Assembly (NCBI GenBank): GCA_963744145.1
Contig: CAVUSO010000001.1
Location: 4,480,001-4,544,000, forward strand
Source: an uncultured cyanobacterium
GTDB lineage: Bacteria > Cyanobacteriota > Cyanobacteriia > Cyanobacteriales > CAWUOF01
Length of the DNA: 64,000 nt
Direction of reading: 5' to 3'
Numbering within the stretch: the first letter of the stretch is position 1; every line of letters starts with the position of its first letter. This document shows, piece by piece, positions 1 through 64,000 of the stretch. A program made the position numbers and the translations under genes. The notes under the pieces were generated by a model that saw nothing but the letters and a program-made list of their open reading frames with translations, was not told the DNA's origin and searched no databases.

Positions 1-1168
1 ATGATGGCTTTTCTCTTTTTTCTCCTGTTTGTTTATCTTTTATCTCCATGTTGAAAATATGCAAGGGTCTGCGCCATCCGCGCCCAACACCCCCAACGAT
101 TACGGCAAAGCGGATAATGGGTAAAATAATCTTGTTTAAGGTATCTTTAGGTGCGCTAATTTGTAGCTTACCTTTCCAAACATAAAAGTAAGGTTTATTG
201 CCAGATTGTTTCCCCCAAATATTTCCCTTTACCATTTGCAAGCGCACACACCCTTTGCGACTGTTCGGTTCCAAAGTTCCCATCAGTTCCCATAAGGTTT
301 GCTGGGCATCAGATTCTGACATTACTCCCAATAAAAACCGCAATATCCACGATCGCAACCATCCTCTCCAGTGAGACGGACGTAATTCTGGTTCTTGAGG
401 ATCTGCACCATAACACCCTTGACTGTAAAGGCTAAAATCAAAGTTTTTCACGCCATCATCAGGGTAAGGTTTTGGTTTAACATCAGGAGATGCGATCGCG
501 CCATACCCGGAAGCAGTACGACTTCCTACACCGTAAAGCGTTAAAGCTTGCTGTACCCAACCCCAAACTTCTGCTACTTCCTCAGCGGTTGCTTTCCTCG
601 GAATACCACGAATAGCAACAGTAACATCGACAATTTCTTCACCCGTACCTAAAGTGTAAAAAGATAGAGGAGTGCTTTGCCCTTGGTGATAAACCTGAAA
701 TTCTTCTTGCGGGTTGACAATATCAAGGGTGAGTTTTGTAGCTTTTTCTGGTCAAGCATCGAAAAATTCAATTTTGCCAGAAGAGATGCGATCGTCGTCT
801 TGATAACCCAACAATTGAAGCATTCTAGGTTTAATATCTGATCGCTGTTTTGCCCACGATCGCACTATCCCACGAATGACAGAAGCAGGAATATAACCAT
901 TGAGAGGTAACTGCTGAAAATATTGGAAATTTTCTCCCACATTTCGTTTTTCTTCTGGGCGACTTAAATTTTGTGGACAGCCAGAAGTTGGTTTCCATGC
1001 ACCGCAAGGTTCACCTGCTGAGACAATAGTTTCCACATCTGGATGAGGAAAAGAACCCACTTTGGCACGCCACTGAATCGCAAACGTACCTTTGCGAAAT
1101 AGGTTTGACTGCTGACGCGCTTGATGCTGTCTTTCTAATAATTCAATCAATTGAGTTCCTGCGTACAT
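1..1168 (-). pseudogene. cmr6: Type III-B CRISPR RAMP protein, Cmr6 with fused Cmr1-like domain; in-frame TGA at 752-754; runs off the left edge of the window
   Basis: ORF 752..1168 has the RAMP motif GYIPASVIRG and ends FFDA*. The same frame continues open after the stop: PEKATKLTLDIVNPQ...GVGSRTASGYG (Cmr6 G-loop), then ELRPSHWRGWLRSW and GGVGRGWRR (Cmr1-like), with no stop up to base 1. Confidence 0.85.
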
Positions 1169-1800
1169 TATTCCCCCTTAGAATATGCTCTTGCCCAGAA
1201 ATTCCACTGTTCCGATAGCATCATAGATTTGCGCCAATTTGCCATGTATTGAGCGGGTTGATTTCTTGCCATTTCCGCCACACTTTCCATCAAGTTGCGC
1301 CGTTGGTTTGGGTCTTTTGCATCAGTTGGTTGTCCTAGCATTTGACCGAGTAGCGAGATCCAAACAGGAACGGTGCGATCGCGTACTTTTCCTTCTTGAG
1401 CATTTGACTGATTGACATATCCAACCGCAGATAGTAACCCAAATAAACGCAAGTGTTGCGACAGTCGCAAAACCGCATTTAAGTCTTCTTTTTCCATGTC
1501 AGTTTTTTTTGCTATTTCCAGATATTTTTGAATGTGTTGGTAAGCAGTTAAACTCATTTGTTCTGGTTGAAGTATTGCTGATTTTTTCTCTGAATTTGGT
1601 GAAGTCGTTGTGATTTGTTCTGGTTGAAGTATTGCTGATTTTTTCTCTGAGCTTGAAGTTGGTGAATTAGTTGTTAGTGGAGCATAGATATAATTGGGCT
1701 TGGAATTATTTTCAGAGCTAGACTCTTTAGCTATAGATTCCGAATTTGCTCCTGGTTTTGGTCCTTTAGGAAACTGAGATGGTTTGTTTTTCTTACTCAT
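1168..1800 (-). CDS. cmr5: Probable Cmr5 small subunit with a low-complexity N-terminal extension
   Basis: Lies between cmr4 and cmr6. Helical C-terminal part (LRLFGLLSAVGY...WNFWARA) with an S/K/P-rich N-terminus. Assigned mainly from position. Confidence 0.65.
   Translation of the reverse strand: MSKKNKPSQFPKGPKPGANSESIAKESSSENNSKPNYIYAPLTTNSPTSSSEKKSAILQPEQITTTSPNSEKKSAILQPEQMSLTAYQHIQKYLEIAKKTDMEKEDLNAVLRLSQHLRLFGLLSAVGYVNQSNAQEGKVRDRTVPVWISLLGQMLGQPTDAKDPNQRRNLMESVAEMARNQPAQYMANWRKSMMLSEQWNFWARAYSKGE
1556..1650. repeat. Intragenic 38-bp direct repeat (57-bp period) in cmr5
   Basis: atttgttctggttgaagtattgctgattttttctctga at 1556-1593 and 1613-1650, encoding SEKKSAILQPEQ twice. Confidence 0.9.
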
Positions 1801-1802
1801 GA

Positions 1803-2707
1803 CTAACCTCCTACAACAGCAGCAATTTTTTCAGATTTTTCAGACGCTTTAGCACCGTTTGGTGCAGTTTCATCAGCTACCCAACTTTGCACCCAACCCC
1901 GTCCAACATTGGCTTGACCGCCTACTTGAATTAATCCCTTGATCGTAGTCATTAGTAGCTCATGTTGATCAGTAGTTATAGGATTATCTTTGAGTAAGCT
2001 ATAACCCCAAGAGTAATAAAAAATTGTGTCTCGTGGAATGCAAATATCTGTCCAAAAAATCTCAGCAGAACCCTCAGAAGTAGCCCCACTATTCCCGTCT
2101 TGAATTTTGTTGCGAACTTGGGTCCAGAGAGAGTGTTCCATTAATACTTGAAAATCAGCATCAGGTAAAACAATGCAGCTTTTTTCCCAAACTGTTTTGA
2201 CGGAACTGTTGAGGGAAGCTGGCCAAGAAAGTTCGATCGCTTTTTTCTGCTCTGGAGATAAAGAACTTACTTGAATCTGAGCATCAGCCACCATGTAATT
2301 ACCTGGTTGAGTTCCTACAGGATTATTGGGGAAAACAGCACCAGGTAAGTTAGCAATTAAAGCGCGATCGCGAATCAGCGAATGACAGCTGACCCAGGTA
2401 AATACATCTCGGTTTCCACTTGCCATTGTTCGCATCGGAATCCACAACAAACGGGCATCTCCAAACCAAACTTGATGCACTCCCATTTGACCATTCTGAT
2501 CTAACTCTTTGCCAAATAAAGCATTAGCAGCAACTTCATCAAGCTGTGTCACTTCATCCCGCAAACTTCCCCGCAAAGAAGAACCGGGAATGTAAGGAAA
2601 ATTTGTATGAACTTCACGGGCAATTTCCAAAATATTGCCCAAATCTCCCTCACCACCACAGTGAATAGGGGCGAGACTGTATAAATAGCCAACTCGAAAA
2701 TCAGTCA

Positions 2708-2708
<1 letters not shown>
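1803..2708 (-). CDS. cmr4: Type III-B CRISPR backbone RAMP protein Cmr4
   Basis: Motifs PIHCGG...IAREVHTNFPYIPGSSLRG, FGDARLLW and C-terminal QVGGQANVGRG. Confidence 0.9.
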
Positions 2709-6969
<4,261 letters not shown>

Positions 6970-7140
6970 TTTTGTGATCCCTTGATATTTCTTTTTTCCA
7001 GTCTAGCAATAGAATATGTAGAAAATCTCGGATTAAACAATATCTATCAATTTAATTTACAAAGACTTACAATGCTTTGTGTATAATGCTTACAGGTAAA
7101 TCTAAAGATTCAATGTTACTATTATTTTTTACTTGACAAA

Positions 7141-8328
7141 ATGCCCAAGAAACCTGTAATACATCCTCATTCTGATGAACTCAGATTTCAACGTCTCATG
7201 CTTCTAATTGCCACCCTCGTCAAGCATCCAGGGGTGGGCTATCTTGAGTCAGATGAGCGAGGACTAGAAGATCACAATCGTCTGCAAGAAGTTCAAAGTT
7301 ACTTGCGTGAAGTTGCTCAAGAGGTAAGAATAGATTTACCAGAGGGCTATCCTGGGATTTCTACCATTCGCAAAGATATAGAAACCCTACGTCGTTATCA
7401 CATTCTTGATCAGGGAATGTATCGTTGGGGCTATTATCTTGGTACAGGTGTGATGAGTAGCAAAGAGTTGCAAGTGGCTTTTCATGCTTTGGCATCTGTT
7501 GCTAAATATCAAGGTAATTCCCAAGCTAAACGAGTTCATCAAATACTAACGAAACGCTTACGGAAACTAGATTTAGAACTTCATGGTGAATTTTTCTATC
7601 CGGTGCGACAGCAACTTAATCGGGCAATTGTCCATACCGATCCGGACGAAATGAGAGATTTAGGAGAATACCGAGATACTTTATTCGATCAATTAGATAT
7701 AGTAGAACAAGCTATTTATCAGGGCCAGGTAATAGAAATTTCACGTCATAGCGATCCTTATGGTAGAAAACGAGTAGGACTGATGCAGGTCTATCCTCTA
7801 CAACTTGTTTACTACGATATTGCCTGGTATCTGATTTATGAATATTACTCAAATGGACATTTAGCAATTAGCCGAATTAATCGGTTTAAAAGCCATTGTG
7901 AAGTCCTACCATATCAAGGTCGTGGTTTAGCAGCTCAAAAGCAAAGTTTAACTAATGTCCACCAATTATTAGAAAATGGCTGGGGTTTATATCTCGGTGA
8001 GTTAGAAGAACAACAGGCAGAATTGCAGGGAAAATTAACTTTCCAAAAGGTCAAGGTACATTTTTTCCCAGAAGTAATTCCCTTTATCTTAGAAGGCGAT
8101 CGCCGTCATCTTCATCAAAAAATCGATCCAGGTCCGAAAGATAAAAATGGGAAGCCTCGCTATGTGGAATATACAGTGAAACTACCTCCTCGTTCTCTGC
8201 CTGAGTTTAGTCTTTGGGTATATCGTCACATGGATAATGCCCAAATCATATCTCCTCCTGATTTAGCAGAAAAACATCGCCAAGCTGCAATCAGGTTGGC
8301 AAATCGATACAATAATGGTCAAGCGTGA
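7141..8328 (+). CDS. WYL-domain transcriptional regulator, divergent from the cmr operon
   Basis: N-terminal HTH-like STIRKDIETLRR and PLQLVYYDIAWYL motif, followed by a WCX-like C-terminus. Confidence 0.85.
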   Translation: MPKKPVIHPHSDELRFQRLMLLIATLVKHPGVGYLESDERGLEDHNRLQEVQSYLREVAQEVRIDLPEGYPGISTIRKDIETLRRYHILDQGMYRWGYYLGTGVMSSKELQVAFHALASVAKYQGNSQAKRVHQILTKRLRKLDLELHGEFFYPVRQQLNRAIVHTDPDEMRDLGEYRDTLFDQLDIVEQAIYQGQVIEISRHSDPYGRKRVGLMQVYPLQLVYYDIAWYLIYEYYSNGHLAISRINRFKSHCEVLPYQGRGLAAQKQSLTNVHQLLENGWGLYLGELEEQQAELQGKLTFQKVKVHFFPEVIPFILEGDRRHLHQKIDPGPKDKNGKPRYVEYTVKLPPRSLPEFSLWVYRHMDNAQIISPPDLAEKHRQAAIRLANRYNNGQA

Positions 8329-8391
8329 TTCATGATGTATTGGCTAATTTCACCTTTCATTTGTTGTCTTTAATTACCTCTTAAAAATCTG

Positions 8392-8583
8392 TCATACATT
8401 TTTGTTTTTTTGTCTAACAAACTCTTTAAATTCATCTAATGTTGGTTCATCAGATTGATATCTTTCTTTAGTATAGTCTCCATACCCTGCTTCAAATTGT
8501 TGAATAAATCGTAGCATTCCTCCCACTCCTAACGAGGTAATAAGAGATTGATATCCTTTCTGTCTAATTTCAGTTAGCTTCAT
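8392..8583 (-). CDS. Small protein of the kind paired with PIN-domain toxins (putative antitoxin)
   Basis: MKLTEIRQKGYQSL...MLRFIQQFEAGYGDYTKER. Its ATG overlaps the TGA of the upstream PIN remnant (ATGA) and has GGAGG upstream. Confidence 0.55.
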   Translation of the reverse strand: MKLTEIRQKGYQSLITSLGVGGMLRFIQQFEAGYGDYTKERYQSDEPTLDEFKEFVRQKNKNV

Positions 8584-8756
8584 GGGGTTTCCTCCTGGAA
8601 AATACTCATTAACCAAGTAACGGGGTTTTCTATTTGAATTGTAATTAGATTACTGCATTTTTTAGCTTTCCGTAATAAGCGATCATCAGTAGTTATTCGG
8701 TTGTGCTGTTCGTTCAGCAGTTCGATGATATAATTAACAGCATTCAGCATTGGCAT
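8580..8756 (-). pseudogene. 58-aa chimeric toxin remnant: GNAT (TacT-like) N-terminus fused in frame to a PIN-domain C-terminus
   Basis: Hand translation MPMLNAVNYIIELLNEQHNR-ITTDDRLLRKAKKCSNLITIQIENPVTWLMSIFQEETP*. Its start overlaps the DUF1778 stop (TAATG). Confidence 0.6.
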
Positions 8757-8920
8757 TACAAACCCATTAGCTGTTTGTATCGTTTGGCATAGGAGCGTAA
8801 TTTTTCACCTGGTTCTGGTGGATTGAGTAAAGCATTGACAAATACTTCACCGAAAAACGTACATGGAAGCCCCCGGCTTTAGACGTGGGGAGGAAATGGA
8901 CCAGGCGATTTTAATCGCCG

Positions 8921-9329
8921 TCAAGTTCCTGGTTTCCATTTCTGATTTTCAATATATTTCTTAACCACATCTAACGGCGCACCGCCAACGGTAGCCACAA
9001 AATAAGAATTAGTCCACAAGGTAGGTAGTCTACTTTTGAGCCAAGGAAACTCTTGCCTCAAATATCGAGATGATCTACCTTTCATAATTTTAACAACTTG
9101 TTGGACGCCAAATTGAGGGTCAATGCTAATCAATAAATGAACATGATCTGGCATGACTTCAAGCTCAATAATTTCGCATTTCTTCTCGCTTAGCTACTTC
9201 GTGAATAATTTCTTTCAGCCTAGTATCAACACCGTTGACTAACACTTTGCGTCGATACTTGGGACACCAGACAATGTGATATTGACAAACATATAAGATA
9301 TTGTTATTTGATTTAAAGTGATTTGCCAT
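8921..9329 (-). pseudogene. tnpA: IS200-type HUH Y1 transposase TnpA, +1 frameshift near 9190
   Basis: 5' part MANHFKSNNNILYVCQYHIVWCPKYRRK and 3' part MPDHVHLL...LWTNSYF...KYIENQ are in different frames; span is 409 nt (136 codons + 1). Confidence 0.88.
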
Positions 9330-9384
9330 TGCTAGTATTTACTTGCCTACTGTATAATAGTGACATCGTTTAACTAATAAGTCA

Positions 9385-10941
9385 ATGGCTCGCCAATCTA
9401 GCCCTACTAAGACCCCATCATTTATTGTTGAGATACCCTTGGTGGTATCCGACAAAGATGCTGGGGTTTTAAATTCTAGATTTGAAGCGGGTCGGCAACT
9501 TTATAACGCCTGCTTGGGGGAGGCAATGCGGCGACTAAAGCTGGTTAAACAATCTAAGAAATATCAAGAAGCCAGAAAACTTAAAAAGGGTAAGGCCAGA
9601 ACAGCAGCATTTAAAGAAGCAAATCAGGCATATAAATATAGTGAATATGATTTGCATTCTTATTGCACGACTGTTCGTAATTCTTGGTTGAGCGACCATA
9701 TTGACGCAAACACCGCTCAAAAATTAGCGACCCGTGCATTCAATGCCTCTATTCGAGTAGCTTTTGGCAAAGCTAAGAAAGTCAGGTTTAAAGGAAAAAA
9801 TCAACTTGATTCCTTAGAAGGCAAGACAAATAAGACGGGGATTAGATGGGTAAAAGAAACCTTGGTTTGGGGAAACATCCAACTCAAGCCATACTTAACA
9901 ACCTATGACCCTGTAATAACTCATGGCCTAAACAGTCGAGTAAAATACGTTAGATTGGTGCGCCGTCGGATTAATGGCAAGGTTTTCTACTACGCTCAAT
10001 TAGTTGCTGAAGGTAAACCATTTCAGAAGCCTAAGAACAAAATTGGTAATGGTTCTGTTGGTCTAGATATTGGACCCTCGACTATTGCCATTGTCGGGGA
10101 TGATTCAGCCAAATTAACCCTGTTCGCATCAGAATTGCAGTCGAAGGATAAGGAAATTCGCCGACTACAAAGAAAGATGGAACGGTCTAGAAGAGCGAAT
10201 AATCCCCACAACTACAACCCGGATTTTGTTGACAAAAAAGGAAAACAGAAAAAAGGAACTGTTAAAAAAGGATGTAGAGGGTGGAATAATTCCAAAACCT
10301 ATCTTCAGACCAGAACATCTAAGGCTAATCTAGAACGAGAATTAGCGGCTCATCGAAAGTCGTTACATGGAAAATTAGTTAATGAAATTCTTCGTCAAGG
10401 TAATACTGTTAAATTAGAAAAACTTTCCTACAAAGCTTTTCAGAAATTATTCGGCAAGTCGGTAGGAAAACGCGCACCAGGGGAATTTGTATCGCATCTA
10501 AAGCGCAGGGCTGAAAGTGCTGGTGCTAAGGTGATTGAATTCTCAACTTATTCAACTAAACTGTCGCAAACTTGTCAATGTGGCAACGTCAAGAAAAAAC
10601 AGCTTTCCGAAAGAATCCATCAATGTGATTGTGGAATCTTTTGTCAGAGAGATTTATATTCGGCGTTTCTTGCCAAATTTGTTGATAATGAACTGCTTCA
10701 AGCGAATCAAGCTATTGATGCTTGGTTAGGTTCGGAACCGATCCTGTATGCGGCTTGGAGACAGGTCACCCAAACTAACTTGCAAGTAGAAGGACGAGTT
10801 TCTTCTTCCTTTGGGAAATTCCCAGAGTCAGAGCGAGTCGCAGCGAAAGTTCAAAATTCTGATGCTAAGGTCTTGGATGTTGTACCAAATTGGGAGAGCC
10901 AAAAAGAGGCATTATTGCATTTTGAACCCCCGTCCCTTTAG
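9385..10941 (+). CDS. tnpB: RNA-guided endonuclease TnpB
   Basis: RuvC motifs GLDIG / LEKL / QRDLYSA and Zn finger CQCG...CDCG. The ORF ends inside the right-end hairpin. Confidence 0.92.
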   Translation: MARQSSPTKTPSFIVEIPLVVSDKDAGVLNSRFEAGRQLYNACLGEAMRRLKLVKQSKKYQEARKLKKGKARTAAFKEANQAYKYSEYDLHSYCTTVRNSWLSDHIDANTAQKLATRAFNASIRVAFGKAKKVRFKGKNQLDSLEGKTNKTGIRWVKETLVWGNIQLKPYLTTYDPVITHGLNSRVKYVRLVRRRINGKVFYYAQLVAEGKPFQKPKNKIGNGSVGLDIGPSTIAIVGDDSAKLTLFASELQSKDKEIRRLQRKMERSRRANNPHNYNPDFVDKKGKQKKGTVKKGCRGWNNSKTYLQTRTSKANLERELAAHRKSLHGKLVNEILRQGNTVKLEKLSYKAFQKLFGKSVGKRAPGEFVSHLKRRAESAGAKVIEFSTYSTKLSQTCQCGNVKKKQLSERIHQCDCGIFCQRDLYSAFLAKFVDNELLQANQAIDAWLGSEPILYAAWRQVTQTNLQVEGRVSSSFGKFPESERVAAKVQNSDAKVLDVVPNWESQKEALLHFEPPSL

Positions 10942-11229
10942 GGCTGGGGTGGCTTCAGGGTCTTGCTTGCTTAACTGTATTACCGTTTGTTCTTGAATTG
11001 TGCGTTTAGCAGCCTCTATCGCACTGGCAACCACAAATTCTGTTAGTGAAAATCCACTGATTTGAGCTGCTTCTAACAATAATTCTTTTTGTGCTTGAGT
11101 GATTCGTGCTTCTAGACCTGCATTTTTGGTAGTTAGGGAACTCATCGCAATTTAACGTTTTTAATTTGTAAAAACTTCATTTTTCTCAATTGTACGGCTT
11201 TTTGGCGTACAAGTCAATCCCTAAGTCTT

Positions 11230-11682
11230 ATACCAATTATTGAAATTATAACTACAAATCAATATGGTTCAGTTAACCGTAGGGGCAAAGCATTTCGGCG
11301 CATAAATGATGGCTCAAACGTTTACCCTGAGCGGAGTCGAAGGGAAGCATAATATTACCGAAATGCGAGAGCCCTCACCATCTATGCAGCCAATCGATCA
11401 ACTATATATCAATACGGTTCAGTTAAGAATTTTTTGGGAGCTCTGGACCAAGAACTGGGCGAAGCATTCGGATATAAATATTAACCGCCCTTCGACTTCG
11501 CCCTTCGACTACCCTTCGACTTCGCTCAGGGCACGCGCTCAGGGAACACTCAGGGTAAAATTTGAGTAATAAATTATCGCCCGAATGCTTCGCCCCTACA
11601 AATCCGGACAAAATTCTGTTGATGTTTCCTTGAGATGAGCGATCGAACAATTATCTGTAGTGCTAATTTACGAAATTGGTAT
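11230..11682. mobile_element. Composite MITE-like intergenic element with nested repeats
   Basis: Outer imperfect IRs ataccaatt..gaaatta..actaca / tgtagt..taattt..aattggtat. Inside are two caata(c/t)ggttcagttaa termini (11260, 11410), gggcgaagcattcgg/ccgaatgcttcgccc palindromes and nested cccttcgac..ctcaggg units. Confidence 0.7.
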
Positions 11683-11836
11683 TAGCTCTGGCTGTGATTT
11701 ACTCAACCCTCGGTATTGTCCCACCAATTAAGAAAGACAAAACTATTTTCGATCGCCTATGAACTTAGTGGTGCAAAAATCATTGATAATAAAGGCTAAT
11801 CTCCGCCAATCTCAACCAGAGCAAGGATTAAAGAAA

Positions 11837-12778
11837 ATGCGAATTTTGATTATGGGTGGTACGCGATTCATTGGTGTTTACTTAACTAAAATTTTAGTGG
11901 CAAAAGGTCATGAGGTAGTTCTTTTTAATCGTGGTAATAAACCAGCTCCTGTTCCGGGAGTAAAAGTAATTCATGGCGATCGCACGCTCCCAGACCAACT
12001 GCAAGAAAAACTCAACCAAGAACACTTTGATGCGATCTTTGACAATAATGGTCGAGAACTAAGCGATACTAAACCCCTTGCTGATCTATTTAAAGGTCGG
12101 GTGCAACATTTCATTTATATGAGTTCGGCTGGTGTTTATCTCAAATCCGATCAATTACCCCATCAAGAAGGTGATCCGATCGACCCTAAAAGTCGTCATA
12201 AAGGTAAACATGATACGGAAAGTTACCTGATTGAGCAGGGATTACCTTGGACATCAATCCGTCCTACTTATATTTATGGTCCACAAAACTATAATGAATT
12301 GGAAGCTTGGTTTTTCGCTCGCTTAATCCGTAATCGTCCCATCCCGATTCCTGGTAATGGATTACATATCACCCAACTAGGGCATTGTCAAGATTTAGCG
12401 GAAGCAATGACCGCAGTGCTAGGTAATCAAAAAGCGATCTCTCAGGTCTATAATATATCAGGCGATCGCTATGTGACCTTTGATGGTTTAGCCCGAGCTT
12501 GTGCGATCGCAATGGGTAAATCACCAGATGATGTTCAGCTCGTCCATTATGATCCGAAAAAATTTGATTTCGGTCAACGTAAAGGTTTCCCCATCCGAGT
12601 TCAGCACTTTTTTGCCACCATTCATAAAGCGATCGATGATCTCGACTGGAAACCAAAATTTGATCTGATTTCTGGACTAAAAGACTCTTTTGAAAATGAC
12701 TATTTAGCTAACCAACAAGACCAAGCAAAGATCGATTTTTCTGTAGATGATGAAATTTTGCAGGTCATGTCAAAGTAG
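11837..12778 (+). CDS. NAD-dependent epimerase/dehydratase family protein (CSP41b-like)
   Basis: MRILIMGGTRFIG Rossmann motif and RPTYIYGP. Confidence 0.85.
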   Translation: MRILIMGGTRFIGVYLTKILVAKGHEVVLFNRGNKPAPVPGVKVIHGDRTLPDQLQEKLNQEHFDAIFDNNGRELSDTKPLADLFKGRVQHFIYMSSAGVYLKSDQLPHQEGDPIDPKSRHKGKHDTESYLIEQGLPWTSIRPTYIYGPQNYNELEAWFFARLIRNRPIPIPGNGLHITQLGHCQDLAEAMTAVLGNQKAISQVYNISGDRYVTFDGLARACAIAMGKSPDDVQLVHYDPKKFDFGQRKGFPIRVQHFFATIHKAIDDLDWKPKFDLISGLKDSFENDYLANQQDQAKIDFSVDDEILQVMSK

Positions 12779-13414
12779 ATGCAAAAAAGAATTAGCTAAA
12801 ATCGCAACTTGAGTGCGATCGCGCAAATTCAAACGATTCAAAATATTAGTCACATGATTTTTGACAGTTCCTTCGGAAATATAAAGTTTTTGGGCAATTT
12901 CCCGGTTACTCGAACCAGCAGCAATTAAGCGCAAAACTTCCTTTTCCCGTGGCGTCAATTCAGCCCAACTAGGGGGTAAACTTACTGGTGGACTGGAAGA
13001 AGGCACTTTAGCAATCAGCTTATCAACTAATCCCGGTCCTAATTGAGTATACCCTTTATCAACAGCTCGAATTGCCGCTGCTAATTCTTCTGAGGGAGTA
13101 TCTTTAAGTAAATATCCGATCGCTCCAAAGCGTAGTGCTTGAGCCACATATTGATCATCATCAAAAGTCGTCAAAACTAAAATTTTTACATTGGGAAAAC
13201 GCTGACAAATCTCCTGAGTTGCTGCGACCCCATCCATAATGGGCATCCGAATGTCCATCAAAACTACATCTGGTTGTAAAGTTTCTACCAGTTGAATGGC
13301 GATTTGTCCATTATCCGCTTCACCGATAATTTGCAAATCTGTTTCTAGTTCCAATAAAGCTTTTAAACCTTGGCGAATTAAACTTTGGTCATCAACTAAT
13401 AAGATTTTAATCAT
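12770..13414 (-). CDS. NarL/LuxR-family response regulator
   Basis: REC domain (LLVDD, LMDIRMP) plus LuxR HTH (LTPREKEVL...TVKNHV). Confidence 0.92.
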   Translation of the reverse strand: MIKILLVDDQSLIRQGLKALLELETDLQIIGEADNGQIAIQLVETLQPDVVLMDIRMPIMDGVAATQEICQRFPNVKILVLTTFDDDQYVAQALRFGAIGYLLKDTPSEELAAAIRAVDKGYTQLGPGLVDKLIAKVPSSSPPVSLPPSWAELTPREKEVLRLIAAGSSNREIAQKLYISEGTVKNHVTNILNRLNLRDRTQVAILANSFLHLL

Positions 13415-13599
13415 ATTGCTAATTATTGATGGGGATGAGGGGTCAAAATGACCATAATTTCTAGAGGATTAATGAATTTAATTGCCAATATTTATCCCAT
13501 TCACTGTTGTCAAGAATACCAAATATCGCTAGGACAAAAACGCAGTTTACTGCGCTTTTGGGTTTACTGGGAGTTGGCAGATTGATGATGAGCAGAAAC

Positions 13600-13776
13600 T
13601 CAATCTACCGGAGGAATTGCCAAATCTGTACCTGGATAAAGTTCGTCTGGATTCGTCCCGATCGCCTCACGATTCGCTTCATAAATCTGGCTCCATTTAT
13701 TACCATCACCATATAAATTTTCAGCAATCGACCATAAGGAATCGCCTTCTTGGACTGTATAGATTTGTTCGGTCAT
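13600..13776 (-). CDS. 58-aa stand-alone LysM-domain protein (absent from the ORF track)
   Basis: MTEQIYTVQEGDSLWSIAENLYGDGNKWSQIYEANREAIGTNPDELYPGTDLAIPPVD*, with AGGAG upstream. Confidence 0.85.
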   Translation of the reverse strand: MTEQIYTVQEGDSLWSIAENLYGDGNKWSQIYEANREAIGTNPDELYPGTDLAIPPVD

Positions 13777-13931
13777 AAAGCTCCTGGTTAAATTTTTTGG
13801 GTAGGATCAGAGAAACTAATTTCCTTAGCTAGTAGGAAATATCTATATTACAACCTAAATCTAGCTAGATGTCTAGAGGAGCCAAAATTATCTAAGCCCC
13901 GCTAAGACAACGCACAAAACTAATCAATCAT

Positions 13932-14477
13932 TTAGCGGCAGTTTAAGGTATCATGGGTTTTTCGTTTGGTCTGGGGATTAGTTCCTTGGGCAATTTGACA
14001 CAGCATTGCTTGAGCATCCTCTCGCAATAAAATATCGGTAAAATCAGCCCCATCAATCACGACCCCTTTAAATTTAGTATTAAAGGCAAAAGCGCCTTCT
14101 AAAATAGCATTAGTTAAATTAGCTTGGGTAAAATTAGCTGTATCTAGGGTAGCTTCTCGCAAATTCGCCCCCTCAAAATTGGCAGATTTCAGATTAGCAC
14201 CAAAAAAACTAACTCCCTGTAAATTTGCATTACTGAAATTACTATTGCGTAGATTAGCTTTAGTAAAGCTAGAATCAGTTAAATCACGACCCGAAAAATC
14301 TTGATTGGTCAGAGTTTGCTGATTATAGTCTGCTGCTAGAATTCCAGTCGCGATCGCTCCCCAGCTCATACTGAAAACTACTAACCCTAACATTAAACTA
14401 AATGCAACCGTCGCCAGCCGCTGGCAAAGTTTACAATTCATCATGATTGACCTTCCATGCTCAGTAATACTTCCCAT
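13932..14477 (-). CDS. Pentapeptide repeat protein with signal peptide
   Basis: A(N/D)(L/F)xx repeats and a hydrophobic N-terminus; start codon uncertain. Confidence 0.85.
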   Translation of the reverse strand: MGSITEHGRSIMMNCKLCQRLATVAFSLMLGLVVFSMSWGAIATGILAADYNQQTLTNQDFSGRDLTDSSFTKANLRNSNFSNANLQGVSFFGANLKSANFEGANLREATLDTANFTQANLTNAILEGAFAFNTKFKGVVIDGADFTDILLREDAQAMLCQIAQGTNPQTKRKTHDTLNCR

Positions 14478-14933
14478 TATCCCGATCTTGGTACATTAGG
14501 AGAAGAATTAGTTGCCCAATGGTTACAGACCGAAGGTTGGGTCATTCTCTATCGTCGTTGGTCTTGTCGTTGGGGTGAATTAGATCTAATTGCCCGTTCT
14601 TTGACTAATCAATTAATTTTTGTCGAAGTCAAAACCCGTAGTCGGGGAAATTGGGACGCAGATGGTCTATTGGCAATTACCGCAAAAAAACAAGCAAAAT
14701 TGTGGAAAACGGCGGAATTTTTTTTACTTAAACACCCACATTTAGCCAATTTATCTTGTCGCTTTGATGTTGCTTTAGTTTGCTCTCAAAGCTTACCAAA
14801 AAAACACCTTCCTACCGAGCATCCGTCACCAGAACACCTACCTTCCTCCATCAAATTGGGTCAAGCGATCGCGATCTATGGCTATCGACTCATGCTGAAA
14901 CAATATATTCCGTCAGCTTTTGAGCATAGTTGA
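14457..14933 (+). CDS. YraN family protein (UPF0102)
   Basis: Motifs GELDLIA, FVEVKTR and CRFDVA. Confidence 0.88.
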   Translation: MLSNTSHYPDLGTLGEELVAQWLQTEGWVILYRRWSCRWGELDLIARSLTNQLIFVEVKTRSRGNWDADGLLAITAKKQAKLWKTAEFFLLKHPHLANLSCRFDVALVCSQSLPKKHLPTEHPSPEHLPSSIKLGQAIAIYGYRLMLKQYIPSAFEHS

Positions 14934-15042
14934 ACTTAGATGCGATCGCTGTTTTACATCAGTAGGGTCATCCCCATATGCCCCTGCTATTTTCAGGAAC
15001 TTGACATATAGCTGATCGGAATAGCTATAGGAGCAGATTGGG

Positions 15043-15432
15043 TTAAGTAAGAGTTTCGGGACAGTAGCCTAACCCTTTGACAAAATGTTGTCGAAATGAT
15101 TCAATTTCAGTGCGATCGGGCATACCATGAGAAACAACAGCAACTTGATAGCGACGCATAACTTCAATGGTGGATTGTCCAATCTCCAGACTCCACAGAG
15201 CCATTTGGACCCGGACTTCTGGATGATAGGGAATTCCTAACTCATTTAGAAAAGCGCGAAAATCTCCTTTTTGTTGAGGAGTAATGGAATGACTCAATTT
15301 GACTCTGACGATCCAACCATCAATTTGATGGATCAGAGTCACAAAAGAAACTTGGAGCTGGCGATTAGCACGCAGATACTCAACTATTCTTAAAGTTAGG
15401 CTAGCATTAGACAAAAAATACAGGTATTGCAT
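15043..15432 (-). CDS. Conserved cyanobacterial hypothetical protein
   Basis: MQYLYFLSNASLTLR...GLGYCPETL resembles a conserved cyanobacterial protein. Confidence 0.65.
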   Translation of the reverse strand: MQYLYFLSNASLTLRIVEYLRANRQLQVSFVTLIHQIDGWIVRVKLSHSITPQQKGDFRAFLNELGIPYHPEVRVQMALWSLEIGQSTIEVMRRYQVAVVSHGMPDRTEIESFRQHFVKGLGYCPETLT

Positions 15433-15648
15433 ATCAGTTCCTTCAGGGCAAGCAGATCCTATAAGTATATAGTTCCCATTCTTTAATAGAACTAAACCTA
15501 TACTCCGCACCGATTAAGGCAAATTTTCTGATTTTAGATTCTCGCAAATTATCGCCTTAACAATCGTGAAAATACATAAATCTAGGATAAACTTTTTATA
15601 CACTTAAATGATCACAATTATTGATTGTAACAAATAATTATTAAATTA

Positions 15649-16821
15649 ATGATGCAGGTACTATCATCAGCTGATCCAGATGTCCAATCATCTTCTATTT
15701 CTACTCTAGAGCCAGATCACTGTTTGAGTAGTTATGACTATGAACTTCCCACAGCATTAATCGCGCAAAATCCTGCTGTACCTAGGGATACTTCCCGTTT
15801 ATTAGTAGTCAATTCAGCCCAATCAGAATACCAGCACTCAATTTTTCGTCATCTTCCGGATTTCCTGTCATCAGGAGATTTATTGGTCTTAAATAATACT
15901 CGTGTGATCCCAGCGAGAATGTATGGTCACAAAACCAGTGGTGCGACTGTCGAAGTTTTGCTGTTAGAAGAACAACAGCAAGATATCTGGTTAAGTTTGG
16001 TCAAACCAGGAAAACGTCTACCAGTAGGAGCAGAGATCATCTTTGACCTAATTCCAGAAGTCCAATCACTCTCTTGTGAAGCTAACCTCATTCAAACCAC
16101 CCCAAATAACCAAATTTTTCTCCGTGCTAAGGTAATTGCTCATCACGAACCTACTGGTGGACGTATCCTGGAATTTAGCACTCCCGAAGGATTATCTGTA
16201 CATCAGTTATTAGAAAAATTTGGTTACCTGCCCTTACCCCCTTATATTACTCAGTCAGTTGCTGATCCAGAACAATATCAAACTGTTTATGGCATAAATC
16301 CGGGATCGGTAGCAGCACCAACTGCGGGATTGCATTTTACTAATGAATTACTTCATCGATTGCAAGAACAGGGGATTAATCAAGCTTTTGTCACTCTGAA
16401 TGTGGGGTTAGGTACATTTCGACCGGTGGAAGTTACAGATATTACTACTCATCATATTCATCATGAATGGGTCGAAGTACCAAAAGAAACAGTGACAAAA
16501 ATTCAAGAAACTAAAGCTAAGGGAGGTCGGATTATCGCAGTAGGAACAACTGTAGTGCGTTCTTTAGAAAGTGCTGCGGTTAGTGGAGAATTACAGCCTT
16601 TTTATGGTCAAACCAATTTGTTTATTTATCCCGGTTATCAATGGCAAGTGGTCGAGGGAATGATTACTAATTTTCATCTCCCTAAGTCAAGTCTTTTGAT
16701 GTTAGTTAGTGCTTTAATTGGCAGAGAAAGATTAATGCAATTATATCAAATAGCGATCGCTGAACAATATCGTTTTTATTCTTTTGGTGATGCGATGTTA
16801 ATTATAGGTAATCGGTCATAG
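15649..16821 (+). CDS. queA: S-adenosylmethionine:tRNA ribosyltransferase-isomerase
   Basis: Motifs NNTRVIPAR, PLPPYI, GSVAAPTAGLHF and YRFYSFGDAM. Confidence 0.95.
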   Translation: MMQVLSSADPDVQSSSISTLEPDHCLSSYDYELPTALIAQNPAVPRDTSRLLVVNSAQSEYQHSIFRHLPDFLSSGDLLVLNNTRVIPARMYGHKTSGATVEVLLLEEQQQDIWLSLVKPGKRLPVGAEIIFDLIPEVQSLSCEANLIQTTPNNQIFLRAKVIAHHEPTGGRILEFSTPEGLSVHQLLEKFGYLPLPPYITQSVADPEQYQTVYGINPGSVAAPTAGLHFTNELLHRLQEQGINQAFVTLNVGLGTFRPVEVTDITTHHIHHEWVEVPKETVTKIQETKAKGGRIIAVGTTVVRSLESAAVSGELQPFYGQTNLFIYPGYQWQVVEGMITNFHLPKSSLLMLVSALIGRERLMQLYQIAIAEQYRFYSFGDAMLIIGNRS

Positions 16822-16888
16822 ATTAAGTAGTTGGACATAGCATGGAAATAATTAGTTTAGGTATTGAAAAGCCAAGAATTTTAAATAT

Positions 16889-17449
16889 ATGACAAACGTA
16901 CTTCCCCACGCGCTTACCCTAGAAGCATTCCTAAAATTGCCAGAGACTCAACCTGCTAGTGAATTTATTAACGGACAGATTTGCCAAAAATCTATGCCCC
17001 AAGGGAAACATTCGCGTTTACAACTCAAGTTTTGTAACGCTGTCAATCTGATCGCAGAAACTAACAAAATTGCCCTAGCATTTCCCGAATTGCGTTGTAC
17101 TTTTGGTGGAGGTTCTATTGTACCTGATGCTACAGTCTTTGCTTGGGATAGAATCACTTTTGAAGCAGATGGTGAAGTACCTAACACTTTTGAAATTTAT
17201 CCCGACTGGACAGTAGAAATTCTCTCTCCTGACCAGAAAGCAACTAAAGTTATTAGTAATATCTTGCACTGTCTTAAGTATGGAACTCAGCTTGGATGGT
17301 TGATTGATCCAGATGAGCGGTTGATTTTAGGATTTATTCCTGGACAAGAACCAATTGAGTTATTGGGCAAAGATCGTCTACCTGTTCCCAATTTTTTAAC
17401 ATTAAATTTGACGGTTGAGAATGTTTTTGGATGGCTGAAAGTAGTTTAA
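16889..17449 (+). CDS. Uma2-family (DUF820) endonuclease
   Basis: Motifs PQGKHSRLQ, PELRCTF and PDWTVEILSP. Confidence 0.88.
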   Translation: MTNVLPHALTLEAFLKLPETQPASEFINGQICQKSMPQGKHSRLQLKFCNAVNLIAETNKIALAFPELRCTFGGGSIVPDATVFAWDRITFEADGEVPNTFEIYPDWTVEILSPDQKATKVISNILHCLKYGTQLGWLIDPDERLILGFIPGQEPIELLGKDRLPVPNFLTLNLTVENVFGWLKVV

Positions 17450-17470
17450 ATAACTGGAGACTCCTGATCT

Positions 17471-18325
17471 ATGACAAATTCCACAGCGACCTTACTAATT
17501 TCTTGTCCCGACCAACGTGGATTGGTAGCGAAATTTGCTAACTTCATCTATACTAACGGTGGTAACATTATTCATGCAGACCAGCATACAGATTTTACAG
17601 CTAAATTGTTTCTTACGCGCATAGAATGGCAACTAGATGGTTTTAGTTTACCTCGCGATCTAATTAGTCCAGCATTTAATGCTATTAGTCAACCTTTAGG
17701 AGCTAAATGGGAATTGTATTTTTCTGATAGTATTCCCCGCATAGCTATTTGGGTAAGTCGTCAGGATCATTGTCTGTTTGATTTGATTTGGCGATACCGA
17801 GCACAGGAGTTTAAATGCGAAATTCCTCTGATCATGAGCAACCATCCCGATTTAAAAATTGTGGCGGAGCAATTTAATATCGATTATCACTATATCCCAA
17901 TTACGAAAGAAAATAAACTCCAGCAGGAAGACAAGCAATTAAAAATCCTACAAGAATATCAAATAGACCTGGTAGTTTTAGCAAAATATATGCAAATTAT
18001 TAGTCCCATGTCGATTCAGCAATTCCCCCAAATTATCAATATACATCATTCATTTTTACCAGCTTTCATCGGTGCTAATCCCTATCATCAAGCCTTTAAT
18101 AGAGGTGTAAAAATCATTGGAGCAACCGCACATTATGCTACTGCTGATTTAGATGGTGGACCGATTATTGAACAGGATGTAATTCGAGTCAGCCATCGGG
18201 ATAAAGTGGAAGATTTGGTCAGAAAAGGTAAGGATTTAGAAAGAGTTGTCTTAGCTAGAGCGGTGCGATCGCATTTGCAAAACCGTGTATTAGTTTACGG
18301 GAATAAGACGATAGTATTTGAGTAA
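17471..18325 (+). CDS. purU: Formyltetrahydrofolate deformylase
   Basis: ACT domain CPDQRGLV and INIHHSFLPAF. Confidence 0.95.
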   Translation: MTNSTATLLISCPDQRGLVAKFANFIYTNGGNIIHADQHTDFTAKLFLTRIEWQLDGFSLPRDLISPAFNAISQPLGAKWELYFSDSIPRIAIWVSRQDHCLFDLIWRYRAQEFKCEIPLIMSNHPDLKIVAEQFNIDYHYIPITKENKLQQEDKQLKILQEYQIDLVVLAKYMQIISPMSIQQFPQIINIHHSFLPAFIGANPYHQAFNRGVKIIGATAHYATADLDGGPIIEQDVIRVSHRDKVEDLVRKGKDLERVVLARAVRSHLQNRVLVYGNKTIVFE

Positions 18326-18387
18326 TCCTCAGAGATTGCTCAACTAAATTTAGTTATCCCAATTCTGGCAATTATAAACAGATAGTC

Positions 18388-18773
18388 TATACAGCCTATT
18401 CCAGGTTTATGAAGTTCATCAAGGTGATCTGTGGGGCAGGGCGGGTTCATTAATACCTCGACTGCGCTCGGCACAAGGGTTATTTGTGTGTGGCAAATTC
18501 AACGGTAACCCTACAGAGATTCACCAAAAAATCGATCAGGATTAGAGGATGACAAGATTAACAGGATTTGTAGGGGCAGGTGAATGAATTTATGCTCACA
18601 ATCAACCGGGATTTGTAGGGGCAGGTTCACCAATCAATTCTGCTCCCAACAGATAACTATCATAAACCTGCCCAACCAACACAGATCACTCACAATCTCG
18701 GACAGGCAAGATGCCTGTCCCACCATTCATGCCAAATCTTACTGTACTTCATCAACAGGTCATCTGCTGTATA
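18388..18773. mobile_element. MITE-like element with nested short repeats
   Basis: Imperfect TIRs tatacagc..tgaagttca / tgtacttcatca..gctgtata. Internal gtaggggcaggt x2, ggacaggcaagatgcctgtcc and cctcgactgcgctcgg units. Confidence 0.65.
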
Positions 18774-18851
18774 TATCATCAGTAGTGCTAATTGATAAAA
18801 TTGGGATAATTAACATGATTAAATTTATTTGAAATCTAATCGGAGTCATCC

Positions 18852-19033
18852 CAATACGGTTCGTTTAAGGATATTTTGGGAGATATCGACGAAAAAGGGT
18901 GAAGCATTCGGGTATAATGTTACCCCCCTTCGACTCCGCCCTTCGACTCCGCTCAGGGAACACTCAGGGTAAAGTTTGAACGTTCAATTATCGCTAAACA
19001 TGCTTCACCCCTACAATTAACCGAACTGTATTG
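18852..19033. mobile_element. 182-bp MITE with a 10-bp target-site duplication (Nezha-like architecture)
   Basis: TIRs caatacggttcgtttaa / ttaaccgaactgtattg, flanked by perfect ggagtcatcc at 18842-18851 and 19034-19043. Confidence 0.88.
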
Positions 19034-19045
19034 GGAGTCATCCTA

Positions 19046-19084
19046 CTCCCCTTTCCTCTTAGGAGAGGGGTTGGGGGAGAGGTC
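19046..19084. repeat. Dispersed cyanobacterial repeat (ctcccct..ggagaggggttgggggagagg); related copies at 62805-62896
   Basis: Near-identical to the reverse complement of 62805-62843. Confidence 0.75.
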
Positions 19085-19109
19085 TTCTGAACCGGATTGA
19101 TTGATCTAA

Positions 19110-20108
19110 TTAACCCGCATTACCGATCGCTAAAGCTGCAACTAACATACCTAACACTAAAAAAGGTTGAGCGCTAGCTTGATATTTAACATCATTTTTG
19201 AGAGGGTCACGTAGGAAATACATATCCTGAAAAATGATTTGGGGGATAATTAACAAAATCAGAATTGCCCCATATAAATTTTGGTGAATACTGATTAAAT
19301 AAGCCGCAATTCCAGATTGAAAAATATCAATCATTCCCACACAAATCCAAGCAGCAGTACCAATTCCAAACATCACTGGTAAAGAATTTAAACCGAGTTG
19401 GCGATCGCCTTCTACACTTTTGAAATCATTAACAATAGCAATCCCTAAACCTGCTAAACTATAGAACAAAGTTAACACAATTATGGTCGGATCTAATTGA
19501 CCAAATAGGGCTTGACCTGCCCACCAAGGTAAGGCAATATAACTAGCACCTAGCGCATAATTACCTAACCAACCATTGCGCTTTAATTTGAGTGGTGGTG
19601 CGGAATAAATGTAAGCGATAAACACTCCAAAAATCGCCACTGCGGTAATCGTCGGAAATTCATGTCCTACCCAAGTATCTAACAGATAAGCTAATCCCAA
19701 TCCTGAGATTAATAAGACTAAAATTTGCGTCACTACTTGGGGAACAGTAATCAATCCAGATGGAATCGGACGGTAAGGTTCATTAATAGCATCTATTTCG
19801 CGATCGTAAAAATCATTTAAGGTTTGAGTATAACCTGCTAATAATGGTCCTGATAACAACATACAGGTAGCAGACATTAACACATTTTCTAAAGTCCAAG
19901 TAAAATTACCTGATGCAGCAGCACCACAAACCACACCCCAAATTAAGGGAATCCAGGTAATCGGTTTCATCAATTGTAGACGAATTTTCCAAATCGATGT
20001 TTCTTTAACATCCGCACCTTTCATACCTAACAATTGTCTAGCTTTAGCACTGCGATTATCAGTGACTTCATTAGGAGTTGAATTGGAAGAAGGAAGAGGA
20101 TTAGACAT
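19110..20108 (-). CDS. chlG: Chlorophyll synthase
   Basis: Motifs LMKPITWIPLIWG, NDFYDREIDAINEPYRPIPSG and NDFKSVEGDR. Confidence 0.96.
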   Translation of the reverse strand: MSNPLPSSNSTPNEVTDNRSAKARQLLGMKGADVKETSIWKIRLQLMKPITWIPLIWGVVCGAAASGNFTWTLENVLMSATCMLLSGPLLAGYTQTLNDFYDREIDAINEPYRPIPSGLITVPQVVTQILVLLISGLGLAYLLDTWVGHEFPTITAVAIFGVFIAYIYSAPPLKLKRNGWLGNYALGASYIALPWWAGQALFGQLDPTIIVLTLFYSLAGLGIAIVNDFKSVEGDRQLGLNSLPVMFGIGTAAWICVGMIDIFQSGIAAYLISIHQNLYGAILILLIIPQIIFQDMYFLRDPLKNDVKYQASAQPFLVLGMLVAALAIGNAG

Positions 20109-20152
20109 AATGATGAATTACTTATTTACTAATTGCCTGATCAAAACCATGA

Positions 20153-21247
20153 CTAAAGTGAAATAATCAGATAACTATTCTGAAATTTAGCTCCCTTAAT
20201 TTGTTGACCCATAAGTGACGCTGGGAGAGAAATATTGCGTCGCTGATCACCAGCTTCCACAGTTAATTCTGGACCATATTGAGTTAATTTCACCTGCTTT
20301 TTATCAAAAGTTGGCAAAAATAAAATTACCTCACGTTCAGCCAGATTAATAGTAATCGGTTTTGGTGCTTGCTCCGTTTTGCTAAAATCTGGTAAAGCTG
20401 CTATTAAAGATTCCCAATTCTGGTCTCTCCAAGTGGGAACAGCACTAACCTGAAGAGGAGTAAACTCAGACTCTAAAGATGTACTGGAATCAGATTGATT
20501 AACAATAACACCAGCAATCGTTAATCCTACCTGTTGAGAACTACCCCACAAATAGCGTGCTGTCGCGATCGCCACCGGATCGGGAGTGGTGACTAAATAA
20601 CCTGCAACTCGTTTAGGATCAGCGATCGCTGTTTTTGCTTGTTCTAGTAACTGATCAAACTGATTACGTGGTTGAGTAAAATTATCACTTGACCAATCAA
20701 CATTTAGAACTACGCTGGTCACAGGTTGAACAAAGGGAGCGAGATTTTTTCCTAGTTCAGACTCACCAAAAACTTGACTAAAGCGACGGATATACCAACT
20801 GAGAATTTCTGCACCACCTAACATCCGCAGGGTTTCTTGACTATGAGCAGCATCGTACACAATTACATCATAATTGCCATCATTTTCATATTGACGAATC
20901 GCATTGATTGCTCCCAGACTATCCATTCCGGGTAAAATCCCCAATTCTTGACCAAAAACCTTTTTAAAAAAGGGGGTTTTGACGTATTGTGCCTCGAATT
21001 TTTTTAATTCTTCCCAAGCACGTTCCAACAGTACCGTTGTCTGCAATTGGACTGTGGTCAAATTTGGACTAATCATTTGTGGATCAGGTCCAACAGTAGT
21101 CCCCAGAATTACCCCGAGAGCTGGACTAGGATCTTGACTAGCAAGTAAAACTCGCTGACCTTGACTAGCAAACAATTTAGCGGTCGCGATCGCCACAGTG
21201 GTTTTGCCAGTACCGCCTTTACCCAAAAAGGTTATATTTAAGACCAT
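20153..21247 (-). CDS. ArsA/Get3-family ATPase with C-terminal HSP20-like domain
   Basis: GKGGTGKTT P-loop and C-terminal ELTVEAGDQRRNI. Confidence 0.88.
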   Translation of the reverse strand: MVLNITFLGKGGTGKTTVAIATAKLFASQGQRVLLASQDPSPALGVILGTTVGPDPQMISPNLTTVQLQTTVLLERAWEELKKFEAQYVKTPFFKKVFGQELGILPGMDSLGAINAIRQYENDGNYDVIVYDAAHSQETLRMLGGAEILSWYIRRFSQVFGESELGKNLAPFVQPVTSVVLNVDWSSDNFTQPRNQFDQLLEQAKTAIADPKRVAGYLVTTPDPVAIATARYLWGSSQQVGLTIAGVIVNQSDSSTSLESEFTPLQVSAVPTWRDQNWESLIAALPDFSKTEQAPKPITINLAEREVILFLPTFDKKQVKLTQYGPELTVEAGDQRRNISLPASLMGQQIKGAKFQNSYLIISL

Positions 21248-21388
21248 GCACTACTTCTCTTGTTTTCCCATTGTGAATATTCGGTTTGGTAGAAATGGGT
21301 GAACTTCACGGATCAGAATTCCGTTACCAGAGCGGTTGACCGGATATCCGTGGTTAGTTCGTCCCATTAGCACTCAGTGATAGCGTTC

Positions 21389-21589
21389 CTAGCGGACTGC
21401 TTCTAGTTCTTCAGCAAAAAACCAGGTGGCAAATTTGTCATCAAATTGAACAACAAAGCCCACTCCACTACCATCAACCATTTTGAAGTCGCGGATCACG
21501 CCAGTTTGACCCTTTCTTTGACGAACAATAACAGATATCTGTCCTGCTCCAGGTTCACGTACTTTTACTTTTTGACCAATTTCCATCAT
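21389..21589 (-). CDS. petP: DUF2862 protein / cytochrome b6f subunit PetP
   Basis: MEIGQKVKV...DGSGVGFVVQFDDKFATWFF; sits upstream of the ArsA-like gene and chlG. Confidence 0.75.
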   Translation of the reverse strand: MMEIGQKVKVREPGAGQISVIVRQRKGQTGVIRDFKMVDGSGVGFVVQFDDKFATWFFAEELEAVR

Positions 21590-21785
21590 TACACCAATTC
21601 ATTTAACCAATCAATAGTTTATCAGTGGTCTGCCTATCCTTATCAATAGACAAGAAAGCAAAAGTCAAAAATATTTGTTTGTAGTAAGGGGTGTCTTCCC
21701 TCAAGTATTGACCATGATTGGGACTCTCATTCCCTACTACAAACGGTCCTGGATGTTTTCACCCCATCCATCTGTCGAAAATATC

Positions 21786-22610
21786 CTAAGTTTCTAAATC
21801 AATTCCTAATGCTTTAGCGCGATCGCGTAACATTTCTATTTGTTTACGTTCTGCTGCTAATTGAGTAAGAACTCGTTCTTTTTCTTGTTGTTCTTGTTGG
21901 AAATTAGCTTCAGCGCGATCGGCGCGAATTTTTTCTTGTTCAGCTCGGAGTTTTTCTTGTTCAGCTTTTTCTGTACCCAATAAGATTAAATTTTTTTCTC
22001 GATCATAAAATCTGATCCAAGTTCCTTCTTCTTGCAAAATTCTTCCTGTCCATTTTCCTAACCATAATCCCAAAGTTTTACACCATAACCATCCTTGATT
22101 GTCTGGAACTAGGTCTTGGTATTTCCGATCTTCTCCTAAAGTCCATCCTTTTAGGGAATTTTCATCAAACGGATCATAGATAATATAATCCTGAGTCCGA
22201 AACGTCTGTTCGTAGATTTTCTTCTTTTCTCCTTTGTCTATTTTCGCAGTAGTCGGAGACATTAATTCCACAATGATATCGGGATAACGTCCTTCTTCTT
22301 CCCACACTACCCATCCTTGACGTTGTTTGTCTCCATCCACATCTAAAACTGCAAAAAAATCTGGTTCGCGAAAATCTTGGGTGCGGACTTGTTTGCTGCT
22401 ATAATACAGAAACATATTTCCACCAGCAAAAAAATCTTTTCTACCTTGATTAGCTTGATAGATAGCTTCAATCAAAGCATTCATAGCAATGCGATGTCGA
22501 TTACTTTCCAAGGGTTCTCCATCATCAAAAATTAAATCAGTAGGAGGTAAGGGTGGTGTCCATTGCGACGCTGCTTCACTTATTTGCTCTGGGATCAGAT
22601 TAGTGGACAT
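21786..22610 (-). CDS. Uma2-family endonuclease with coiled-coil tail
   Basis: Motifs DDGEPLES, PDFF, WVVWEE and PDIIVELMSP; AEQEK repeats. Confidence 0.88.
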   Translation of the reverse strand: MSTNLIPEQISEAASQWTPPLPPTDLIFDDGEPLESNRHRIAMNALIEAIYQANQGRKDFFAGGNMFLYYSSKQVRTQDFREPDFFAVLDVDGDKQRQGWVVWEEEGRYPDIIVELMSPTTAKIDKGEKKKIYEQTFRTQDYIIYDPFDENSLKGWTLGEDRKYQDLVPDNQGWLWCKTLGLWLGKWTGRILQEEGTWIRFYDREKNLILLGTEKAEQEKLRAEQEKIRADRAEANFQQEQQEKERVLTQLAAERKQIEMLRDRAKALGIDLET

Positions 22611-22764
22611 AGATCTATCCTTTGGCTCGGATTTCTCTGATTATACATGATTGGGGCTGAGTTTGACTATTTAGGCAACTTGCGATCGCCATCTATTAAT
22701 TAAAAAGACTAAATGCGGTAAAAATTAAGAATTGAATCTTGGTTTTGTTTGTAGGAAACTGACA

Positions 22765-23535
22765 ATGTTAGCTAAACGGATTTTACCTTGTCTAGATGTG
22801 AAAGCTGGACGGGTGGTGAAAGGGGTAAATTTTGTCAATCTTCAGGATGCTGGTGATCCCGTAGAATTGGCTCAAGTTTATAATGATGCTGGTGCTGATG
22901 AATTGGTGTTTCTCGATATTACAGCTACTCACGAGGATCGAGATATTATTATTGATGTGGTTTACCGGACTGCCGAACGGGTGTTTATTCCCATGACTGT
23001 GGGGGGTGGAATTCAAAACTTAGAAACAATTAAAAGATTGTTACGTGCTGGGGCTGATAAAATTAGCATTAATTCCTCCGCAGTTCGTGACCCAGATTTA
23101 ATTAATCGGGCTAGCGATCGCTTTGGAAATCAATGTATTGTGGTCGCGATCGATGCTCGTCGTCGTCTTGATCCACTCCTCCCAGGTTGGGATCTGTATG
23201 TGAGGGGAGGAAGGGAAAATACTGGTAAAGATGCGATCGCTTGGGCTAAAGAAGCCGCCCAACGAGGGGCTGGAGAACTGTTAATTACCAGTATGGATGC
23301 AGATGGAACTCAAGCTGGGTATGACTTAGAACTGACCAGAGCGATCGCCCAAAGTGTAGAAATTCCGGTCATTGCTTCTGGTGGAGCTGGTAATTGTGAT
23401 CATATCTACCAAGCTTTAACCGATGGTAAAGCTGAAGCTGCTCTCCTCGCATCCCTTTTACACTATGGACAGTTAAGCGTTACTGAAATTAAACATTATT
23501 TACGCGATCGCCAAATTCCCGTCCGACTCCTTTAG
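22765..23535 (+). CDS. hisF: Imidazole glycerol phosphate synthase cyclase subunit
   Basis: [12 protein letters not shown] and [10 protein letters not shown]. Confidence 0.96.
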
Positions 23536-23576
23536 GTGATCTTGTGGGACTGACAGGCAAGATGCCTGTCCTACAA

Positions 23577-23852
23577 TACAAAAAACTCTTGTGGGACAGG
23601 CATCTTGCCTGTCCTATTTATTTTTGCCAGAAATCTATTTCCTTAATCTGAAATAAAGAAATTTTCCTTACAAAAAACTCTTGTGGGACAGGCATCTTGC
23701 CTGTCCTATTTATTTTTGCCAGAAATCTATTTCCTTAATCTGAAATAAAGAAATTTTCCTTACAAAAAACTCTTGTGGGACAGGCATCTTGCCTGTCCTA
23801 TTTATTTTTGCCAGAAATCTATTTCCTTAATCTGAAATAAAGAAATTTTCCT
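23577..23852. repeat. Three perfect tandem 92-bp repeats, each with a gggacaggcatcttgcctgtcc palindrome
   Basis: Units begin at 23577, 23669 and 23761. An inverted partial copy lies at about 23552-23573. Confidence 0.92.
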
Positions 23853-23923
23853 TAAGATTTATCCGATTTTTCCTTACAGCTTGTTACGATATGTAAACGG
23901 ATCACATTAATATAAGTAAATTT

Positions 23924-24265
23924 ATGTTTTTCATTCTCATTATAGTGGTTCCACTGGTAGCCTGGTCTCTACAGTTAATGCACCAAGCTCTCGAAAGTCG
24001 AGAGTTTTCCTTAATGTTAGCGGGCACTTTAGTCGCGACAGCCGCAGCTGCAATGGTAGTTGTATATTTTCTGATGGGAGATTACATGAACTACGTCCAG
24101 CAAATGGCCCAAAATCCCCATTTTATCTATAACTCTTCCCAAACCGGAGCACTGGTCTGGATACCCCAAACTGATGCAGAAATAGAAGCTTGGGCTAATT
24201 GGGATAATCAAGAAATAGCTGTTAGTCAAGAATTTCAGTCGGCTCCCAGCTTAAGAGTCAATTAA
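23924..24265 (+). CDS. Hypothetical membrane protein
   Basis: 113-aa ORF with two hydrophobic segments. Confidence 0.6.
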   Translation: MFFILIIVVPLVAWSLQLMHQALESREFSLMLAGTLVATAAAAMVVVYFLMGDYMNYVQQMAQNPHFIYNSSQTGALVWIPQTDAEIEAWANWDNQEIAVSQEFQSAPSLRVN

Positions 24266-24354
24266 CCGACTAATTAAAAGCAGATAGTGGGAAAATTTTT
24301 TCAAAAACCCCTTGACTAATTCCTAGTAAACCAGAGATAATGAAAGACTGGAAT

Positions 24355-24427
24355 GGGGCTATAGCTCAGTTGGTAGAGCACTTCAATGGCATTGAAGGGG
24401 CCAGCGGTTCGAGTCCGCTTAGCTCCA
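24355..24427 (+). tRNA. tRNA-Ala(GGC)
   Basis: ggggcta..tagctcc acceptor stem, anticodon arm cttca-atGGCat-tgaag and T-loop gttcgag. Confidence 0.96.
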
Positions 24428-24433
24428 TCGGTA

Positions 24434-24471
24434 AAAAATCTACCCGTGATGAACAGGGGTAGATTTTTTTT
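24434..24471 (+). terminator. Intrinsic terminator after tRNA-Ala
   Basis: aaaaaatctaccc...gggtagatttttt hairpin followed by a T-run. Confidence 0.7.
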
Positions 24472-24509
24472 TGTTAGAAATATTGATATTGATAAGGAGC
24501 AAATTATTA

Positions 24510-26069
24510 ATGACAGAAATCCAGCAGATGTCCCTATTTCCCCCTCGGAGTGTGACCGAACTGATCGCAGATATTGAAAAATTAACCTTAGAAATCCAAG
24601 AATTATACAGCTTAGATGATATTCCTTGGATTGTTGGTTATAGTGGTGGGAAAGATAGTTCAGCTATTTTGCAGCTAATCTGGAATGCGATCGCCCAACT
24701 ACCCCCAGCTCAGAGAAAGAAAACCATTCATGTGATCACCACAGATACTTTAGTGGAAAATCCTTATGTATCTCTGTGGGTCAGAAAATCTCATGAACGG
24801 ATCAAAATAGCAGCTCAAGAGCAAAATATGCCCATTGAACCCCATATCCTGGAACCAGAAATTACTCAAAGATATTGGGTGGGATTAATTGGTAAAGGAT
24901 ATCCAGCACCAAGACATCTGTTTAGATGGTGTACAGGTCGATTGAAAATTGATCCCTCGAACCGATTTATTCGGAATATCGTGCAAAAAACCGGGGAAAC
25001 TATTCTGGTTTTGGGAATTCGCAAAGCCGAAAGTGCTAGACGAGCAGCGACTATGAAAAAACATGAACAAAGAAGAGTTCGCGATCGGCTTAGTCCTAAT
25101 GGTAATCTTCCCAACTCCTTAGTTTATAGTCCGATCGAAGATTGGCGCAATGATGAAGTTTGGCTGTATTTAATGCAGTGGGCTAATCCTTGGGGTCATA
25201 GTAACAAAGATTTATTTGCGATGTATCGAGAATCAACCGCAGATAATGAATGTCCCTTAGTGGTGGATACTTCTACCCCCAGTTGTGGTAATTCTCGGTT
25301 TGGTTGTTGGGTTTGTACCTTGGTTGATAAAGATCATGCCATGGAAGCAATGATTCACAATGATCATGAAAAAGAATGGTTAAAACCATTAGTTAATATT
25401 CGAGCCCAATTAGATGTGGAAACAGAAAATCGGGAGAATCGAGATTTTCGTCGGATCTGGGGAGAAGTGCAATTATTTGAACGCAATATTGATGGTCAAG
25501 TATCTGTAGAACCGATTCCGGGTCCCTATATTAAAGCATGGCGGGAACATTTGCTGAAGTTAGTGTTAGAAGCGCAAACTATCATGCGCCAAACTGCTCC
25601 AATTGAAATGCGGCATATTACTTTAATTAGTCCAGCAGAATTAAGTGAAATTCGCCGGATTTGGTTAGAAGAAAAACATGAATTTGATGATAGCTTACCC
25701 AAAATATACAAAGAAGCGACCGGGACAGATTTTCAAGATATTCGACCAAGTGCGGAAAAACAATTATTGGGTAGTGATGAATGGGAAACCTTAGTCGAAA
25801 TTTGTCAAGGTGATGAGATGCACTTGGAATTAATGAAAAAATTACTCAGTACCGAACGCCAATTTTATGCTAAATCTCGACGGGTAGGTATTTATGAAAG
25901 CTTGGAGAAATGCTTTGAAACTAGCTCGCGTTCTCGTGATGAAGCAATTCAAAATGCTCATGATAAGCGGAACTTAAAAAATGCCGCAACTGAAGGTGAT
26001 GTGGATAAAGTTAAACAATTATCCTGGGCTAATATGAAGTTTGCCGGCGATCGCTCTACTCCTGATTAA
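24510..26069 (+). CDS. dndC: DNA phosphorothioation sulfurtransferase DndC
   Basis: PAPS-reductase motif YSGGKDS, RWCT, and ECPLVVD..PSCGNSRFGCWVC. Confidence 0.93.
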   Translation: MTEIQQMSLFPPRSVTELIADIEKLTLEIQELYSLDDIPWIVGYSGGKDSSAILQLIWNAIAQLPPAQRKKTIHVITTDTLVENPYVSLWVRKSHERIKIAAQEQNMPIEPHILEPEITQRYWVGLIGKGYPAPRHLFRWCTGRLKIDPSNRFIRNIVQKTGETILVLGIRKAESARRAATMKKHEQRRVRDRLSPNGNLPNSLVYSPIEDWRNDEVWLYLMQWANPWGHSNKDLFAMYRESTADNECPLVVDTSTPSCGNSRFGCWVCTLVDKDHAMEAMIHNDHEKEWLKPLVNIRAQLDVETENRENRDFRRIWGEVQLFERNIDGQVSVEPIPGPYIKAWREHLLKLVLEAQTIMRQTAPIEMRHITLISPAELSEIRRIWLEEKHEFDDSLPKIYKEATGTDFQDIRPSAEKQLLGSDEWETLVEICQGDEMHLELMKKLLSTERQFYAKSRRVGIYESLEKCFETSSRSRDEAIQNAHDKRNLKNAATEGDVDKVKQLSWANMKFAGDRSTPD

Positions 26070-26086
26070 ATCTCTACCTTTTAACC

Positions 26087-28093
26087 GTGATATTTATCGA
26101 ACTGATTTTAGAAAATTTCGGTCCTTATTTGGGCAGACAGGTCATCGATCTGCGTCCTGAAAAAGATAGTAAATCCTATCCGATTATCCTGATTGGGGGA
26201 ATGAATGGTGGTGGTAAAACTACTTTTATGGACGCAATTCGTCTCGCTCTTTATGGACCGCGGGCTCAATGCTCAACTCGCGGAAATTTAAGCTATAGCG
26301 ATTTTTTGACTCAATCCGTCAATCGACAAACTCCCCCGACGGAAATGACTCAAATTGAATTAGATTTTGAAGTAATTCAAGATGATCAATTAACTAAATT
26401 TAAAGTAGTCAGAAAGTGGAAAAAAGAACCAAAAGATGGTAAAGATATTTTGGGTATTTTAACCTGTAATGATTTTCAAACTGACTGGTGGCCCGATAAA
26501 GCTTTGGCTAATACTTGGGATGACTATATTGAAAATCTCATTCCTTTAGGAATTTCTAATTTATTTCTTTTTGACGGAGAACAAGTTAAAGAACTAGCTG
26601 AGATGGAAACACCACCACTGACTGTAGTGGAAGCGATCCAATCTTTATTAGGATTAGAACTATCGGAAAGACTTTCTCAGGATTTAGAGATTTTGGTAAA
26701 TCGCAAATGCAAAGAAATTATTAGTCCTAAAGACTTGGCTAATCTTGAACAGATTGAAGAAAAATTGGCGATTGAAAAAGATAAATTTGACATTGTTAGT
26801 CAAGAGTTAGTCCGGTTGAATGATGAATTTAAAGTCGCTATAAGCAAGTATGAAGATGCTCAAAATAAGTTTATTTATGAAGGTGGTAAGATTGCTCAAG
26901 AACGGAGTCAACTTGATCAAGAAAATAAACATTTATTAAATCAGTCCGAAAAAATTCGCGAAATTATGCGTGATTTAGCTGCTGATGTTTTACCATTAAG
27001 TTTAATTTACCCCCTCTTAGAACAAGCAAAAATTCAAGCTGAAAAAGAACATAGTCAACAGTCAGTAAAAATTACCATAGATGTGATTAAAAACCGTGAT
27101 CAAAAATTATTGAACTATTTAACAGAATCATCATTATTTAATCCGGAAATTATCGCAGAAATCCAAAAATTTCTTGAGACAGAAAATGCAGTTTTTGAAC
27201 AGCAAATTTTTGATGATGAAAAGATTTGGCTCAAAGCTGAACCAGAAATAATTGAGCAGTTAAATAGCTTACTTAATTATCAATTAAAATCTGTCCAAAA
27301 ACAAGGTCAAGAAAAGTATGAAGAGCTGAAGGAATTGGAAAAAGAAATAGATTTTTTAGAGCGCCAGATCGTTAAATCTGCATCTCCAGAGCTTTACCAA
27401 CAGCTCGAAAAAAATCTCAAAGATGCTCAAACAAAAATGAATGAGATTGAGGTAGAGCGTCAGCTAGTTAAACGTAACTATGATGAACTAGATCAGACAA
27501 TTAAACAGATCAAAAAAGAATTAGCAACCTTTGCAGAAGAAGAAATTAAACAGAGAAGCAATCAACATATTATTCAAGCATCTAGCAAAGTTCAAGAAAC
27601 TTTAAAAGTATTTCGAGAAAAATTGACATTGAAAAAATTAAGCAAATTAGAAAATGAAGTAACTAAATGTTTCCGTTATCTGTTACATAAATCAGATTTA
27701 GTCAATAAAGTAACTATCGATCGCAATTCTTATCGTCTCGCTCTTTATGATCCCCAGGGCGCATTTTTACCGAAAAATCGTCTTTCCGCTGGAGAAAAAC
27801 AATTGCTCGCGATCGCATTTTTATGGGGATTAGCATTAGTCTCTGGTCAGAAATTACCCATCGCCATTGATACTCCTTTAGGAAGACTAGATTCCGAACA
27901 CCGTCAGAATTTAGTTGATCGTTATTTTCCGGCTGCTAGTCATCAAGTGATTTTGCTGTCTACAGATACAGAAATTACTCAAGTTGAATATGCTCGGTTA
28001 CAGGAACAAGAAACGATCGCCCGGGAATATCTCCTTAAATATGATCCGATCGCCAGTCAAACTCTAGTCCAACCGGGTTATTTCTGGCCTTAA
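26087..28093 (+). CDS. dndD: DNA sulfur modification ATPase DndD
   Basis: GMNGGGKTT, LFLFDGEQ, coiled coil, LSAGEKQ and IDTPLGRLDS. Confidence 0.93.
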   Translation: MIFIELILENFGPYLGRQVIDLRPEKDSKSYPIILIGGMNGGGKTTFMDAIRLALYGPRAQCSTRGNLSYSDFLTQSVNRQTPPTEMTQIELDFEVIQDDQLTKFKVVRKWKKEPKDGKDILGILTCNDFQTDWWPDKALANTWDDYIENLIPLGISNLFLFDGEQVKELAEMETPPLTVVEAIQSLLGLELSERLSQDLEILVNRKCKEIISPKDLANLEQIEEKLAIEKDKFDIVSQELVRLNDEFKVAISKYEDAQNKFIYEGGKIAQERSQLDQENKHLLNQSEKIREIMRDLAADVLPLSLIYPLLEQAKIQAEKEHSQQSVKITIDVIKNRDQKLLNYLTESSLFNPEIIAEIQKFLETENAVFEQQIFDDEKIWLKAEPEIIEQLNSLLNYQLKSVQKQGQEKYEELKELEKEIDFLERQIVKSASPELYQQLEKNLKDAQTKMNEIEVERQLVKRNYDELDQTIKQIKKELATFAEEEIKQRSNQHIIQASSKVQETLKVFREKLTLKKLSKLENEVTKCFRYLLHKSDLVNKVTIDRNSYRLALYDPQGAFLPKNRLSAGEKQLLAIAFLWGLALVSGQKLPIAIDTPLGRLDSEHRQNLVDRYFPAASHQVILLSTDTEITQVEYARLQEQETIAREYLLKYDPIASQTLVQPGYFWP

Positions 28094-28113
28094 TTTCATT
28101 TGGAGAAAAAAAT

Positions 28114-28500
28114 ATGGAAATACTAATTGAGCGAATTCGTCTTTCCCAAGTAGCCAAAGAACAACTGATTAGACTCAAACGGATCACCAAAATTGATCAG
28201 TGGAATATTCTCTGTCGGTGGGCATTTTGTCGGTCTTTGGCCGAACCAAGTATTCCTTCCTCAACGACAATTTTAGCAGATAGCAATGTGGAGATGACCT
28301 GGCGGGTATTTGGGGGCGAAATGGCTGATTTGCTGTTAATGGCACTCAAACAACGTTGTCATAACGATGGGTTAGAAGTTACTAACGAAGTCTTGATTAC
28401 TCAATTTCGGCTTCATCTCCATCGAGGGATTGGTTACTTAGCAGGAGATTTAAATATTAAGAAAATTGAAGATTTTCTGGAAATTACCATGAAAAATTGA
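28114..28500 (+). CDS. dndE: DNA sulfur modification protein DndE
   Basis: WNILCRWAFCRSLAE and FRLHLHRGI; follows dndD. Confidence 0.92.
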   Translation: MEILIERIRLSQVAKEQLIRLKRITKIDQWNILCRWAFCRSLAEPSIPSSTTILADSNVEMTWRVFGGEMADLLLMALKQRCHNDGLEVTNEVLITQFRLHLHRGIGYLAGDLNIKKIEDFLEITMKN

Positions 28501-28688
28501 GAAAATTATTTGAGGTGAGCGGAAACATAGATCCAAAAGTAAATTAACTGTGTAATCCATGAACCAAAAAACCAGGTGGCATCAATATACTTAACTAAGT
28601 AGAAGAGTTTGGTAACAAATCCTTACTATCCCCATTTTCTTGCCAAAACAATGTGATAATAGACTAAAACCTGTTCATCTTTAAATGG

Positions 28689-29777
28689 GTGATATTTCCC
28701 ATTGTCAAAACCCTTAAATGGGTGCAAGATGTCAGCAAAACAAATTCTCCCTGCTGGTTGAAAGTCTTCATGGTTAGCCAACCCTCAGAGGCAAATTTTC
28801 GGATTACAGTCTTGGATGACATGGCTGTTATACATATCCCCTCTCGTTTGAGCGTTCTAGAAGGTGTTGCTTTTAAACAAACCTGTCAGCAACTTCTGCA
28901 AGAGAGTTCAGTCCCCAATAAAATCATTCTGGATTTTAACGAAACTATTTTTATGGACAGTAGTGGAGTTGGGGCGTTAGTTAGTAATTTAAAAACCACC
29001 AGGGCTCAAGGCTCACAATTAGTGATCCGCAACGTCCAACCCCAGGTGATGGCGGTGTTATCGCTAACGGGACTAGACCAAGTGTTAAAAATCGATCCCG
29101 GTACAGCAGCTAAAGCCCCAGATCCAGATTTTCTCCCAGAAAGCTCGGTCAAAAATGTCCCAACCACCCATCCTTCGATCCGCTCCTGGGTAAAACGTTT
29201 ATTAGATACGATCGGTGCCCTGGTAGGATTGTCAATTACAGCGATTTTATTTATTCCGATCGCCTTGGCAATTAAAATGGATAGTCGGGGGCCAATATTT
29301 TTCGGGCAAATCCGATGTGGGTGGATGGGTAGACGTTTCCGACTCTGGAAATTCCGTTCCATGTGCAATAATGCAGAACAACTGAAAGCCCAAATTGAAA
29401 ATCAAGCCAACGGACCGATTTTCAAAAACGATAATGACCCAAGAATCACTCGAGTCGGTCGAGTGTTAAGACGGACAAGTTTAGATGAATTACCCCAGTT
29501 TTGGAATGTATTAATGGGGGAAATGAGTTTGGTTGGAACTAGACCCCCCACTCCTGATGAAGTAGAACGCTATGAAGTTCCTGAGTGGCAACGTTTAGAT
29601 GTAAAACCAGGGATGACCGGAGAATGGCAAGTCAATGGGCGATCGCAAATTCGCAATTTTGAAGATGTCATCCATTTAGATTTAAAGTACCAAAAGAATT
29701 GGAGCCTCATATATGACATAAAACTAATTCTGAAAACTCTCGTCATCCTGTTTAAAAAAAACAGTGGTGCTGTTTAG
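28689..29777 (+). CDS. STAS domain fused to a priming glycosyltransferase (bacterial sugar transferase)
   Basis: FMDSSGVGAL (STAS phosphoacceptor), then KFRSM, DPRITRVG, SLDELPQF and KPGMTG. The true start may be downstream at MVSQ. Confidence 0.88.
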   Translation: MIFPIVKTLKWVQDVSKTNSPCWLKVFMVSQPSEANFRITVLDDMAVIHIPSRLSVLEGVAFKQTCQQLLQESSVPNKIILDFNETIFMDSSGVGALVSNLKTTRAQGSQLVIRNVQPQVMAVLSLTGLDQVLKIDPGTAAKAPDPDFLPESSVKNVPTTHPSIRSWVKRLLDTIGALVGLSITAILFIPIALAIKMDSRGPIFFGQIRCGWMGRRFRLWKFRSMCNNAEQLKAQIENQANGPIFKNDNDPRITRVGRVLRRTSLDELPQFWNVLMGEMSLVGTRPPTPDEVERYEVPEWQRLDVKPGMTGEWQVNGRSQIRNFEDVIHLDLKYQKNWSLIYDIKLILKTLVILFKKNSGAV

Positions 29778-29982
29778 GAAAAAACCGCGCTAAAGCTTTG
29801 GGCTTAAGTAAGGATGGTGAGGAGTAAAATTAAGCTAGAACAACCCATTGCCAGAAAAAATCTGGCAGAGAATTGAAACATCAAAACTCGGTGCGGTTTT
29901 AGAAAAAAACTCTCTCAACATCATATTAGTCAGGCTAAAGGCGATAAGCTAACCCATCAAGTGCGTGTGATCGCTTACCTTC

Positions 29983-30504
29983 ATGGCATTGGCAAACCTA
30001 ATTAAAAGGTTAAAAGATTTTATATTGCGAATCATTGCAGCAATGGAAAACGGTCAGCTAATTAAACAATCTCAGCTTCAGGTGAAAACAAACCTGAATG
30101 ATTTAGACGAAGTCTTGCAATGGTTTGAACAATTCAATCTTCCAACCTGTGTACTCCCCAACCTCTGGTGGCAATATCAAACAGCCTTAGTCGAAGGTTT
30201 TACGAATGCGGTGCGTCATGCTCACCGCAATTTGCCCCCCCAAACCCCGATCGATATCGAAGTAAAAGTCTTTACTCACTATATGGAAATCCGGATTTGG
30301 GATTATGGTCAACCATTTAATCTCGAAGCAAAACTGGAAGAAAAACTCAAAGAAAAACTCAAAGAAAAACTTGACTATGTATTGACTGATCATGGGAAAG
30401 GGCTGATCCTAATGTATCAACTGACGAATGAGATGTATTACATTCGGACAAAAGAAGACCGCAATTGCTTAGTATTGGGGAAAAAAAATCGCCATCAAAA
30501 CTAA
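29983..30504 (+). CDS. Anti-sigma factor / Ser kinase (HATPase_c_2, RsbW-like)
   Basis: Motifs EGFTNAVRHAH, IWDYG and GKGL; start uncertain. Confidence 0.82.
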   Translation: MALANLIKRLKDFILRIIAAMENGQLIKQSQLQVKTNLNDLDEVLQWFEQFNLPTCVLPNLWWQYQTALVEGFTNAVRHAHRNLPPQTPIDIEVKVFTHYMEIRIWDYGQPFNLEAKLEEKLKEKLKEKLDYVLTDHGKGLILMYQLTNEMYYIRTKEDRNCLVLGKKNRHQN

Positions 30505-30551
30505 AGAAAGCCAGAGATGATCAGTCCAGCAAATTAGCCGGGATCTAGCTG

Positions 30552-32945
30552 TTGGTTCAGATTGAGGGCGATCGCTGGCTAGCTAAACATGAACTCGCGC
30601 CGCCATTAGCATATAAAAGCATTATCTACAGGATGAACGCACCATTGCCTCATAATGAAGCCCCAAAAGAAGCACTGCGGCGATCTCAGCTCTGTGATCC
30701 CGAAGCTGAACCAGCATTTGATGATCTAACGCAGTTAACTGCTCTGATCTGTCAAACACCAATTGCCTCAATTAGTTTGATTAATCCAGAACAGCAATGG
30801 TTTAATTTCCCAGTTGATTTGAACTCACCGATCCACACTGGCGCGATCGCTTTGGCTGCCCAGACGGTTGATCAGCTGGGGCTATTTATGATTCCAGATG
30901 TCTTAAATGACCAAGCTTGGGCTGATCAGCTGTCGATTAAGCATGAAACCCAAATTCGTTTTTACGCAGGTATTCCTCTGATCGGTACTGATCATCTGGT
31001 CATGGGTGTCCTCAGTGTGATGGACTATATCCCTCGGGAACTGACATCTGCCCAAATAGAAGCGCTCTGGAGTTTAGGAAGTCAAGTCATTCGGCTCTTA
31101 GCAGCAAATCAACAAATTGCCATTGCTAAAAGTCAACAAGCTGAATTTCAAGCAATCTTAGACCAAACCTCCGATTTAATTCAGATTTTTCGTTGGTCAG
31201 ATCAGCGTTTACTATATGTCAACCAAACTTGGCTGCAAACTCTTGGATATGATCAAGCTGAAATTTCCCAACTATCTTGGTCTGCTCTCCTTCATCCGGA
31301 CGAGAGCGATCGCGCTCAAACCATCCTCAAAAATTTGGGTCAGGGAGAATCTATTCCTACCACCAAATTATCGTTTTTAACTAAACAAGGGGAAGCCATA
31401 TCTTTAGAAGGACATCTATTCCCGGTGTGGGAAAAGAGCCAAATCTTAGCTGTACGAGGTTTTTTTCGTCATCCTATTCCTCCTGAGTCAGAATCATCAC
31501 CCTATCGACAAATTTTTGAAAATGCTGCTGAAGGATTATTTCAAGCGACTTTAGATGGACGTTATTGCATTGTTAATCCCGCTTTGGCGCATATTTATGG
31601 CTATAATTCCCTAACAGAATTTTTAGCCAAAGTGGAGACTATTGGTCAACTCTATGTTAATCCCACCTATTGGTCTGAATGTATTGCTCAATTAGCAACA
31701 GAAGGTGAAATCTCTCGAGAAGCTGAGGTCTATCGTCCCAATGGTCCGACCATCTGGGTAGCAGAAAATATCCGCTTGCGTCGTGATGCTCAAGGTTATC
31801 CTACGGCGATTGAAGGCTCGGTGCAAGATTTAACGAGTTATAAACAAGCAGAAGCAACTCTCCAACTCGCGAAAGACCAACTCCAAGCGGTCTTAGATGC
31901 TGTCCCAGGTACGGTTTCTTTAATTAGCTCTAATTTTCGCTATCTCGGTGTGAATCGTCATTTAGCCGCTAATTACCAGTTACCTCCAGAATCTTTTGTT
32001 GGTCGTAAGGTTGGTTTTCTCCAACCCGGATTTGGGACATTTATGCGCGAGTTTTTTGCTAATTCTACGGTCGAAGCTTCTTTAGAAATTGATACAGAAG
32101 TAGATGGTAATACTCGGAGTTATTTAGTAATTGCCAAAAAATGGCTGGAAGACCAAGCTGCGGTTTTTGTGGGGATGGATATTACTGAGCGTAAACAAGC
32201 GCAAGAAGCTCTGCTCGCAGAATTAGCTGAAGCAGCTGAATATGTACGCAGTTTGTTACCTCCCCCATTCTCTGAACCTGTGGCAATTGAATCTCGGTTT
32301 ATTCCTTCTCAACAGTTAGGAGGAGATTGCTTTGATTATTATTGGCTCGATGATGAAAATTTGGTTATTTATCTGTTAGATGTTTCTGGACATGGCACTG
32401 GACCGGCTTTGTTATCGGTTTCGGTCTTAAATCTCTTGCGATCGCGTTCTCTTCCCAATACTAATTTTAATCAACCTAGTGAAGTTTTAACTGCCCTGAA
32501 CCAAGCTTTCCAAATTGATAATCAACGTGATATGTATTTCACGATTTGGTATGGGGTTTACAATCTGACTCAACGTCAGCTTACTTATGCTAGTGCTGGA
32601 CATCCACCAGCAATTTTATTATCGGAAAATTCCGAGTCGATTACTCAAGCTAGACGTTTGAGGACTCGCGGATTACCGATCGGGATGTTTCTCAATGCTG
32701 ATTTTATGACTGCTCGATGTACGATCGCTAAAAATAGCAGTCTTTACTTATATAGTGATGGTGCTTATGAAATTCATCTACCTGATGGGACAATTTGGGG
32801 TCTTGATTCTTTTATCCGTCTCCTGAAAGATTATCGCCATCCCCATGGTTTTAATTTAGATGAAATTCTTAAATATTTGCGTGATTTAAGTGCCAAAGAT
32901 TCATTTAATGATGATTTATCTTTGCTCCAAATTAATTTTAATTAA
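30552..32945 (+). CDS. GAF-PAS-PAS-PAS-SpoIIE (PP2C) phosphatase
   Basis: GAF (IRFYAGIPL), PAS repeats, and PP2C motifs GGDCFD, DVSGHG, YSDG and DDL; start uncertain. Confidence 0.88.
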   Translation: MVQIEGDRWLAKHELAPPLAYKSIIYRMNAPLPHNEAPKEALRRSQLCDPEAEPAFDDLTQLTALICQTPIASISLINPEQQWFNFPVDLNSPIHTGAIALAAQTVDQLGLFMIPDVLNDQAWADQLSIKHETQIRFYAGIPLIGTDHLVMGVLSVMDYIPRELTSAQIEALWSLGSQVIRLLAANQQIAIAKSQQAEFQAILDQTSDLIQIFRWSDQRLLYVNQTWLQTLGYDQAEISQLSWSALLHPDESDRAQTILKNLGQGESIPTTKLSFLTKQGEAISLEGHLFPVWEKSQILAVRGFFRHPIPPESESSPYRQIFENAAEGLFQATLDGRYCIVNPALAHIYGYNSLTEFLAKVETIGQLYVNPTYWSECIAQLATEGEISREAEVYRPNGPTIWVAENIRLRRDAQGYPTAIEGSVQDLTSYKQAEATLQLAKDQLQAVLDAVPGTVSLISSNFRYLGVNRHLAANYQLPPESFVGRKVGFLQPGFGTFMREFFANSTVEASLEIDTEVDGNTRSYLVIAKKWLEDQAAVFVGMDITERKQAQEALLAELAEAAEYVRSLLPPPFSEPVAIESRFIPSQQLGGDCFDYYWLDDENLVIYLLDVSGHGTGPALLSVSVLNLLRSRSLPNTNFNQPSEVLTALNQAFQIDNQRDMYFTIWYGVYNLTQRQLTYASAGHPPAILLSENSESITQARRLRTRGLPIGMFLNADFMTARCTIAKNSSLYLYSDGAYEIHLPDGTIWGLDSFIRLLKDYRHPHGFNLDEILKYLRDLSAKDSFNDDLSLLQINFN

Positions 32946-33035
32946 ATTAGTCGGACAACTAAGCTCACTAAATTTATGTCCGACTAATTATTTTTTGGCC
33001 AAGCTTTTTGACAATTAACCATCAAGAATCTTTAA

Positions 33036-33362
33036 TCAGTGGCACTGAATAATGGTTTTGTCAAATTCATTAGGATTGGAAAAAATTTCAAACAATTTAT
33101 CCATACTAGCAAGTTCAAATAACATTTTTAGTTGGGGACTCAGAGAACAAATGAAAATTTTACGTCCTTGACCACGCACAAGTTTTAAGGCGGCCACTAA
33201 AGCTCCTAGACCCGAACTATCTATGAATGTTACATCCTTGAAATCAACTAAAATTATATCTGCTCCAGATTGAACCAATTCGCTAATTTCTCGACGCAAA
33301 TCACTTGCTTTGGCACCGGCTAAAGTGCCAGAGGGTTGAACGGTTTTTAAGATCGGACTCAT
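33036..33362 (-). CDS. STAS anti-anti-sigma factor
   Basis: DFKDVTFIDSSGLGALV. Confidence 0.88.
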   Translation of the reverse strand: MSPILKTVQPSGTLAGAKASDLRREISELVQSGADIILVDFKDVTFIDSSGLGALVAALKLVRGQGRKIFICSLSPQLKMLFELASMDKLFEIFSNPNEFDKTIIQCH

Positions 33363-33420
33363 ATTTTTCTGCATAACGGGAGTTGCTGGCAAAATCTAAG
33401 ATGAGCAAAAAGGTTCTACT

Positions 33421-34890
33421 TTGACACTCCCACCCCTAAAGGGAAGTGGGATTCTTGAATCAACGACCGCACTTAACCAATTCTAATGTTTCGACTACGC
33501 TCAACACGAGTCACTCAGAACCAGCCAGAGGCGCAGTCTCCTCAAGCGTAGAAATTCCGGTGTGTCCCACCGTATTTTTTAATCCTAATCCTCTTGCTAA
33601 AATGTTCTTGGCAGCGTTCAAATCTCGATGTTCAATTAATCCGCAATTAGGGCATTTATGAGTACGAGTTGACAAAGATTTCTGTACTCTTGTCCCACAT
33701 TTATGGCAATCTTGAGATGTGAAATGGGGTGCTACTGCAAATACATGAACGCCACGTATTTGGGCAAAATAATCTACCCAATCAGTGAACATTGACCATG
33801 CTGCATCAGATATAGATTTAGCAAGTTTATGATTCTTGACCATGTTGCACACTTTCAGATCCTCGTAGACAATCACATCGTTAGATGTTACTAACGTCCT
33901 TGCGGTTCTTACAGCAAATTCTCGACGTTGCCTACTGACCTTTAAGTGCTTTCTTGCCATTTTATTAATGGCTTTTTTACGGTTTTTAGAACCCTTTTTC
34001 CTTTTAGAAACTCTACGTTGTAGTCTCTTTAAGGACTTTTCTGACTTTCTTAAAAATCTAGGGTTTTCTACCTGATTACCGTCTGAATCAGTATAGAAAT
34101 ATTCCAAACCTAAATCAATCCCAACTGCTTTACCTGTTGGTATCTGTGGTTCAGAACGTTCTACCTTAATTAAGAATTGGCAGTAATACCCATCGGCCCT
34201 TTTAACAACCCTAATCCGTTTGATTTGCTCAAGTTGATAGAAATTTAGATCACTAATCCGATGGACGGGAGGATGCGTATTGCAATATGCTCCTTGAGCT
34301 AAGGCTTTAGCGCCATCTTTTAAACCGATTAGCTTAAATGTACCTGCTTTAAAACCATCCGTGAATGTGATCTTCTTTCGATCTTCCGACAGTGACCAGC
34401 CAGTTTGTTTATATTCAACTGATCTGCCACGTTTTTTGAACTTTGGGTAACCTTTCTTCGGTTCCTTCTCCTTACAGTTTTGGTAGAATCTAGAAATTCC
34501 ATTCCATGCTCTATCAGCCGAAGCTTGTCTTGCTTGAGAATTTAGCTTCTTAGCCCACTCAAACTCTTTGGCTAAAGTTGAGCAAAGTTTCTGAAGATCG
34601 TTTTTACTAACACCGCGATTGTCCATCCAGTACCTTAAAGCTTTATTACGAATAAAGTTGGCAGTACGGATTGCTTCGTCTAGCAACTCATACTGCCAAT
34701 CTTTTCCACTTAACTTTGCTTCTAATACCAACATAATTTTTTCGGTGTTAATATTAACAGTATAACAGATAATTAGCTAATTAGCCAACTTAATTAATTA
34801 ATTTTTCAATTAATTTTCACGGCTCCTAAGCCAACAGCTATCCGATTCATCCCGATCCCTAAAAGGAGTGGGCTTTCTCGGTGACAACTT
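33421..34890 (-). mobile_element. IS200/IS605-family tnpB-only (IS1341-like) element, target TTAC
   Basis: Minus strand: TTAC|aagttgtcaccgagAAAGcccactcc.. left hairpin; right hairpin GAATcccacttccctttaggggtggga ending gtgTCAA at 33421. Confidence 0.88.
33511..34734 (-). CDS. tnpB: RNA-guided endonuclease TnpB with an internal in-frame insertion
   Basis: RuvC motifs GIDLG / YEDL / HRDLNAA and Zn finger CHKC..CPNC. Confidence 0.92.
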   Translation of the reverse strand: MLVLEAKLSGKDWQYELLDEAIRTANFIRNKALRYWMDNRGVSKNDLQKLCSTLAKEFEWAKKLNSQARQASADRAWNGISRFYQNCKEKEPKKGYPKFKKRGRSVEYKQTGWSLSEDRKKITFTDGFKAGTFKLIGLKDGAKALAQGAYCNTHPPVHRISDLNFYQLEQIKRIRVVKRADGYYCQFLIKVERSEPQIPTGKAVGIDLGLEYFYTDSDGNQVENPRFLRKSEKSLKRLQRRVSKRKKGSKNRKKAINKMARKHLKVSRQRREFAVRTARTLVTSNDVIVYEDLKVCNMVKNHKLAKSISDAAWSMFTDWVDYFAQIRGVHVFAVAPHFTSQDCHKCGTRVQKSLSTRTHKCPNCGLIEHRDLNAAKNILARGLGLKNTVGHTGISTLEETAPLAGSE

Positions 34891-35106
34891 GTAACGTTAA
34901 CCGAGTTTTTTTAACTGGTCGAGACCCTGTATTTAGGTTGCGCTACTCTTCAGCACTTGAGACGGATTATTGGTAAAAGAGGTTGCCGAATTTAATTGAG
35001 TAGAAAAAAAATTGCGGCCATCGATTTCCAATGGCTAGTCCTCCATCTAGACTCTATGTTTTTATTTTATCTGCACCCACTTTGAGAGTCTAGTCAAATC
35101 ATACTA

Positions 35107-36300
35107 CTAAAACATGGGGATGTTAAAGCCTGTTAGCGATCGCCTCTTTTCCATTATACTTAAGCCTTTCCCCTGCACCAAAACCCCAAAACCACCTAAT
35201 CCGGTGGGATTGATTAACTGATGTAACGCATCACGACGGTTGAGGACGGTTTGCAGATTTGTCGGTTGAGTTGTCAGTGTCCTAAGACGCTCTCCTAATC
35301 CTAGTGCCATCAAAAAATATTCCTGGGGTTGAAAGCCCAATCGTTCTAATCCAGACAATTCTCCTTTTTTTTCTAAAGCTGTAAAGTTTACGTGACTGGT
35401 CAAATCCTGTTCTCCCACATATATATAAGGGTGATCATGGTGCTGATGACGGTAATAACACTTTAATGTTCCTTGTTGACGACTGGGATGATAAAAATGT
35501 TTCGCAGTATATCCATAATCAATAGTTAATACATAGCCCCTCTGTAATCGCTGGTTTACTGTATCCATCCAATCTAAAGCCGCTAAATTAACTTCACTAC
35601 GATATTCGTCTATATCGGAATAATTGGTTAAATCTATTTCTACCAAGTTTAAATATTCGGCTAATTTCTGGGTCGAAGGTTCGTCAATGATTTCGGTAAA
35701 AAGTGGTAGATCTGCGGGAGTTCTTTTAGTGGTAGTGACGTAAATTTCTTGTAGTTTTCCCGCTTTAATAATAATTTTATGCACTGGGAAAGCATCTACT
35801 AATTCGTTAGAAAATAAACAACCTGTAATTGATTGAGAGGGAATTTGTTCCCAGGAATACCAATGGTAGCGATCGCTCACACCGATCTCTTGCTGTAAAC
35901 GTTGTTGTTGCTGTGCGATTAAAGTTGGCGATCGCTCAATAATTATGTATTGTAAATGATTAAAAAAATCAACATGATGGGTGAGTAAATATTTCAGGAT
36001 ATCAGTAGCTAAGATTCCTTGTCCAGCACCCATTTCCACCAAGGTAAATGGGTTTGGTTGACCTAAAATCTCCCACATTTGGACAAATTGGAGGGCTAAT
36101 AGTTCTCCAAAATCAGGTCCCAAATGGGGAGAAGTGAAAAAATCTCCTTTGCGTCCCAGATTAACTCTCTTGTTAGTGTAATAGCCATATTCGGGATGAT
36201 ATAAGGCTAAATCCATATATTCAGCAAAAGTAATTCTGCTGTAGGGATGAGAAATGATCTTTTGCTGAATTAATGTAGCTAAAGGAGAATGCTGATTCAT
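35107..36300 (-). CDS. MidA/NDUFAF7-family SAM-dependent methyltransferase
   Basis: Motifs FAEYMDLALYHP..GYY, GDFFTSP, VEMGAGQG, SNELVDAFP, IDYG and QDLTSHVNF. Confidence 0.88.
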   Translation of the reverse strand: MNQHSPLATLIQQKIISHPYSRITFAEYMDLALYHPEYGYYTNKRVNLGRKGDFFTSPHLGPDFGELLALQFVQMWEILGQPNPFTLVEMGAGQGILATDILKYLLTHHVDFFNHLQYIIIERSPTLIAQQQQRLQQEIGVSDRYHWYSWEQIPSQSITGCLFSNELVDAFPVHKIIIKAGKLQEIYVTTTKRTPADLPLFTEIIDEPSTQKLAEYLNLVEIDLTNYSDIDEYRSEVNLAALDWMDTVNQRLQRGYVLTIDYGYTAKHFYHPSRQQGTLKCYYRHQHHDHPYIYVGEQDLTSHVNFTALEKKGELSGLERLGFQPQEYFLMALGLGERLRTLTTQPTNLQTVLNRRDALHQLINPTGLGGFGVLVQGKGLSIMEKRRSLTGFNIPMF

Positions 36301-36335
36301 TTACGAAAGAATTGTGTTAGATTAGAGCAACAACC

Positions 36336-36363
36336 GTAGGGGCGTATTGCAATACGCCCCTAC
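36336..36363. repeat. REP-like palindrome gtaggggcgtattgcaatacgcccctac, followed by two gggactgaag..ctactacaaac units (about 36410-36458)
   Basis: Perfect 28-bp palindrome; related ctactacaaac units at about 21677-21743. Confidence 0.8.
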
Positions 36364-36464
36364 AGTCAAATACCCGACAGTTGTCTTCTCTTGATGATTG
36401 AGCATGATTGGGACTGAAGCCCCTACTACAAACGGGGACTGAAGTTCCTACTACAAACGACTTT

Positions 36465-37649
36465 TTAGCGATCGACCGAACCCATAATCACATCAATACT
36501 ACCGAGAATCGCCACAATATCTGCTACTTTCATCCCGCGCAATAATTGTGGTAATACCTGGAGGTTATTAAAGTCTGCGGCTCGAATTTTCCACCGCCAG
36601 GGGAAGATATTATCATCACCAATGATATAAATTCCGAGTTCTCCTTTGCCGCTTTCAATTCTGACATAGTGTTCACCTTTAGGAATTTTGAAAGTAGGTG
36701 CAATTTTTTTGCCAATGAATTGATAATCAAAATCATTCCATTCTGATTTTGGCCCAGCCGCCATCCGTTTTGCTTCCAGGTTTTCATAAGGTCCACCTGG
36801 TAAAGCGGTTAAAGCTTGACGAAGAATACTCACCGCTTGACGCATTTCTCGAATCCGAACTACATAACGAGCAAAACAATCTCCAGCCGTTTCCCATTCC
36901 ACTTCCCAATCAAAATCGTCGTAACATTCATAGTGATCGACTTTCCGCAAGTCCCATTTCACTCCCGAAGCGCGGAGAGTTGGACCAGAAAGACCCCAAT
37001 TAATCGCATCTTCACGACTAATCGTACCGATTCCTTCGACCCGACGACGGAAAATCGGGTTATCAGTAATTAAACGTTCATACTCATCAATTTTGGGCGA
37101 GAAATAGTCACAAAAATCTTCGCATTTATCTACCCAACCGTAGGGTAAATCAGCTGCTACACCACCAATCCGGAAGTAATTATTATTGACCATGCGATAA
37201 CCAGTCGCAGCTTCCCAGAGGTCATAGATTAACTCGCGTTCTCGAAAAATATAGAAAAAGGGAGTTTGGGCACCAACGTCAGCTAAGAATGGTCCTAACC
37301 ACAGCAGATGATTAGCAATCCGATTTAGCTCTAACATAATTACCCGGATATAACTAGCACGTTTAGGTACAGCGATATCAGCTAATTTTTCCGGAGCATT
37401 AACAGTAACAGCTTCATTAAACATTCCGGCGGCGTAGTCCCAGCGACTCACGTAGGGAACATACATAATATTGGTGCGGTTTTCCGCGATTTTCTCCATT
37501 CCTCGGTGCAAATAACCCAGGACTGGTTCGCAATCGATCACATTTTCCCCATCTAAAGTAACGATTAATCTCAGCACCCCGTGCATAGAGGGATGATGCG
37601 GTCCCATGTTGAGGACCATGGGTTCAGTTCTGGTTTCAATTTTGGGCAT
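36465..37649 (-). CDS. ndhH: NAD(P)H-quinone oxidoreductase subunit H
   Basis: Motifs [24 protein letters not shown] and C-terminal GSVDR. Confidence 0.97.
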
Positions 37650-37767
37650 TGGGTCGCATTCTCCCCTAGGTAATTGAAAATAGTTGGCGAAGTTGGGTTT
37701 ACGGGTATTATATATTCTGTTATTAGTTCTCAACCAAAAATGTGTGTCACAAAAAACTGAAACTCCG

Positions 37768-38628
37768 ATGTTTGTCCATGTTCCAGTTTTAGGTCGGGAG
37801 TTAGTTGCGGGCTTAGAGGTCTGTCCCGGTGGTCATTATTTGGATGCTACCGTCGGAGCTGGTGGACATAGCCGATTAATTTTAGCAGCAGCACCAGATG
37901 TGCGGGTCACGGCGATCGATCGGGATCAGCAAGCTTTAGCGGTAGCCCAGTCCGAACTCGCTGAATATGGCGATCGGGTCAAATTTTGGCAAGGGAATTT
38001 TGCTAATTTTCCGGCTGATGGCATTTTATTTAATGGCATAATCGCAGATTTAGGAGTAAACTCTGGTCAACTAGACACAGCCGCACGCGGTTTTAGTTTT
38101 CGGCATACTGCGGATTTAGATATGAGAATGGATCAATGTCAAACTTTGACAGCAGGTGAAATAATTAATAAATGGGGGGAAACCCAACTAGCTGAGATAT
38201 TTTATAAATATGGAGAAGAAAGACTATCTAGGCGTTTGGCCAAAAAAATTGTGGAATATCGTCCATTTCAAACTACCACCGAACTAGCCCAGGCGATCGC
38301 CGCCCATGTCCCCCGTCAATATCGATATGGCCGAATTCATCCAGCTACCCGCATTTTTCAAGCATTGCGGATAGTAGTGAATGAAGAAATGACTAGCTTA
38401 GAAGCTTTTTTAGGAAAAGTGGCGGGATGGTTAAAAGTAGGGGGTAGAATTGGAATTATCAGTTTCCATAGTTTGGAAGATCGATTAGTCAAACACTCTT
38501 TCCGAGAGTCAAATTTATTGCGGGTGCTTACCAAAAAGCCAATCATACCGGAAGCTGAAGAAATCGCCCAAAATCCCCGCTCACGTTCGGCCAAACTCAG
38601 GCTGGCCGAAAGTTTACCTAAAAATTAA
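37768..38628 (+). CDS. rsmH: 16S rRNA m4C1402 methyltransferase
   Basis: Motifs [24 protein letters not shown] and [10 protein letters not shown]. Confidence 0.95.
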
Positions 38629-38964
38629 GTGAAAAGAGTTGATTAGCACTTATGGTTAGGATTACCAATGAGTAAAATATTCTAGGACCAGAATCCGAGT
38701 TTTTAGACCATCGGTTATCTGTCTTATTAGATCAGGTTGCAAGCAACGGTGTGATGTCATCATTATGGTGACAAATACCGTTTGTCAACACAGGTTGAAC
38801 GGGTAAAAGCAGTGTCGGGACTCGATCCGGCCAAATCATGGCCAGAACAGCACCCAAAAATTCTGGCACTTCGTCTTTTGGTGTCGGTACTTGCCCGATC
38901 ACCAAGAGTAAGCGATAGTAGTTAGAATTGCGGCCTTTGCCATCAACGTCAAATTCAGCCGGGA

Positions 38965-40662
38965 GTGGAGCCTCGCATGAGTCAGGCAGATCGGAGCAAA
39001 CTCAGAATGATGGTCGTTGACGACGAACCGGACAACCTGGATTTGCTATACCGAACATTTAGAAGAGATTTTCAAGTTTTCAAGGCAGACAGTGGTCTGG
39101 CTGCTCTCCAAATCCTAGACCAGGAAGGGGAGATGGCCATCATAATTTCCGACCAACGGATGCCTGGGATGAACGGAACAGAATTTTTAAGTAAAACCGT
39201 AGACCGTTTTCCCGATACGATCCGGATTGTATTAACAGGCTATACAGATGTAGAAGACCTGGTAGAAGCAATTAACTCAGGTAAGGTTTTTAAATACATC
39301 ACCAAACCTTGGCAACCTGATGAACTCAAAGGAGTAGTCCAACAATCTGGGGAAACCTACAAAGTCATCAAACAGAGAACCAATGAACTGCGGCGATCGC
39401 TGCGGCGGGAACTACTGTTTAATGCGGTCACGGGAGCAATTCGAGAATCGTTAGATTATCGAAGTATGTTGCAAACCGTGGTGGAAACAGTTGGACGTAC
39501 TTTTGGGGCGAGTGGGTGCATTCTCCGACCGGTAGAAGACAATCGTCTGACCCAGGATTGTTTTTCTTATCAACTCACGCCGGAAACAGAAACAGCGGTA
39601 GAACCTCCCCCTTTGCCCATCGAAGACAACTTGATTCAATCTGTCCTTAGTAGTCGGACAACCCAACTAGCTCAAAGCGCTGAAAAAGGAAATAAATATG
39701 TAAAACTCGCAGTTCCACTAACCTATCAACAAGAACTTTTGGCGATTTTGTTTGTCTATCAATACGATAGCGCTCGACCTTTGTCTCCAGAAGATATCCA
39801 ACTGATTGAAGGTGTGGCTGAACAAGCGGCTTTAGCCATTTCCCAAGCTAAACTTTATCAGCGCTCTCAGCAGCAAGCTGAACAAATGCGCCAAGATTTG
39901 GCAGTGGCTTGTCAAATCCAAAGTAATCTGTTACCCCCAAATTTCCTGCAACTGGAAAATTTTAAAGTTCAAGCTGAATGTAAACCAGCCAGGGAAGTCG
40001 GAGGTGATTTTTATGAAATCTTTGTCCATCCAGAAGGTGATCTGTGGCTAGCAATTGGTGATGTTTCTGGTAAAGGAGTACCAGCAGCTCTGTTCATGGC
40101 TAGTGCCATTTCCGTGATGCGTCGCGAACTATCTCAAGAAAATCCCCCAGAGCCAAGTCTGGTGATGCGGAGCCTCAACAGCATTCTCTCCGAGCATCTG
40201 ATGACCAATAATTGCTTTATTACTATGGTCTTGGCTCGTTACAATCCCACCACCAGAAAACTGCTCTATGCCAACGCTGGTCATATTTATCCCATCGTCT
40301 GGTCTCAAGATGCAGTGTTAGCCAGCCATAATAACCCAGATGCCACCTTGGAAATTGAACCAAATTATCTGAAAGTGCGTGGGATTCCGGTGGGAATTTT
40401 ACCAATTTGGAAAGCCCAATCTGGGAGTATTGATTTAAATCCAGGGGATGTATTTCTACTGACTAGTGATGGGATCACAGAAGCAACTGTTCCCGATCAA
40501 GATGGGCAAAGTGCTAGCGCCATGTTGCAACAAACTGGTCTGTGGAATTTCCTGATTCAAGAAAAAAGTTCCCTGGACTTGCCTAGCCTGTTAGCTCGCA
40601 TCCAAGCACACGTTAAAGTTCAGGAAGATGACCAAACAATGCTCTCTCTGGAGGTTCTATAG
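38965..40662 (+). CDS. REC-GAF-SpoIIE phosphatase
   Basis: Receiver domain VVDDE..ISDQRMP, a GAF domain, and PP2C motifs GGDFY, GDVSGKG, SDG and EDD. Confidence 0.9.
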   Translation: MEPRMSQADRSKLRMMVVDDEPDNLDLLYRTFRRDFQVFKADSGLAALQILDQEGEMAIIISDQRMPGMNGTEFLSKTVDRFPDTIRIVLTGYTDVEDLVEAINSGKVFKYITKPWQPDELKGVVQQSGETYKVIKQRTNELRRSLRRELLFNAVTGAIRESLDYRSMLQTVVETVGRTFGASGCILRPVEDNRLTQDCFSYQLTPETETAVEPPPLPIEDNLIQSVLSSRTTQLAQSAEKGNKYVKLAVPLTYQQELLAILFVYQYDSARPLSPEDIQLIEGVAEQAALAISQAKLYQRSQQQAEQMRQDLAVACQIQSNLLPPNFLQLENFKVQAECKPAREVGGDFYEIFVHPEGDLWLAIGDVSGKGVPAALFMASAISVMRRELSQENPPEPSLVMRSLNSILSEHLMTNNCFITMVLARYNPTTRKLLYANAGHIYPIVWSQDAVLASHNNPDATLEIEPNYLKVRGIPVGILPIWKAQSGSIDLNPGDVFLLTSDGITEATVPDQDGQSASAMLQQTGLWNFLIQEKSSLDLPSLLARIQAHVKVQEDDQTMLSLEVL

Positions 40663-40665
40663 TCA

Positions 40666-41100
40666 ATGAGAACGGAGCTTAATGTACCAAGCGACTTAAA
40701 GTTTTTGAATATTGTGGAGAGCTGGCTACTAGGAAGTCTGGAAGTCGAGCTAGAAAACCATATTGATTGGCCGCGTCAATCAAATCGCTTGCGTTTGGTG
40801 TTAGCAGAAGCATACTCAAATGTAGTACGTCATGCCCATCGAGATAAACCGAATTTACCAATCTTGATTCGTCTAGAACTCAAGGAACGGGATATTGCCC
40901 TGGAAGTTTGGGATCATGGGACAGGATATGATTTGTCTACTTATGCCGCACCCGTCCCAGAAAAAATGCAAGATGGTGGCTATGGTTGGCTGATTATGAA
41001 TCGTCTGATGGATCGAGTGGAATATCGTTTACAAATAGATGGTCGCAATTGTCTCAAGCTGGAAACTAGTTTGCCAGAACCAGAAAAAGCTAAGACCTAA
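40666..41100 (+). CDS. pmgA: PmgA-like anti-sigma factor / Ser kinase
   Basis: Motifs EAYSNVVRHAH, WDHG and GGYGWLI; follows the SpoIIE phosphatase. Confidence 0.7.
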   Translation: MRTELNVPSDLKFLNIVESWLLGSLEVELENHIDWPRQSNRLRLVLAEAYSNVVRHAHRDKPNLPILIRLELKERDIALEVWDHGTGYDLSTYAAPVPEKMQDGGYGWLIMNRLMDRVEYRLQIDGRNCLKLETSLPEPEKAKT

Positions 41101-41151
41101 AACTAGCTGAATTTGGTGGACAATTGATTTGGCCATTGGTAAGACCAGCAC

Positions 41152-42144
41152 ATGACCGATGATTTAGTTACTAGCGCACAGATTAAAGAAAAAGCTGTTG
41201 AACTGGGATTTCACCAGGTGGGCATAGCAGCAATCTCCCTCCAGTCTGATCCTGGGGATGATGCTGTGAATGTTCCCCTGGCACCTCAGTCTCAAAAGTT
41301 ACGGGATTGGTTGGCTCAAGGTGATCATGCTGATCTGGAATGGATGGCTAATCCTAAGCGTCAGGATGTTCGCTTGTTGATGCCATCGGTGCGATCGCTA
41401 ATTTGTGTCGCTCTGAATTATTACTCATCAGTGTCACGTCCTGAAGATCCACAGTATGCCAAAATTTCCCGTTATGGTTGGGGGAGGGATTATCATCGGG
41501 TTATACATAAAAAATTAAAAGCTTTGACGATCTGGTTAAAAAGTTTTAGCTCGGTTATAGAAGCTAAATATTATGCTGATACTGGACCAATTCTTGACAA
41601 AGCTTGGGCACAAGCAGCGGGAATTGGTTGGATTGCCAAAAATAGTAATTTGATTACTCGTAAATATGGTTCTTGGGTGTTTTTGGGAGAGGTGTTAACT
41701 AATTTGGATTTGACACCTGATCCACCTCATGCAGAACACTGTGGGACTTGTAGTCGTTGCTTGGATGCTTGTCCCACAGGAGCGATTACTCAGCCCTTTG
41801 TGGTTGATGCTAATCGTTGTATTGCTTATCACACGATTGAAAATCGAGGGGAAACTTTACCACCGGCGATCGCTAGTCGGATGGAAGGTTGGGTCGCTGG
41901 TTGTGATATTTGTCAAGATGTTTGTCCCTGGAATCAGCGGTTTGCTCAAGAGACTAATCTAGCTGAATTTCACCCCTATCCTGAGAATATTGCACCAACT
42001 TTAACGGAATTAGCTGAAATCTCCGAATCTGAATGGGAGCGACGTTTTCGAGCATCAGCTTTACGTCGGATTAAACCACAAATGCTTCGTCGTAATGCGA
42101 TCGCTAATTTACATCAGATTCAACCTGAATCCCATCTTGGTTAG
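41152..42144 (+). CDS. queG: Epoxyqueuosine reductase
   Basis: Motifs SRYGWGRDYH, CGTCSRCLDACP and GCDICQDVCPWN. Confidence 0.94.
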   Translation: MTDDLVTSAQIKEKAVELGFHQVGIAAISLQSDPGDDAVNVPLAPQSQKLRDWLAQGDHADLEWMANPKRQDVRLLMPSVRSLICVALNYYSSVSRPEDPQYAKISRYGWGRDYHRVIHKKLKALTIWLKSFSSVIEAKYYADTGPILDKAWAQAAGIGWIAKNSNLITRKYGSWVFLGEVLTNLDLTPDPPHAEHCGTCSRCLDACPTGAITQPFVVDANRCIAYHTIENRGETLPPAIASRMEGWVAGCDICQDVCPWNQRFAQETNLAEFHPYPENIAPTLTELAEISESEWERRFRASALRRIKPQMLRRNAIANLHQIQPESHLG

Positions 42145-43133
42145 GAGTTTTCATCTAATGGTTTTAGGGCTAATTGAGTCGATAAAACCACATACAATCC
42201 CAATACAATGATGATAAATCCGATTAAGTTCACCAAGTTTAATACTTCTCCAAATATGACCCAGGCTAAAAATCCACTTAGCACTGGTTCAAGTAACAGA
42301 ATAACAGCTAATATATAAGATGGTATGTGTTTCAAAGTATACAACATAAAAATTTGACTTAAGCACTGACCAAATACAGCTAAACTGCTACAAGCTAACC
42401 AACTTTTTGATGAAAATAGTAACAGAGGTTCATGGGTCAATAAATTGAGAATACCGGTGATGATTGTTCCCATTCCAAAACACAAAATTAGAATTACTTC
42501 CGTATTTAGATGTTTCTTCAATTGCTCGGCACTCATCAAATAACCAGCCCATGCACCAGCAGAAACCAGAGCGATCAAATCTCCTTGGATTTTGTTTAAA
42601 TTAACATCAAAATCGCCCACACCGATGATAATTGTGCCGCTAATGGCGATCGCTGTACCTAGTAAAAATCTTTGTTCAAACTGCTGATTAAACAATAACC
42701 ATCCTACCACAATAGTGAATAAGGGAGTTAGGTTGTGCATCAGGGCTGAGTTCGCGATCGTGGTTTGAGTGAGCGACCATGTCCACAAAACTGTTGTAGT
42801 ATTAGACATTAATGCAGTCATCACTAATAAAAATATCATCTGATTGTGATCAGCCGATCGCTTAGTAATTTTGGGTAGGGGGATCGGTTCCTTCTGACCA
42901 AAACGGAATATACTTTTTACTCCAGACCACACCATGATCAACATCAGGGAGATCCAATAACGATTGAAGATCAGAGTTCCAGGTTCGATTTCTTGCTCTC
43001 CCCACTTGGTCATCAATGGGACAAAAACTAAACACCCTAGCACTCCGATCAGAGAAAATATCACCAAGATTCTCTGATCGAGTGCTTGTTTCTGGGAAAA
43101 AACCTGCTCTTGTTTAATTGGTATTTCAGTCAT
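42141..43133 (-). CDS. DMT/EamA-family transporter
   Basis: About 10 hydrophobic helices; motifs GDLIAL and LLEPV. Confidence 0.85.
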   Translation of the reverse strand: MTEIPIKQEQVFSQKQALDQRILVIFSLIGVLGCLVFVPLMTKWGEQEIEPGTLIFNRYWISLMLIMVWSGVKSIFRFGQKEPIPLPKITKRSADHNQMIFLLVMTALMSNTTTVLWTWSLTQTTIANSALMHNLTPLFTIVVGWLLFNQQFEQRFLLGTAIAISGTIIIGVGDFDVNLNKIQGDLIALVSAGAWAGYLMSAEQLKKHLNTEVILILCFGMGTIITGILNLLTHEPLLLFSSKSWLACSSLAVFGQCLSQIFMLYTLKHIPSYILAVILLLEPVLSGFLAWVIFGEVLNLVNLIGFIIIVLGLYVVLSTQLALKPLDENS

Positions 43134-43398
43134 AATTTAATTTAAAGTTCAATATATTGTAAAGAAATTATTACATTAATTCTATACTTGTCATTCTAGA
43201 TAGAGTATCATAGATGTAGACTATCTAAAAATTTAATTTACCACATGGTACAATCAAAAACAAGTTATCTAACCCGTAGCTACGGGGATGGATATTATCA
43301 ATTCTATTACATTTGTGCCTATTTTTGAAGTTTTCAAACCCGATAAACCTTGATCTGTGATATTTTAGTTTCGTCAAATAGACGTTAATTATGTAGAA

Positions 43399-44034
43399 AT
43401 GTCCAAAGTAATTATTTTTGATTTTGATGGCACAATTGCCGATACTCTGGATACAGTGATCAGAATTATTAATCGAGTTGCGGTAGAATTTGGATATCAA
43501 CCAGTGAGTCAACCAGAGCTAGCTGAATGGAAAAATTTAACAGCGAGACAAATTATTAAAAAATCAGGTGTTTCAATTTTTAAATTGCCATTTTTCATTA
43601 AAAAAGCCAAAGCTGAGTTAAATCAGGAAATTCAAACAGTTCATCCCTTTCCAGGAATCCCAGAAGTTTTGCAAGAATTGAAAAAATCTACTAAACAAAT
43701 GGGGATCATTACTTCTAATTCCCAAGCTAATGTTATGCTTTTTATCAAACAAAATAATTTAGAAGATATCTTTGATTTTGTTTATTCTGGATCAACATTA
43801 TTTGGCAAATCGCAATTAATCGATGGCTTTTTAGAACGGGAAAATATCCGTCCGGAAGAAGTTATTTATGTAGGTGATGAAACCAGAGATATTGAAGCAG
43901 CAAGAAGAAGTCAAATCAAAGCGATCGCAGTTACTTGGGGATTTAACTCTAAACAAGTCTTAGCAGCACATAATCCGGATTTTTTAATTGATCAACCTCA
44001 AGAGTTGATTGAGGTGATTCGCAAATGCAATTAA
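43399..44034 (+). CDS. HAD-superfamily hydrolase
   Basis: FDFDGT and YVGDETRD. Confidence 0.9.
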   Translation: MSKVIIFDFDGTIADTLDTVIRIINRVAVEFGYQPVSQPELAEWKNLTARQIIKKSGVSIFKLPFFIKKAKAELNQEIQTVHPFPGIPEVLQELKKSTKQMGIITSNSQANVMLFIKQNNLEDIFDFVYSGSTLFGKSQLIDGFLERENIRPEEVIYVGDETRDIEAARRSQIKAIAVTWGFNSKQVLAAHNPDFLIDQPQELIEVIRKCN

Positions 44035-44044
44035 AAATTAGTAA

Positions 44045-44332
44045 TCAGTTCTGAACTACAAATTCAATCCTTGGTAACAGCGGATCTTGGACAATTCCGA
44101 TCCCAGTAAAACCCCAACGGGAGAGAATTCCGCGCAGCTGAGAACTGGGAATCGACTCTACCGTAAAGCGATCGGCTAGATCAGTAGCATATTTATTTAG
44201 ATAACTGAGGGCATCAAAATGTTCCCGAAATAGGAGCAAATAACTTAACTGAGATGTTTGATCCTGATGGGGATGAGCTACTAAATAGCTACCATCGGCA
44301 CGAGAACGAATTAAATAATAAATTTCTGACAT
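44045..44332 (-). CDS. Conserved cyanobacterial hypothetical protein
   Basis: 95-aa ORF, co-oriented with the upstream permease. Confidence 0.65.
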   Translation of the reverse strand: MSEIYYLIRSRADGSYLVAHPHQDQTSQLSYLLLFREHFDALSYLNKYATDLADRFTVESIPSSQLRGILSRWGFTGIGIVQDPLLPRIEFVVQN

Positions 44333-44339
44333 AATTAGT

Positions 44340-45398
44340 TTATTTTAAATCTGCTAATTTAATCCGAGGATCAACAGATTTCAGGAGTAAGTCAGCCAAG
44401 AGATTACCAATAATTAACATTACAGCTCCCATCATTAAACTAGCCATCACTAGATATAAATCTTTAGCACGTACTGCTTGAAGAATCAGTAATCCCAGAC
44501 CGGGCCAATTAAAGAAATTTTCCGCAATAAATGCCCCACTTAACAAACCAGCAAACTCAAACCCTAAAAGAGTAATCAAGGGGTTGATCGCATTCCGTAA
44601 AGCATGAACATAGATAACTCGGTCTTCCGGTAATCCTTTAGCTCGGGCTGTCTGAATATAATCTTGACGCAAAACATCTAATAATTCCCCTCGGGTAATC
44701 CGCTGTAAACCAGCAAAACTGGTAATACTTAACGCGAAAGTTGGTAAAATCATGTGCCAACCAATATCTAAGCATTTACCTAAAGGGGAAAGATCCGTAT
44801 AGTAAATACTGGTCATTCCCCCAACTGGAAATAGGGGAGAGGTATTTTGAGCTAAAAATAGGAATAACAGACCAGTAATAAAGGTGGGGAAACCTTGACC
44901 AGTATAACTAATTATCTGTAATAGACGGTCAATCCAGCGATTTTGTTTAACCGCAGCGACAATTCCTAACGGAATCGCGATCGCCCAGGTGAGAATTAAA
45001 GATCCTAGGGAGAGAATCAGAGTATTAAAGATCCTTTCTTGCAATAATTCTGCTACAGGTCTTTGAGCATAGACAAAACTAATGCCAAAATTCCCTTGAG
45101 TAATAATTTGGATCAGCCAACGTATATACTGGACAATTACAGGTTTATCTAGACCAAACTGCTGCTTCAGAGCATCAATAGTTTGCTGTTTAATTTTTGG
45201 GTCTTGGCGCAATTGATCTAAAAAATCGCCTGGGGATAGTTGAATAATCGTAAAACTCAGAGCTGAAGCTAATAATAGAGTAAGCAGTGCCTGTAACAGA
45301 CGTTTAACCACATAAATAAAAGTTTCGCTACTAATTAAAGCGATCAACCATTTCCAGAATAAGATCAGCCAATTAAAGGAAGAGCGAGTCAAAGCCAT
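44340..45398 (-). CDS. Peptide ABC transporter permease (DppB/OppB family)
   Basis: FGLDKP and the EAA loop DYIQTARAKGL..HALRNA. Confidence 0.9.
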   Translation of the reverse strand: MALTRSSFNWLILFWKWLIALISSETFIYVVKRLLQALLTLLLASALSFTIIQLSPGDFLDQLRQDPKIKQQTIDALKQQFGLDKPVIVQYIRWLIQIITQGNFGISFVYAQRPVAELLQERIFNTLILSLGSLILTWAIAIPLGIVAAVKQNRWIDRLLQIISYTGQGFPTFITGLLFLFLAQNTSPLFPVGGMTSIYYTDLSPLGKCLDIGWHMILPTFALSITSFAGLQRITRGELLDVLRQDYIQTARAKGLPEDRVIYVHALRNAINPLITLLGFEFAGLLSGAFIAENFFNWPGLGLLILQAVRAKDLYLVMASLMMGAVMLIIGNLLADLLLKSVDPRIKLADLK

Positions 45399-45477
45399 AT
45401 AAATTAATAATTATAGAAATGAAAACTGAGGAGTCAGTACCAATTTCAAAAAACTGCTGACTCCTAATGGTTCAGGG

Positions 45478-45990
45478 TTAATATTCCACCAAAGACATAA
45501 TCGGTACATCTGGCAAACATTGACGTCCGTTCAAATCTTTTAGTTCAATGATAAAACCAAAGCCTACCAATTCACCACCGAGCCGTTTAACCAGTTGGGC
45601 TGTAGCACTAGCAGTACCACCTGTAGCAATCAGGTCATCGATAATTAATACCCGACTCCCAGCGGGGAAAGCATCTTGATGAATTTCCAGTCGATCTGTA
45701 CCATATTCAAGTTGGTATTCAGCCGAATAGATCGGTGCGGGCAATTTTTTGGGTTTACGAACCGGAATAAACCCAACTCCTAACTTATAAGCCAAAGGTA
45801 CACCAAAAATAAAGCCCCGCGACTCAGTTCCCACCACATAATCCGCAGCGAGATGGGCACATTTCTGGGTCAATAAGTCAATGGTATAACGTAGTCCCTC
45901 TGGATTTTGGAGGAGTGTAGTAATATCCCGAAACAAAATCCCGGGTTTGGGAAAATCTGGGATGTTGCGAATTAGGGACTTGAGATCCAT
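45478..45990 (-). CDS. apt: Adenine phosphoribosyltransferase
   Basis: Motifs [17 protein letters not shown] and [11 protein letters not shown]. Confidence 0.96.
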
Positions 45991-46306
45991 ATTTTTACAT
46001 TATAGAAGAAACAAACAGAAGTAAGCATACATCAAACTAAGAGAAAAGCTTAATTAGCGTGATCTGCCTGTTGGGGCATCTTACACTAGAAAATTGCTAC
46101 TTGATGGTCAAATTCTGACCCTTCAGGGATATATACTATCAATCATATTAGCGATAGTGAGTGTAAGCTAATCGGACAGGGAGTGTAAATACTTGCTATT
46201 GAATTAGACAAAATTGTCAATAATAGATGTCAGGGATTCCTAGGGTATAATCCGTTGGCTTCCTGTTCTGACGATTTAGCCCCATTGTCCTATCTAGTTT
46301 GTTGGA

Positions 46307-46933
46307 ATGAATGTTTACCCAAGCATAATGCCATTAAATAGTCCTCCAGTCCAGTCAATGCCACTAATTTTGGACAATCTGCCCTTACCACCCCTGTCGG
46401 AAAATGGCTGTCCTCGTAGGGCTCGAATGCAAATTGACCTGATTCTGTTAGCCATAGAAGCTCTCGATCTGAATGGGTCCGAAGCGATCCTAGCCGTAGC
46501 TAAGGATCTGGGGCTACAAAGTATTATCAAAAATCGAGTGGCCCTATGGCGGCTCCGGAGTACCAACCCGCTCCGACGCTTTAGTCAACGTCGTTCTTTG
46601 ACCTTGGTAGAAGCAAAAGCATTAGTGGCGATCGCCTGTTATTTAGCACGACGTTTAACTTTTGCCATTCGTGAGTTATTACTAATGTGTCAACAACTGA
46701 GGGAAAAACAGTTACCCTTTGACCATAATTTACGCATATCAGATTATCTAGAACGATTTCGGACTCATTACCGCTCCCGCATGAATCCCAGGCGATCGGC
46801 AGTAGTTGCCTATAATTCTGATGAAAAGCTCAATGACTTAGCTTTAAGCTTGTTAGGTCAACTTTTATTCTGTACGGGAACTTCTGGTATGCAAAGATTT
46901 TGGCTGAGTCTGTTTGATGGAGAAGTAGAATGA
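46307..46933 (+). CDS. DUF3038-family protein
   Basis: Motifs IDLILLAIEAL, NRVALWRLRSTNPLRR and SLFDGE. Confidence 0.75.
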   Translation: MNVYPSIMPLNSPPVQSMPLILDNLPLPPLSENGCPRRARMQIDLILLAIEALDLNGSEAILAVAKDLGLQSIIKNRVALWRLRSTNPLRRFSQRRSLTLVEAKALVAIACYLARRLTFAIRELLLMCQQLREKQLPFDHNLRISDYLERFRTHYRSRMNPRRSAVVAYNSDEKLNDLALSLLGQLLFCTGTSGMQRFWLSLFDGEVE

Positions 46934-48330
46934 CCATTCGACGTCAATACAGTCTACCTAATTGTGTTCTGGTTTTGGAAGGTTTGACTGATGCGGCCAA
47001 TTTTGTTGGTCAGTCAGATGTCCGACCTGTATTATCAATTTTAGTGAACGCCGAGTGTCATATCGCTGGAATTAACCCTCCTTTATCCGGAGGACGTGAA
47101 TTTATAGAAAACTTGGTAAAAACGGTTAGCTCTTATGCTCAGGAATTTTTGAGTGGAGTTCATTCCTATCAAAGTGAAAATCGACAGTCTGATTGGATTG
47201 AACTTGCCAAAATTAGCTCTGATGTCCATCGGTTAAAGGTCTATACCAAACCAAATCCGGAGGTACTCAATGGGACCAAAAGTCAACCAAAATTTACTAA
47301 AGCTCAGTCAGTACCATTTCAGCTAGATTTAACCACGGTCCAGTTATTTGATTTGGTGGAAGCAGTAGATCAATTACTAGCAGATACCCAAACTTTACCA
47401 GATTTGGGCCTGCAAATTGTGCCCGTTTCCAAAAAGAATGCAATCTCAGCTAAACCATTGGTGGAAAGGACAGCTCCAGTATTGCTAGGTGGATCAAGTG
47501 TAGCTGTAGCTGCGATCGTCTTTTACTTAATGCCCATTCCCCAAGTCGAACGACCATCAACCCCTACACCTACCAATCCAACGCAGTCTCAGGAGTCTCC
47601 CCTTAATTCTCAACCTCCCTCTACTAAATCTCCCACTAGTGCTAACCCCCAAACATCTGATTTAGAGGTAGCTCTAAATACAGCCCCGGAAATTACTGAG
47701 CCCCAGTTGTTGAGTGCTTTAAGACGTAAAGTTTCGGAACAAATTTTTCAAAAATTACCCAAAGATACGGTTTTTGATGAATCACTAATTTATCGAGTTG
47801 GTGTAGATCAAAAAGGAGCTATTGTTGGTTACAAAGCGATTAATTCTGCCGCAGCGGAAAATGCTCAGAAAACTCCCCTACCCAGTTTGCTCTATATCCC
47901 AGTTCCAGGTAGCAATGCTAATTCTGAACCCCTCGCTCAGTTTAAGGTGGTATTTAATACCAAAGGTGAACTAGAAGTAGCACCTTGGCAACAACCTGTC
48001 AATAACTCTAATTCTCACTCAGAAATAACTGACCAAAATGAATTAGATGATTTAACTCAAAAACTGTATGACAAAATTAATCCCCTGTGGGTAGGAACTC
48101 CACCATTTGATCGCAATTTAGTCTATCGGGTGACATTTACCATCGATGGTACGATTTTAGATTATGAGCCGATTAATCAAGCAGCTTTTGATTATGTTCG
48201 GGATACTCCCTTACCAAATTTATATCAACCGACTAAACCAACTAGCACGAATACCACAACTGAGGAATCTTTAGGTTATTTTCGAGTAATTTTTACTCCG
48301 AAAGGAATACTCCAAGTTAGTCCGTGGTGA
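46930..48330 (+). CDS. DUF4335-family membrane protein
   Basis: RQYSLPNCVLVLEG, QLFDLVEAVDQ, one TM helix and a duplicated C-terminal domain. Confidence 0.75.
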   Translation: MTIRRQYSLPNCVLVLEGLTDAANFVGQSDVRPVLSILVNAECHIAGINPPLSGGREFIENLVKTVSSYAQEFLSGVHSYQSENRQSDWIELAKISSDVHRLKVYTKPNPEVLNGTKSQPKFTKAQSVPFQLDLTTVQLFDLVEAVDQLLADTQTLPDLGLQIVPVSKKNAISAKPLVERTAPVLLGGSSVAVAAIVFYLMPIPQVERPSTPTPTNPTQSQESPLNSQPPSTKSPTSANPQTSDLEVALNTAPEITEPQLLSALRRKVSEQIFQKLPKDTVFDESLIYRVGVDQKGAIVGYKAINSAAAENAQKTPLPSLLYIPVPGSNANSEPLAQFKVVFNTKGELEVAPWQQPVNNSNSHSEITDQNELDDLTQKLYDKINPLWVGTPPFDRNLVYRVTFTIDGTILDYEPINQAAFDYVRDTPLPNLYQPTKPTSTNTTTEESLGYFRVIFTPKGILQVSPW

Positions 48331-48355
48331 AGTTTCTATTTACCTTAGTGATCGA

Positions 48356-49366
48356 TTGCGAAAAAAACCTAAGTTGTCGATTATCCATTATCTGACTCAG
48401 GTGGCTGAAAACAAAAAGATGAAAGATTCACCCATCGACAAGTCTATCCCTAAATCTAAAAAAAAGTTGTCGGGAAATCCTAAATCTCCGGTTTCTTCAT
48501 TGCTCGGTTTCGGATTGCAGTTGTTATTGTTAGGAGTCGGGAGTACATTTGCTTGGTTAGGAGGAATTGCGATCGCTTATTTTCATCCCGACCCCAATCC
48601 AACTATACCTTTGAGTGAGTTAATTAAGACGCAAATTAATCAATGGGTGAGTAATTATCAGCAATTAAAGCAAAGTCAACTGAAACCAACCCCGTTACCG
48701 ATGAAACCGCGATCGACACTTTCACCAACCCAAAAAAAAGAATTACAAGCAAACCTGAAAAAAATTCAGACGGATCTCAATAATTTGATTGGTCGCACTT
48801 CTCAGCTAGAAACTCAAGTCGGTAATCACCATTCCACGGAATCCTTAGAAACAAGAATTCAAGTGCTTTCCCAACAATTAAGTATGGGTGAAGAAACCAG
48901 TGCGATCGCGACGGAATTACCGATTCCTCAAGTAAATTCATCAAAGACTAAATCCCCAGGAACATCATCACCAAATTCCCAACCGATCCTAGCCACCGAT
49001 AAGGTGTTAACATCAGATAGCTTAATGGTAACTTTACCGAGCGATTTCTTATTTCCAGCTAGCACTAATAAACTCCGTCCAGAAACCCATGTAATTTTAG
49101 ATAATTTGGTTGATGATTTACGCAATTATCCAAAAGCAACAGTACGGATTGCTGGACATACCGATGATGCAGGTAATCCTGATCTTAATCGCAGCTTGTC
49201 AATTCAACGGGCTCAAGCAATTCAAGCATATCTAGAGAAAACCTTAGATCATCAATATCGTTGGGTAGTGATTGGTTATGGAGATAGTCGTCCCCTAGTG
49301 GAAAATAATAGTGATGCTAATCGTCAACGCAATCGTCGGATTGAAGTGGCGATCGAACCCCAATAG
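48356..49366 (+). CDS. OmpA/MotB-family peptidoglycan-binding protein
   Basis: Motifs IAGHTD, LSIQRA, GYGDSRP and NRRIE. Confidence 0.88.
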
Positions 49367-49392
49367 TGGTGTATAGTGAGATATCGGTCATA

Positions 49393-50403
49393 ATGAAAGT
49401 AGTATTTTTTGGCACTCCTGAATTCGCTGTACCAAGTTTACAACGCTTATTAGCTCACCGGAAAATTGAAGTTTTAGGTGTGATTACTCAACCAGATCAA
49501 CCCAGAGGAAGAGGAAAAAAACTCACACCTTCTCCGGTCAAAGTATGTGCTTTATCACATAATTTACCAGTTTGGCAACCTAAAAGGATTAAAAAAGATC
49601 AAGAAGTTATATCTCAATTAAAACAGTTAGAAGCAGATTTTTTTGCTGTAGTAGCTTACGGACAGATTCTTTCCCAAGAGATTTTAGATTTACCCCAATT
49701 TGCTTGTGTCAATGTTCACGGATCTATTTTGCCTAAATATCGCGGTGCTGCACCAATTCAATGGTGTTTATATCATGGGGAAAAAGAAACTGGTATTACC
49801 ACGATGTTGATGGATGTGGGTATGGATACGGGAGCAATGTTATTAAAAGCGACAATCCCAATCAATTTACTAGATAATGCTCAAACTCTAGCAGTGAATT
49901 TAGCTGATATCGGTGCAGATTTATTAGTGGAAACTCTAGTAAAATTACAGTCTCAAACCATTGAACCGATTCCCCAAGACTCTACTCAAGCTAATTATGC
50001 ACCACTAATTCAAAAACAAGATTATGCTCTCGATTGGTCGCGATCGGCTCTTGAGTTACATGATCAAGTCAGGGGATTTTTTCCTAATTGTGTTGCTAAT
50101 TTTCGCGGACAATTAGTCAAAGTAATCTCCACTGTACCGATCGGACCTAATTACTGGGCAGAATTACCAGAACAATTCCAGAGTTTAGCACAAGAATGGC
50201 GATCGCTAGCTGATCTTTCTGGTGATCCCGGAGAAGTGATCAGTATTATCAAACGACTCGGACCAATTGTGCAAACTGGTTCGGGCTTGTTATTATTGCA
50301 GGAAATACAGCTAGCTGGTAAGCGAGTTCAATCAGGTTGGGATTTTGCGAATGGGAGTCATTTGACTGTGGGGGAGATTTGGGTAAATGGTTCAATCATT
50401 TAA
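49393..50403 (+). CDS. fmt: Methionyl-tRNA formyltransferase
   Basis: [12 protein letters not shown] and [16 protein letters not shown]. Confidence 0.95.
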
Positions 50404-50751
50404 CTCAAAAAATCGACATTGGTGACATGGACCACCAGGATTCACCGCACAGCGAATTAATTCCGAATTAGCATTAAAACGACAATTAGCATCTCCTAGA
50501 ATCCAACGTCCATTTACAAAACTTCTTTCTTCTGGTTTTGGAGCAGATTGAACATAGATAGCAACTTTTTCTAAGCAATATTTACCAAATTTAAGTTGAT
50601 ACCGATGACGACGCTCTAAAACTACATAGGTTTCTCCTGCTAAATCGACATAATTCCCCGGTTGGGGAATCCAATCTAGTTGGATCTGACCAAGGGACTG
50701 ACGCGGGTGAAGCAATATTACTTCAGTTGGTAAATAGTCTAACTCCATCAT
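50392..50751 (-). CDS. Conserved cyanobacterial protein (DUF6464-like)
   Basis: ERRHRY and C-terminal [18 protein letters not shown]. Confidence 0.7.
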
Positions 50752-50885
50752 TCTTTAATTAGTCACGGTAGATATACAGTGACTAATTATTTGACGTGAT
50801 GCCAAATTGTTGTCACCGATGAAAACTATTGATTTCTCTATATTCTAGCTGTTTTCCTTGATTAAAGATCGCTAGCCGTTAGTGA

Positions 50886-51014
50886 CCTGAAGTAATATCT
50901 AACCAAATCTCAACCTCTGATCCTAGCGAGAGCAATCTGATTGTCTCGGAACTTCCAGAGGAGACAAGACCAAAGTTGGAAGTGATTCAAAGTTTGCTGG
51001 AACCATGCGATCGC
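50886..51014 (+). pseudogene. tnsB: tnsB N-terminal fragment
   Basis: Translates ..NLIVSELPEETRPKLEVIQSLLEPCDR, matching the recalled V-K TnsB N-terminus (KLEVIQSLLEPCDR). Ends at a HIP1 site. Confidence 0.88.
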
Positions 51015-51144
51015 CAGGGTGGTGGGGGGTTGAGGTTGAAAGCTTCTGGGAAATGCTGCCGCCAATGGGGGAGGGGATGAAGTGCGAACCGATCGCTGTC
51101 GGACAAAATTTGGAGAATTAGCTGCATATCAAAAATCAGCTTAA
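51007..51144 (+). pseudogene. tniQ: tniQ fragments (frameshifted and internally deleted)
   Basis: AIARVVG(+1)VEVESFWEMLPPMGEGMKCEPI joined at CGATCGC to DRCRTKFGELAAYQKSA*; compare V-K TniQ ..AIASVV..MLPPAGVGMQHEPI.. and ..RCRMPFAEMAKLQK. Confidence 0.82.
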
Positions 51145-51238
51145 TGCAGGGCGGAGGAAGAAGAATGTCCTCATTGTTTTCTGCCTTTTGTGAAGATAGT
51201 CAAACGTCAGAGTTAGTCTGGCGATTGCTTAGTAATAA

Positions 51239-54200
51239 TTAATTATTTGATATTTTTTGAGAGAGCCGCTTATAGACTTCTGAAACTAACCAATCAGATA
51301 CCAACTTTTTAAAATTGATGTCATTCATATAACGAGCGAAAATATCTTCGTTTTGATCTACACGCTCAATAAATAAAGACTCAACAATTTGATTAAATAG
51401 CAAGGTAAATTTATCGGGTGAGTTGACTTGTGCTGCTTGTTGCAATTCTTCGCTATTTGCCGCCGCTTCAACAATTTGATCAAAGAAAAGTTGATCGGCT
51501 TGGTTAAAGTCAGTTCCAAAACGACTATTTAACAGATCAATTAGCTGTGATAGTTTAACAGAACTTTCACGCAAAATGCCTGTTCCTAATGCTTTCTGGC
51601 CATCTAAGGGAGATTTTTCCCCTTTTTCTAAATGAATTGAACCTTCACTAATTTTCTGAAGGCGATAATATTCAAGCTGAATATCACTATCAAAATCGTA
51701 TCGATCTTCATTAGAATGACGCAATAATTTAGGAGATAAATGACGTAAAAAAATATAAAGTTGTTCTAAATCAGAATCTTGATAAGGAATAATTTGACTC
51801 AAAAAATTATAGAGATTGCGAAAAGCTGTTAATTTTCTCCGCCAGAGTTCTGCTTCTTCAATATTCTGCTCGTATAAAGCTCGAAATCTATCAACGGCTG
51901 GATCTAATACAGCATTCATTCCTTGATGATCGGCAGGACTTTGACGCGGTTTGGGCTTAAAATAAATCGCGCAAAACCGCTTAATTTCTTCACTTAAATA
52001 GATTCCTGATGCGTCTAATTGACTTTTTAACTGGTAAAGTTGTGTGGGCTCGGCTTCCTGTCCTAACTCTGCCCCTTCATAAAACTGCTGAAATGCTTCT
52101 CGAATCTCCTCCGGTTTATTGACAAAATCAAGGATAAAGGTATCTTCTTTTTGAGGGTGAGTGCGATTCAGACGAGAGAGGGTTTGCACTGCTTGAATAC
52201 CCGATAAACGCTTATCAACATACATCGTATGTAGCAAAGGTTGATCGAAACCTGTTTGATATTTCTCGGCAACTAACAACACTTGATAGTCATTAGTAGC
52301 AAATTTTTCTGGTAATTCCTTCTCCCTAATTCCCTGATTCATTTCTTCTTCTGTATAGGTTTTATCGGAAATTTTATCGTCAGTAACAATTCCTGAAAAC
52401 GCGACTAACGTTTTGATGGGATAGCCTTTTTCTTTAATATATTTGTCAAAACTTTGTTTGTAACGAACTGCTTCCAGACGAGAACCCGTTACCACCATTG
52501 CTTTTGCCTTACCACCGATTTTATGCCGTGTAAAACTATTAAAATGTTCCACCATAATTTCAGTCTTTTGGGCAATATTATGGGGGTGGAGACGCATAAA
52601 ACGAGCTAAAGCTTTCGCGGCTTTTTTGCGCTCAACATGGGGATCATCTGAACAGTCTTTAATCAGTTTGAAGTAAGCTTTATAGGTGGTGTAGTGCTTC
52701 AATACGTCCATGATGAAGATTTCTTCAATCGCTTGACGCATGGTATAACGATGGAAGGGTTCACCTTTGCGACCAAAGAATTTTAGAGTTTTATGTTTGG
52801 GTGTAGCAGTAAAAGCAAAGAAACTGAGATTATCCTGGTGAGAGCGTTTTGCCATGCTCAGGAACATTTCTTCTAAATGTTCTAATCCTTCTTCTTCTGC
52901 CATTTCACGGGCTTTTTGATGCAATGCTTCACCACCGAGTACCCCTTTCAACTCTGTAGCACTATCCCCAGATTGAGAACTGTGAGCCTCATCAATAATC
53001 ACCGCACAGCAACGAGTTGGTAATAGTCCGCGTCCCTGTTCGTTCCGTTCTTCAGCAAGTTTAAGTAATTGTCGCGTAACAAAAGGAAATTTTTGTAGGG
53101 TTGTAATAATAATAGGAACAGCACTTTCTAGTGCTTGCGCTAACTGCTTAGAATCTTTATCTATTTTTTGAATAACGCCTTGACGGTGTTCAAATTGATA
53201 GATTGTGTCTTGTAATTGTTGATCGAGAATGCGGCGATCGCTAATCACAATTACACTATCAAAAATCCGTTGATTTTGCTCGTTATGCAGGGAAGATAAA
53301 CGATGAGTTAACCAACCAATGGTATTACTTTTGCCACTCCCTGCGGAATGTTCGATTAGATAATTCTGTCCGACTCCTTCGAGTTGGGTCGCATCAATTA
53401 ATTGACGGACGGCTTGTAATTGATGGTAACGGGGAAAGATCATGCTCTCTTTTTTGAATTTTCGCCCTTGATCATCATATTTTTGGTCTATTTGTAAATG
53501 GAGAAACTGGGCTAGGAGTTCTAGTAAACTATCTCGTTGTAAAACTTCTTCCCAAAAATAGGCGGTGCGATAGGTTCGTTCTTCGGGGTCGGGAGGGTTG
53601 CCAGCACCGTTATTGTAACCTTTATTAAAGGGTAAAAAATGGGTGGCTTTTCCGGCAAGTCTGGTAGTCATCCAGACTTCTTCGGTATCAACGGTAAAAT
53701 GAACTAATGTTCGCCGTTTAAACTCAAAAATAACCTCGTGAGGATCACGATCTTGGCGATATTGTTGTTTACCTTGTTCTACGGTTTGTCTGGTTAGGGG
53801 ATTTTTGAGTTCAATGGTTACAAGGGGAATACCATTAAGACTGAGGGTAATATCAAGTTCATTATGATTGCGATCGCTATATTGGAGTTGACGGGTAATT
53901 CCTAATTGATTGGCATTATAGCGGGTTTCTAGGTCAGTATTGAGGCTATGGGCGGCTTTGAAATAGGCTATACGCAGGGTACGTCCATAGCATTTGAAAC
54001 CGTGACGCAGGGTGTGGAGTGATCCGTAGGTATCCATCCATTTACACAGATCGGTAATGACTTGATTTGGGGTGTTTTCTCCTTGTAATGCTGCTAATTT
54101 TGCCCATTCTTTGGGTTGGGTTTGGCGGATAAAGTTGATGGCTATCTCAGGAAAAATGGCATGAGTTTTGTCAAATTTGGTTATGGTTTTAAGATAGCCG

Positions 54201-54265
54201 TGAGCTAGAAGGTAATCTTCTATGACTTGCTCAAAGGCAGTTTCGGTATGGCTTGCTATTGTCAT
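51239..54265 (-). CDS. hsdR: Type I restriction endonuclease subunit R
   Basis: LDITLSLNGIPLVTIELKN nuclease motif, HSAGSGKS, IIDEAH, FTATP and QTGFD. Confidence 0.93.
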   Translation of the reverse strand: MTIASHTETAFEQVIEDYLLAHGYLKTITKFDKTHAIFPEIAINFIRQTQPKEWAKLAALQGENTPNQVITDLCKWMDTYGSLHTLRHGFKCYGRTLRIAYFKAAHSLNTDLETRYNANQLGITRQLQYSDRNHNELDITLSLNGIPLVTIELKNPLTRQTVEQGKQQYRQDRDPHEVIFEFKRRTLVHFTVDTEEVWMTTRLAGKATHFLPFNKGYNNGAGNPPDPEERTYRTAYFWEEVLQRDSLLELLAQFLHLQIDQKYDDQGRKFKKESMIFPRYHQLQAVRQLIDATQLEGVGQNYLIEHSAGSGKSNTIGWLTHRLSSLHNEQNQRIFDSVIVISDRRILDQQLQDTIYQFEHRQGVIQKIDKDSKQLAQALESAVPIIITTLQKFPFVTRQLLKLAEERNEQGRGLLPTRCCAVIIDEAHSSQSGDSATELKGVLGGEALHQKAREMAEEEGLEHLEEMFLSMAKRSHQDNLSFFAFTATPKHKTLKFFGRKGEPFHRYTMRQAIEEIFIMDVLKHYTTYKAYFKLIKDCSDDPHVERKKAAKALARFMRLHPHNIAQKTEIMVEHFNSFTRHKIGGKAKAMVVTGSRLEAVRYKQSFDKYIKEKGYPIKTLVAFSGIVTDDKISDKTYTEEEMNQGIREKELPEKFATNDYQVLLVAEKYQTGFDQPLLHTMYVDKRLSGIQAVQTLSRLNRTHPQKEDTFILDFVNKPEEIREAFQQFYEGAELGQEAEPTQLYQLKSQLDASGIYLSEEIKRFCAIYFKPKPRQSPADHQGMNAVLDPAVDRFRALYEQNIEEAELWRRKLTAFRNLYNFLSQIIPYQDSDLEQLYIFLRHLSPKLLRHSNEDRYDFDSDIQLEYYRLQKISEGSIHLEKGEKSPLDGQKALGTGILRESSVKLSQLIDLLNSRFGTDFNQADQLFFDQIVEAAANSEELQQAAQVNSPDKFTLLFNQIVESLFIERVDQNEDIFARYMNDINFKKLVSDWLVSEVYKRLSQKISNN

Positions 54266-54952
54266 TTATTTTTTCCTTTTTTGTGCTTTAATAGCCTCAA
54301 GTCTTGCAATATGTTTTTCTAATGCTTGAATCAAAACAAAACAAAATTCATCTAATTTGTCTCGTTGTTGAGTCTTTAAATCTCTAAGTCGTTTTCGTGC
54401 ATCTTTAAGCGGAAGATTATTTTCCTTCCCAATAGTTCCTTGAATTGCTGCTTTGCGTTTATCTTCAAGCTCACTATAATCAAGACCGAGTTTTGTAATC
54501 GTCATTGCTGCTGCCTGATCTCCAGCCTGATTTTCAATTTGACCTCGTAATTTAAAAATAAAGCGAGATTCACAGCTTTGATTTAAAGGAGAAACAAATA
54601 AATGCTGTTCATCATTCCCAGACCAATGATCTTTTTTATGAGCGCCATAAGGAACTTTATACTTGGTATTAGGTCCAGGATAGCAAGCTACAATATTACT
54701 GTATAAAACAGTTTCACCAGCAGTACAGTGTGTTTGAGGTTTGAGGTGTTCGATATGACATTTTTGTTCATCAATGCTCAAACCTGTGTATGCACATAAC
54801 CAGCCTTGTTCTTCTAGTAAAGAACGAGTCACTGCTTGAACCACATCACTGTTTTTTCGCATCAAATCATAACCAAAATTAATGTCGTTAGAATAACGAG
54901 ATCGCCATTCCTTTAACTGCTCAGGTTCATTCCTCTTCTGAATCCACTTCAT
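54266..54952 (-). CDS. HNH endonuclease (PtuB / TIGR02646-like)
   Basis: LLEEQGWLCAYT..HIEHLKPQ..YSNIVAC; overlaps the ATPase stop codon. Confidence 0.8.
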   Translation of the reverse strand: MKWIQKRNEPEQLKEWRSRYSNDINFGYDLMRKNSDVVQAVTRSLLEEQGWLCAYTGLSIDEQKCHIEHLKPQTHCTAGETVLYSNIVACYPGPNTKYKVPYGAHKKDHWSGNDEQHLFVSPLNQSCESRFIFKLRGQIENQAGDQAAAMTITKLGLDYSELEDKRKAAIQGTIGKENNLPLKDARKRLRDLKTQQRDKLDEFCFVLIQALEKHIARLEAIKAQKRKK

Positions 54953-56255
54953 CTGCTAATGCCTCTAGGTTATTAATGCTGGCTTCAAAACGGGAAGTTT
55001 CATCGTCACTTCCGATCATACGCTTTAAAGTGTCAAGTTGATTTCTGGCTAACTCAAGATTGCCTTCTTCTAGTGAATCTTCTATAGAATTGATTTGATC
55101 TTGAGATTTGCGGTTGCGGGGTTCAGTTTCCATTAAATGTTTAAGAATCCAGCTAGAATCTAACCCAAAGGATTGAAGACCTTCTTGAATTACAATAACT
55201 CGGTTGTCTTCTTTTTGAAGTAAAATCAAACCACTGGGGTGAACTTCTCCAATGATTTGTGGTGAATGGGTAGTTGCAATAAATTGGCAATTTGGGAATG
55301 TCTGAGTCAGTTTTTCTACGATTGTTCGTTGCCAGCGTGGATGCAAATGTAGATCGAGTTCATCAATTAACACAACTGCTTTCCCTTGCTCTAATGGGTT
55401 CTCTAATTTAGGATTTGCTTGCGAAAGTCGTCGTGCCAAGTCAAGAATTAATGCTAAGATACCTCGTTCACCGTCTGAAAACAAACGTATATCAAGCTTC
55501 ATTCCTTCTTTATTTAAAAGTAATGTTGTTGTAGGTTCTCTAATAACCTCAAGTCCAGTACAGGTATCAATAAAGTTGGTTACTGCATTGTTTAATACGC
55601 TTAGATGTTTTTCTGCTAATTTTACACCTTCTTTCACCAGTGCTTCTTGAACTAACAACCACTCGGCAAATTCACGAAGGCGTAGTTCGCGATGAGTTAG
55701 TGCATCAGCAAAAGCAGCAGCTTGATTTCCTGCACTACTCTGTTTGCTAGGAGTCGCCATGTTAGCTAATGAACGACGGGTAGAAAAATAGAGTGCTAGT
55801 GGTTGTTGTTCAGCTGCTTTTAGATACTTTAGAATATCTTTTTGCTTCATGCCTTTAAGCTCTTGTGGAAGATGCTTGTCTAAAATCTCTCGAAGACGTT
55901 TTAGTTCAGGTAAATTACCATCGTCGTTTTCGATAGGTTCACTACTATGTTTAATGTTTTTCTCTCGCCATCTTCTGCTTTCGTACTCTAAACTAACACC
56001 AGCTATATTACATACAAGTGAAGTATAAAGCCAATCACGTTCAACAGTAATATCTTTGACATCAAAGTCAAGACGCTTACTTTTAGAAACGCCAACAATG
56101 GGTAGAAGTTGTGAGAGCATAATCCTTATTGCGTCAAGTACAGTGGATTTACCCACACCATTGATGCCAACAAGTAGGTTCATCCCAGGCTGAAACTCAA
56201 ATTCTGCCTGTTCAAAAGCTCGAAAATTAGTAAGTGTAAGGCGGTTAATCTGCAT
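54927..56255 (-). CDS. ABC/AAA ATPase (PtuA-like)
   Basis: Walker A GINGVGKS, signature FSDGE, Walker B/D-loop VLIDELDLHLHPRWQ and H-loop TTHSP. Confidence 0.85.
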   Translation of the reverse strand: MQINRLTLTNFRAFEQAEFEFQPGMNLLVGINGVGKSTVLDAIRIMLSQLLPIVGVSKSKRLDFDVKDITVERDWLYTSLVCNIAGVSLEYESRRWREKNIKHSSEPIENDDGNLPELKRLREILDKHLPQELKGMKQKDILKYLKAAEQQPLALYFSTRRSLANMATPSKQSSAGNQAAAFADALTHRELRLREFAEWLLVQEALVKEGVKLAEKHLSVLNNAVTNFIDTCTGLEVIREPTTTLLLNKEGMKLDIRLFSDGERGILALILDLARRLSQANPKLENPLEQGKAVVLIDELDLHLHPRWQRTIVEKLTQTFPNCQFIATTHSPQIIGEVHPSGLILLQKEDNRVIVIQEGLQSFGLDSSWILKHLMETEPRNRKSQDQINSIEDSLEEGNLELARNQLDTLKRMIGSDDETSRFEASINNLEALADEVDSEEE

Positions 56256-56257
56256 AG

Positions 56258-57529
56258 TTACTCCTTGATTTTAAGTTGTCCGGTGACTGCTGCTGTAATT
56301 AATGATGTTCGACGTTCTTCTAAGAGTTTAATTGTTTTGTCTGTAGCTATTTTTAAAGAATCCAATTTGAAAACTTCATTTTTAATATGAGACACGATAG
56401 AATACTGTTCATTCAAGGGAGGCAATATAATTATTAAGCCACTAATAATTTCTGTATTTAAGTTTTCCATTGTCGTCCCAACAGACATCATAGACAAACT
56501 TTTACCCACAAAAGTATTTAACACCAGTAAAACTAAATATTCAGAATCGATAATTTCTAAATTAGGTCGCACTCTCAGACTACCTGAACCACACAACCAT
56601 CCAACTTCTTGTTGAGTTACCACTCCACATCGTCCAATCTCTCCTCGACGGGCAAAAACGATATCGCCACTCTCTAATTTATGAATTGACAAACGTTTTA
56701 CTGTTTCTTGATCTACAGCTACTTGATAGTCTGGAACAATTTTACCATCAACTAAATGTACAGGATTAATAACTGGAAGACCATCATCAACATAGTCTTC
56801 TGCATGGAGTTGTGTTCCAAAAGGGCCTGTTTGAAGTGATTTACTTACTGTTTTAAGTCTTTGAATTGACCAATGCTCAGGAATTTCTTTCATCCACTCA
56901 ACACCAGAATCTCGCATCGGAACATCAGGATTTAACCCACGAGTTACCGCATGGGTAATGAGGGTACGACGTTTTTCATCCAATAATTCTAGTAATCGTT
57001 TTTTGGCTTTAATTAGCTCATCTATTTTGCCTGTTTTTTGATCAAGATAATTTGCGATCGCTTCCTGAATGGAAAGTGAGTGTAAATTAATCGGAAAATC
57101 GGTAAATTTTTTTCGACTGAGTTCAATTTGATTAGTTGCTCCTTCAGAACATAAAACAGTTAGCGTGTCTTGCTGAATACTAAGGTAATAAAAAAGATAT
57201 TTTGGATAAAATCGTTGCAGTGTATCTCGAATAACAGTAACGTGTCCATCTGCAAATGTAGGTTTTTTAGGTTCTATATCAACAATTGCTACTCGGCCAA
57301 GAGTTCCTGTACCTGTAGAGTTAATTAGAATATCATCTTTGTATATCCAAGATGTAATTTTTTCTATTTCATTAGGATCTTGATATTTAGTTTTTAATAA
57401 ATTTAAACCATCAGGTGAAACACAGGCTTGATTAACAACGTGAATATCGGAATATTCAGTATAAACTGGAGCATCACCACGAGAAATAAAATCAGCAATA
57501 TATTTTAGTTTAAGTATTAAATTATTCAC
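56258..57529 (-). CDS. hsdS: Type I RM specificity subunit S
   Basis: Two TRDs separated by LITHAVTRGL..MRDSGVEW..IPEHW; ends LITAAVTGQ. Confidence 0.92.
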   Translation of the reverse strand: MNNLILKLKYIADFISRGDAPVYTEYSDIHVVNQACVSPDGLNLLKTKYQDPNEIEKITSWIYKDDILINSTGTGTLGRVAIVDIEPKKPTFADGHVTVIRDTLQRFYPKYLFYYLSIQQDTLTVLCSEGATNQIELSRKKFTDFPINLHSLSIQEAIANYLDQKTGKIDELIKAKKRLLELLDEKRRTLITHAVTRGLNPDVPMRDSGVEWMKEIPEHWSIQRLKTVSKSLQTGPFGTQLHAEDYVDDGLPVINPVHLVDGKIVPDYQVAVDQETVKRLSIHKLESGDIVFARRGEIGRCGVVTQQEVGWLCGSGSLRVRPNLEIIDSEYLVLLVLNTFVGKSLSMMSVGTTMENLNTEIISGLIIILPPLNEQYSIVSHIKNEVFKLDSLKIATDKTIKLLEERRTSLITAAVTGQLKIKE

Positions 57530-59553
57530 TTTGTCACCTCCTGCAATAACCTAATAATCTCCTCTTCCATCTGTTTAATATCTGCATCAATTTCAGCTAA
57601 TGGACGAGGGGGCGTATATTTGTAAAAATAGCGATTAAAATTAATCTCATAAGCAATTCTAATATTTTCTCCATCTGCCCAAGCATCAGCAACATGAGGT
57701 TCAATTTCTTCAAGAAAATAACGGATAATTTCATCTTGTAAATTAATATTTTCAAAGTCTCTTAACTTCGAGTCTGCTTCATACATCCGTTCTATTTTTT
57801 TACCAGGAACAGGAAACCATCCCCAAACACGAGAGTTAGGTTCACCTGTGACCTTACGTTCCTTCAAAATAACAGGTTTTGCCTCTATTTCTCGTTCTGT
57901 AAATACATCTTTAAATAGCTTTTGTTCAACTTTTTTCCAACGACTACTACGCTGCTTTAATAAATCCGTCATTAACCGATCAAATTCACTCCAATCAGAA
58001 CGAGGTTCGCGTCCCAATTCTCGATCGATTGCTTGAACATCATCTAATAAGTGGGGAACGGCATCCAGAAAACGACTTTTGCGATCGAGATTCATTTGAT
58101 AGAGTAAACGTAGGGGTCGTTCAATGGGAACGCGGTGATAACCAAAATCCTCATTATCAAAAATCTTGCTGGTTTCACTTTCGACAAATTTCCCATATTC
58201 ACGCACCACAATAGCAATATCTTCTTCACCCATATAACGGCGTTTATCTCCTAAACTACGTCGCATCGGTTGCCAACAGTGACGAGCATCAATCAGTTGA
58301 ATTTTGCCTTTACGGTGTTTCTGTTTCCGGTTGGTAACAATCCAAATATAAGTACCAATTCCTGTGTTATAAAACATCTGTTCAGGTAGAGCAATAATCG
58401 CTTCTAACCAATCACTTTCGATAATCCATTTGCGAATTTCACTTTCACCACTCCCAGCACCTCCTGTAAATAAAGGTGAACCATTAAATACAATGGCAAG
58501 ACGAGAACCATTTTTATGATTTTCAGGTTGATAGAGTTCAAATTTCCTAATTTGATGCTGTAAAAACAACAGCGAACCATCATTAACTCTAGGCAACCCT
58601 GCCCCAAAACGTCCGGCAAAACCTAGCTTTTCATGTTCTCGTTTCACTTCCTTTTGCTGTCTCTTCCAGTCCACACCAAAAGGGGGATTTGCTAGAAAAT
58701 ACTCAAAGGTTTCATCAGGGTATTTATCATCAATTAAAGAGTCGCCAAACTGAATAGAACTTTTTTCATTTTCCTTCATTAATAAGTCTGAAGCGGCAAT
58801 GGCATAAGCACGGGGATTAAAATCTTGACCAAAAACCCAGAGTTGTGCTTCTTTATTATTTTCTCGTAAATAATTTTGAGCTTCTGCTAACATTCCCCCC
58901 GTACCACAAGTGGGGTCAAGGAGTTTGCAAATTACGGATTTAGTCAGAATATCATCATCAGGATCGAATAAAATATCAACCATTAAGCGGATGACTTCTC
59001 GTGGTGTAAAGTGGTCCCCTGCGGTTTCGTTGGCAGTTTCATTAAAACGACGAATTAAGTCTTCAAAAACTGACCCCATTGCAATGTTATCTACTCGATC
59101 GGGGTGTAAATCTACATCGCAAAACTTCGAGATGACTAGATAGAGGATGTTCGCCTCATTCATCTTTTCAATTTCTGCGGTAAACTCGAAACGTTCAAAG
59201 ATTTCGCAGATATTTTTTGAGAAACTATTGATATAGTTCACTAAATGTTTATCAATATTATTCGGATCGCCTTTGAGCTTTTCAAAGGTGAGTTCAGAAC
59301 GATTGTAAAAGCGTTGTCCTGCTGCTTTATTAAGCATAGAATCGAGAGCATCATCTTTTAATCGATCTTTGTATTGCTGATATTTAGTTAAAACGTCCTG
59401 TTTAGTGGGTGCAAGTACGCAGTCAAAACGGCGTAACACCGTCATTGGTAGCATAACTCGTTCATATTGCGGAGGTCGATAGGGACCACGTAAAAGATCG
59501 GCTATTTGCCAGATAAAATTAGAAAGTTGGTGATGATCAGCCATTTGTTGCAA
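57526..59553 (-). CDS. hsdM: Type I RM methyltransferase subunit M
   Basis: Motifs FIWQIADLLRG, HFTPREV, DPTCGTGG and NPPF. Confidence 0.95.
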   Translation of the reverse strand: MQQMADHHQLSNFIWQIADLLRGPYRPPQYERVMLPMTVLRRFDCVLAPTKQDVLTKYQQYKDRLKDDALDSMLNKAAGQRFYNRSELTFEKLKGDPNNIDKHLVNYINSFSKNICEIFERFEFTAEIEKMNEANILYLVISKFCDVDLHPDRVDNIAMGSVFEDLIRRFNETANETAGDHFTPREVIRLMVDILFDPDDDILTKSVICKLLDPTCGTGGMLAEAQNYLRENNKEAQLWVFGQDFNPRAYAIAASDLLMKENEKSSIQFGDSLIDDKYPDETFEYFLANPPFGVDWKRQQKEVKREHEKLGFAGRFGAGLPRVNDGSLLFLQHQIRKFELYQPENHKNGSRLAIVFNGSPLFTGGAGSGESEIRKWIIESDWLEAIIALPEQMFYNTGIGTYIWIVTNRKQKHRKGKIQLIDARHCWQPMRRSLGDKRRYMGEEDIAIVVREYGKFVESETSKIFDNEDFGYHRVPIERPLRLLYQMNLDRKSRFLDAVPHLLDDVQAIDRELGREPRSDWSEFDRLMTDLLKQRSSRWKKVEQKLFKDVFTEREIEAKPVILKERKVTGEPNSRVWGWFPVPGKKIERMYEADSKLRDFENINLQDEIIRYFLEEIEPHVADAWADGENIRIAYEINFNRYFYKYTPPRPLAEIDADIKQMEEEIIRLLQEVTK

Positions 59554-59675
59554 ATCCTTCGCTCAATTCACCCAAAGTGGGAGTCTCTATCGAATTTTCC
59601 TGTTTTGCTGTAATTGTTTGATTATGATTATTCTGAAAATTAATTCCGTCTGTACTTTGAGTCCTATCTACAAAA

Positions 59676-60134
59676 TTAAACTATGCGATCGCCTGTGGTA
59701 GCAAAACTGCTGAGATTATCGCGTAAGCGTTGATGAATGCGATCGCTCCAAAACGGTACAACAGACAAACCCTGATTAATTGTTTGCAAGGCTAAATCGC
59801 TGTTAAAATCGACTAAACACCGCTGTTTTGAATCCATTAACAACATAAAACGCTTCATTTGCTGTTCTGATAACGATTGCCCAAATAACCATGACTCATT
59901 GGTTTTGAGAATTTCCAGAATTTCCCGACAAACCTCAAAACTCAACCCGATAGAGAGTAAATATTCCATCACCGTCAGCCCCAATAGGTCAGCTACAGAA
60001 TAATAAACATTGCGACCCTTACCAATCGGGTTCACTGTGGGCACAATAACCCCTTTCTCGCGCCAATACTGCAATTGCCGCCGAGAGCATCCGGTAATCT
60101 GTGCCGCTTCTGTACTGGTGTAGAAATTATCCAT
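59676..60134 (-). CDS. cvkR: MerR-family regulator, CvkR-like (CAST V-K repressor)
   Basis: MerR HTH (TGCSRRQLQYWREKG..GRNVYYS), divergent from the cas12k start. Confidence 0.8.
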   Translation of the reverse strand: MDNFYTSTEAAQITGCSRRQLQYWREKGVIVPTVNPIGKGRNVYYSVADLLGLTVMEYLLSIGLSFEVCREILEILKTNESWLFGQSLSEQQMKRFMLLMDSKQRCLVDFNSDLALQTINQGLSVVPFWSDRIHQRLRDNLSSFATTGDRIV

Positions 60135-60181
60135 AGATTTTTATAATACTTAACTTCGTGCAAAATAATTTGAGAATTTTA

Positions 60182-60215
60182 AACACATAGTGTGTTCTTG
60201 TGCTACTATATTTTG
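60182..60215 (+). promoter_or_regulatory. CvkR-box-like palindrome plus -10 element of a probably leaderless cas12k promoter
   Basis: AACACATAGTGTGTT (60182-60196) differs at one position from the recalled CvkR motif AnnACATnATGTnnT. TACTAT at 60204-60209 lies 6 nt before the ATG at 60216. Confidence 0.65.
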
Positions 60216-60266
60216 ATGAGTCAAATAACTATTCAATGCCGTTTAATTGCCAAAGAATCCAGCCAA
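60216..60266 (+). pseudogene. cas12k: cas12k 5' remnant (about 16 codons)
   Basis: MSQITIQCRLIAKES matches the typical Cas12k N-terminus and is fused directly to a CRISPR repeat. Confidence 0.85.
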
Positions 60267-60303
60267 GTTTCAACCACCATTTCAGCTAGGGGTGGTTTAA
60301 AAG
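60267..60303 (+). CRISPR. Single degenerate 37-nt type V-K CRISPR repeat
   Basis: gtttcaaccaccatttcagctaggggtggtttaaaag: 37 nt, aaccacc/ggtggtt stem, end resembling GTTGAAAG. There is only one copy, so this is not an array. Confidence 0.7.
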
Positions 60304-60433
60304 TCTATAAGGATATGGGCGTAGTCGTCACTGGCAACTAAACGAGAATAATTTGTCCCAAAGACATTTAACTTGTCTCGACGACAGTAATTTGTCCCCG
60401 ACGACATTTAATTAGTCACTGTACAGAACCTAA

Positions 60434-60504
60434 AGCGGGCAGCGGGAATCGAACCCGCATCTTTAGCTTGGAAGGCTAAGGTTTTACCACTAAACCATGC
60501 CCGC
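60434..60504 (-). tRNA. tRNA-Gly(TCC)
   Basis: gcgggcatggtttagtggtaaaaccttagcctTCCaagctaaagatgcgggttcgattcccgctgcccgct. Confidence 0.96.
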
Positions 60505-60604
60505 GATAATCACGTTTATTCAATATAGCACAGACTTCAACAATAATAACAGACTTTTTCAAAAATTTGTTCAAATTCCTGTCAAATTCTCCCAAACCCT
60601 TCAT

Positions 60605-61630
60605 TTACAAAGGTTCGAGGATAACTGACATTTCCAGCAAACTGTCAACGGGTTTACCACCGAGATAAGCTGGGACAAATTGCCAATCGGTGATCATTTT
60701 TTTGATTAACTGTTGTTCATCTACACCAGTAGGACCTTTGATGATCTGAATATAATTGGGATCAGGTTGTCCTGAACTATGGATTAGTAACCGTAAGGTG
60801 GCAACTTGACCAAAACTTTTTTCGGTTGATGATATATACTTGAGAGTGGGAAATTTGGCAATGGTTTGTTTTGGATGGGCTGATTGATCAGGAAGATCGT
60901 GATTTCCATTACCAAGTCGAAAGTTTTGGATCGTTAGGGACACACCTTGACCACCCTGACCACTTTTTCCCTGAGCTGGTACTGGTTGCGATCGCGTTTT
61001 CGATGGTTCTACCTGAGTAGATTTAGTTTTATTTCCTGAATTACTATTACTTTCTAAAGATTTACCCTGATTGATCAGTTGCTTCTGGTTTCCTGATGGT
61101 GATATTACTTTCGGTAAATCAGATTTTTTCGGTGGAACTAATTCTTTACTGCGATTTTCTGGTCTTAAAGATCCTGTTCCTGACTGATTATTACTGGAAT
61201 TAGGGATTTTCTTTGGTGCTACTTCTGGGACAGGAGCTGGTAAATTTTTGGTAGGGACAGATTTTGATACTTGTGAATCAGATTTTACCCGATTAGGTAC
61301 TAATGATTTAGATAAAGGTTTAGGAGGAACAAGACTGGAAGAAACAGGGGTTTTTTGAGAAGATACAAATTTATTATTACTAGATAATTGAGGTGTTTTT
61401 CCGATTAGCTGGTCTCCATCAATAGATAAGACTGGAATTAGATCGGTAGGGAGATTAGCTGATTGGTTTGTTTCCGTTGTTAGATATTTACCAATTAGCC
61501 AAAATCCAAATAAATGTAAACTAATTGAAACTAAAATTAGCCCTAACCACAAAGTGGGAGAATGATCAGTTGACTGATATTGATGACCTGGTTTAAATAG
61601 AGAAGATGTCATAATCAGAAAATATATCAA
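60605..61630 (-). CDS. TonB-like protein (TM anchor, Pro/Ser/Lys-rich linker, C-terminal domain)
   Basis: SISLH anchor, low-complexity linker and WQFVPA..GKPV. Confidence 0.6.
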   Translation of the reverse strand: MIYFLIMTSSLFKPGHQYQSTDHSPTLWLGLILVSISLHLFGFWLIGKYLTTETNQSANLPTDLIPVLSIDGDQLIGKTPQLSSNNKFVSSQKTPVSSSLVPPKPLSKSLVPNRVKSDSQVSKSVPTKNLPAPVPEVAPKKIPNSSNNQSGTGSLRPENRSKELVPPKKSDLPKVISPSGNQKQLINQGKSLESNSNSGNKTKSTQVEPSKTRSQPVPAQGKSGQGGQGVSLTIQNFRLGNGNHDLPDQSAHPKQTIAKFPTLKYISSTEKSFGQVATLRLLIHSSGQPDPNYIQIIKGPTGVDEQQLIKKMITDWQFVPAYLGGKPVDSLLEMSVILEPL

Positions 61631-61712
61631 CTAGCAATTACCACATCGCGATCGCCCATCTTTACGGAAAAAATTTTCATCTAGATGGTGCGATCGCAAG
61701 CATAGCTAGAAC

Positions 61713-62714
<1,002 letters not shown>

Positions 62715-62804
62715 TTATTTTATCTGGCGATCGGCTCAAAATTATCAATTCAGTTGATTACCCTACCTAGGGAAAGCAATTATTTTAGAGCGATCGCAAG
62801 GATT

Positions 62805-62896
62805 GACCTCTCCCCCAACCCCTCTCCTAAAAGGAAAGGGGAGCAAGAATGATCTTTCTCCCTATCCCTAGTGGGAAGGGGGTTGGGGGGTTAGGT
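62805..62896. repeat. Pair of inverted C-rich/G-rich dispersed repeats
   Basis: acctctcccccaacccctctcc..ggggag followed by ctccc..gggaagggggttgggggttaggt. Confidence 0.75.
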
Positions 62897-62935
62897 TTTC
62901 ACTAACTTCATCGAAACTTGGTATAATCCATCTAA

Positions 62936-63691
62936 TTAATAGCTAATTTCTAGACTTACAGAAGCTTCTACTTTCTGTTGACCCCCAACTACTGGAGTGA
63001 TAGCAGCATCAGGGCTATTTTGCAATTTAGCCCTATTGGCAAATACTGGTAAAGGGGAAATTGCCTGAACATTATTAATAGCAATATTAATGATTTCTCG
63101 ACGAGTCAGATTGAGAGCAGATAGCACTATATCAGCTTGCTTTTGAGCATCTTGAGTTGCAGCAATGAGAGCTTGTTTTTGAGCATTGGCGATCGCGTCA
63201 TCTGTAGCAGTAAAATTAATCCCATCAACCCGAGTTGCACCAGCTTTGACTGCTTCATCGATCAGGGCTCCAGCGTTTTCCGTATTAGTGCGAAAACTCA
63301 CCATGTTATTAGCACTATATCCAGTTAGAGTCTGCACATTGTTTTCATAACTATAGACGGGATTAAGATTAATTCCTGTAGTTTCTAGTTGTTCAACGTT
63401 GCGAGATTTCAGCAGGTTGACTACTGCTTGCGATCGCTGTGCTACGTCTTGTTGTACTTCATTTACAGTTTTTCCCTGTACTTCAACTCCTAGACGTACT
63501 TGAGAAATTGTAGTGGGAATATGGACGATTCCGTTTCCGGTCACGTTGAGGGTTCTAATTCTTTGTTCTTGGGCTATAGCTGGACTCCATGCACTAATGC
63601 TCACTATACCTAATGCTAATGATAAGGCTGTCACATTACTCCATAAATTAAAGCGGTACACAGGTTTTTGATTACTATTCATCTTGTTCAA
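62936..63691 (-). CDS. SIMPL-domain (DUF541) periplasmic protein
   Basis: Signal peptide, TLNVTGNG and AVKAGATRVDGINF. Confidence 0.88.
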   Translation of the reverse strand: MNKMNSNQKPVYRFNLWSNVTALSLALGIVSISAWSPAIAQEQRIRTLNVTGNGIVHIPTTISQVRLGVEVQGKTVNEVQQDVAQRSQAVVNLLKSRNVEQLETTGINLNPVYSYENNVQTLTGYSANNMVSFRTNTENAGALIDEAVKAGATRVDGINFTATDDAIANAQKQALIAATQDAQKQADIVLSALNLTRREIINIAINNVQAISPLPVFANRAKLQNSPDAAITPVVGGQQKVEASVSLEISY

Positions 63692-63820
63692 TCATCTAAG
63701 TGGTATATTTTAACTATGTCAGCTAATTTTGCTTTAGGTGGATGGGTTACACTTTTTGAAACTAACAACGGAGATTTTTCGTATATATACCATATAATTT
63801 AACAAATTTTACCTAAAATA

Positions 63821-64000
63821 ATGAGTCAAACCACCGATTTCCTGCATTCTCTCAATCCCAGTCAACGTCAATCCGTTGAACACTTTTGTGGACCATTATT
63901 AGTTGTTGCTGGAGCTGGTTCGGGTAAAACTCGGGCTCTAACCTACCGGGTTGCGAACTTAATTCGGACTCATCATGTGAATCCGGAAAATATTCTGGCT
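63821..64000 (+). CDS. pcrA: UvrD/PcrA DNA helicase, 5' part (runs off the window)
   Basis: [43 protein letters not shown]. Confidence 0.88.

Follow-up and report, generated by a model that had tools for sequence, protein, structure and literature searches.

Judged by its sequence, the 9.65-kb island at positions 50773-60425 of the 64-kb stretch of DNA analysed here (the window), which lies beside a tRNA-Gly gene of a cyanobacterium, is a degenerate type V-K CAST. Very probably, one V-K CAST homed to tRNA-Gly(TCC) and then lost its modules by deletions that left the defence cargo behind. A preliminary description had read the locus as such a fossil and had listed two Tn7-like ends, a 43-codon piece of tnsB, pieces of tniQ, a cas12k start fused to one CRISPR repeat, an intact MerR-type regulator, RM/Septu cargo, and a cas12k-side end 8 bp from the 3' end of the tRNA and about 62 bp from a GTG inside it; all of these items were found in place, well above chance expectation, the tnsB piece measuring 44 codons and the regulator proving to be CvkR (Table 1). 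The structural reading is borne out as well, since the remnants align to V-K proteins and to ends in 76 related loci (L001-L076, found by searching genome contigs with CvkR as the query), and the layout agrees with the published architecture and with a full-length relative (L062).

Table 1. Features of the degenerate element, its cargo and its attachment site (window positions).
Feature	Position	Strand	Evidence or remark
Third end-like 17-mer, TCTACCGTGACTAATTA	50756-50772	-	Differs from the terminus 17-mer at 2 positions
tnsB-side transposon end (called RE by Ziemann 2023)	50773-50824	+	blastn to RE of L017, L044, L026 and L003; alignment
tnsB N-terminal fragment, 44 codons	50886-51017	+	No start codon; stop directly upstream
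tniQ fragment, about TniQ residues 77-99	51026-51094	+	L001 TniQ 91% over 23 aa; L013 78%
tniQ C-terminal fragment, other frame	51091-51216	+	In-frame stop 51142-51144; natural stop 51214-51216
hsdR, type I restriction subunit, 1008 aa, intact	51239-54265	-	Pfam HSDR_N, SWI2_SNF2, ResIII, T1R_D3; PADLOC REase_I 1.6e-37
ptuB (Septu), 228 aa, inside RM operon	54266-54952	-	PADLOC PtuB model 1-213 of 214, E=1.8e-68
ptuA (Septu ABC-type ATPase), 442 aa	54927-56255	-	PADLOC PtuA model 1-418 of 421, E=1e-122; Pfam AAA_15/AAA_21
hsdS, type I specificity subunit, 423 aa	56258-57529	-	Pfam; PADLOC Specificity_I 1.2e-92
hsdM, type I methyltransferase, 675 aa	57526-59553	-	Pfam; PADLOC MTase_I model 2-660 of 661, E=4e-265
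cvkR, MerR-type Cas V-K repressor, 152 aa, intact	59676-60134	-	PDB 7xn2 Alr3614/CvkR E=4e-55; Pfam MerR_1
CvkR operator-like palindrome, AACACATAGTGTGTT	60182-60196	+	cvkR-cas12k intergenic; 1 mismatch to AnnACATnATGTnnT
cas12k first 17 codons (MSQITIQCRLIAKESSQ)	60216-60266	+	Runs straight into CRISPR repeat
Single V-K type CRISPR repeat	60267-60303	+	3' end TTTAAAAG instead of GTTGAAAG
cas12k-side transposon end (called LE by Ziemann 2023)	60327-60425	+	Four packed TnsB-site-like repeats; terminus TGTACA
tRNA-Gly(TCC), attachment site	60434-60504	-	Rfam 75.7 bits; 3' end faces element
Predicted anchor protospacer, GTAAAACCTTAGCCTTC, and PAM GTG	60471-60490 (protospacer 60487-60471, PAM 60490-60488)	-	L062 anchor spacer and its tRNA

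Attachment site and transposon ends

The cas12k-side end is intact up to its terminus (60420-60425), is separated from the tRNA by 8 bases (60426-60433) and lies 62 nt, counted on the sequence, from the GTG PAM. In the accessible text on published V-K CASTs (PMC9938897), the cas12k/array-side end lies downstream of a tRNA pointing at the element and the distance from PAM to end is 46-82 nt; in the window, the tRNA likewise points at the element and a GTN PAM falls within that range. An end resembling that of the window (74-86% identity, blastn) occurs on the cas12k side of cvkR in 45 of the 76 loci, with a tRNA no more than 300 nt away in 37 of these 45, and in 35 loci a tRNA points at an end-like 17-mer that follows 0-48 nt downstream. 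L062, a full-length element at tRNA-Gly(tcc), has a 17-nt anchor spacer, GTAAAACTTTAGCCTTC, that matches that tRNA exactly, and its spacing is that of the window: a GTG PAM, an 8-bp gap and 62 nt from PAM to end. The right flank is host DNA, as homologues of a 341-aa protein adjoin tRNA-Gly(tcc) in L062 and L076. No anchor spacer was found in the element; the protospacer sequence occurs once in the window, within the tRNA, and the element therefore no longer carries the spacer.

The opposite end is recognisable over about 50 nt and lacks about 190 nt of its inner part and the tnsB promoter, the gap between end match and tnsB match being 104 nt in the window versus 298 nt in L017 (blastn). The ends are inverted repeats of each other (50775-50797 and 60401-60423, 87% complementary), and the terminus 17-mer, TGTACAGTGACTAATTA, occurs three times in the window at up to three mismatches, against 0.16 occurrences expected. 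The preliminary description had pointed to a change from TGT to TAT at the tnsB-side end, and the end does begin TATACAG at 50773, with a terminal hexamer of TATACA rather than TGTACA. The weight of this change is uncertain, however: in L028 the other end reads TATACA and the 5-bp duplication is intact and perfect, and the terminus TCTACA is found in L022 and L076, so the base change alone is no proof of a dead end.

The 5-bp target duplication is absent from the window, the outer flanks reading GTAGA at one end and GAACC at the other, so the two ends may not derive from one insertion; the four relatives with both flanks readable divide into two with a duplication and two with none. The third 17-mer adjoins the tnsB-side end with zero bases between them, shares 13 nt (TTTAATTAGTCAC) identically with the cas12k-side end and may be what is left of the end of an adjacent element. 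Together with L031 and L049, where vestiges of earlier ends separate the tRNA from the present end, these observations argue for a chimera, in which two successive V-K CASTs inserted at the same tRNA, the present ends stem from different events and one element was mostly deleted. Had a second element inserted at this site, however, a 5-bp duplicate would be expected between the abutted ends, yet it is absent; of the window and the 76 loci, only the window shows the abutted, inverted arrangement, and it contains no second set of gene remnants. We consider a chimeric origin unlikely. The head-to-head junction of termini (50756-50789) might also record an end-to-end (circle- or dimer-like) intermediate, which to our knowledge has not been described for Tn7-like elements.

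Remnants of the transposition and targeting modules

The tnsB-tnsC-tniQ operon of a functional V-K CAST is not present, and what remains of it are the 44 tnsB codons and two scraps of tniQ. The tnsB fragment matches ShCAST TnsB residues 29-63 (E=8.9e-7, against 177,635 PDB sequences) and 11 of the 76 related loci (E down to 3e-12), and the first tniQ fragment has matches in 8 of the 76. The C-terminal tniQ fragment matches L048 (E=2e-6), L003 (E=4e-5) and L013 (E=8e-4) with a subject of only 601 nt, these E-values, like those of the 16-aa Cas12k matches, being relative to small search spaces; phmmer against the PDB gave no match for either piece, both of which are short. No tnsC and no further TnsB, Cas12k or TniQ homology was found in the 64 kb at E<=1e-3.

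Only 17 codons of cas12k are left, versus ORFs of 590-670 aa in relatives (36 of 55). The 16-aa piece matches 44 of the 76 loci; the 14 matches listed are 81% identical and lie 94-141 nt upstream of cvkR, and in many loci the sequence immediately upstream of cvkR aligns to 60177-60264 by blastn. The lone repeat is identical at 30 of 37 positions to array repeats of L002 and L003, and at 10 mismatches or fewer it has 52 matches in 13 loci, all on the cas12k strand, compared with none in 20 shuffled controls; against Rfam it gave a weak CRISPR-DR15 match (24 bits, E=0.3), under the gathering score. Neither a CRISPR array nor a truncated repeat with an anchor spacer was found beside this one repeat, and since cas12k codon 17 abuts it, no room is left for a tracrRNA. 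The distance from the cvkR start to the element end is 291 nt in the window; of the 45 loci whose end matches, 39 have 2.0-3.8 kb there, or 7.3 kb in one case.

From this pattern of gaps we infer the following order of events. A 17-nt anchor spacer would have directed Cas12k to GTG plus GTAAAACCTTAGCCTTC within the tRNA-Gly(TCC) gene, and RNA-guided insertion 62 nt beyond the PAM, downstream of the tRNA, would have set the cas12k/array-side end next to it. Later deletions, at least five, would then have removed about 190 nt of the inner tnsB-side end with the tnsB promoter; the stretch from tnsB codon 44 to about tniQ codon 77, including all of tnsC; an internal part of tniQ; the stretch from cas12k codon 17 to one CRISPR repeat, including tracrRNA and array; and the stretch with the truncated repeat and anchor spacer. 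The outcome would be an immobile island of cvkR, its operator and a five-gene defence operon, the transposon's own cargo.

Regulator and defence cargo

As is characteristic of V-K elements, cvkR is divergent from cas12k, with a candidate palindromic operator between the two. The operator motif (taken from the accessible text of PMC9938897) has a single match in the window versus 3.47 expected by chance, so the argument for an operator is its position and not its count; the homologous place in L001 reads AACACATAATGTTTT.

The cargo is one intact five-gene operon, hsdM-hsdS-ptuA-ptuB-hsdR. By domain and defence-model matches it holds a complete type I RM set, with hsdR, hsdM and hsdS all full length, and a Septu pair, with the PtuA ATPase beside its HNH-type partner PtuB and both models matched end to end; a Pfam search gave no match for ptuB. 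Most likely, the present role of the island is simply that of a chromosomal defence island, in which a type I RM system encloses a Septu ATPase/HNH pair, and both the cargo and CvkR are probably expressed and active. In 21 of 52 loci the first ORF beside cvkR belongs to a type I RM system, and in 10 further loci it is BREX, GmrSD, AIPR or a C5 methylase; RM or other defence genes beside cvkR (31 of 52) are thus the normal state of V-K CASTs. The domestication of the element by its host and the fixing of its cargo, as inferred in the preliminary description, would be only one possible account, such cargo being usual in V-K CASTs and their stepwise neutral decay already described. Tn7-like transposons carry RM and other defence cargo (Benler et al., 2021, PMC8649781, in its accessible parts), as the window does, and the nesting of extra genes within type I RM resembles that described in a preprint (10.1101/2024.01.29.577857), the accessible text of which reports Septu embedded in Hma and type I RM "frequently containing embedded genes". 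In the accessible portions of this literature on defence cargo and embedded genes, we found no description of Septu specifically inside type I RM.

That cvkR and the tRNA-side end were retained because they are useful to the host is, in our estimation, rather improbable. Newly arriving related CASTs could be repressed by CvkR, which could also drive or otherwise regulate the RM/Septu operon or silence the outward-facing cas12k promoter antisense into tRNA-Gly, and the TnsB sites could give target immunity at the attachment site. Consistent with such selection, cvkR is intact, whereas about 360 nt of neighbouring remnants have lost a start and show a nonsense codon and a shift of frame, the dN/dS of cvkR is 0.13 to both L001 and L002, the operator-like site is retained, and the recognised deletions all fall in the mobility and targeting modules; in addition, the RM/Septu operon runs in the same direction as cvkR and follows it after 122 nt, a consensus scan showing no terminator-like site in that interval, and a complete cvkR without cas12k also occurs in L001, L002, L041 and L046. 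However, because the search for relatives used CvkR as its query, retention of cvkR among them follows from how they were selected and is no observation, and the dN/dS value mostly reflects time as active elements. Moreover, cvkR is itself decaying in L071, L074 and L076, L046 retains cvkR without a cas12k promoter, and the scans for promoters and terminators yield consensus matches only.

The single-insertion reading would make the island immobile; this loss of mobility is probable, although the cas12k-side end looks intact and the rest of the genome might supply the proteins in trans. It is very improbable that the element is non-autonomous and still moved in trans by a co-resident V-K CAST, for although one end has a canonical terminus and four repeats, the other retains two terminal repeats and multi-CAST genomes exist (L026 and L061 share one record, as do L016 and L033), the tnsB-side end is without about 190 nt of inner sites and has the tip TATACA, the target duplication is missing, and the window holds no other CAST protein and no second copy of the ends beyond the 17-mer remnant.

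Decay of V-K CASTs and the attachment site

Compared with the reference elements ShCAST ([Scytonema hofmanni] UTEX 2349, L024) and AnCAST (Anabaena PCC 7120, with CvkR/Alr3614), the window shares the end sequences, the placement downstream of a tRNA, the GTN PAM at 62 nt, a cvkR divergent from cas12k with an operator palindrome between, tnsB at the far end, and type I RM cargo beside cvkR, the first ORF there being HsdR in ShCAST. It differs in being without tnsC, tracrRNA, array, anchor spacer and target duplication, in having tnsB, tniQ and cas12k reduced to scraps of 44, about 65 and 17 codons, and in having one end truncated and mutated.

Decayed V-K CASTs are already in print, and the present locus adds another example. 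In the accessible text of a 2021 preprint, tnsBCQ was nearby for 152 of 282 cas12k genes, the loss was ascribed to inactivation and degradation, and stepwise neutral decay was described (Hsieh and Peters, 2021, 10.1101/2021.02.06.429022); that of a later study places the regulators beside "a cas12k gene or a degenerated version of it" and excludes 12 degenerated Cas12k from its tree (Ziemann et al., 2023, PMC9938897). As far as these texts extend, their degraded elements are of the same kind as ours, bound to an att site, with machinery partly lost and ends, tRNA and regulator left, whereas in the window the tnsBCQ and the cas12k/tracr/array/anchor modules are both gone at once. Both surveys started from cas12k or from the regulator, and the present locus may or may not already be listed in them. 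Among our 55 loci with a complete cvkR, cas12k is deleted in 9 and interrupted in 10 (19 of 55 together), and in six loci the element end lies within 130-652 nt of cvkR.

It is quite improbable that the orphan CvkR and the TnsB-site array are kept as host protection, making this a "vaccinated" attachment site. If so, CvkR would shut down incoming related V-K CASTs and silence the leftover antisense cas12k promoter at tRNA-Gly(TCC), and the intact TnsB-site array beside the tRNA would block the landing of new CASTs through target immunity.

Ends and gene remnants of the element

Sequence comparison supports the reading of the preliminary description, in which the element at 50773-60425 would be a fossil type V-K CAST, on the strength of its combined homologies and of a tRNA and PAM geometry found also in locus L062; the combined homologies rule out both chance resemblance and an unrelated integrative island. 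At the cas12k side, the hexamer TGTACA stands eight bases off the 3' end of tRNA-Gly(tcc), with four closely packed GNGACAAATTANTGTCGTCG-type repeats inward of it. The two Tn7-like ends proposed from the sequence alone pair as an inverted repeat (23 nt, 87% complementary), and the cas12k side of cvkR bears an end homologous to that of the window in 45 of the 76 related cvkR loci (L001-L076). With at most 3 mismatches allowed, the 64 kb contain three copies of the terminus 17-mer where 0.16 would be expected, and beyond these copies we found neither an end-like 17-mer nor further CAST protein homology elsewhere in the window. Compared with the related locus L017, the window lacks ~190 nt separating the terminal repeats of this end from tnsB (blastn, MAFFT), a stretch that in relatives holds the inner TnsB sites and the promoter of tnsB; the MAFFT alignment slid the window's terminus onto the relatives' inner site and was used for the length difference only, the terminus being taken from blastn.

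Features of the element and its attachment site
Feature	Window position	Strand	Observation
tnsB-side end	from 50773		TATACAGTGACTAATTA; ~9.65 kb from cas12k-side end
tnsB fragment	50886-51017	+	directly inside 50773 end; frame reads ...SELPEETRPKLEVIQSLLEPCDRQ
tniQ, first piece	51026-51094	+	91% identity over 23 aa to L001 TniQ; matches in 8/76 loci
tniQ, second piece	51091-51216	+	other frame, in-frame stop; resembles TniQ C-terminus
cvkR	59676-60134	-	152-aa MerR-type protein
CvkR operator-like site	60182-60196		AACACATAGTGTGTT; one mismatch to published CvkR motif
cas12k start	from 60216	+	MSQITIQCRLIAKESSQ; matches in 44/76 loci
Single CRISPR repeat	60267-60303	+	30/37 identical to L002 and L003 array repeats
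cas12k-side end	60327-60425		TGTACA at 60420-60425
tRNA-Gly(tcc)	60434-60504	-	Rfam 75.7 bits

The CAST gene remnants all lie on the plus strand, and the tnsB, tniQ, cas12k and repeat pieces first recognized from the sequence alone proved homologous to V-K loci. The tnsB fragment resembles residues 29-63 of ShCAST TnsB (E=8.9e-7, all PDB sequences) and matches tnsB 5' ends in 11 of the 76 related loci, and the second tniQ piece gave E=2e-6 to 8e-4, measured against a 601-nt subject only. Searches of PDB by phmmer with the tniQ frame and with the frame of the cas12k start and repeat returned chance matches only (E>=1); because these pieces are too short for such a search, they were compared with related loci instead. 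The cas12k reading frame meets the single CRISPR repeat after 17 codons, and end homology begins twenty-three bases past the repeat, for which 20 shuffled controls gave 0 matches. Homology search of the whole window revealed no trace of tnsC. The cyanobacterial palindrome GCGATCGC marks the tnsB-tniQ deletion junction (51007-51014) and also the cas12k deletion junction in L002, just before the first repeat.

Attachment-site architecture among related loci

The related loci come from one scan of genome contigs with the window's CvkR as query (best identity 82%). A tRNA lies within 300 nt in 37 of the 45 loci with a matching end, and in 35 loci an end-like 17-mer stands 0-48 nt downstream of a tRNA that points towards the 17-mer, a count for which only the arrangement with the end downstream of an end-facing tRNA was searched. 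This layout agrees with that of the V-K CASTs described by Ziemann et al. 2023 (PMC9938897), in which the array/cas12k-side end is downstream of the tRNA, a truncated repeat and a 17-nt anchor spacer adjoin the end, and a GTN PAM lies 46-82 nt away. In those elements and in the 37 loci the tRNA adjoins the cas12k-side end; the alternative assumption, a tRNA at the tnsB-side end, is thereby rejected.

In locus L062 (Leptolyngbya sp. FACHB-321), a full-length element sits at tRNA-Gly(tcc). Its anchor spacer GTAAAACTTTAGCCTTC is an exact match to the tRNA of that locus after a GTG, and its end is separated from the tRNA by 8 bp and from the PAM by 62 nt. The window, where a GTG ~62 bp from the end and an 8-bp distance to tRNA-Gly had been pointed out, has exactly this geometry but, in a search of the window, no spacer copy. 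Homologues of the 341-aa protein encoded right of the tRNA flank tRNA-Gly(tcc) in L062 and L076, and the tRNA side right of the element is therefore host DNA. The Rfam scan returned this tRNA only, plus a CRISPR-repeat match below threshold; a second tRNA, tRNA-Ala(ggc), lies at 24354-24429.

The regulator, the defence operon and the frequency of decay

Five large ORFs and the MerR gene lie between the ends, all on the minus strand. The RM/Septu cargo and intact MerR-type regulator of the preliminary description both hold: Pfam and PADLOC identify hsdR, ptuB, ptuA, hsdS and hsdM, each spanning its model end to end, and the MerR protein is Alr3614/CvkR-like (PDB 7xn2; E=4e-55, 143 residues). 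The cvkR-cas12k intergenic region is conserved with many loci. The cvkR gene is free of defects, beside ~360 nt of scraps in which a start is lost, the frame changes and a nonsense codon occurs, and its dN/dS is 0.13 against L001 and L002; these sequences hint at selection on cvkR, but the loci were sampled via CvkR and the divergence is mostly older than the decay. Terminator and cargo-strand promoter scans by consensus matching, which is uninformative on operon structure, detected neither a terminator-like site nor a convincing promoter. A DUF6464 gene (50392-50772 region), oriented like the cargo operon, begins 21 nt beyond the tnsB-side end; between hsdR and this gene neither a promoter-like nor a terminator-like site was found, and its transcription may have come to depend on the island. 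In a plasmid collection, tblastn with CvkR yielded 7 weak matches and no V-K CAST reference; megablast with the 8.3-kb cargo gave no match there and HsdM reached at most 60% identity, so that no close cargo copy was found in that collection.

Decay was counted in 55 of the 76 loci, those whose cvkR match is near-complete and preceded by 2.1 kb or more of upstream sequence; short flanks or a partial cvkR excluded 21. Of these 55, 36 have a cas12k ORF of 590 aa or more, nine have the gene deleted or truncated and ten have it interrupted, so that 19 keep cvkR beside a cas12k that is deleted or interrupted; the end is only 130-652 nt from cvkR in six loci. The closest relatives, L001 (at tRNA-Phe) and L002 (at tRNA-Ala), are fossils too, and are independent ones, with differing deletion end points and 95.6% nucleotide identity between their cvkR genes. 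L001 keeps 108 aa of cas12k followed by TGTACA and tRNA-Phe (9440-10000) and has, beside its TniQ remnant, an integron-type integrase and type I-D cas1, cas4 and cas6 (16432-20455); L002 (9420-10000) has lost cas12k and keeps three repeats, a truncated repeat and a tRNA-Ala anchor spacer. Decay of V-K CASTs is already stated in the literature: Hsieh and Peters 2021 (10.1101/2021.02.06.429022) report tnsBCQ near only 152 of 282 cas12k genes and attribute its loss to inactivation and degradation, and Ziemann et al. (PMC9938897) describe regulators beside degenerated cas12k.

The ORF adjoining cvkR on its cargo side is an RM or defence gene in 31 of 52 loci; type I RM subunits account for 21 of these (Pfam) and BrxB, GmrSD, AIPR or C5 methylase for 10. 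This ORF has no Pfam family in 14 and belongs to other families in 7. The RM/Septu cargo of the window is typical, and across the 52 loci defence cargo seems to favour the slot beside cvkR. Both defence cargo on Tn7-like elements (PMC8649781) and defence genes embedded in type I RM (10.1101/2024.01.29.577857) have been reported.

Discordant termini and the history of the island

Several features of the termini do not fit. The 5-bp target duplication is absent (GTAGA at one end versus GAACC at the other), and the third end-like 17-mer (50756-50772, 2 mismatches) is set head to head against the terminus at 50773 without any intervening base (50756-50789: TAATTAGTCAC GGTAGA / TATACA GTGACTAATTA), an arrangement seen in the window alone and in none of the 76 related loci. 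Of this pair, the left terminus more closely resembles the cas12k-side end, sharing 13 identical nt with it. The third 17-mer may be a vestige of a neighbouring element, although the duplicate expected between abutted ends is missing. Older end remnants also separate the tRNA from the present end at the attachment sites of L031 (28 nt, TGTACATTCACAAATTAG..., ~6290-6395) and L049 (TGTAGATGTACAAG, ~2667-2693), and suggest that one attachment site was used repeatedly.

Just beyond the cas12k-side end, 8-9 nt (TTTAGGTTC, 60426-60434) recur in L036 (Fischerella sp. CENA71; 7105-7113) despite different tRNAs, tRNA-Gly in the window and tRNA-Val in L036, and flanks differ at the other 16 termini listed; the shared flank reflects either chance or a lineage with extra bases outside TGTACA. 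The TGT-to-TAT change noted earlier at the tnsB-side end is present, but alone does not establish a dead end: TATACA, the hexamer at 50773, also stands at an end of L028 (~6670), where the GTTGA duplication is perfect but tnsB is split, and TCTACA occurs in L022, L076 (~3797) and the window's 17-mer remnant. The mutated terminus is thus real and its effect uncertain, and the variants at the second base of the hexamer may mark either a mutational hot spot or a change that is tolerated.

Most likely, the element would have homed by RNA guidance to tRNA-Gly(TCC) and then undergone at least five deletions limited to the mobility and targeting modules, leaving an immobile island whose working parts would be the RM/Septu operon and possibly CvkR. 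Its domestication we only infer, because of the sampling via CvkR and of divergence that mostly predates the decay.

The locus is a new example of a kind of object already known. ORF-based annotation would yield a plain RM/Septu island and a MerR gene here; the ends and scraps account for the arrival of the defence operon at the tRNA-Gly locus. That repressor and cargo outlive the transposon is a testable hint, which loci sampled via CvkR cannot prove. The known decay series of V-K CASTs gains a well-resolved late stage, with the transposition and targeting modules gone and the regulator and cargo kept, and such fossils flag used attachment sites and natural end and PAM geometries and are a source of orphan CvkR-operator pairs.

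Follow-up and report, generated by a model that had tools for sequence, protein, structure and literature searches.

The transposition operon of a decayed type V-K CRISPR-associated transposon (CAST) was probably cut down by short-homology (illegitimate) recombination seeded at pre-existing, codon-conserved copies of the octamer HIP1, GCGATCGC; we put the probability of this reading at roughly 0.6. The element occupies positions ~50775-60426 of the analysed sequence, a stretch of 64,000 nucleotides from an uncultured cyanobacterium (hereafter, the window), and lies beside a tRNA-Gly gene. Two deletions in its tns operon meet at HIP1 or at seven of its eight bases. A small hand-curated survey of related loci supports an over-representation of HIP1 at the decay junctions of CAST operons.

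Structure of the decayed element

Type V-K CASTs carry the genes tnsB-tnsC-tniQ, cas12k, a tracrRNA, a short array and a MerR-type regulator, and are found close to tRNA genes. The element in the window (Table 1) is similar to them in its ends, the gene order, the remnants of tnsB, tniQ and cas12k, the single repeat, the MerR gene and the tRNA-Gly neighbour. Unlike them, it has no tnsC, its tnsB, tniQ and cas12k are cut to 43, ~45 and 17 codons respectively, and the bases preceding the terminus, TG at the right end, are TA at the left end. Judged from these features, the locus is predicted to be a dead, non-functional type V-K CAST.

Tn7-like terminal inverted repeats (50775-50789 and 60412-60425) bound the element. 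Remnants of tnsB and tniQ were identified near the left end. The complete absence of tnsC fits a deletion rather than membership of another transposon family. Near the right end, cas12k and the CRISPR repeat are present as remnants only; the remainder of cas12k is gone, and so are the tracrRNA region and the array. The element contains at least three large deletions, two in the transposition operon (junctions 1 and 2) and one leading from cas12k to the lone repeat (junction 3). Neither HIP1 nor GATC is present at junction 3.

The tRNA-Gly gene, 8 bp from the right end, is likely the attachment site of the CAST. An Rfam search returned two tRNAs and nothing else. The segment following the lone repeat (60304-60335) shows, by eye, partial similarity to the 5' part of the tRNA-Gly gene, and it might be a homing spacer against this neighbour. 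At the other end, the 15 nt at 50756-50770 form a near-palindrome together with the left-end terminus (to 50789). They may be all that is left of an earlier element inserted in tandem next to this tRNA gene.

The start region of tnsB (50862-50885) is disrupted by two in-frame stop codons and ~12 extra bases that include GATCGC: the window reads LKIASR, two stops and PEVISNQ, compared with MKIDTEVISNQ in relatives. A type I restriction-modification system makes up the cargo, and the Septu genes ptuA and ptuB lie within it, between hsdR and hsdS. Dead as a transposon, the element amounts to a defence island. The MerR-family gene is a putative regulator that may resemble the CvkR repressor of V-K CASTs.

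Table 1. Features of the decayed CAST and its flanks, in window coordinates
Feature	Position	Strand	Evidence and remarks
Right-end-like 15 nt	50756..50770		Directly left of the left end; inverted repeat with 50775-50789, 93% complementary; resembles right-end terminus 60412-60425
CAST left end	50775..50830	+	Terminus TACAGTGACTAATTA (50775-50789); terminal inverted repeat with right end; inner boundary approximate
tnsB N-terminal remnant	50886..51014	+	43 codons, ends EPCDR; 93% identity to TnsB P0001; tblastn to relatives
Junction 1, HIP1	51007..51014		Last tnsB codons C-D-R overlap first tniQ-frame codons A-I-A
tniQ middle fragment	51015..51094	+	~Residues 70-97; +1 frameshift (extra G in run 51024-51029); tblastn to TniQ; 84-88% identity to P0006-P0012
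Junction 2, CGATCGC	51090..51096		7/8 HIP1 bases; joins tniQ ..EPI to DRC; out of frame
tniQ C-terminal fragment	51091..51144	+	DRCRTKFGELAAYQKSA and stop codon; 16/17 residues as in P0011 C-terminus; tblastn matches
Cargo HsdR, type I restriction subunit	51239..54265	-	Pfam HSDR_N, ResIII, T1R_D3-like
Cargo Septu defence pair	54266..56255	-	PtuB 54266-54952 (PADLOC 1.8e-68), PtuA 54927-56255 (PADLOC 1e-122); Pfam AAA_15/AAA_21
Cargo HsdS and HsdM	56258..59553	-	HsdS specificity subunit 56258-57529, HsdM methylase 57526-59553; Pfam Methylase_S, N6_Mtase, HsdM_N
MerR-family regulator	59676..60134	-	Divergent from cas12k start (60216); Pfam MerR_1 2.6e-16
cas12k remnant	60216..60266	+	17 N-terminal codons, MSQITIQCRLIAKESSQ; matches N-termini of 11 cas12k ORFs in related loci
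Single V-K-type CRISPR repeat	60267..60303	+	Fused directly to cas12k remnant; pattern match; similar repeats in L025, L047, L056
CAST right end	60330..60425	+	Terminus ..TTAGTCACTGTACA (60412-60425); inner boundary approximate
tRNA-Gly (UCC)	60434..60504	-	ARAGORN; Rfam tRNA 75.7 bits; 3' end faces right end

Junctions in the transposition operon

Few words known from bacterial genomes are as over-represented as HIP1. The window has a G+C content of 40% and contains 65 copies of HIP1 in 64 kb (~1 per kb); no other octamer comes close to this number. CGATCG is present 110 times and GATC 378 times. At one HIP1 per kb, a random breakpoint would touch a copy with a chance of only ~1-2%.

The frame entering junction 1 is frame 3, ..PKLEVIQSLLEPCDR / ..SELPEETRPKLEVIQSLLEPCDR, and its last codons lie on HIP1. 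The 43-aa piece that it encodes matches the N-terminus of P0001, a 578-aa TnsB (Mu-type transposase, Pfam Mu-transpos_C). Frame 1 leaves the octamer as AIARVVGG followed by a stop codon. The extra G shifts the continuation into frame 2, GVEVESFWEMLPPMGEGMKCEPI, which has tblastn matches to mid-TniQ in 55 of the 80 related loci; the seven most similar TniQ proteins, P0006-P0012, are those listed in Table 1. Beyond junction 2, frame 1 is open from 51091 to the natural end of tniQ. Compared with the reference locus L011, junction 1 has lost ~2.6 kb, comprising tnsB from codon ~50 onwards, the whole of tnsC and ~70 codons of tniQ, and junction 2 has lost ~0.16 kb of tniQ. A single intact HIP1 is kept at junction 1; at junction 2 the octamer lacks one base, CGATCGC being preceded by C.

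The initial annotation had proposed that tnsB, ending in EPCDR, and tniQ, resuming at AIA, share one HIP1 at 51007-51014, and the sequence, the reading frames and the protein matches bear this out. The comparison with L011 agrees with its statement that most of tnsB, all of tnsC and the start of tniQ were removed. The second junction that it placed within tniQ, EPI/DRC on CGATCGC at 51090-51096, is upheld by the sequence and by the match to the C-terminus of P0011.

Donor sites in intact relatives

The DNA of relatives was taken from 80 loci found in one genome-contig scan, in which TnsB is at most ~80% (about 70-80%) identical to P0001. The closest intact relatives (P0001-P0003 and P0006-P0012) are known as proteins alone (TnsB N-terminus 93%, TniQ 84-88% identical), and the ancestral donor DNA was judged by proxy. 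No near-identical intact element was found by distant blastn of 50770-51245 against plasmids, and the tblastn matches of P0001 against plasmids were all below 60% identity.

The left donor of junction 1 (donor A, tnsB C-D-R) is a HIP1 in 42 of 71 relatives; among the 28 that have the residues C-D-R, 18 carry it. Several relatives share 15 identical bases with the window, GAACCATGCGATCGC. By this comparison the HIP1 of donor A appears clearly ancestral. The right donor (donor B) is the tniQ triplet Ala-Leu-Ala that is aligned with A-I-A of the window. It is a HIP1 in none of 57 loci: all of them encode Ala/x-Leu(Val)-Ala, with octamers that differ from HIP1 by two to five mismatches. The seven closest proteins have A-L-A or A-M-A, and isoleucine is found in no relative. 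The isoleucine of the window may simply be the ATC of the tnsB HIP1. Depending on the ancestral tniQ codons, the two donors share between 2 and 8 nt.

At junction 2 the left donor (donor C, tniQ Glu-Pro-Ile-Arg) contains CGATCG in none of 57 loci and CGAT in 28 of them, and the residues E-P-I-R are incompatible with encoding a full HIP1. The right donor (donor D, tniQ C-D-R-C) is a HIP1 of the TGCGATCGCTG type in both relatives that have these residues, L003 and L064; the closest TniQ proteins have RCDRC. Donors C and D share CGAT or CGATC, as seen from CCGAT(T/C)CG and (G)CGATCGC. As in microhomology deletions, few bases are shared by the donors and these are present once at the junction.

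Thus each junction of the window probably sits in one HIP1 that predates the deletion. It is more likely that the partner site shares a part of the octamer, so that the events in the window would be one-sided with respect to HIP1. The initial annotation had described both deletions as HIP1-to-HIP1. One donor of each junction agrees with this description (A and D) and the partner does not (B and C). HIP1 on both sides of the breakpoint is contradicted by the relatives at junction 2 and finds no support among them at junction 1.

Another candidate for the right donor of junction 1 was the HIP1 encoding Gly-Ala-Ile-Ala-Arg-Trp of TniQ, which is present in 29 of 52 relatives. It would call for a further deletion of 60 bp and is less parsimonious. 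This reading is also disfavoured because only 5 nt could derive from that site and because the closest proteins have AVVARW or AAVARW.

Alternatively, the HIP1 at junction 1 may have been completed after the deletion, by a HIP1-spreading substitution acting on a near-HIP1 junction. HIP1 is reported to spread by nucleotide substitution (Robinson 1997, as summarised in PMC13756078), and a mutational ratchet has been put forward by Elhai (PMC5861425). There are also sites where HIP1 was created at Ala-Ile-Ala and other loci differ, e.g. the TniQ C-termini of L005 and L010. However, the part of the octamer contributed by tnsB is ancestral in most relatives, so that little would have been left to complete, and few other changes are seen in a pseudogene of this age. 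We consider a later completion very improbable.

Breakpoints in other decayed operons

Related decayed operons were surveyed by tblastn with the L005 proteins and by blastn against 45 intact operons, covering internal deletions, truncations and orphan tniQ 3' fragments. Hand curation of 69 automatically flagged alignment ends gave 35 operon-side breakpoints in 27 events, the grouping into events being a matter of judgement. The junctions of the window itself are left out of these counts. We dropped the ends of short conserved islands in distant pairs (e.g. L003, L012, L054, L056, L063, L073, L074), ends at variable gene termini (e.g. L025, L045, L028, L046), and IS or MITE insertions (L030 twice, L077, L028, L063). 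One of the L030 insertions abuts HIP1 and is thus uncounted. The 5' truncation of tnsB in L050, a candidate break at HIP1, has homology running 6-7 bp further upstream and was assigned to the 7-bp class only.

HIP1 was found within 3 bp of six of the 35 breakpoints (five of the 27 events), whereas 0.45 were expected, an excess of ~13-fold. Within 7 bp it was found at nine breakpoints, against 0.70 expected; the other 26 are farther away. The expectation is derived from random positions in the 45 reference operons, 1.28% of which fall within 3 bp and 2.00% within 7 bp. The binomial P values are 5e-6 (3 bp) and 2e-8 (7 bp), or 2.4e-4 and 7e-6 when the null is doubled. Inside tniQ, where HIP1 is denser, six cases were observed among 14 breakpoints against 0.42 expected. 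At the level of events, five were observed against 0.69 expected (Poisson P 7.5e-4; 0.014 with the null doubled), and a test of the events that was made over-conservative on purpose did not reach significance (P=0.2).

The survey corresponds to the enrichment test proposed in the initial annotation, and it supports an over-representation of HIP1 at the decay junctions, with the reservation of the over-conservative test. The stronger statement of the initial annotation, that HIP1-directed recombination drives the decay, goes too far, as 26 breakpoints lie more than 7 bp from HIP1. Together with junction 3, they count against the HIP1 explanation.

Close intact references allowed eight deletions in primary operons to be resolved (two in L041, two in L049 and one each in L047, L051, L052 and L062). 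Junction 2 of L041 is a 212-bp internal deletion of tniQ and is unambiguously HIP1-to-HIP1. Its donors in the intact L036, GGT[GCGATCGC]ACG on the left and GAT[GCGATCGC]CAC on the right, share 9 bp, and L041 retains one copy. The remaining seven share at most 5 bp and have no HIP1 in the shared bases; the right breakpoint of L049 junction 2 is 6 bp from a HIP1. In L026, a HIP1 located just after an upstream gene is joined to the Gly-Ala-Ile-Ala-Arg-Trp HIP1 of tniQ. The left HIP1 is intact in L039 and L033, where it is followed by different DNA, and the right one is intact in L022. L041 junction 2 and L026 are thus proven HIP1-to-HIP1 junctions.

Many Nostoc-group CAST loci contain orphan tniQ 3' fragments 1.5-7 kb downstream of the intact operon (L018, L022, L023, L026, L033 with two, L039, L040, L067, L071, L017, L019, L064). 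Presumably, these are relics of earlier elements. Several of them share a start point at about tniQ codon 120. Besides the Gly-Ala-Ile-Ala-Arg-Trp site, tniQ has a conserved HIP1 at Gly-Cys-Asp-Arg-His, present in 20 of 52 relatives. The fragments of the groups L018/L033/L039 and L022/L033, and those of L026 and L064, start at HIP1 or within 3 bp of it. In the group L040/L067/L071 the start lies 5-6 bp away from the HIP1 position, and L017, L019 and L023 start away from the conserved HIP1 sites.

HIP1 and plain microhomology

Among direct-repeat pairs of at least 8 bp in the 45 intact operons, 161 of 5273 (3.1%) are HIP1-HIP1 pairs; among pairs of at least 6 bp the share is 0.3%. The only resolved junctions with at least 8 bp in common are L041 junction 2 and L026, both at HIP1. 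This is suggestive of HIP1 being favoured beyond its length and copy number, in a sample of two of which L026 is not intra-operon.

One possibility is that two of the three deletions in the window fell by coincidence on HIP1-like words, these being the commonest repeats in the genome, and that ordinary microhomology did the rest. CGATCG and GATC are indeed abundant in the window, junction 2 requires just 4-5 shared bases, and junction 3 has no HIP1. In the relatives, seven of the nine resolved two-sided junctions share at most 5 bp and lack HIP1. However, a random breakpoint touches HIP1 with a probability of only ~1.3%, the survey shows the excess given above, and HIP1 accounts for a small share of the repeat pairs of either length. 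Coincidence is an unlikely explanation.

Insertions at HIP1 sites

In six Nostoc-group loci (L035, L036, L040, L041, L048, L059) a 21-bp insert interrupts the tnsB HIP1 between AGCGAT and CGC, at about locus position 10090 (~5905 in L059). In three others (L028, L029, L045) a 24-bp insert splits the Gly-Ala-Ile-Ala-Arg-Trp HIP1 of tniQ. The inserts add in-frame residues, e.g. AYGGLRQ and YGGALPIA. They resemble SDR5 mini-elements in size, position and host group. SDR5 small dispersed repeats (Elhai et al. 2008) insert solely within HIP1, according to the accounts in PMC4390886 and PMC5861425. The Nostoc-group relatives are similar to these cases in carrying short inserts at HIP1 sites of tnsB and tniQ, whereas the SDR5 cases are insertions and those of the window are deletions. 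The inserts mark HIP1 as a site of DNA transactions.

Larger insertions were also observed. An insertion of ~1.65 kb in L030 (13715 and 15371), with terminal inverted repeats and a 10-bp target duplication, GCTTGGAGGT, abuts the Gly-Ala-Ile-Ala-Arg-Trp HIP1 of tniQ; a second one of ~1 kb in tnsC of the same locus (12185-13190) is away from HIP1. In L002, tnsB is interrupted at ~11238 by a sequence with a CAST-terminus-like end, ..AATTAATTACA, and a 100-bp insert with a similar motif lies between tnsB and tnsC of L028 (11728-11839). The L002 and L028 inserts may be miniature elements derived from CAST ends.

A rival explanation is targeted breakage: a host nuclease would cut HIP1 or its core CGATCG, and the ends would be rejoined. 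The nuclease could be a restriction enzyme recognising this sequence, or it could be whatever activity inserts SDR5 elements. Religation of two cut HIP1 sites would yield a HIP1-to-HIP1 junction, and one cut followed by chance microhomology would yield a one-sided junction. One-sided HIP1 junctions are common, as seen in both junctions of the window and in the orphan fragments of L018/L033/L039, L022/L033 and L064, and the SDR5-like inserts interrupt exactly these HIP1 sites. HIP1 at the resolved junctions exceeds its share of 3% among repeat pairs of at least 8 bp. Directed cutting at HIP1 is invoked in the account of Elhai (2015; PMC4390886), which ties HIP1 to site-specific recombination. 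However, no nuclease of this kind was identified here, the restriction system of the cargo is of type I, and the products would be indistinguishable from those of slippage. We regard targeted breakage as less probable, yet as a serious rival.

Proposed mechanism

We prefer short-homology recombination seeded at HIP1. Being frequent and located at the same conserved codon triplets in many CAST genes, HIP1 provides ready-made identical 8-bp direct repeats. In the window, two deletions would each have had one breakpoint inside a pre-existing in-frame HIP1, at C-D-R of tnsB and at C-D-R near the end of tniQ. The second breakpoint would in each case have been at a site sharing only a part of the octamer, with HIP1 or a HIP1-like word serving as the joining sequence. 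HIP1 would be the cause of both deletions, and the molecular route may have been slippage or microhomology-mediated end joining rather than targeted cutting.

HIP1 sites may moreover be intrinsically more prone to breaking or joining than other 8-mers. A tentative possibility is that HIP1 is a preferred deletion breakpoint in cyanobacterial DNA beyond the effects of length and copy number, and that a HIP1-directed nicking, cutting or recombination-stimulating activity erodes CASTs from their own conserved codons. If so, dead CAST operons would form a natural deletion trap in which this activity could be measured and the function of HIP1 addressed.

The HIP1 sites of V-K CASTs occupy fixed codon positions and dead copies break there far above chance, so that an inexpensive comparison could be extended to thousands of genomes. 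Natural deletion scars directly record the effect of HIP1 on DNA in vivo. Breakage linked to HIP1 also bears on the survival time of CASTs in cyanobacterial hosts.

Comparison with known systems

The function of HIP1 has been debated for ~30 years, and the proposals include a role in chromosome structure, a mark of DNA uptake or 'self', and a signal for recombination similar to Chi. A 2024 preprint proposes such a Chi-like effect on recombination. A full-text search returned no paper mentioning HIP1 together with Cas12k, and among the papers listed on the palindrome and deletions in cyanobacteria no title concerned CASTs. Within the limits of the literature searched, no publication linking HIP1 to the decay of CASTs was found.

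Short direct repeats reportedly undergo deletion via replication slippage or microhomology-mediated joining (Bzymek and Lovett 2001). Our junctions are similar in that one copy of the repeat is kept and the interval is lost. In contrast, the generic model predicts no preference for HIP1 over other 8-mers, and the small sample considered here suggests one.

The assay of Robinson et al. reportedly has direct repeats of HIP1 as substrates of excision, too. It was reportedly performed on plasmids, whereas here natural junctions were compared with other repeats of at least 8 bp.

The closest precedent is the smtB metallothionein locus of Synechococcus PCC 6301. As related in PMC13756078, Gupta et al. 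(1993) described a 352-bp deletion in smtB that is flanked by HIP1, and proposed illegitimate recombination between both copies. L041 junction 2 and L026 belong to precisely this type, a single HIP1 remaining from two. The window differs, firstly, in that only one HIP1 donor per junction is shown or inferred and, secondly, in that the decay of a mobile element is neutral, whereas the loss of the smtB repressor was selected. The window is thus one more instance of a HIP1-linked deletion, a phenomenon in print since 1993. The new point is modest: dead CAST operons show a measurable excess of HIP1 at their breakpoints.

Follow-up and report, generated by a model that had tools for sequence, protein, structure and literature searches.

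Do two defence systems that share one operon act together, or do they only travel together? The question is raised by a locus of an uncultured cyanobacterium (GCA_963744145.1, CAVUSO010000001.1:4480001-4544000; the whole stretch of 64,000 nucleotides analysed is termed the window), where the genes for a Septu-type PtuA/PtuB pair lie inside an operon for type I restriction-modification (RM). In our reading, the locus is a type I RM-Septu composite: its five genes form one operon that is passed on as a whole, both by descent and from one organism to another. We assign a probability of about 0.65 to a functional coupling of RM and PtuAB. The conservation of the cassette across phyla suggests, from gene order, that the two defences form one machine and are not mere neighbours.

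The operon runs hsdM-hsdS-ptuA-ptuB-hsdR on the minus strand with all five genes intact (Table 1). The hsdM and hsdS genes overlap by 4 nt, a 2-nt gap separates hsdS from ptuA, ptuA and ptuB overlap by 26 nt, and hsdR begins right behind the ptuB stop codon (0 nt); these ORF coordinates agree with the preliminary description, which had seen five co-oriented, intact genes with overlapping or 0-2 nt junctions. The mechanical ORF for hsdM spans 59553-57526 (minus strand, 675 aa) from a TTG at 59553, and on sequence grounds the ATG at 59544 is the likelier start.

Table 1. Features of the RM-Septu locus and its upstream flank, in window coordinates
Feature	Coordinates	Strand	Description
hsdM	57526..59544	minus	type I methyltransferase subunit; 672 aa from ATG at 59544
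hsdS	56258..57529	minus	specificity subunit, 423 aa, GTG start
ptuA	54927..56255	minus	Septu-type ABC ATPase, 442 aa
ptuB	54266..54952	minus	HNH nuclease, 228 aa, alpha subtype (HIEHLKPQ...YGAHKK)
hsdR	51239..54265	minus	restriction/translocase subunit, 1008 aa
hsdM part, residues 482-555	57880..58101	minus	four-helix insert, predicted PtuA docking surface
ptuA part, residues 174-214	55614..55736	minus	set against the HsdM insert in the complex model
MerR-family HTH gene	59676..60134	minus	152 aa; Pfam MerR_1 2.6e-16
tRNA-Gly(UCC)	60434..60504	minus	ARAGORN; Rfam tRNA 75.7 bits; upstream flank of island

The three hsd genes were all present with their catalytic motifs and with Pfam domains above the gathering cut-offs, which places the operon in type I RM. 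HsdM matched N6_Mtase (2.5e-53) and HsdM_N (5.4e-26) in Pfam and, end to end, the PADLOC MTase_I profile PDLC03029 (4.4e-265); its NPPF motif was invariant across 27 cassettes, and the top PDB folds for its AF2 model (mean pLDDT 81.3) were type I M subunits. HsdS matched Pfam Methylase_S in two stretches (7.2e-22) and PADLOC PDLC03072 (1.2e-92). HsdR carried the Pfam domains SWI2_SNF2, HSDR_N, ResIII and T1R_D3-like together with the motifs D-x13-E-x-K (PD-ExK-like), AGSGKSNT (Walker A), DEAH and QTLSRLNR, and 394 of its 1008 positions, including the first three of these motifs, were conserved in at least 26 of the 27 cassettes. The NCBIfam equivalogs scored below their cut-offs (hsdM 81 against 242.75, hsdR 200.3 against 284.55), so the cassette represents a divergent branch of type I RM. 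By sequence comparison it is a subfamily of its own: pairwise HsdR identity within the cassettes was 59-91%, and among plasmid-borne HsdR relatives the four records that reached 67% identity all had PtuAB, as did none of the seven examined from the next best, at 47% identity or less.

PtuA aligned with PADLOC PDLC00271 over residues 1-434 of 442 (1e-122) and with the PtuA of PDB 8EE4 over residues 1-400 (9e-33), and its AF2 model (mean pLDDT 86.7) superposed on solved PtuA structures with a Foldseek TMq of 0.70-0.77 at about 21-25% sequence identity. The Walker A (GINGVGKS), signature (FSDGERG), Walker B/D-loop (VLIDELDLHLHP) and H-loop (TTHSP) motifs were found, and in the family alignment the Walker A, signature, Walker B and H-loop were invariant. 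PtuB matched PADLOC PDLC00346 (1.8e-68) and TIGR02646 (68.1 bits, cut-off 52.15), and its family profile matched the PtuB chain 8EE7_C (3.6e-25); its C53-x-Y55, IEH (E68 H69) and N86 motifs are built on five residues (C53, Y55, E68, H69, N86) that were invariant in 33 sequences. A PtuA-family ATPase gene is thus followed directly by a co-oriented PtuB-family HNH gene, as in Septu. The profile searches bear out the Septu-like pair of the preliminary description and assign it to the Septu type, the retron Ec78 equivalogs of NCBIfam scoring below cut-off (NF041760 PtuA 243.1 against 500; Ec78 PtuB 79.5 against 150), and a retron-type PtuAB was rejected. The retron reverse transcriptase (RT) noted earlier as missing was indeed not found: a Pfam scan gave no RT domain in any ORF of 50392-60134, all of which were assigned, and Rfam on 50000-61000 gave tRNA-Gly only and no retron RNA.

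In proteins, gene order and fold, the pair resembles Septu type I of E. coli ATCC 25922 (8EE4, 8EE7, 8EEA), and its top PADLOC matches are the PtuA and PtuB models. Unlike that stand-alone pair, it never occurs by itself: it is a fixed component of a type I RM operon, its translation is coupled to that of hsdS and hsdR, and HsdM is a predicted contact. This context argues against PtuAB being an autonomous two-gene anti-phage system here, as far as gene order and modelling can indicate. Note, however, that stand-alone Septu is described as autonomous and ATP-regulated (PMC12819146); in principle, then, the pair can do without a partner.

The conservation of the arrangement was surveyed in the best 80 PtuA-related loci of at least 584 relatives, taken from genome contigs and retrieved via two peptide patterns. 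The hsdM-hsdS-ptuA-ptuB-hsdR order, whose conservation the preliminary description had proposed to survey, recurred in 39 of these 80 loci and in 11 phyla, and the arrangement is therefore more than chance. Every one of the 39 RM-linked loci had hsdS directly upstream of ptuA; hsdM was present in all 36 with upstream flank available and ptuB in 38 of 38. An hsdR gene was found in 34 of the 39 (once as the first 83 codons at a contig end); in three the contig stops before the gene, and in two the gene is absent. The junctions were mostly 4-nt overlaps. A PtuA tree was built from 78 rows, 39 of them RM-linked (38 loci and the window) and 39 without hsd genes, and one branch with 100% SH-aLRT support parted the two sets; the RM label required one change, a value as low as which was reached in none of 500 shuffles. 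A lack of repeated linkage of homologs to type I RM, which the preliminary description named as speaking against its proposal, is hence decisively contradicted, with all 39 rows in one clade. The 39 loci do not represent 39 independent events, since the one change on the tree may go back to one old embedding event, after which the genes were transferred together.

It could be that an autonomous Septu system inserted once into a hotspot between hsdS and hsdR of one type I RM lineage, and that the operon has since moved as a block, the gain being that the genes are transcribed and transferred together, while neither function nor physical contact couples the two systems. One embedding event would suffice for the tree, the PtuA has no RM-specific domain, and its sister clade is found in stand-alone contexts. 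The hsd junctions also look like insertion hotspots: VapBC/PIN, Uma2, RhuM, Schlafen-AlbA2 and IS elements turn up sporadically at different junctions, in one or two loci each (unrelated passengers in L001, L002, L003, L015, L023 and L035; IS elements in L004 and L011), and the hsdS-hsdR slot of E. coli is filled by DarTG2 in the EPEC RRDM island (PMC12255303). A selfish benefit of linked transfer has been suggested as well (Payne et al., bioRxiv 10.1101/2024.01.29.577857). We nevertheless consider such uncoupled travel unlikely, for ptuAB was lost or moved in none of the 39 RM-linked loci, across 11 phyla and with PtuA identity dropping to 28-37%, while the other passengers come and go.

The tree also bears on the suggestion, made in the preliminary description, that the RM complex took the place of a retron. 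This was not borne out: the members of the sister clade are Septu pairs that stand alone among ordinary genes, and no RT was present among the 40 neighbouring proteins scanned. Retron-Eco7 (Ec78, Septu type II) has homologous PtuA and PtuB, and its partner is described as sequestering the toxic pair by way of the ATPase body of PtuA (PMC12819146). Here, by contrast, RT and ncRNA are absent and the retron PtuA equivalog scores below cut-off. Whereas the retron PtuA was extended at its N terminus and gained a helical flap, the PtuA studied here is unadorned, with no clade-specific domain or insert relative to the stand-alone sister clade, and the candidate adaptor lies in HsdM.

This candidate is the insert of HsdM (Table 1), which comprises four helices (486-495, 497-510, 518-531 and 538-548; pLDDT above 90) and carries the motif RFLDAVPHLLDDVQAID. 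It was conserved in 27 of 27 aligned cassettes and in the K. vulgare cassette. In five HsdM proteins from operons without PtuAB, the insert was deleted in two and 13-17% identical in three, against 45-57% identity in the catalytic domains. The three inserts that were retained are of similar length but different sequence, and the module is therefore older than its association with PtuAB.

The complex of HsdM (residues 130-672) with PtuA was predicted with an ipSAE of 0.61, against 0.00 for the best of three controls; this is one pair, modelled from our own row-matched alignments that share one phylogeny, and the score is the model's own confidence. Of 157 solved complexes, 116 reached that mark, as did 2 of 215 mismatched pairs, counts that are only a rough guide with alignments of our own. 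Runs agreed in at least 84% of contacts, with a partner pLDDT of at least 74, and the predicted HsdM contacts (486, 489-495, 497-498, 500, 504, 543 and 547) all fell within the insert. The PtuA ATPase body is thus predicted to dock on HsdM at the four helices inserted into its C-terminal module, the support for this coming from the model. The physical coupling of RM and PtuAB implied by the preliminary description gains model support from this score and from the site of contact, an insert whose conservation is confined to cassettes with PtuAB. A passing prediction with controls at 0.00, and the position of the predicted contact, are also what uncoupled travel would not lead one to expect. Among the best folds listed for either protein, no PDB entry held both PtuA and HsdM.

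Pairwise identities of HsdM and PtuA were correlated with a rho of 0.81 (Mantel, none of 2000 permutations as high), compared with 0.71 for HsdM and HsdR. Residues 1-359 of PtuA tracked HsdM (0.67-0.77) and its C-terminal domain tracked PtuB (0.70); the latter serves as a positive control, since it reproduces a published contact between these two (PMC13376987). The HsdM insert was correlated at 0.57 with the PtuA interface segment as against 0.81 with the PtuA core, and the partial correlation given the catalytic domain was only 0.21. The segment-level signal does not pick out the predicted interface, so that physical linkage of the genes can account for the covariation.

One interpretation of these data is that PtuAB would be kept silent by the core of the methyltransferase (either M2S1 or the complete R2M2S1 enzyme) on which it sits, that PtuAB would be released or activated when a phage anti-restriction factor strikes the core or when the core is lost, and that the PtuB HNH nuclease would then cut nucleic acid (DNA or tRNA) as a second line of defence. 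The abortive response envisaged in the preliminary description would be a hypothetical outcome of this. Such a guard would parallel PrrC with EcoprrI and PtuAB with the Ec78 retron. PrrC is described as lying between the EcoprrI hsd genes, silenced by EcoprrI and freed by Stp, and backup roles have been proposed for embedded ABC-ATPase defences (Payne et al., bioRxiv 10.1101/2024.01.29.577857). The likeness lies in the slot between hsd genes, in an effector with an ABC-type ATPase and, by analogy, in the proposed logic of a nuclease that the RM enzyme masks until an anti-restriction factor frees it. PrrC is, however, a single fusion of ATPase and anticodon nuclease, whereas two proteins with an HNH nuclease, from another effector family, are found here. 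A PrrC-type anticodon nuclease was rejected for this slot, which holds PtuA and a separate HNH protein with no PrrC among the best 25 PADLOC matches. We regard a PrrC-like guard as the leading, though tentative, hypothesis for the mechanism. As a counterpoint, the PtuA segment contacted in the model (region 174-214; helices 178-182, 193-208 and 212-228 in the AF2 model) is conserved in both the RM-linked and the stand-alone clade, and is therefore no RM-specific addition.

The genomic data fit PtuAB as a guard, as a recruited nuclease or as an addiction module. As a recruited nuclease, PtuAB would ride on HsdM as an accessory effector of the restriction enzyme and become active once the complex detects unmethylated DNA. 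The PtuB HNH nickase would then make further cuts, at the recognition site or close to it, or on DNA that HsdR has already nicked; if true, restriction would be strengthened, for example against linear or single-site phage genomes. The linkage, docking and covariation data speak for this as they do for a guard, translational coupling of hsdS to ptuA and of ptuB to hsdR would match the amounts of all five proteins, and for stand-alone E. coli PtuAB, nicking of plasmids and activity on nicked DNA are reported (PMC11555353, PMC12819146). Four loci, however, keep apparently whole hsdM, hsdS, ptuA and ptuB with hsdR missing (L013, L044) or broken (L011, in three pieces; L028, in two), which would be unexpected if PtuAB only served HsdR-dependent restriction. 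No type I enzyme is known to employ an additional nuclease subunit, which also counts against this arrangement, and we judge it rather improbable.

A guard is likewise to be weighed against addiction, with PtuAB as toxin and HsdM (or M2S1) as antitoxin, so that cells losing a mobile RM cassette would be killed and the cassette stabilised, phage defence being secondary. The predicted HsdM-PtuA contact would suit this, as would the mobility of the cassette, which is scattered over phyla and in K. vulgare sits on a conjugative plasmid, and unrestrained retron-type PtuAB is reported to be toxic (PMC12819146). The presence of hsdM in all 36 loci with flank available fits too, but is expected of any RM operon and does not discriminate. 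Type I RM is itself described, in a review, as an addiction module, so an extra toxin would add little. Median pairwise identity across the cassettes was 68% for HsdR and 62% for HsdM but 37% for PtuA and 32% for PtuB, and the faster change of the latter two suits a phage arms race better than a housekeeping toxin-antitoxin pair. We therefore hold addiction to be very unlikely as the main role.

Other nested or guarding defences offer looser comparisons. Septu in Hma and DarTG2 in type I RM likewise place a defence within a methylase-containing system; Septu in Hma is given as 0.7% of Septu systems and treated as an independent passenger (Payne et al., bioRxiv 10.1101/2024.01.29.577857), whereas here a whole PtuA clade is restricted to one RM subfamily. 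In PARIS, the AriA ABC ATPase scaffold is described as holding the AriB nuclease until an anti-restriction protein (Ocr) shows up. The similarity of PtuA to AriA is weak, at the P-loop level, and unlike PtuB (HNH) the PARIS nuclease is TOPRIM-type, with PARIS not tied to an RM operon. MADS (methylation-associated defence system), a set of genes mad1-mad8 that includes the MAD3 ATPase and the MAD4 nuclease, was rejected, its matches here being weak and partial (MAD2 59 bits against 720, MAD3 44 against 420, MAD5 59 against 400).

Of the genes listed directly upstream of hsdM in 32 related loci, the 18 that were co-oriented shared no family when scanned, and on this sequence comparison the MerR-family gene is outside the conserved cassette. 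It is weakly matched by the PADLOC mad1 profile of MADS (1.3e-06), and may act as a local regulator.

The five genes of the hsdM-hsdS-ptuA-ptuB-hsdR cassette were identified by Pfam, PADLOC and NCBIfam searches (see the table), and the catalytic motifs read from the translations make up the full expected set. The preliminary description had reported five intact, co-oriented genes with tight junctions and no reverse transcriptase, and had named the PtuA, PtuB and TIGR02646 profiles as a check; ORF calls and the Pfam, PADLOC, NCBIfam and Rfam searches bore out the former, and all three profiles matched. No reverse transcriptase was found among the window ORFs at the locus by ORF calling and Pfam, Rfam found no RNA family there other than tRNA-Gly, and the retron-specific NCBIfam equivalogs scored under their cut-offs (243 against 500 for PtuA, 79.5 against 150 for PtuB). 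Membership of the locus in MADS was rejected on the PADLOC and NCBIfam results. In the protein collection, the nearest PtuA shares 97% identity and bears the name Planktothrix agardhii.

Features of the cassette, its surroundings and the other defence-related genes of the window
Feature	Position	Strand	Basis or remark
Five-gene cassette	59553-51239	minus	five co-oriented ORFs; junctions -4, +2, -26, 0 nt
hsdM	likely start ATG at 59544	minus	PADLOC PDLC03029, 4.4e-265
hsdS	within 59553-51239	minus	PADLOC PDLC03072, 1.2e-92
ptuA, ABC ATPase	within 59553-51239	minus	PADLOC PDLC00271, 1e-122, residues 1-434 of 442
ptuB, HNH protein	54266-54952	minus	PADLOC PDLC00346, 1.8e-68; TIGR02646 68.1 bits, cut-off 52.15
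hsdR	within 59553-51239	minus	SWI2_SNF2, HSDR_N, ResIII and T1R_D3-like domains
MerR-type HTH gene	upstream of hsdM		Pfam
tRNA-Gly(UCC)	60434-60504		island border
13-nt direct repeat	50754-50766 and 60407-60419		exact copies
Type III-B CRISPR effector genes	2-6969	minus	
Cmr2/Cas10	3883-6969	minus	type III-B set
Cmr3	2708-3886	minus	type III-B set
RAMP protein	1803-2708	minus	type III-B set; further small ORFs alongside
dnd-like set	24354-28500		after tRNA-Ala(GGC)
PAPS-reductase-domain protein	24471-26069		DndC-like
SMC/AAA_23 ATPase	26087-28093		DndD-like
DndE	28114-28500		
IS605 OrfB/TnpB gene	33511-34734		
Second protein	9385-10941		Cas12f1-like TNB domain
Uma2-family gene	16889-17449		putative endonuclease
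Uma2-family gene	21786-22610		putative endonuclease

An alignment of the window PtuA and 24 database relatives was used to scan genome contigs. Two peptide patterns were matched by at least 601 stretches, 584 of them coding for relatives, and the best 80 loci were kept; their ORFs were labelled by iterated profiles that started from the five proteins of the cassette, and relabelled on all ORFs rather than on a greedy subset. The RM-type arrangement was present in 39 of these best 80 loci, in the same gene order, so that the linkage to type I RM is a repeated one, as the preliminary description had required; 40 carry no hsd genes near ptuAB, and L037 begins inside ptuA and was hence not classed. 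Among the RM-type loci, hsdS lies directly upstream of ptuA in 39/39, hsdM is upstream in all 36 with available flank (a contig end cuts L006, L024 and L054), ptuB is present in 38/38 (L060 is cut) and hsdR is downstream in 34 of 39, of which L054 holds just the initial 83 codons up to where its contig stops. In L013 and L044 no hsdR lies within 10 kb; in L027, L045 and L060 the contig stops ahead of it; and the gene is broken into three pieces with IS elements between them in L011 and into two in L028. Junctions are mostly 4-nt overlaps. Some cassettes hold extra genes: VapBC-like PIN pairs (L001, L002), Uma2 (L003), RhuM (L015, L035), Schlafen-AlbA2/HATPase_c_4 (L023), IS elements (L004, L011) and ORFs without family assignment (L020, L071, L076). 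Because these are sporadic, at the M/S, S/A and B/R junctions, the cassette junctions are hotspots; ptuAB is constant. In the Spirochaetia cassette L020, a second, longer PtuA-like ATPase gene (586 aa; L020:16342-18102) directly follows hsdR.

A quick maximum-likelihood PtuA tree was computed from 78 rows, the window and 77 loci; L037, L040 and L060, with a truncated or split PtuA, were omitted. A single branch (SH-aLRT 100%) divides the 39 RM-linked rows from the 39 others, and the RM label requires one change on the tree, so few changes being reached in 0/500 label shuffles. A single origin of the linkage is therefore possible and the loci do not count as independent events; the informative point is that gene order has been kept over deep divergence, the RM side spanning 11 phyla (Cyanobacteriota, Pseudomonadota, Chloroflexota, Acidobacteriota, Bacteroidota, Gemmatimonadota, Spirochaetota, Planctomycetota, Armatimonadota, Kiritimatiellota and Ca. 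Binatota). For the sister clade, 40 of the 104 listed neighbours, the nearest upstream genes and a few others, were scanned against Pfam and gave metallophosphoesterase, GAF, MurJ, kinase, DUF4112 and similar families. A retron origin of this clade was rejected, a reverse transcriptase domain being found in 0/40 scanned neighbours, and a conserved 305-aa upstream gene in Nostocales encodes a calcineurin-like phosphoesterase, not a reverse transcriptase. A caveat on calling the clade 'stand-alone' comes from two short contigs in which a gene with an Eco57I-type methylase domain (717-748 aa) lies directly upstream (L042:28-2181, L063:29-2275); these may represent another methylase-linked Septu context. 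Plasmid PtuA matches at ≤ 30% identity (Annamia, Zymomonas) are stand-alone ptuAB pairs.

The RM partner of the cassette is, by sequence comparison, a subfamily of its own. Across 27 complete cassettes (26 loci and the window), median pairwise identity is 0.68 for HsdR (range 0.59-0.91), 0.62 for HsdM, 0.37 for PtuA, 0.32 for PtuB and 0.27 for HsdS; median patristic distances are 0.84, 1.11, 2.01 and 2.78 for HsdR, HsdM, PtuA and PtuB, respectively, and 394 of the 1008 HsdR positions show conservation across 26 or more of the 27. A tblastn search of 72,556 plasmids with the window HsdR returned 766 records, four at 67.4% identity and the next best at 47.1%. The four belong to one Ketogulonicigenium vulgare lineage, are typed as conjugative and all have the order hsdM-hsdS-AAA ATPase-'retron system putative HNH endonuclease'-hsdR. 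No ptuAB was present in the seven more distant plasmid HsdR relatives examined: hsdM, hsdS and hsdR are contiguous in Halorussus, C. atypicum and E. faecium, an unannotated gap separates hsdM from hsdR in Halobacterium DL1, a 102-aa ORF lies between hsdS and hsdR in Variovorax (hsdM, hsdS, ORF, hsdR), Polaromonas has a solitary hsdR and the B. thuringiensis locus is degraded. A Phd/YefM-family antitoxin gene lies directly upstream of hsdM in two members of the wider RM family, K. vulgare pYP1 (L081, with PtuAB) and the C. atypicum plasmid (L086, without), neither having an annotated toxin partner beside it.

In retron PtuA, an N-terminal extension and a helical flap were added, with which it binds RT-msDNA (PMC12819146). 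An RM-specific PtuA domain was sought and is absent, the RM-linked and sister clades sharing the same architecture (median lengths 437 vs 447 aa). Thus, whereas retron Septu carries its adaptor features in PtuA, RM-clade PtuA has no extra domain, and the adaptor, if present in the cassette, would be in HsdM. The predicted complex of HsdM 130-672 with PtuA gave ipSAE values of 0.61, 0.62 and 0.61 in three runs, against 0.00 for the best of three controls, with at least 84% contact agreement and a partner pLDDT of at least 74. The 0.61 mark was reached by 116/157 solved complexes and 2/215 mismatched pairs, a calibration that is rough here as own alignments were used. No entry with both HsdM and PtuA is among the structure matches listed, so the result is unlikely to come from model memory. 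The predicted interface comprises HsdM residues 486, 489-495, 497-498, 500, 504, 543 and 547 and PtuA residues 174-177, 180, 195-214 and 279; the PtuA helices contacted are conserved in both clades alike. The AF2 model of HsdM places the contact residues in a module of four helices (486-495, 497-510, 518-531 and 538-548) inside the confidently modelled C-terminal region. Among solved M subunits, the best matches have 424-497 residues and TMq ~ 0.5, which suggests that no solved structure contains a counterpart of the module. All 27 cassette HsdM proteins conserve segment 482-555, as does that of K. vulgare (56% identical to the window HsdM there); the segment is deleted in Variovorax and Enterococcus HsdM, and it has 13-17% identity in the HsdM of Halorussus, Halobacterium and C. 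atypicum, in which the catalytic domain has 54-57% identity to that of the window; with plasmid HsdM as the only relatives compared for the segment without PtuAB, this is independent support for the module as the predicted PtuA contact.

Pairwise identities of HsdM and PtuA are correlated (rho 0.81, Mantel test; as high in 0/2000 permutations), the corresponding values being 0.71 for HsdM-HsdR and only 0.31 for PtuA-PtuB. The low PtuA-PtuB value is explained by splitting PtuA: residues 1-359 track HsdM (0.67-0.77) and not PtuB (0.17-0.31), while residues 360-442, which form the C-terminal domain, follow PtuB (0.70) rather than HsdM (0.35). As PtuB sits on the C-terminal helices of PtuA according to published work (PMC13376987), the covariation method recovers a known contact. 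Covariation specific to the predicted HsdM-PtuA interface was rejected, the HsdM insert giving 0.57 with the PtuA interface segment (170-216) and 0.81 with the PtuA core. Linkage alone can produce the cassette correlations. The PtuB proteins of RM cassettes fall into subtypes alpha (HIEHLKPQ...GAH.K, as in the window) and beta (MKIEHW.CQ...HCDT.K), whose distribution cuts across PtuA and HsdM clades; L015 and L018 are alpha and their close relative L035 is beta. The cassette looks like a mosaic, with hsdM to the ptuA body as one evolving unit and the ptuA C-terminal domain with ptuB as another. Because that domain covaries with PtuB and not with the PtuA body, the pattern suggests that the two are exchanged as a module.

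We regard the locus as a composite of RM and Septu, with PtuAB predicted to dock on the methyltransferase core. The role favoured for PtuAB, at a probability of about 0.4, is that of a PrrC-like guard or backup that would fire when the core is inhibited or lost. The preliminary description had suggested that the RM complex may stand in for the retron as sensor or antitoxin; its observation was confirmed and this interpretation is partly supported. A fuller version, more tentative still, has PtuAB physically built into a distinct type I RM holoenzyme as a pair of subunits. Here, a dedicated HsdM four-helix adaptor, evolved in this lineage, would hold the PtuA ATPase body, the methyltransferase core would serve as sensor and antitoxin for the Septu nuclease, the nuclease would fire once phage anti-restriction proteins disable the core or the core is lost, and the PtuA C-terminal domain and PtuB would be swapped together as an effector module; such a mosaic system would add a second PrrC-like guard of restriction, of independent evolutionary origin, in at least 11 phyla. 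It could instead be that PtuAB is a recruited accessory nuclease, or that ptuAB is purely hitch-hiking in the RM operon, two readings that are unlikely to the same degree. Leaning against a purely HsdR-dependent role, hsdM-hsdS-ptuA-ptuB is kept where hsdR is missing or broken (L013, L044, L011, L028), such loci being few and, to our knowledge, any RM operon tolerating hsdR loss first. That PtuAB persists as an addiction module is more doubtful again.

Communication between layered defences is an open question in phage immunity, embedded systems being otherwise treated as independent passengers, and the only classical nuclease known to us as guarding a restriction enzyme is PrrC with EcoprrI. 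The present loci point to an entire Septu lineage restricted to a single RM subfamily. They also suggest that Septu regulation is modular, the known or proposed modes being ATP level (stand-alone), the retron (Septu type II) and the RM core (cassette). The candidate interface is concrete and mutable (HsdM 482-555 with PtuA 174-214, as predicted), and natural negative controls exist in stand-alone PtuAB pairs of the sister clade and in sister RM operons without PtuAB or the insert, so the guard hypothesis is directly testable. Annotation would gain as well, since PADLOC-type tools presumably call the locus as two separate systems. According to Payne et al. (bioRxiv 10.1101/2024.01.29.577857), Septu in Hma amounts to 0.7% of Septu systems, PrrC is almost exclusive to type I RM, and embedded ABC-ATPase systems are speculated to act as backups; in EPEC, DarTG2 sits in the hsdS-hsdR slot (PMC12255303). 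Full-text literature searches turned up no account of a Septu clade restricted to one subfamily of type I RM, nor of an HsdM-PtuA contact; supplements or further papers might cover them, and the supplements of Payne et al. may list Septu-in-RM counts.

A shared upstream regulator was rejected: among 32 genes directly upstream of hsdM, the 18 co-oriented ones scanned have no common family and include Xre HTH, Schlafen-AlbA2, RES, kinase and metabolic genes, so the MerR gene of the window is local. Promoter and terminator scans of 50300-60700 showed no excess over shuffled sequence (23 vs 27.7 and 6 vs 7.5, respectively). The island is solitary, bordered by tRNA-Gly(UCC) and by a DUF6464 gene followed by fmt, and no integrase was found in it. 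Two exact copies of a 13-nt direct repeat enclose the whole island, MerR gene and hsdR 3′ flank included; one is 15 nt downstream of tRNA-Gly, and the other, just upstream of the DUF6464 gene, forms one side of a 10-bp inverted repeat. The expected number of matches was 0.16 and two were observed, a count that was reached in 2/100 shuffles, for a pattern chosen post hoc; the pair is an unproven candidate insertion scar. Elsewhere, the window has at least three further defence-related loci, the dnd-like set and the Cmr genes included.
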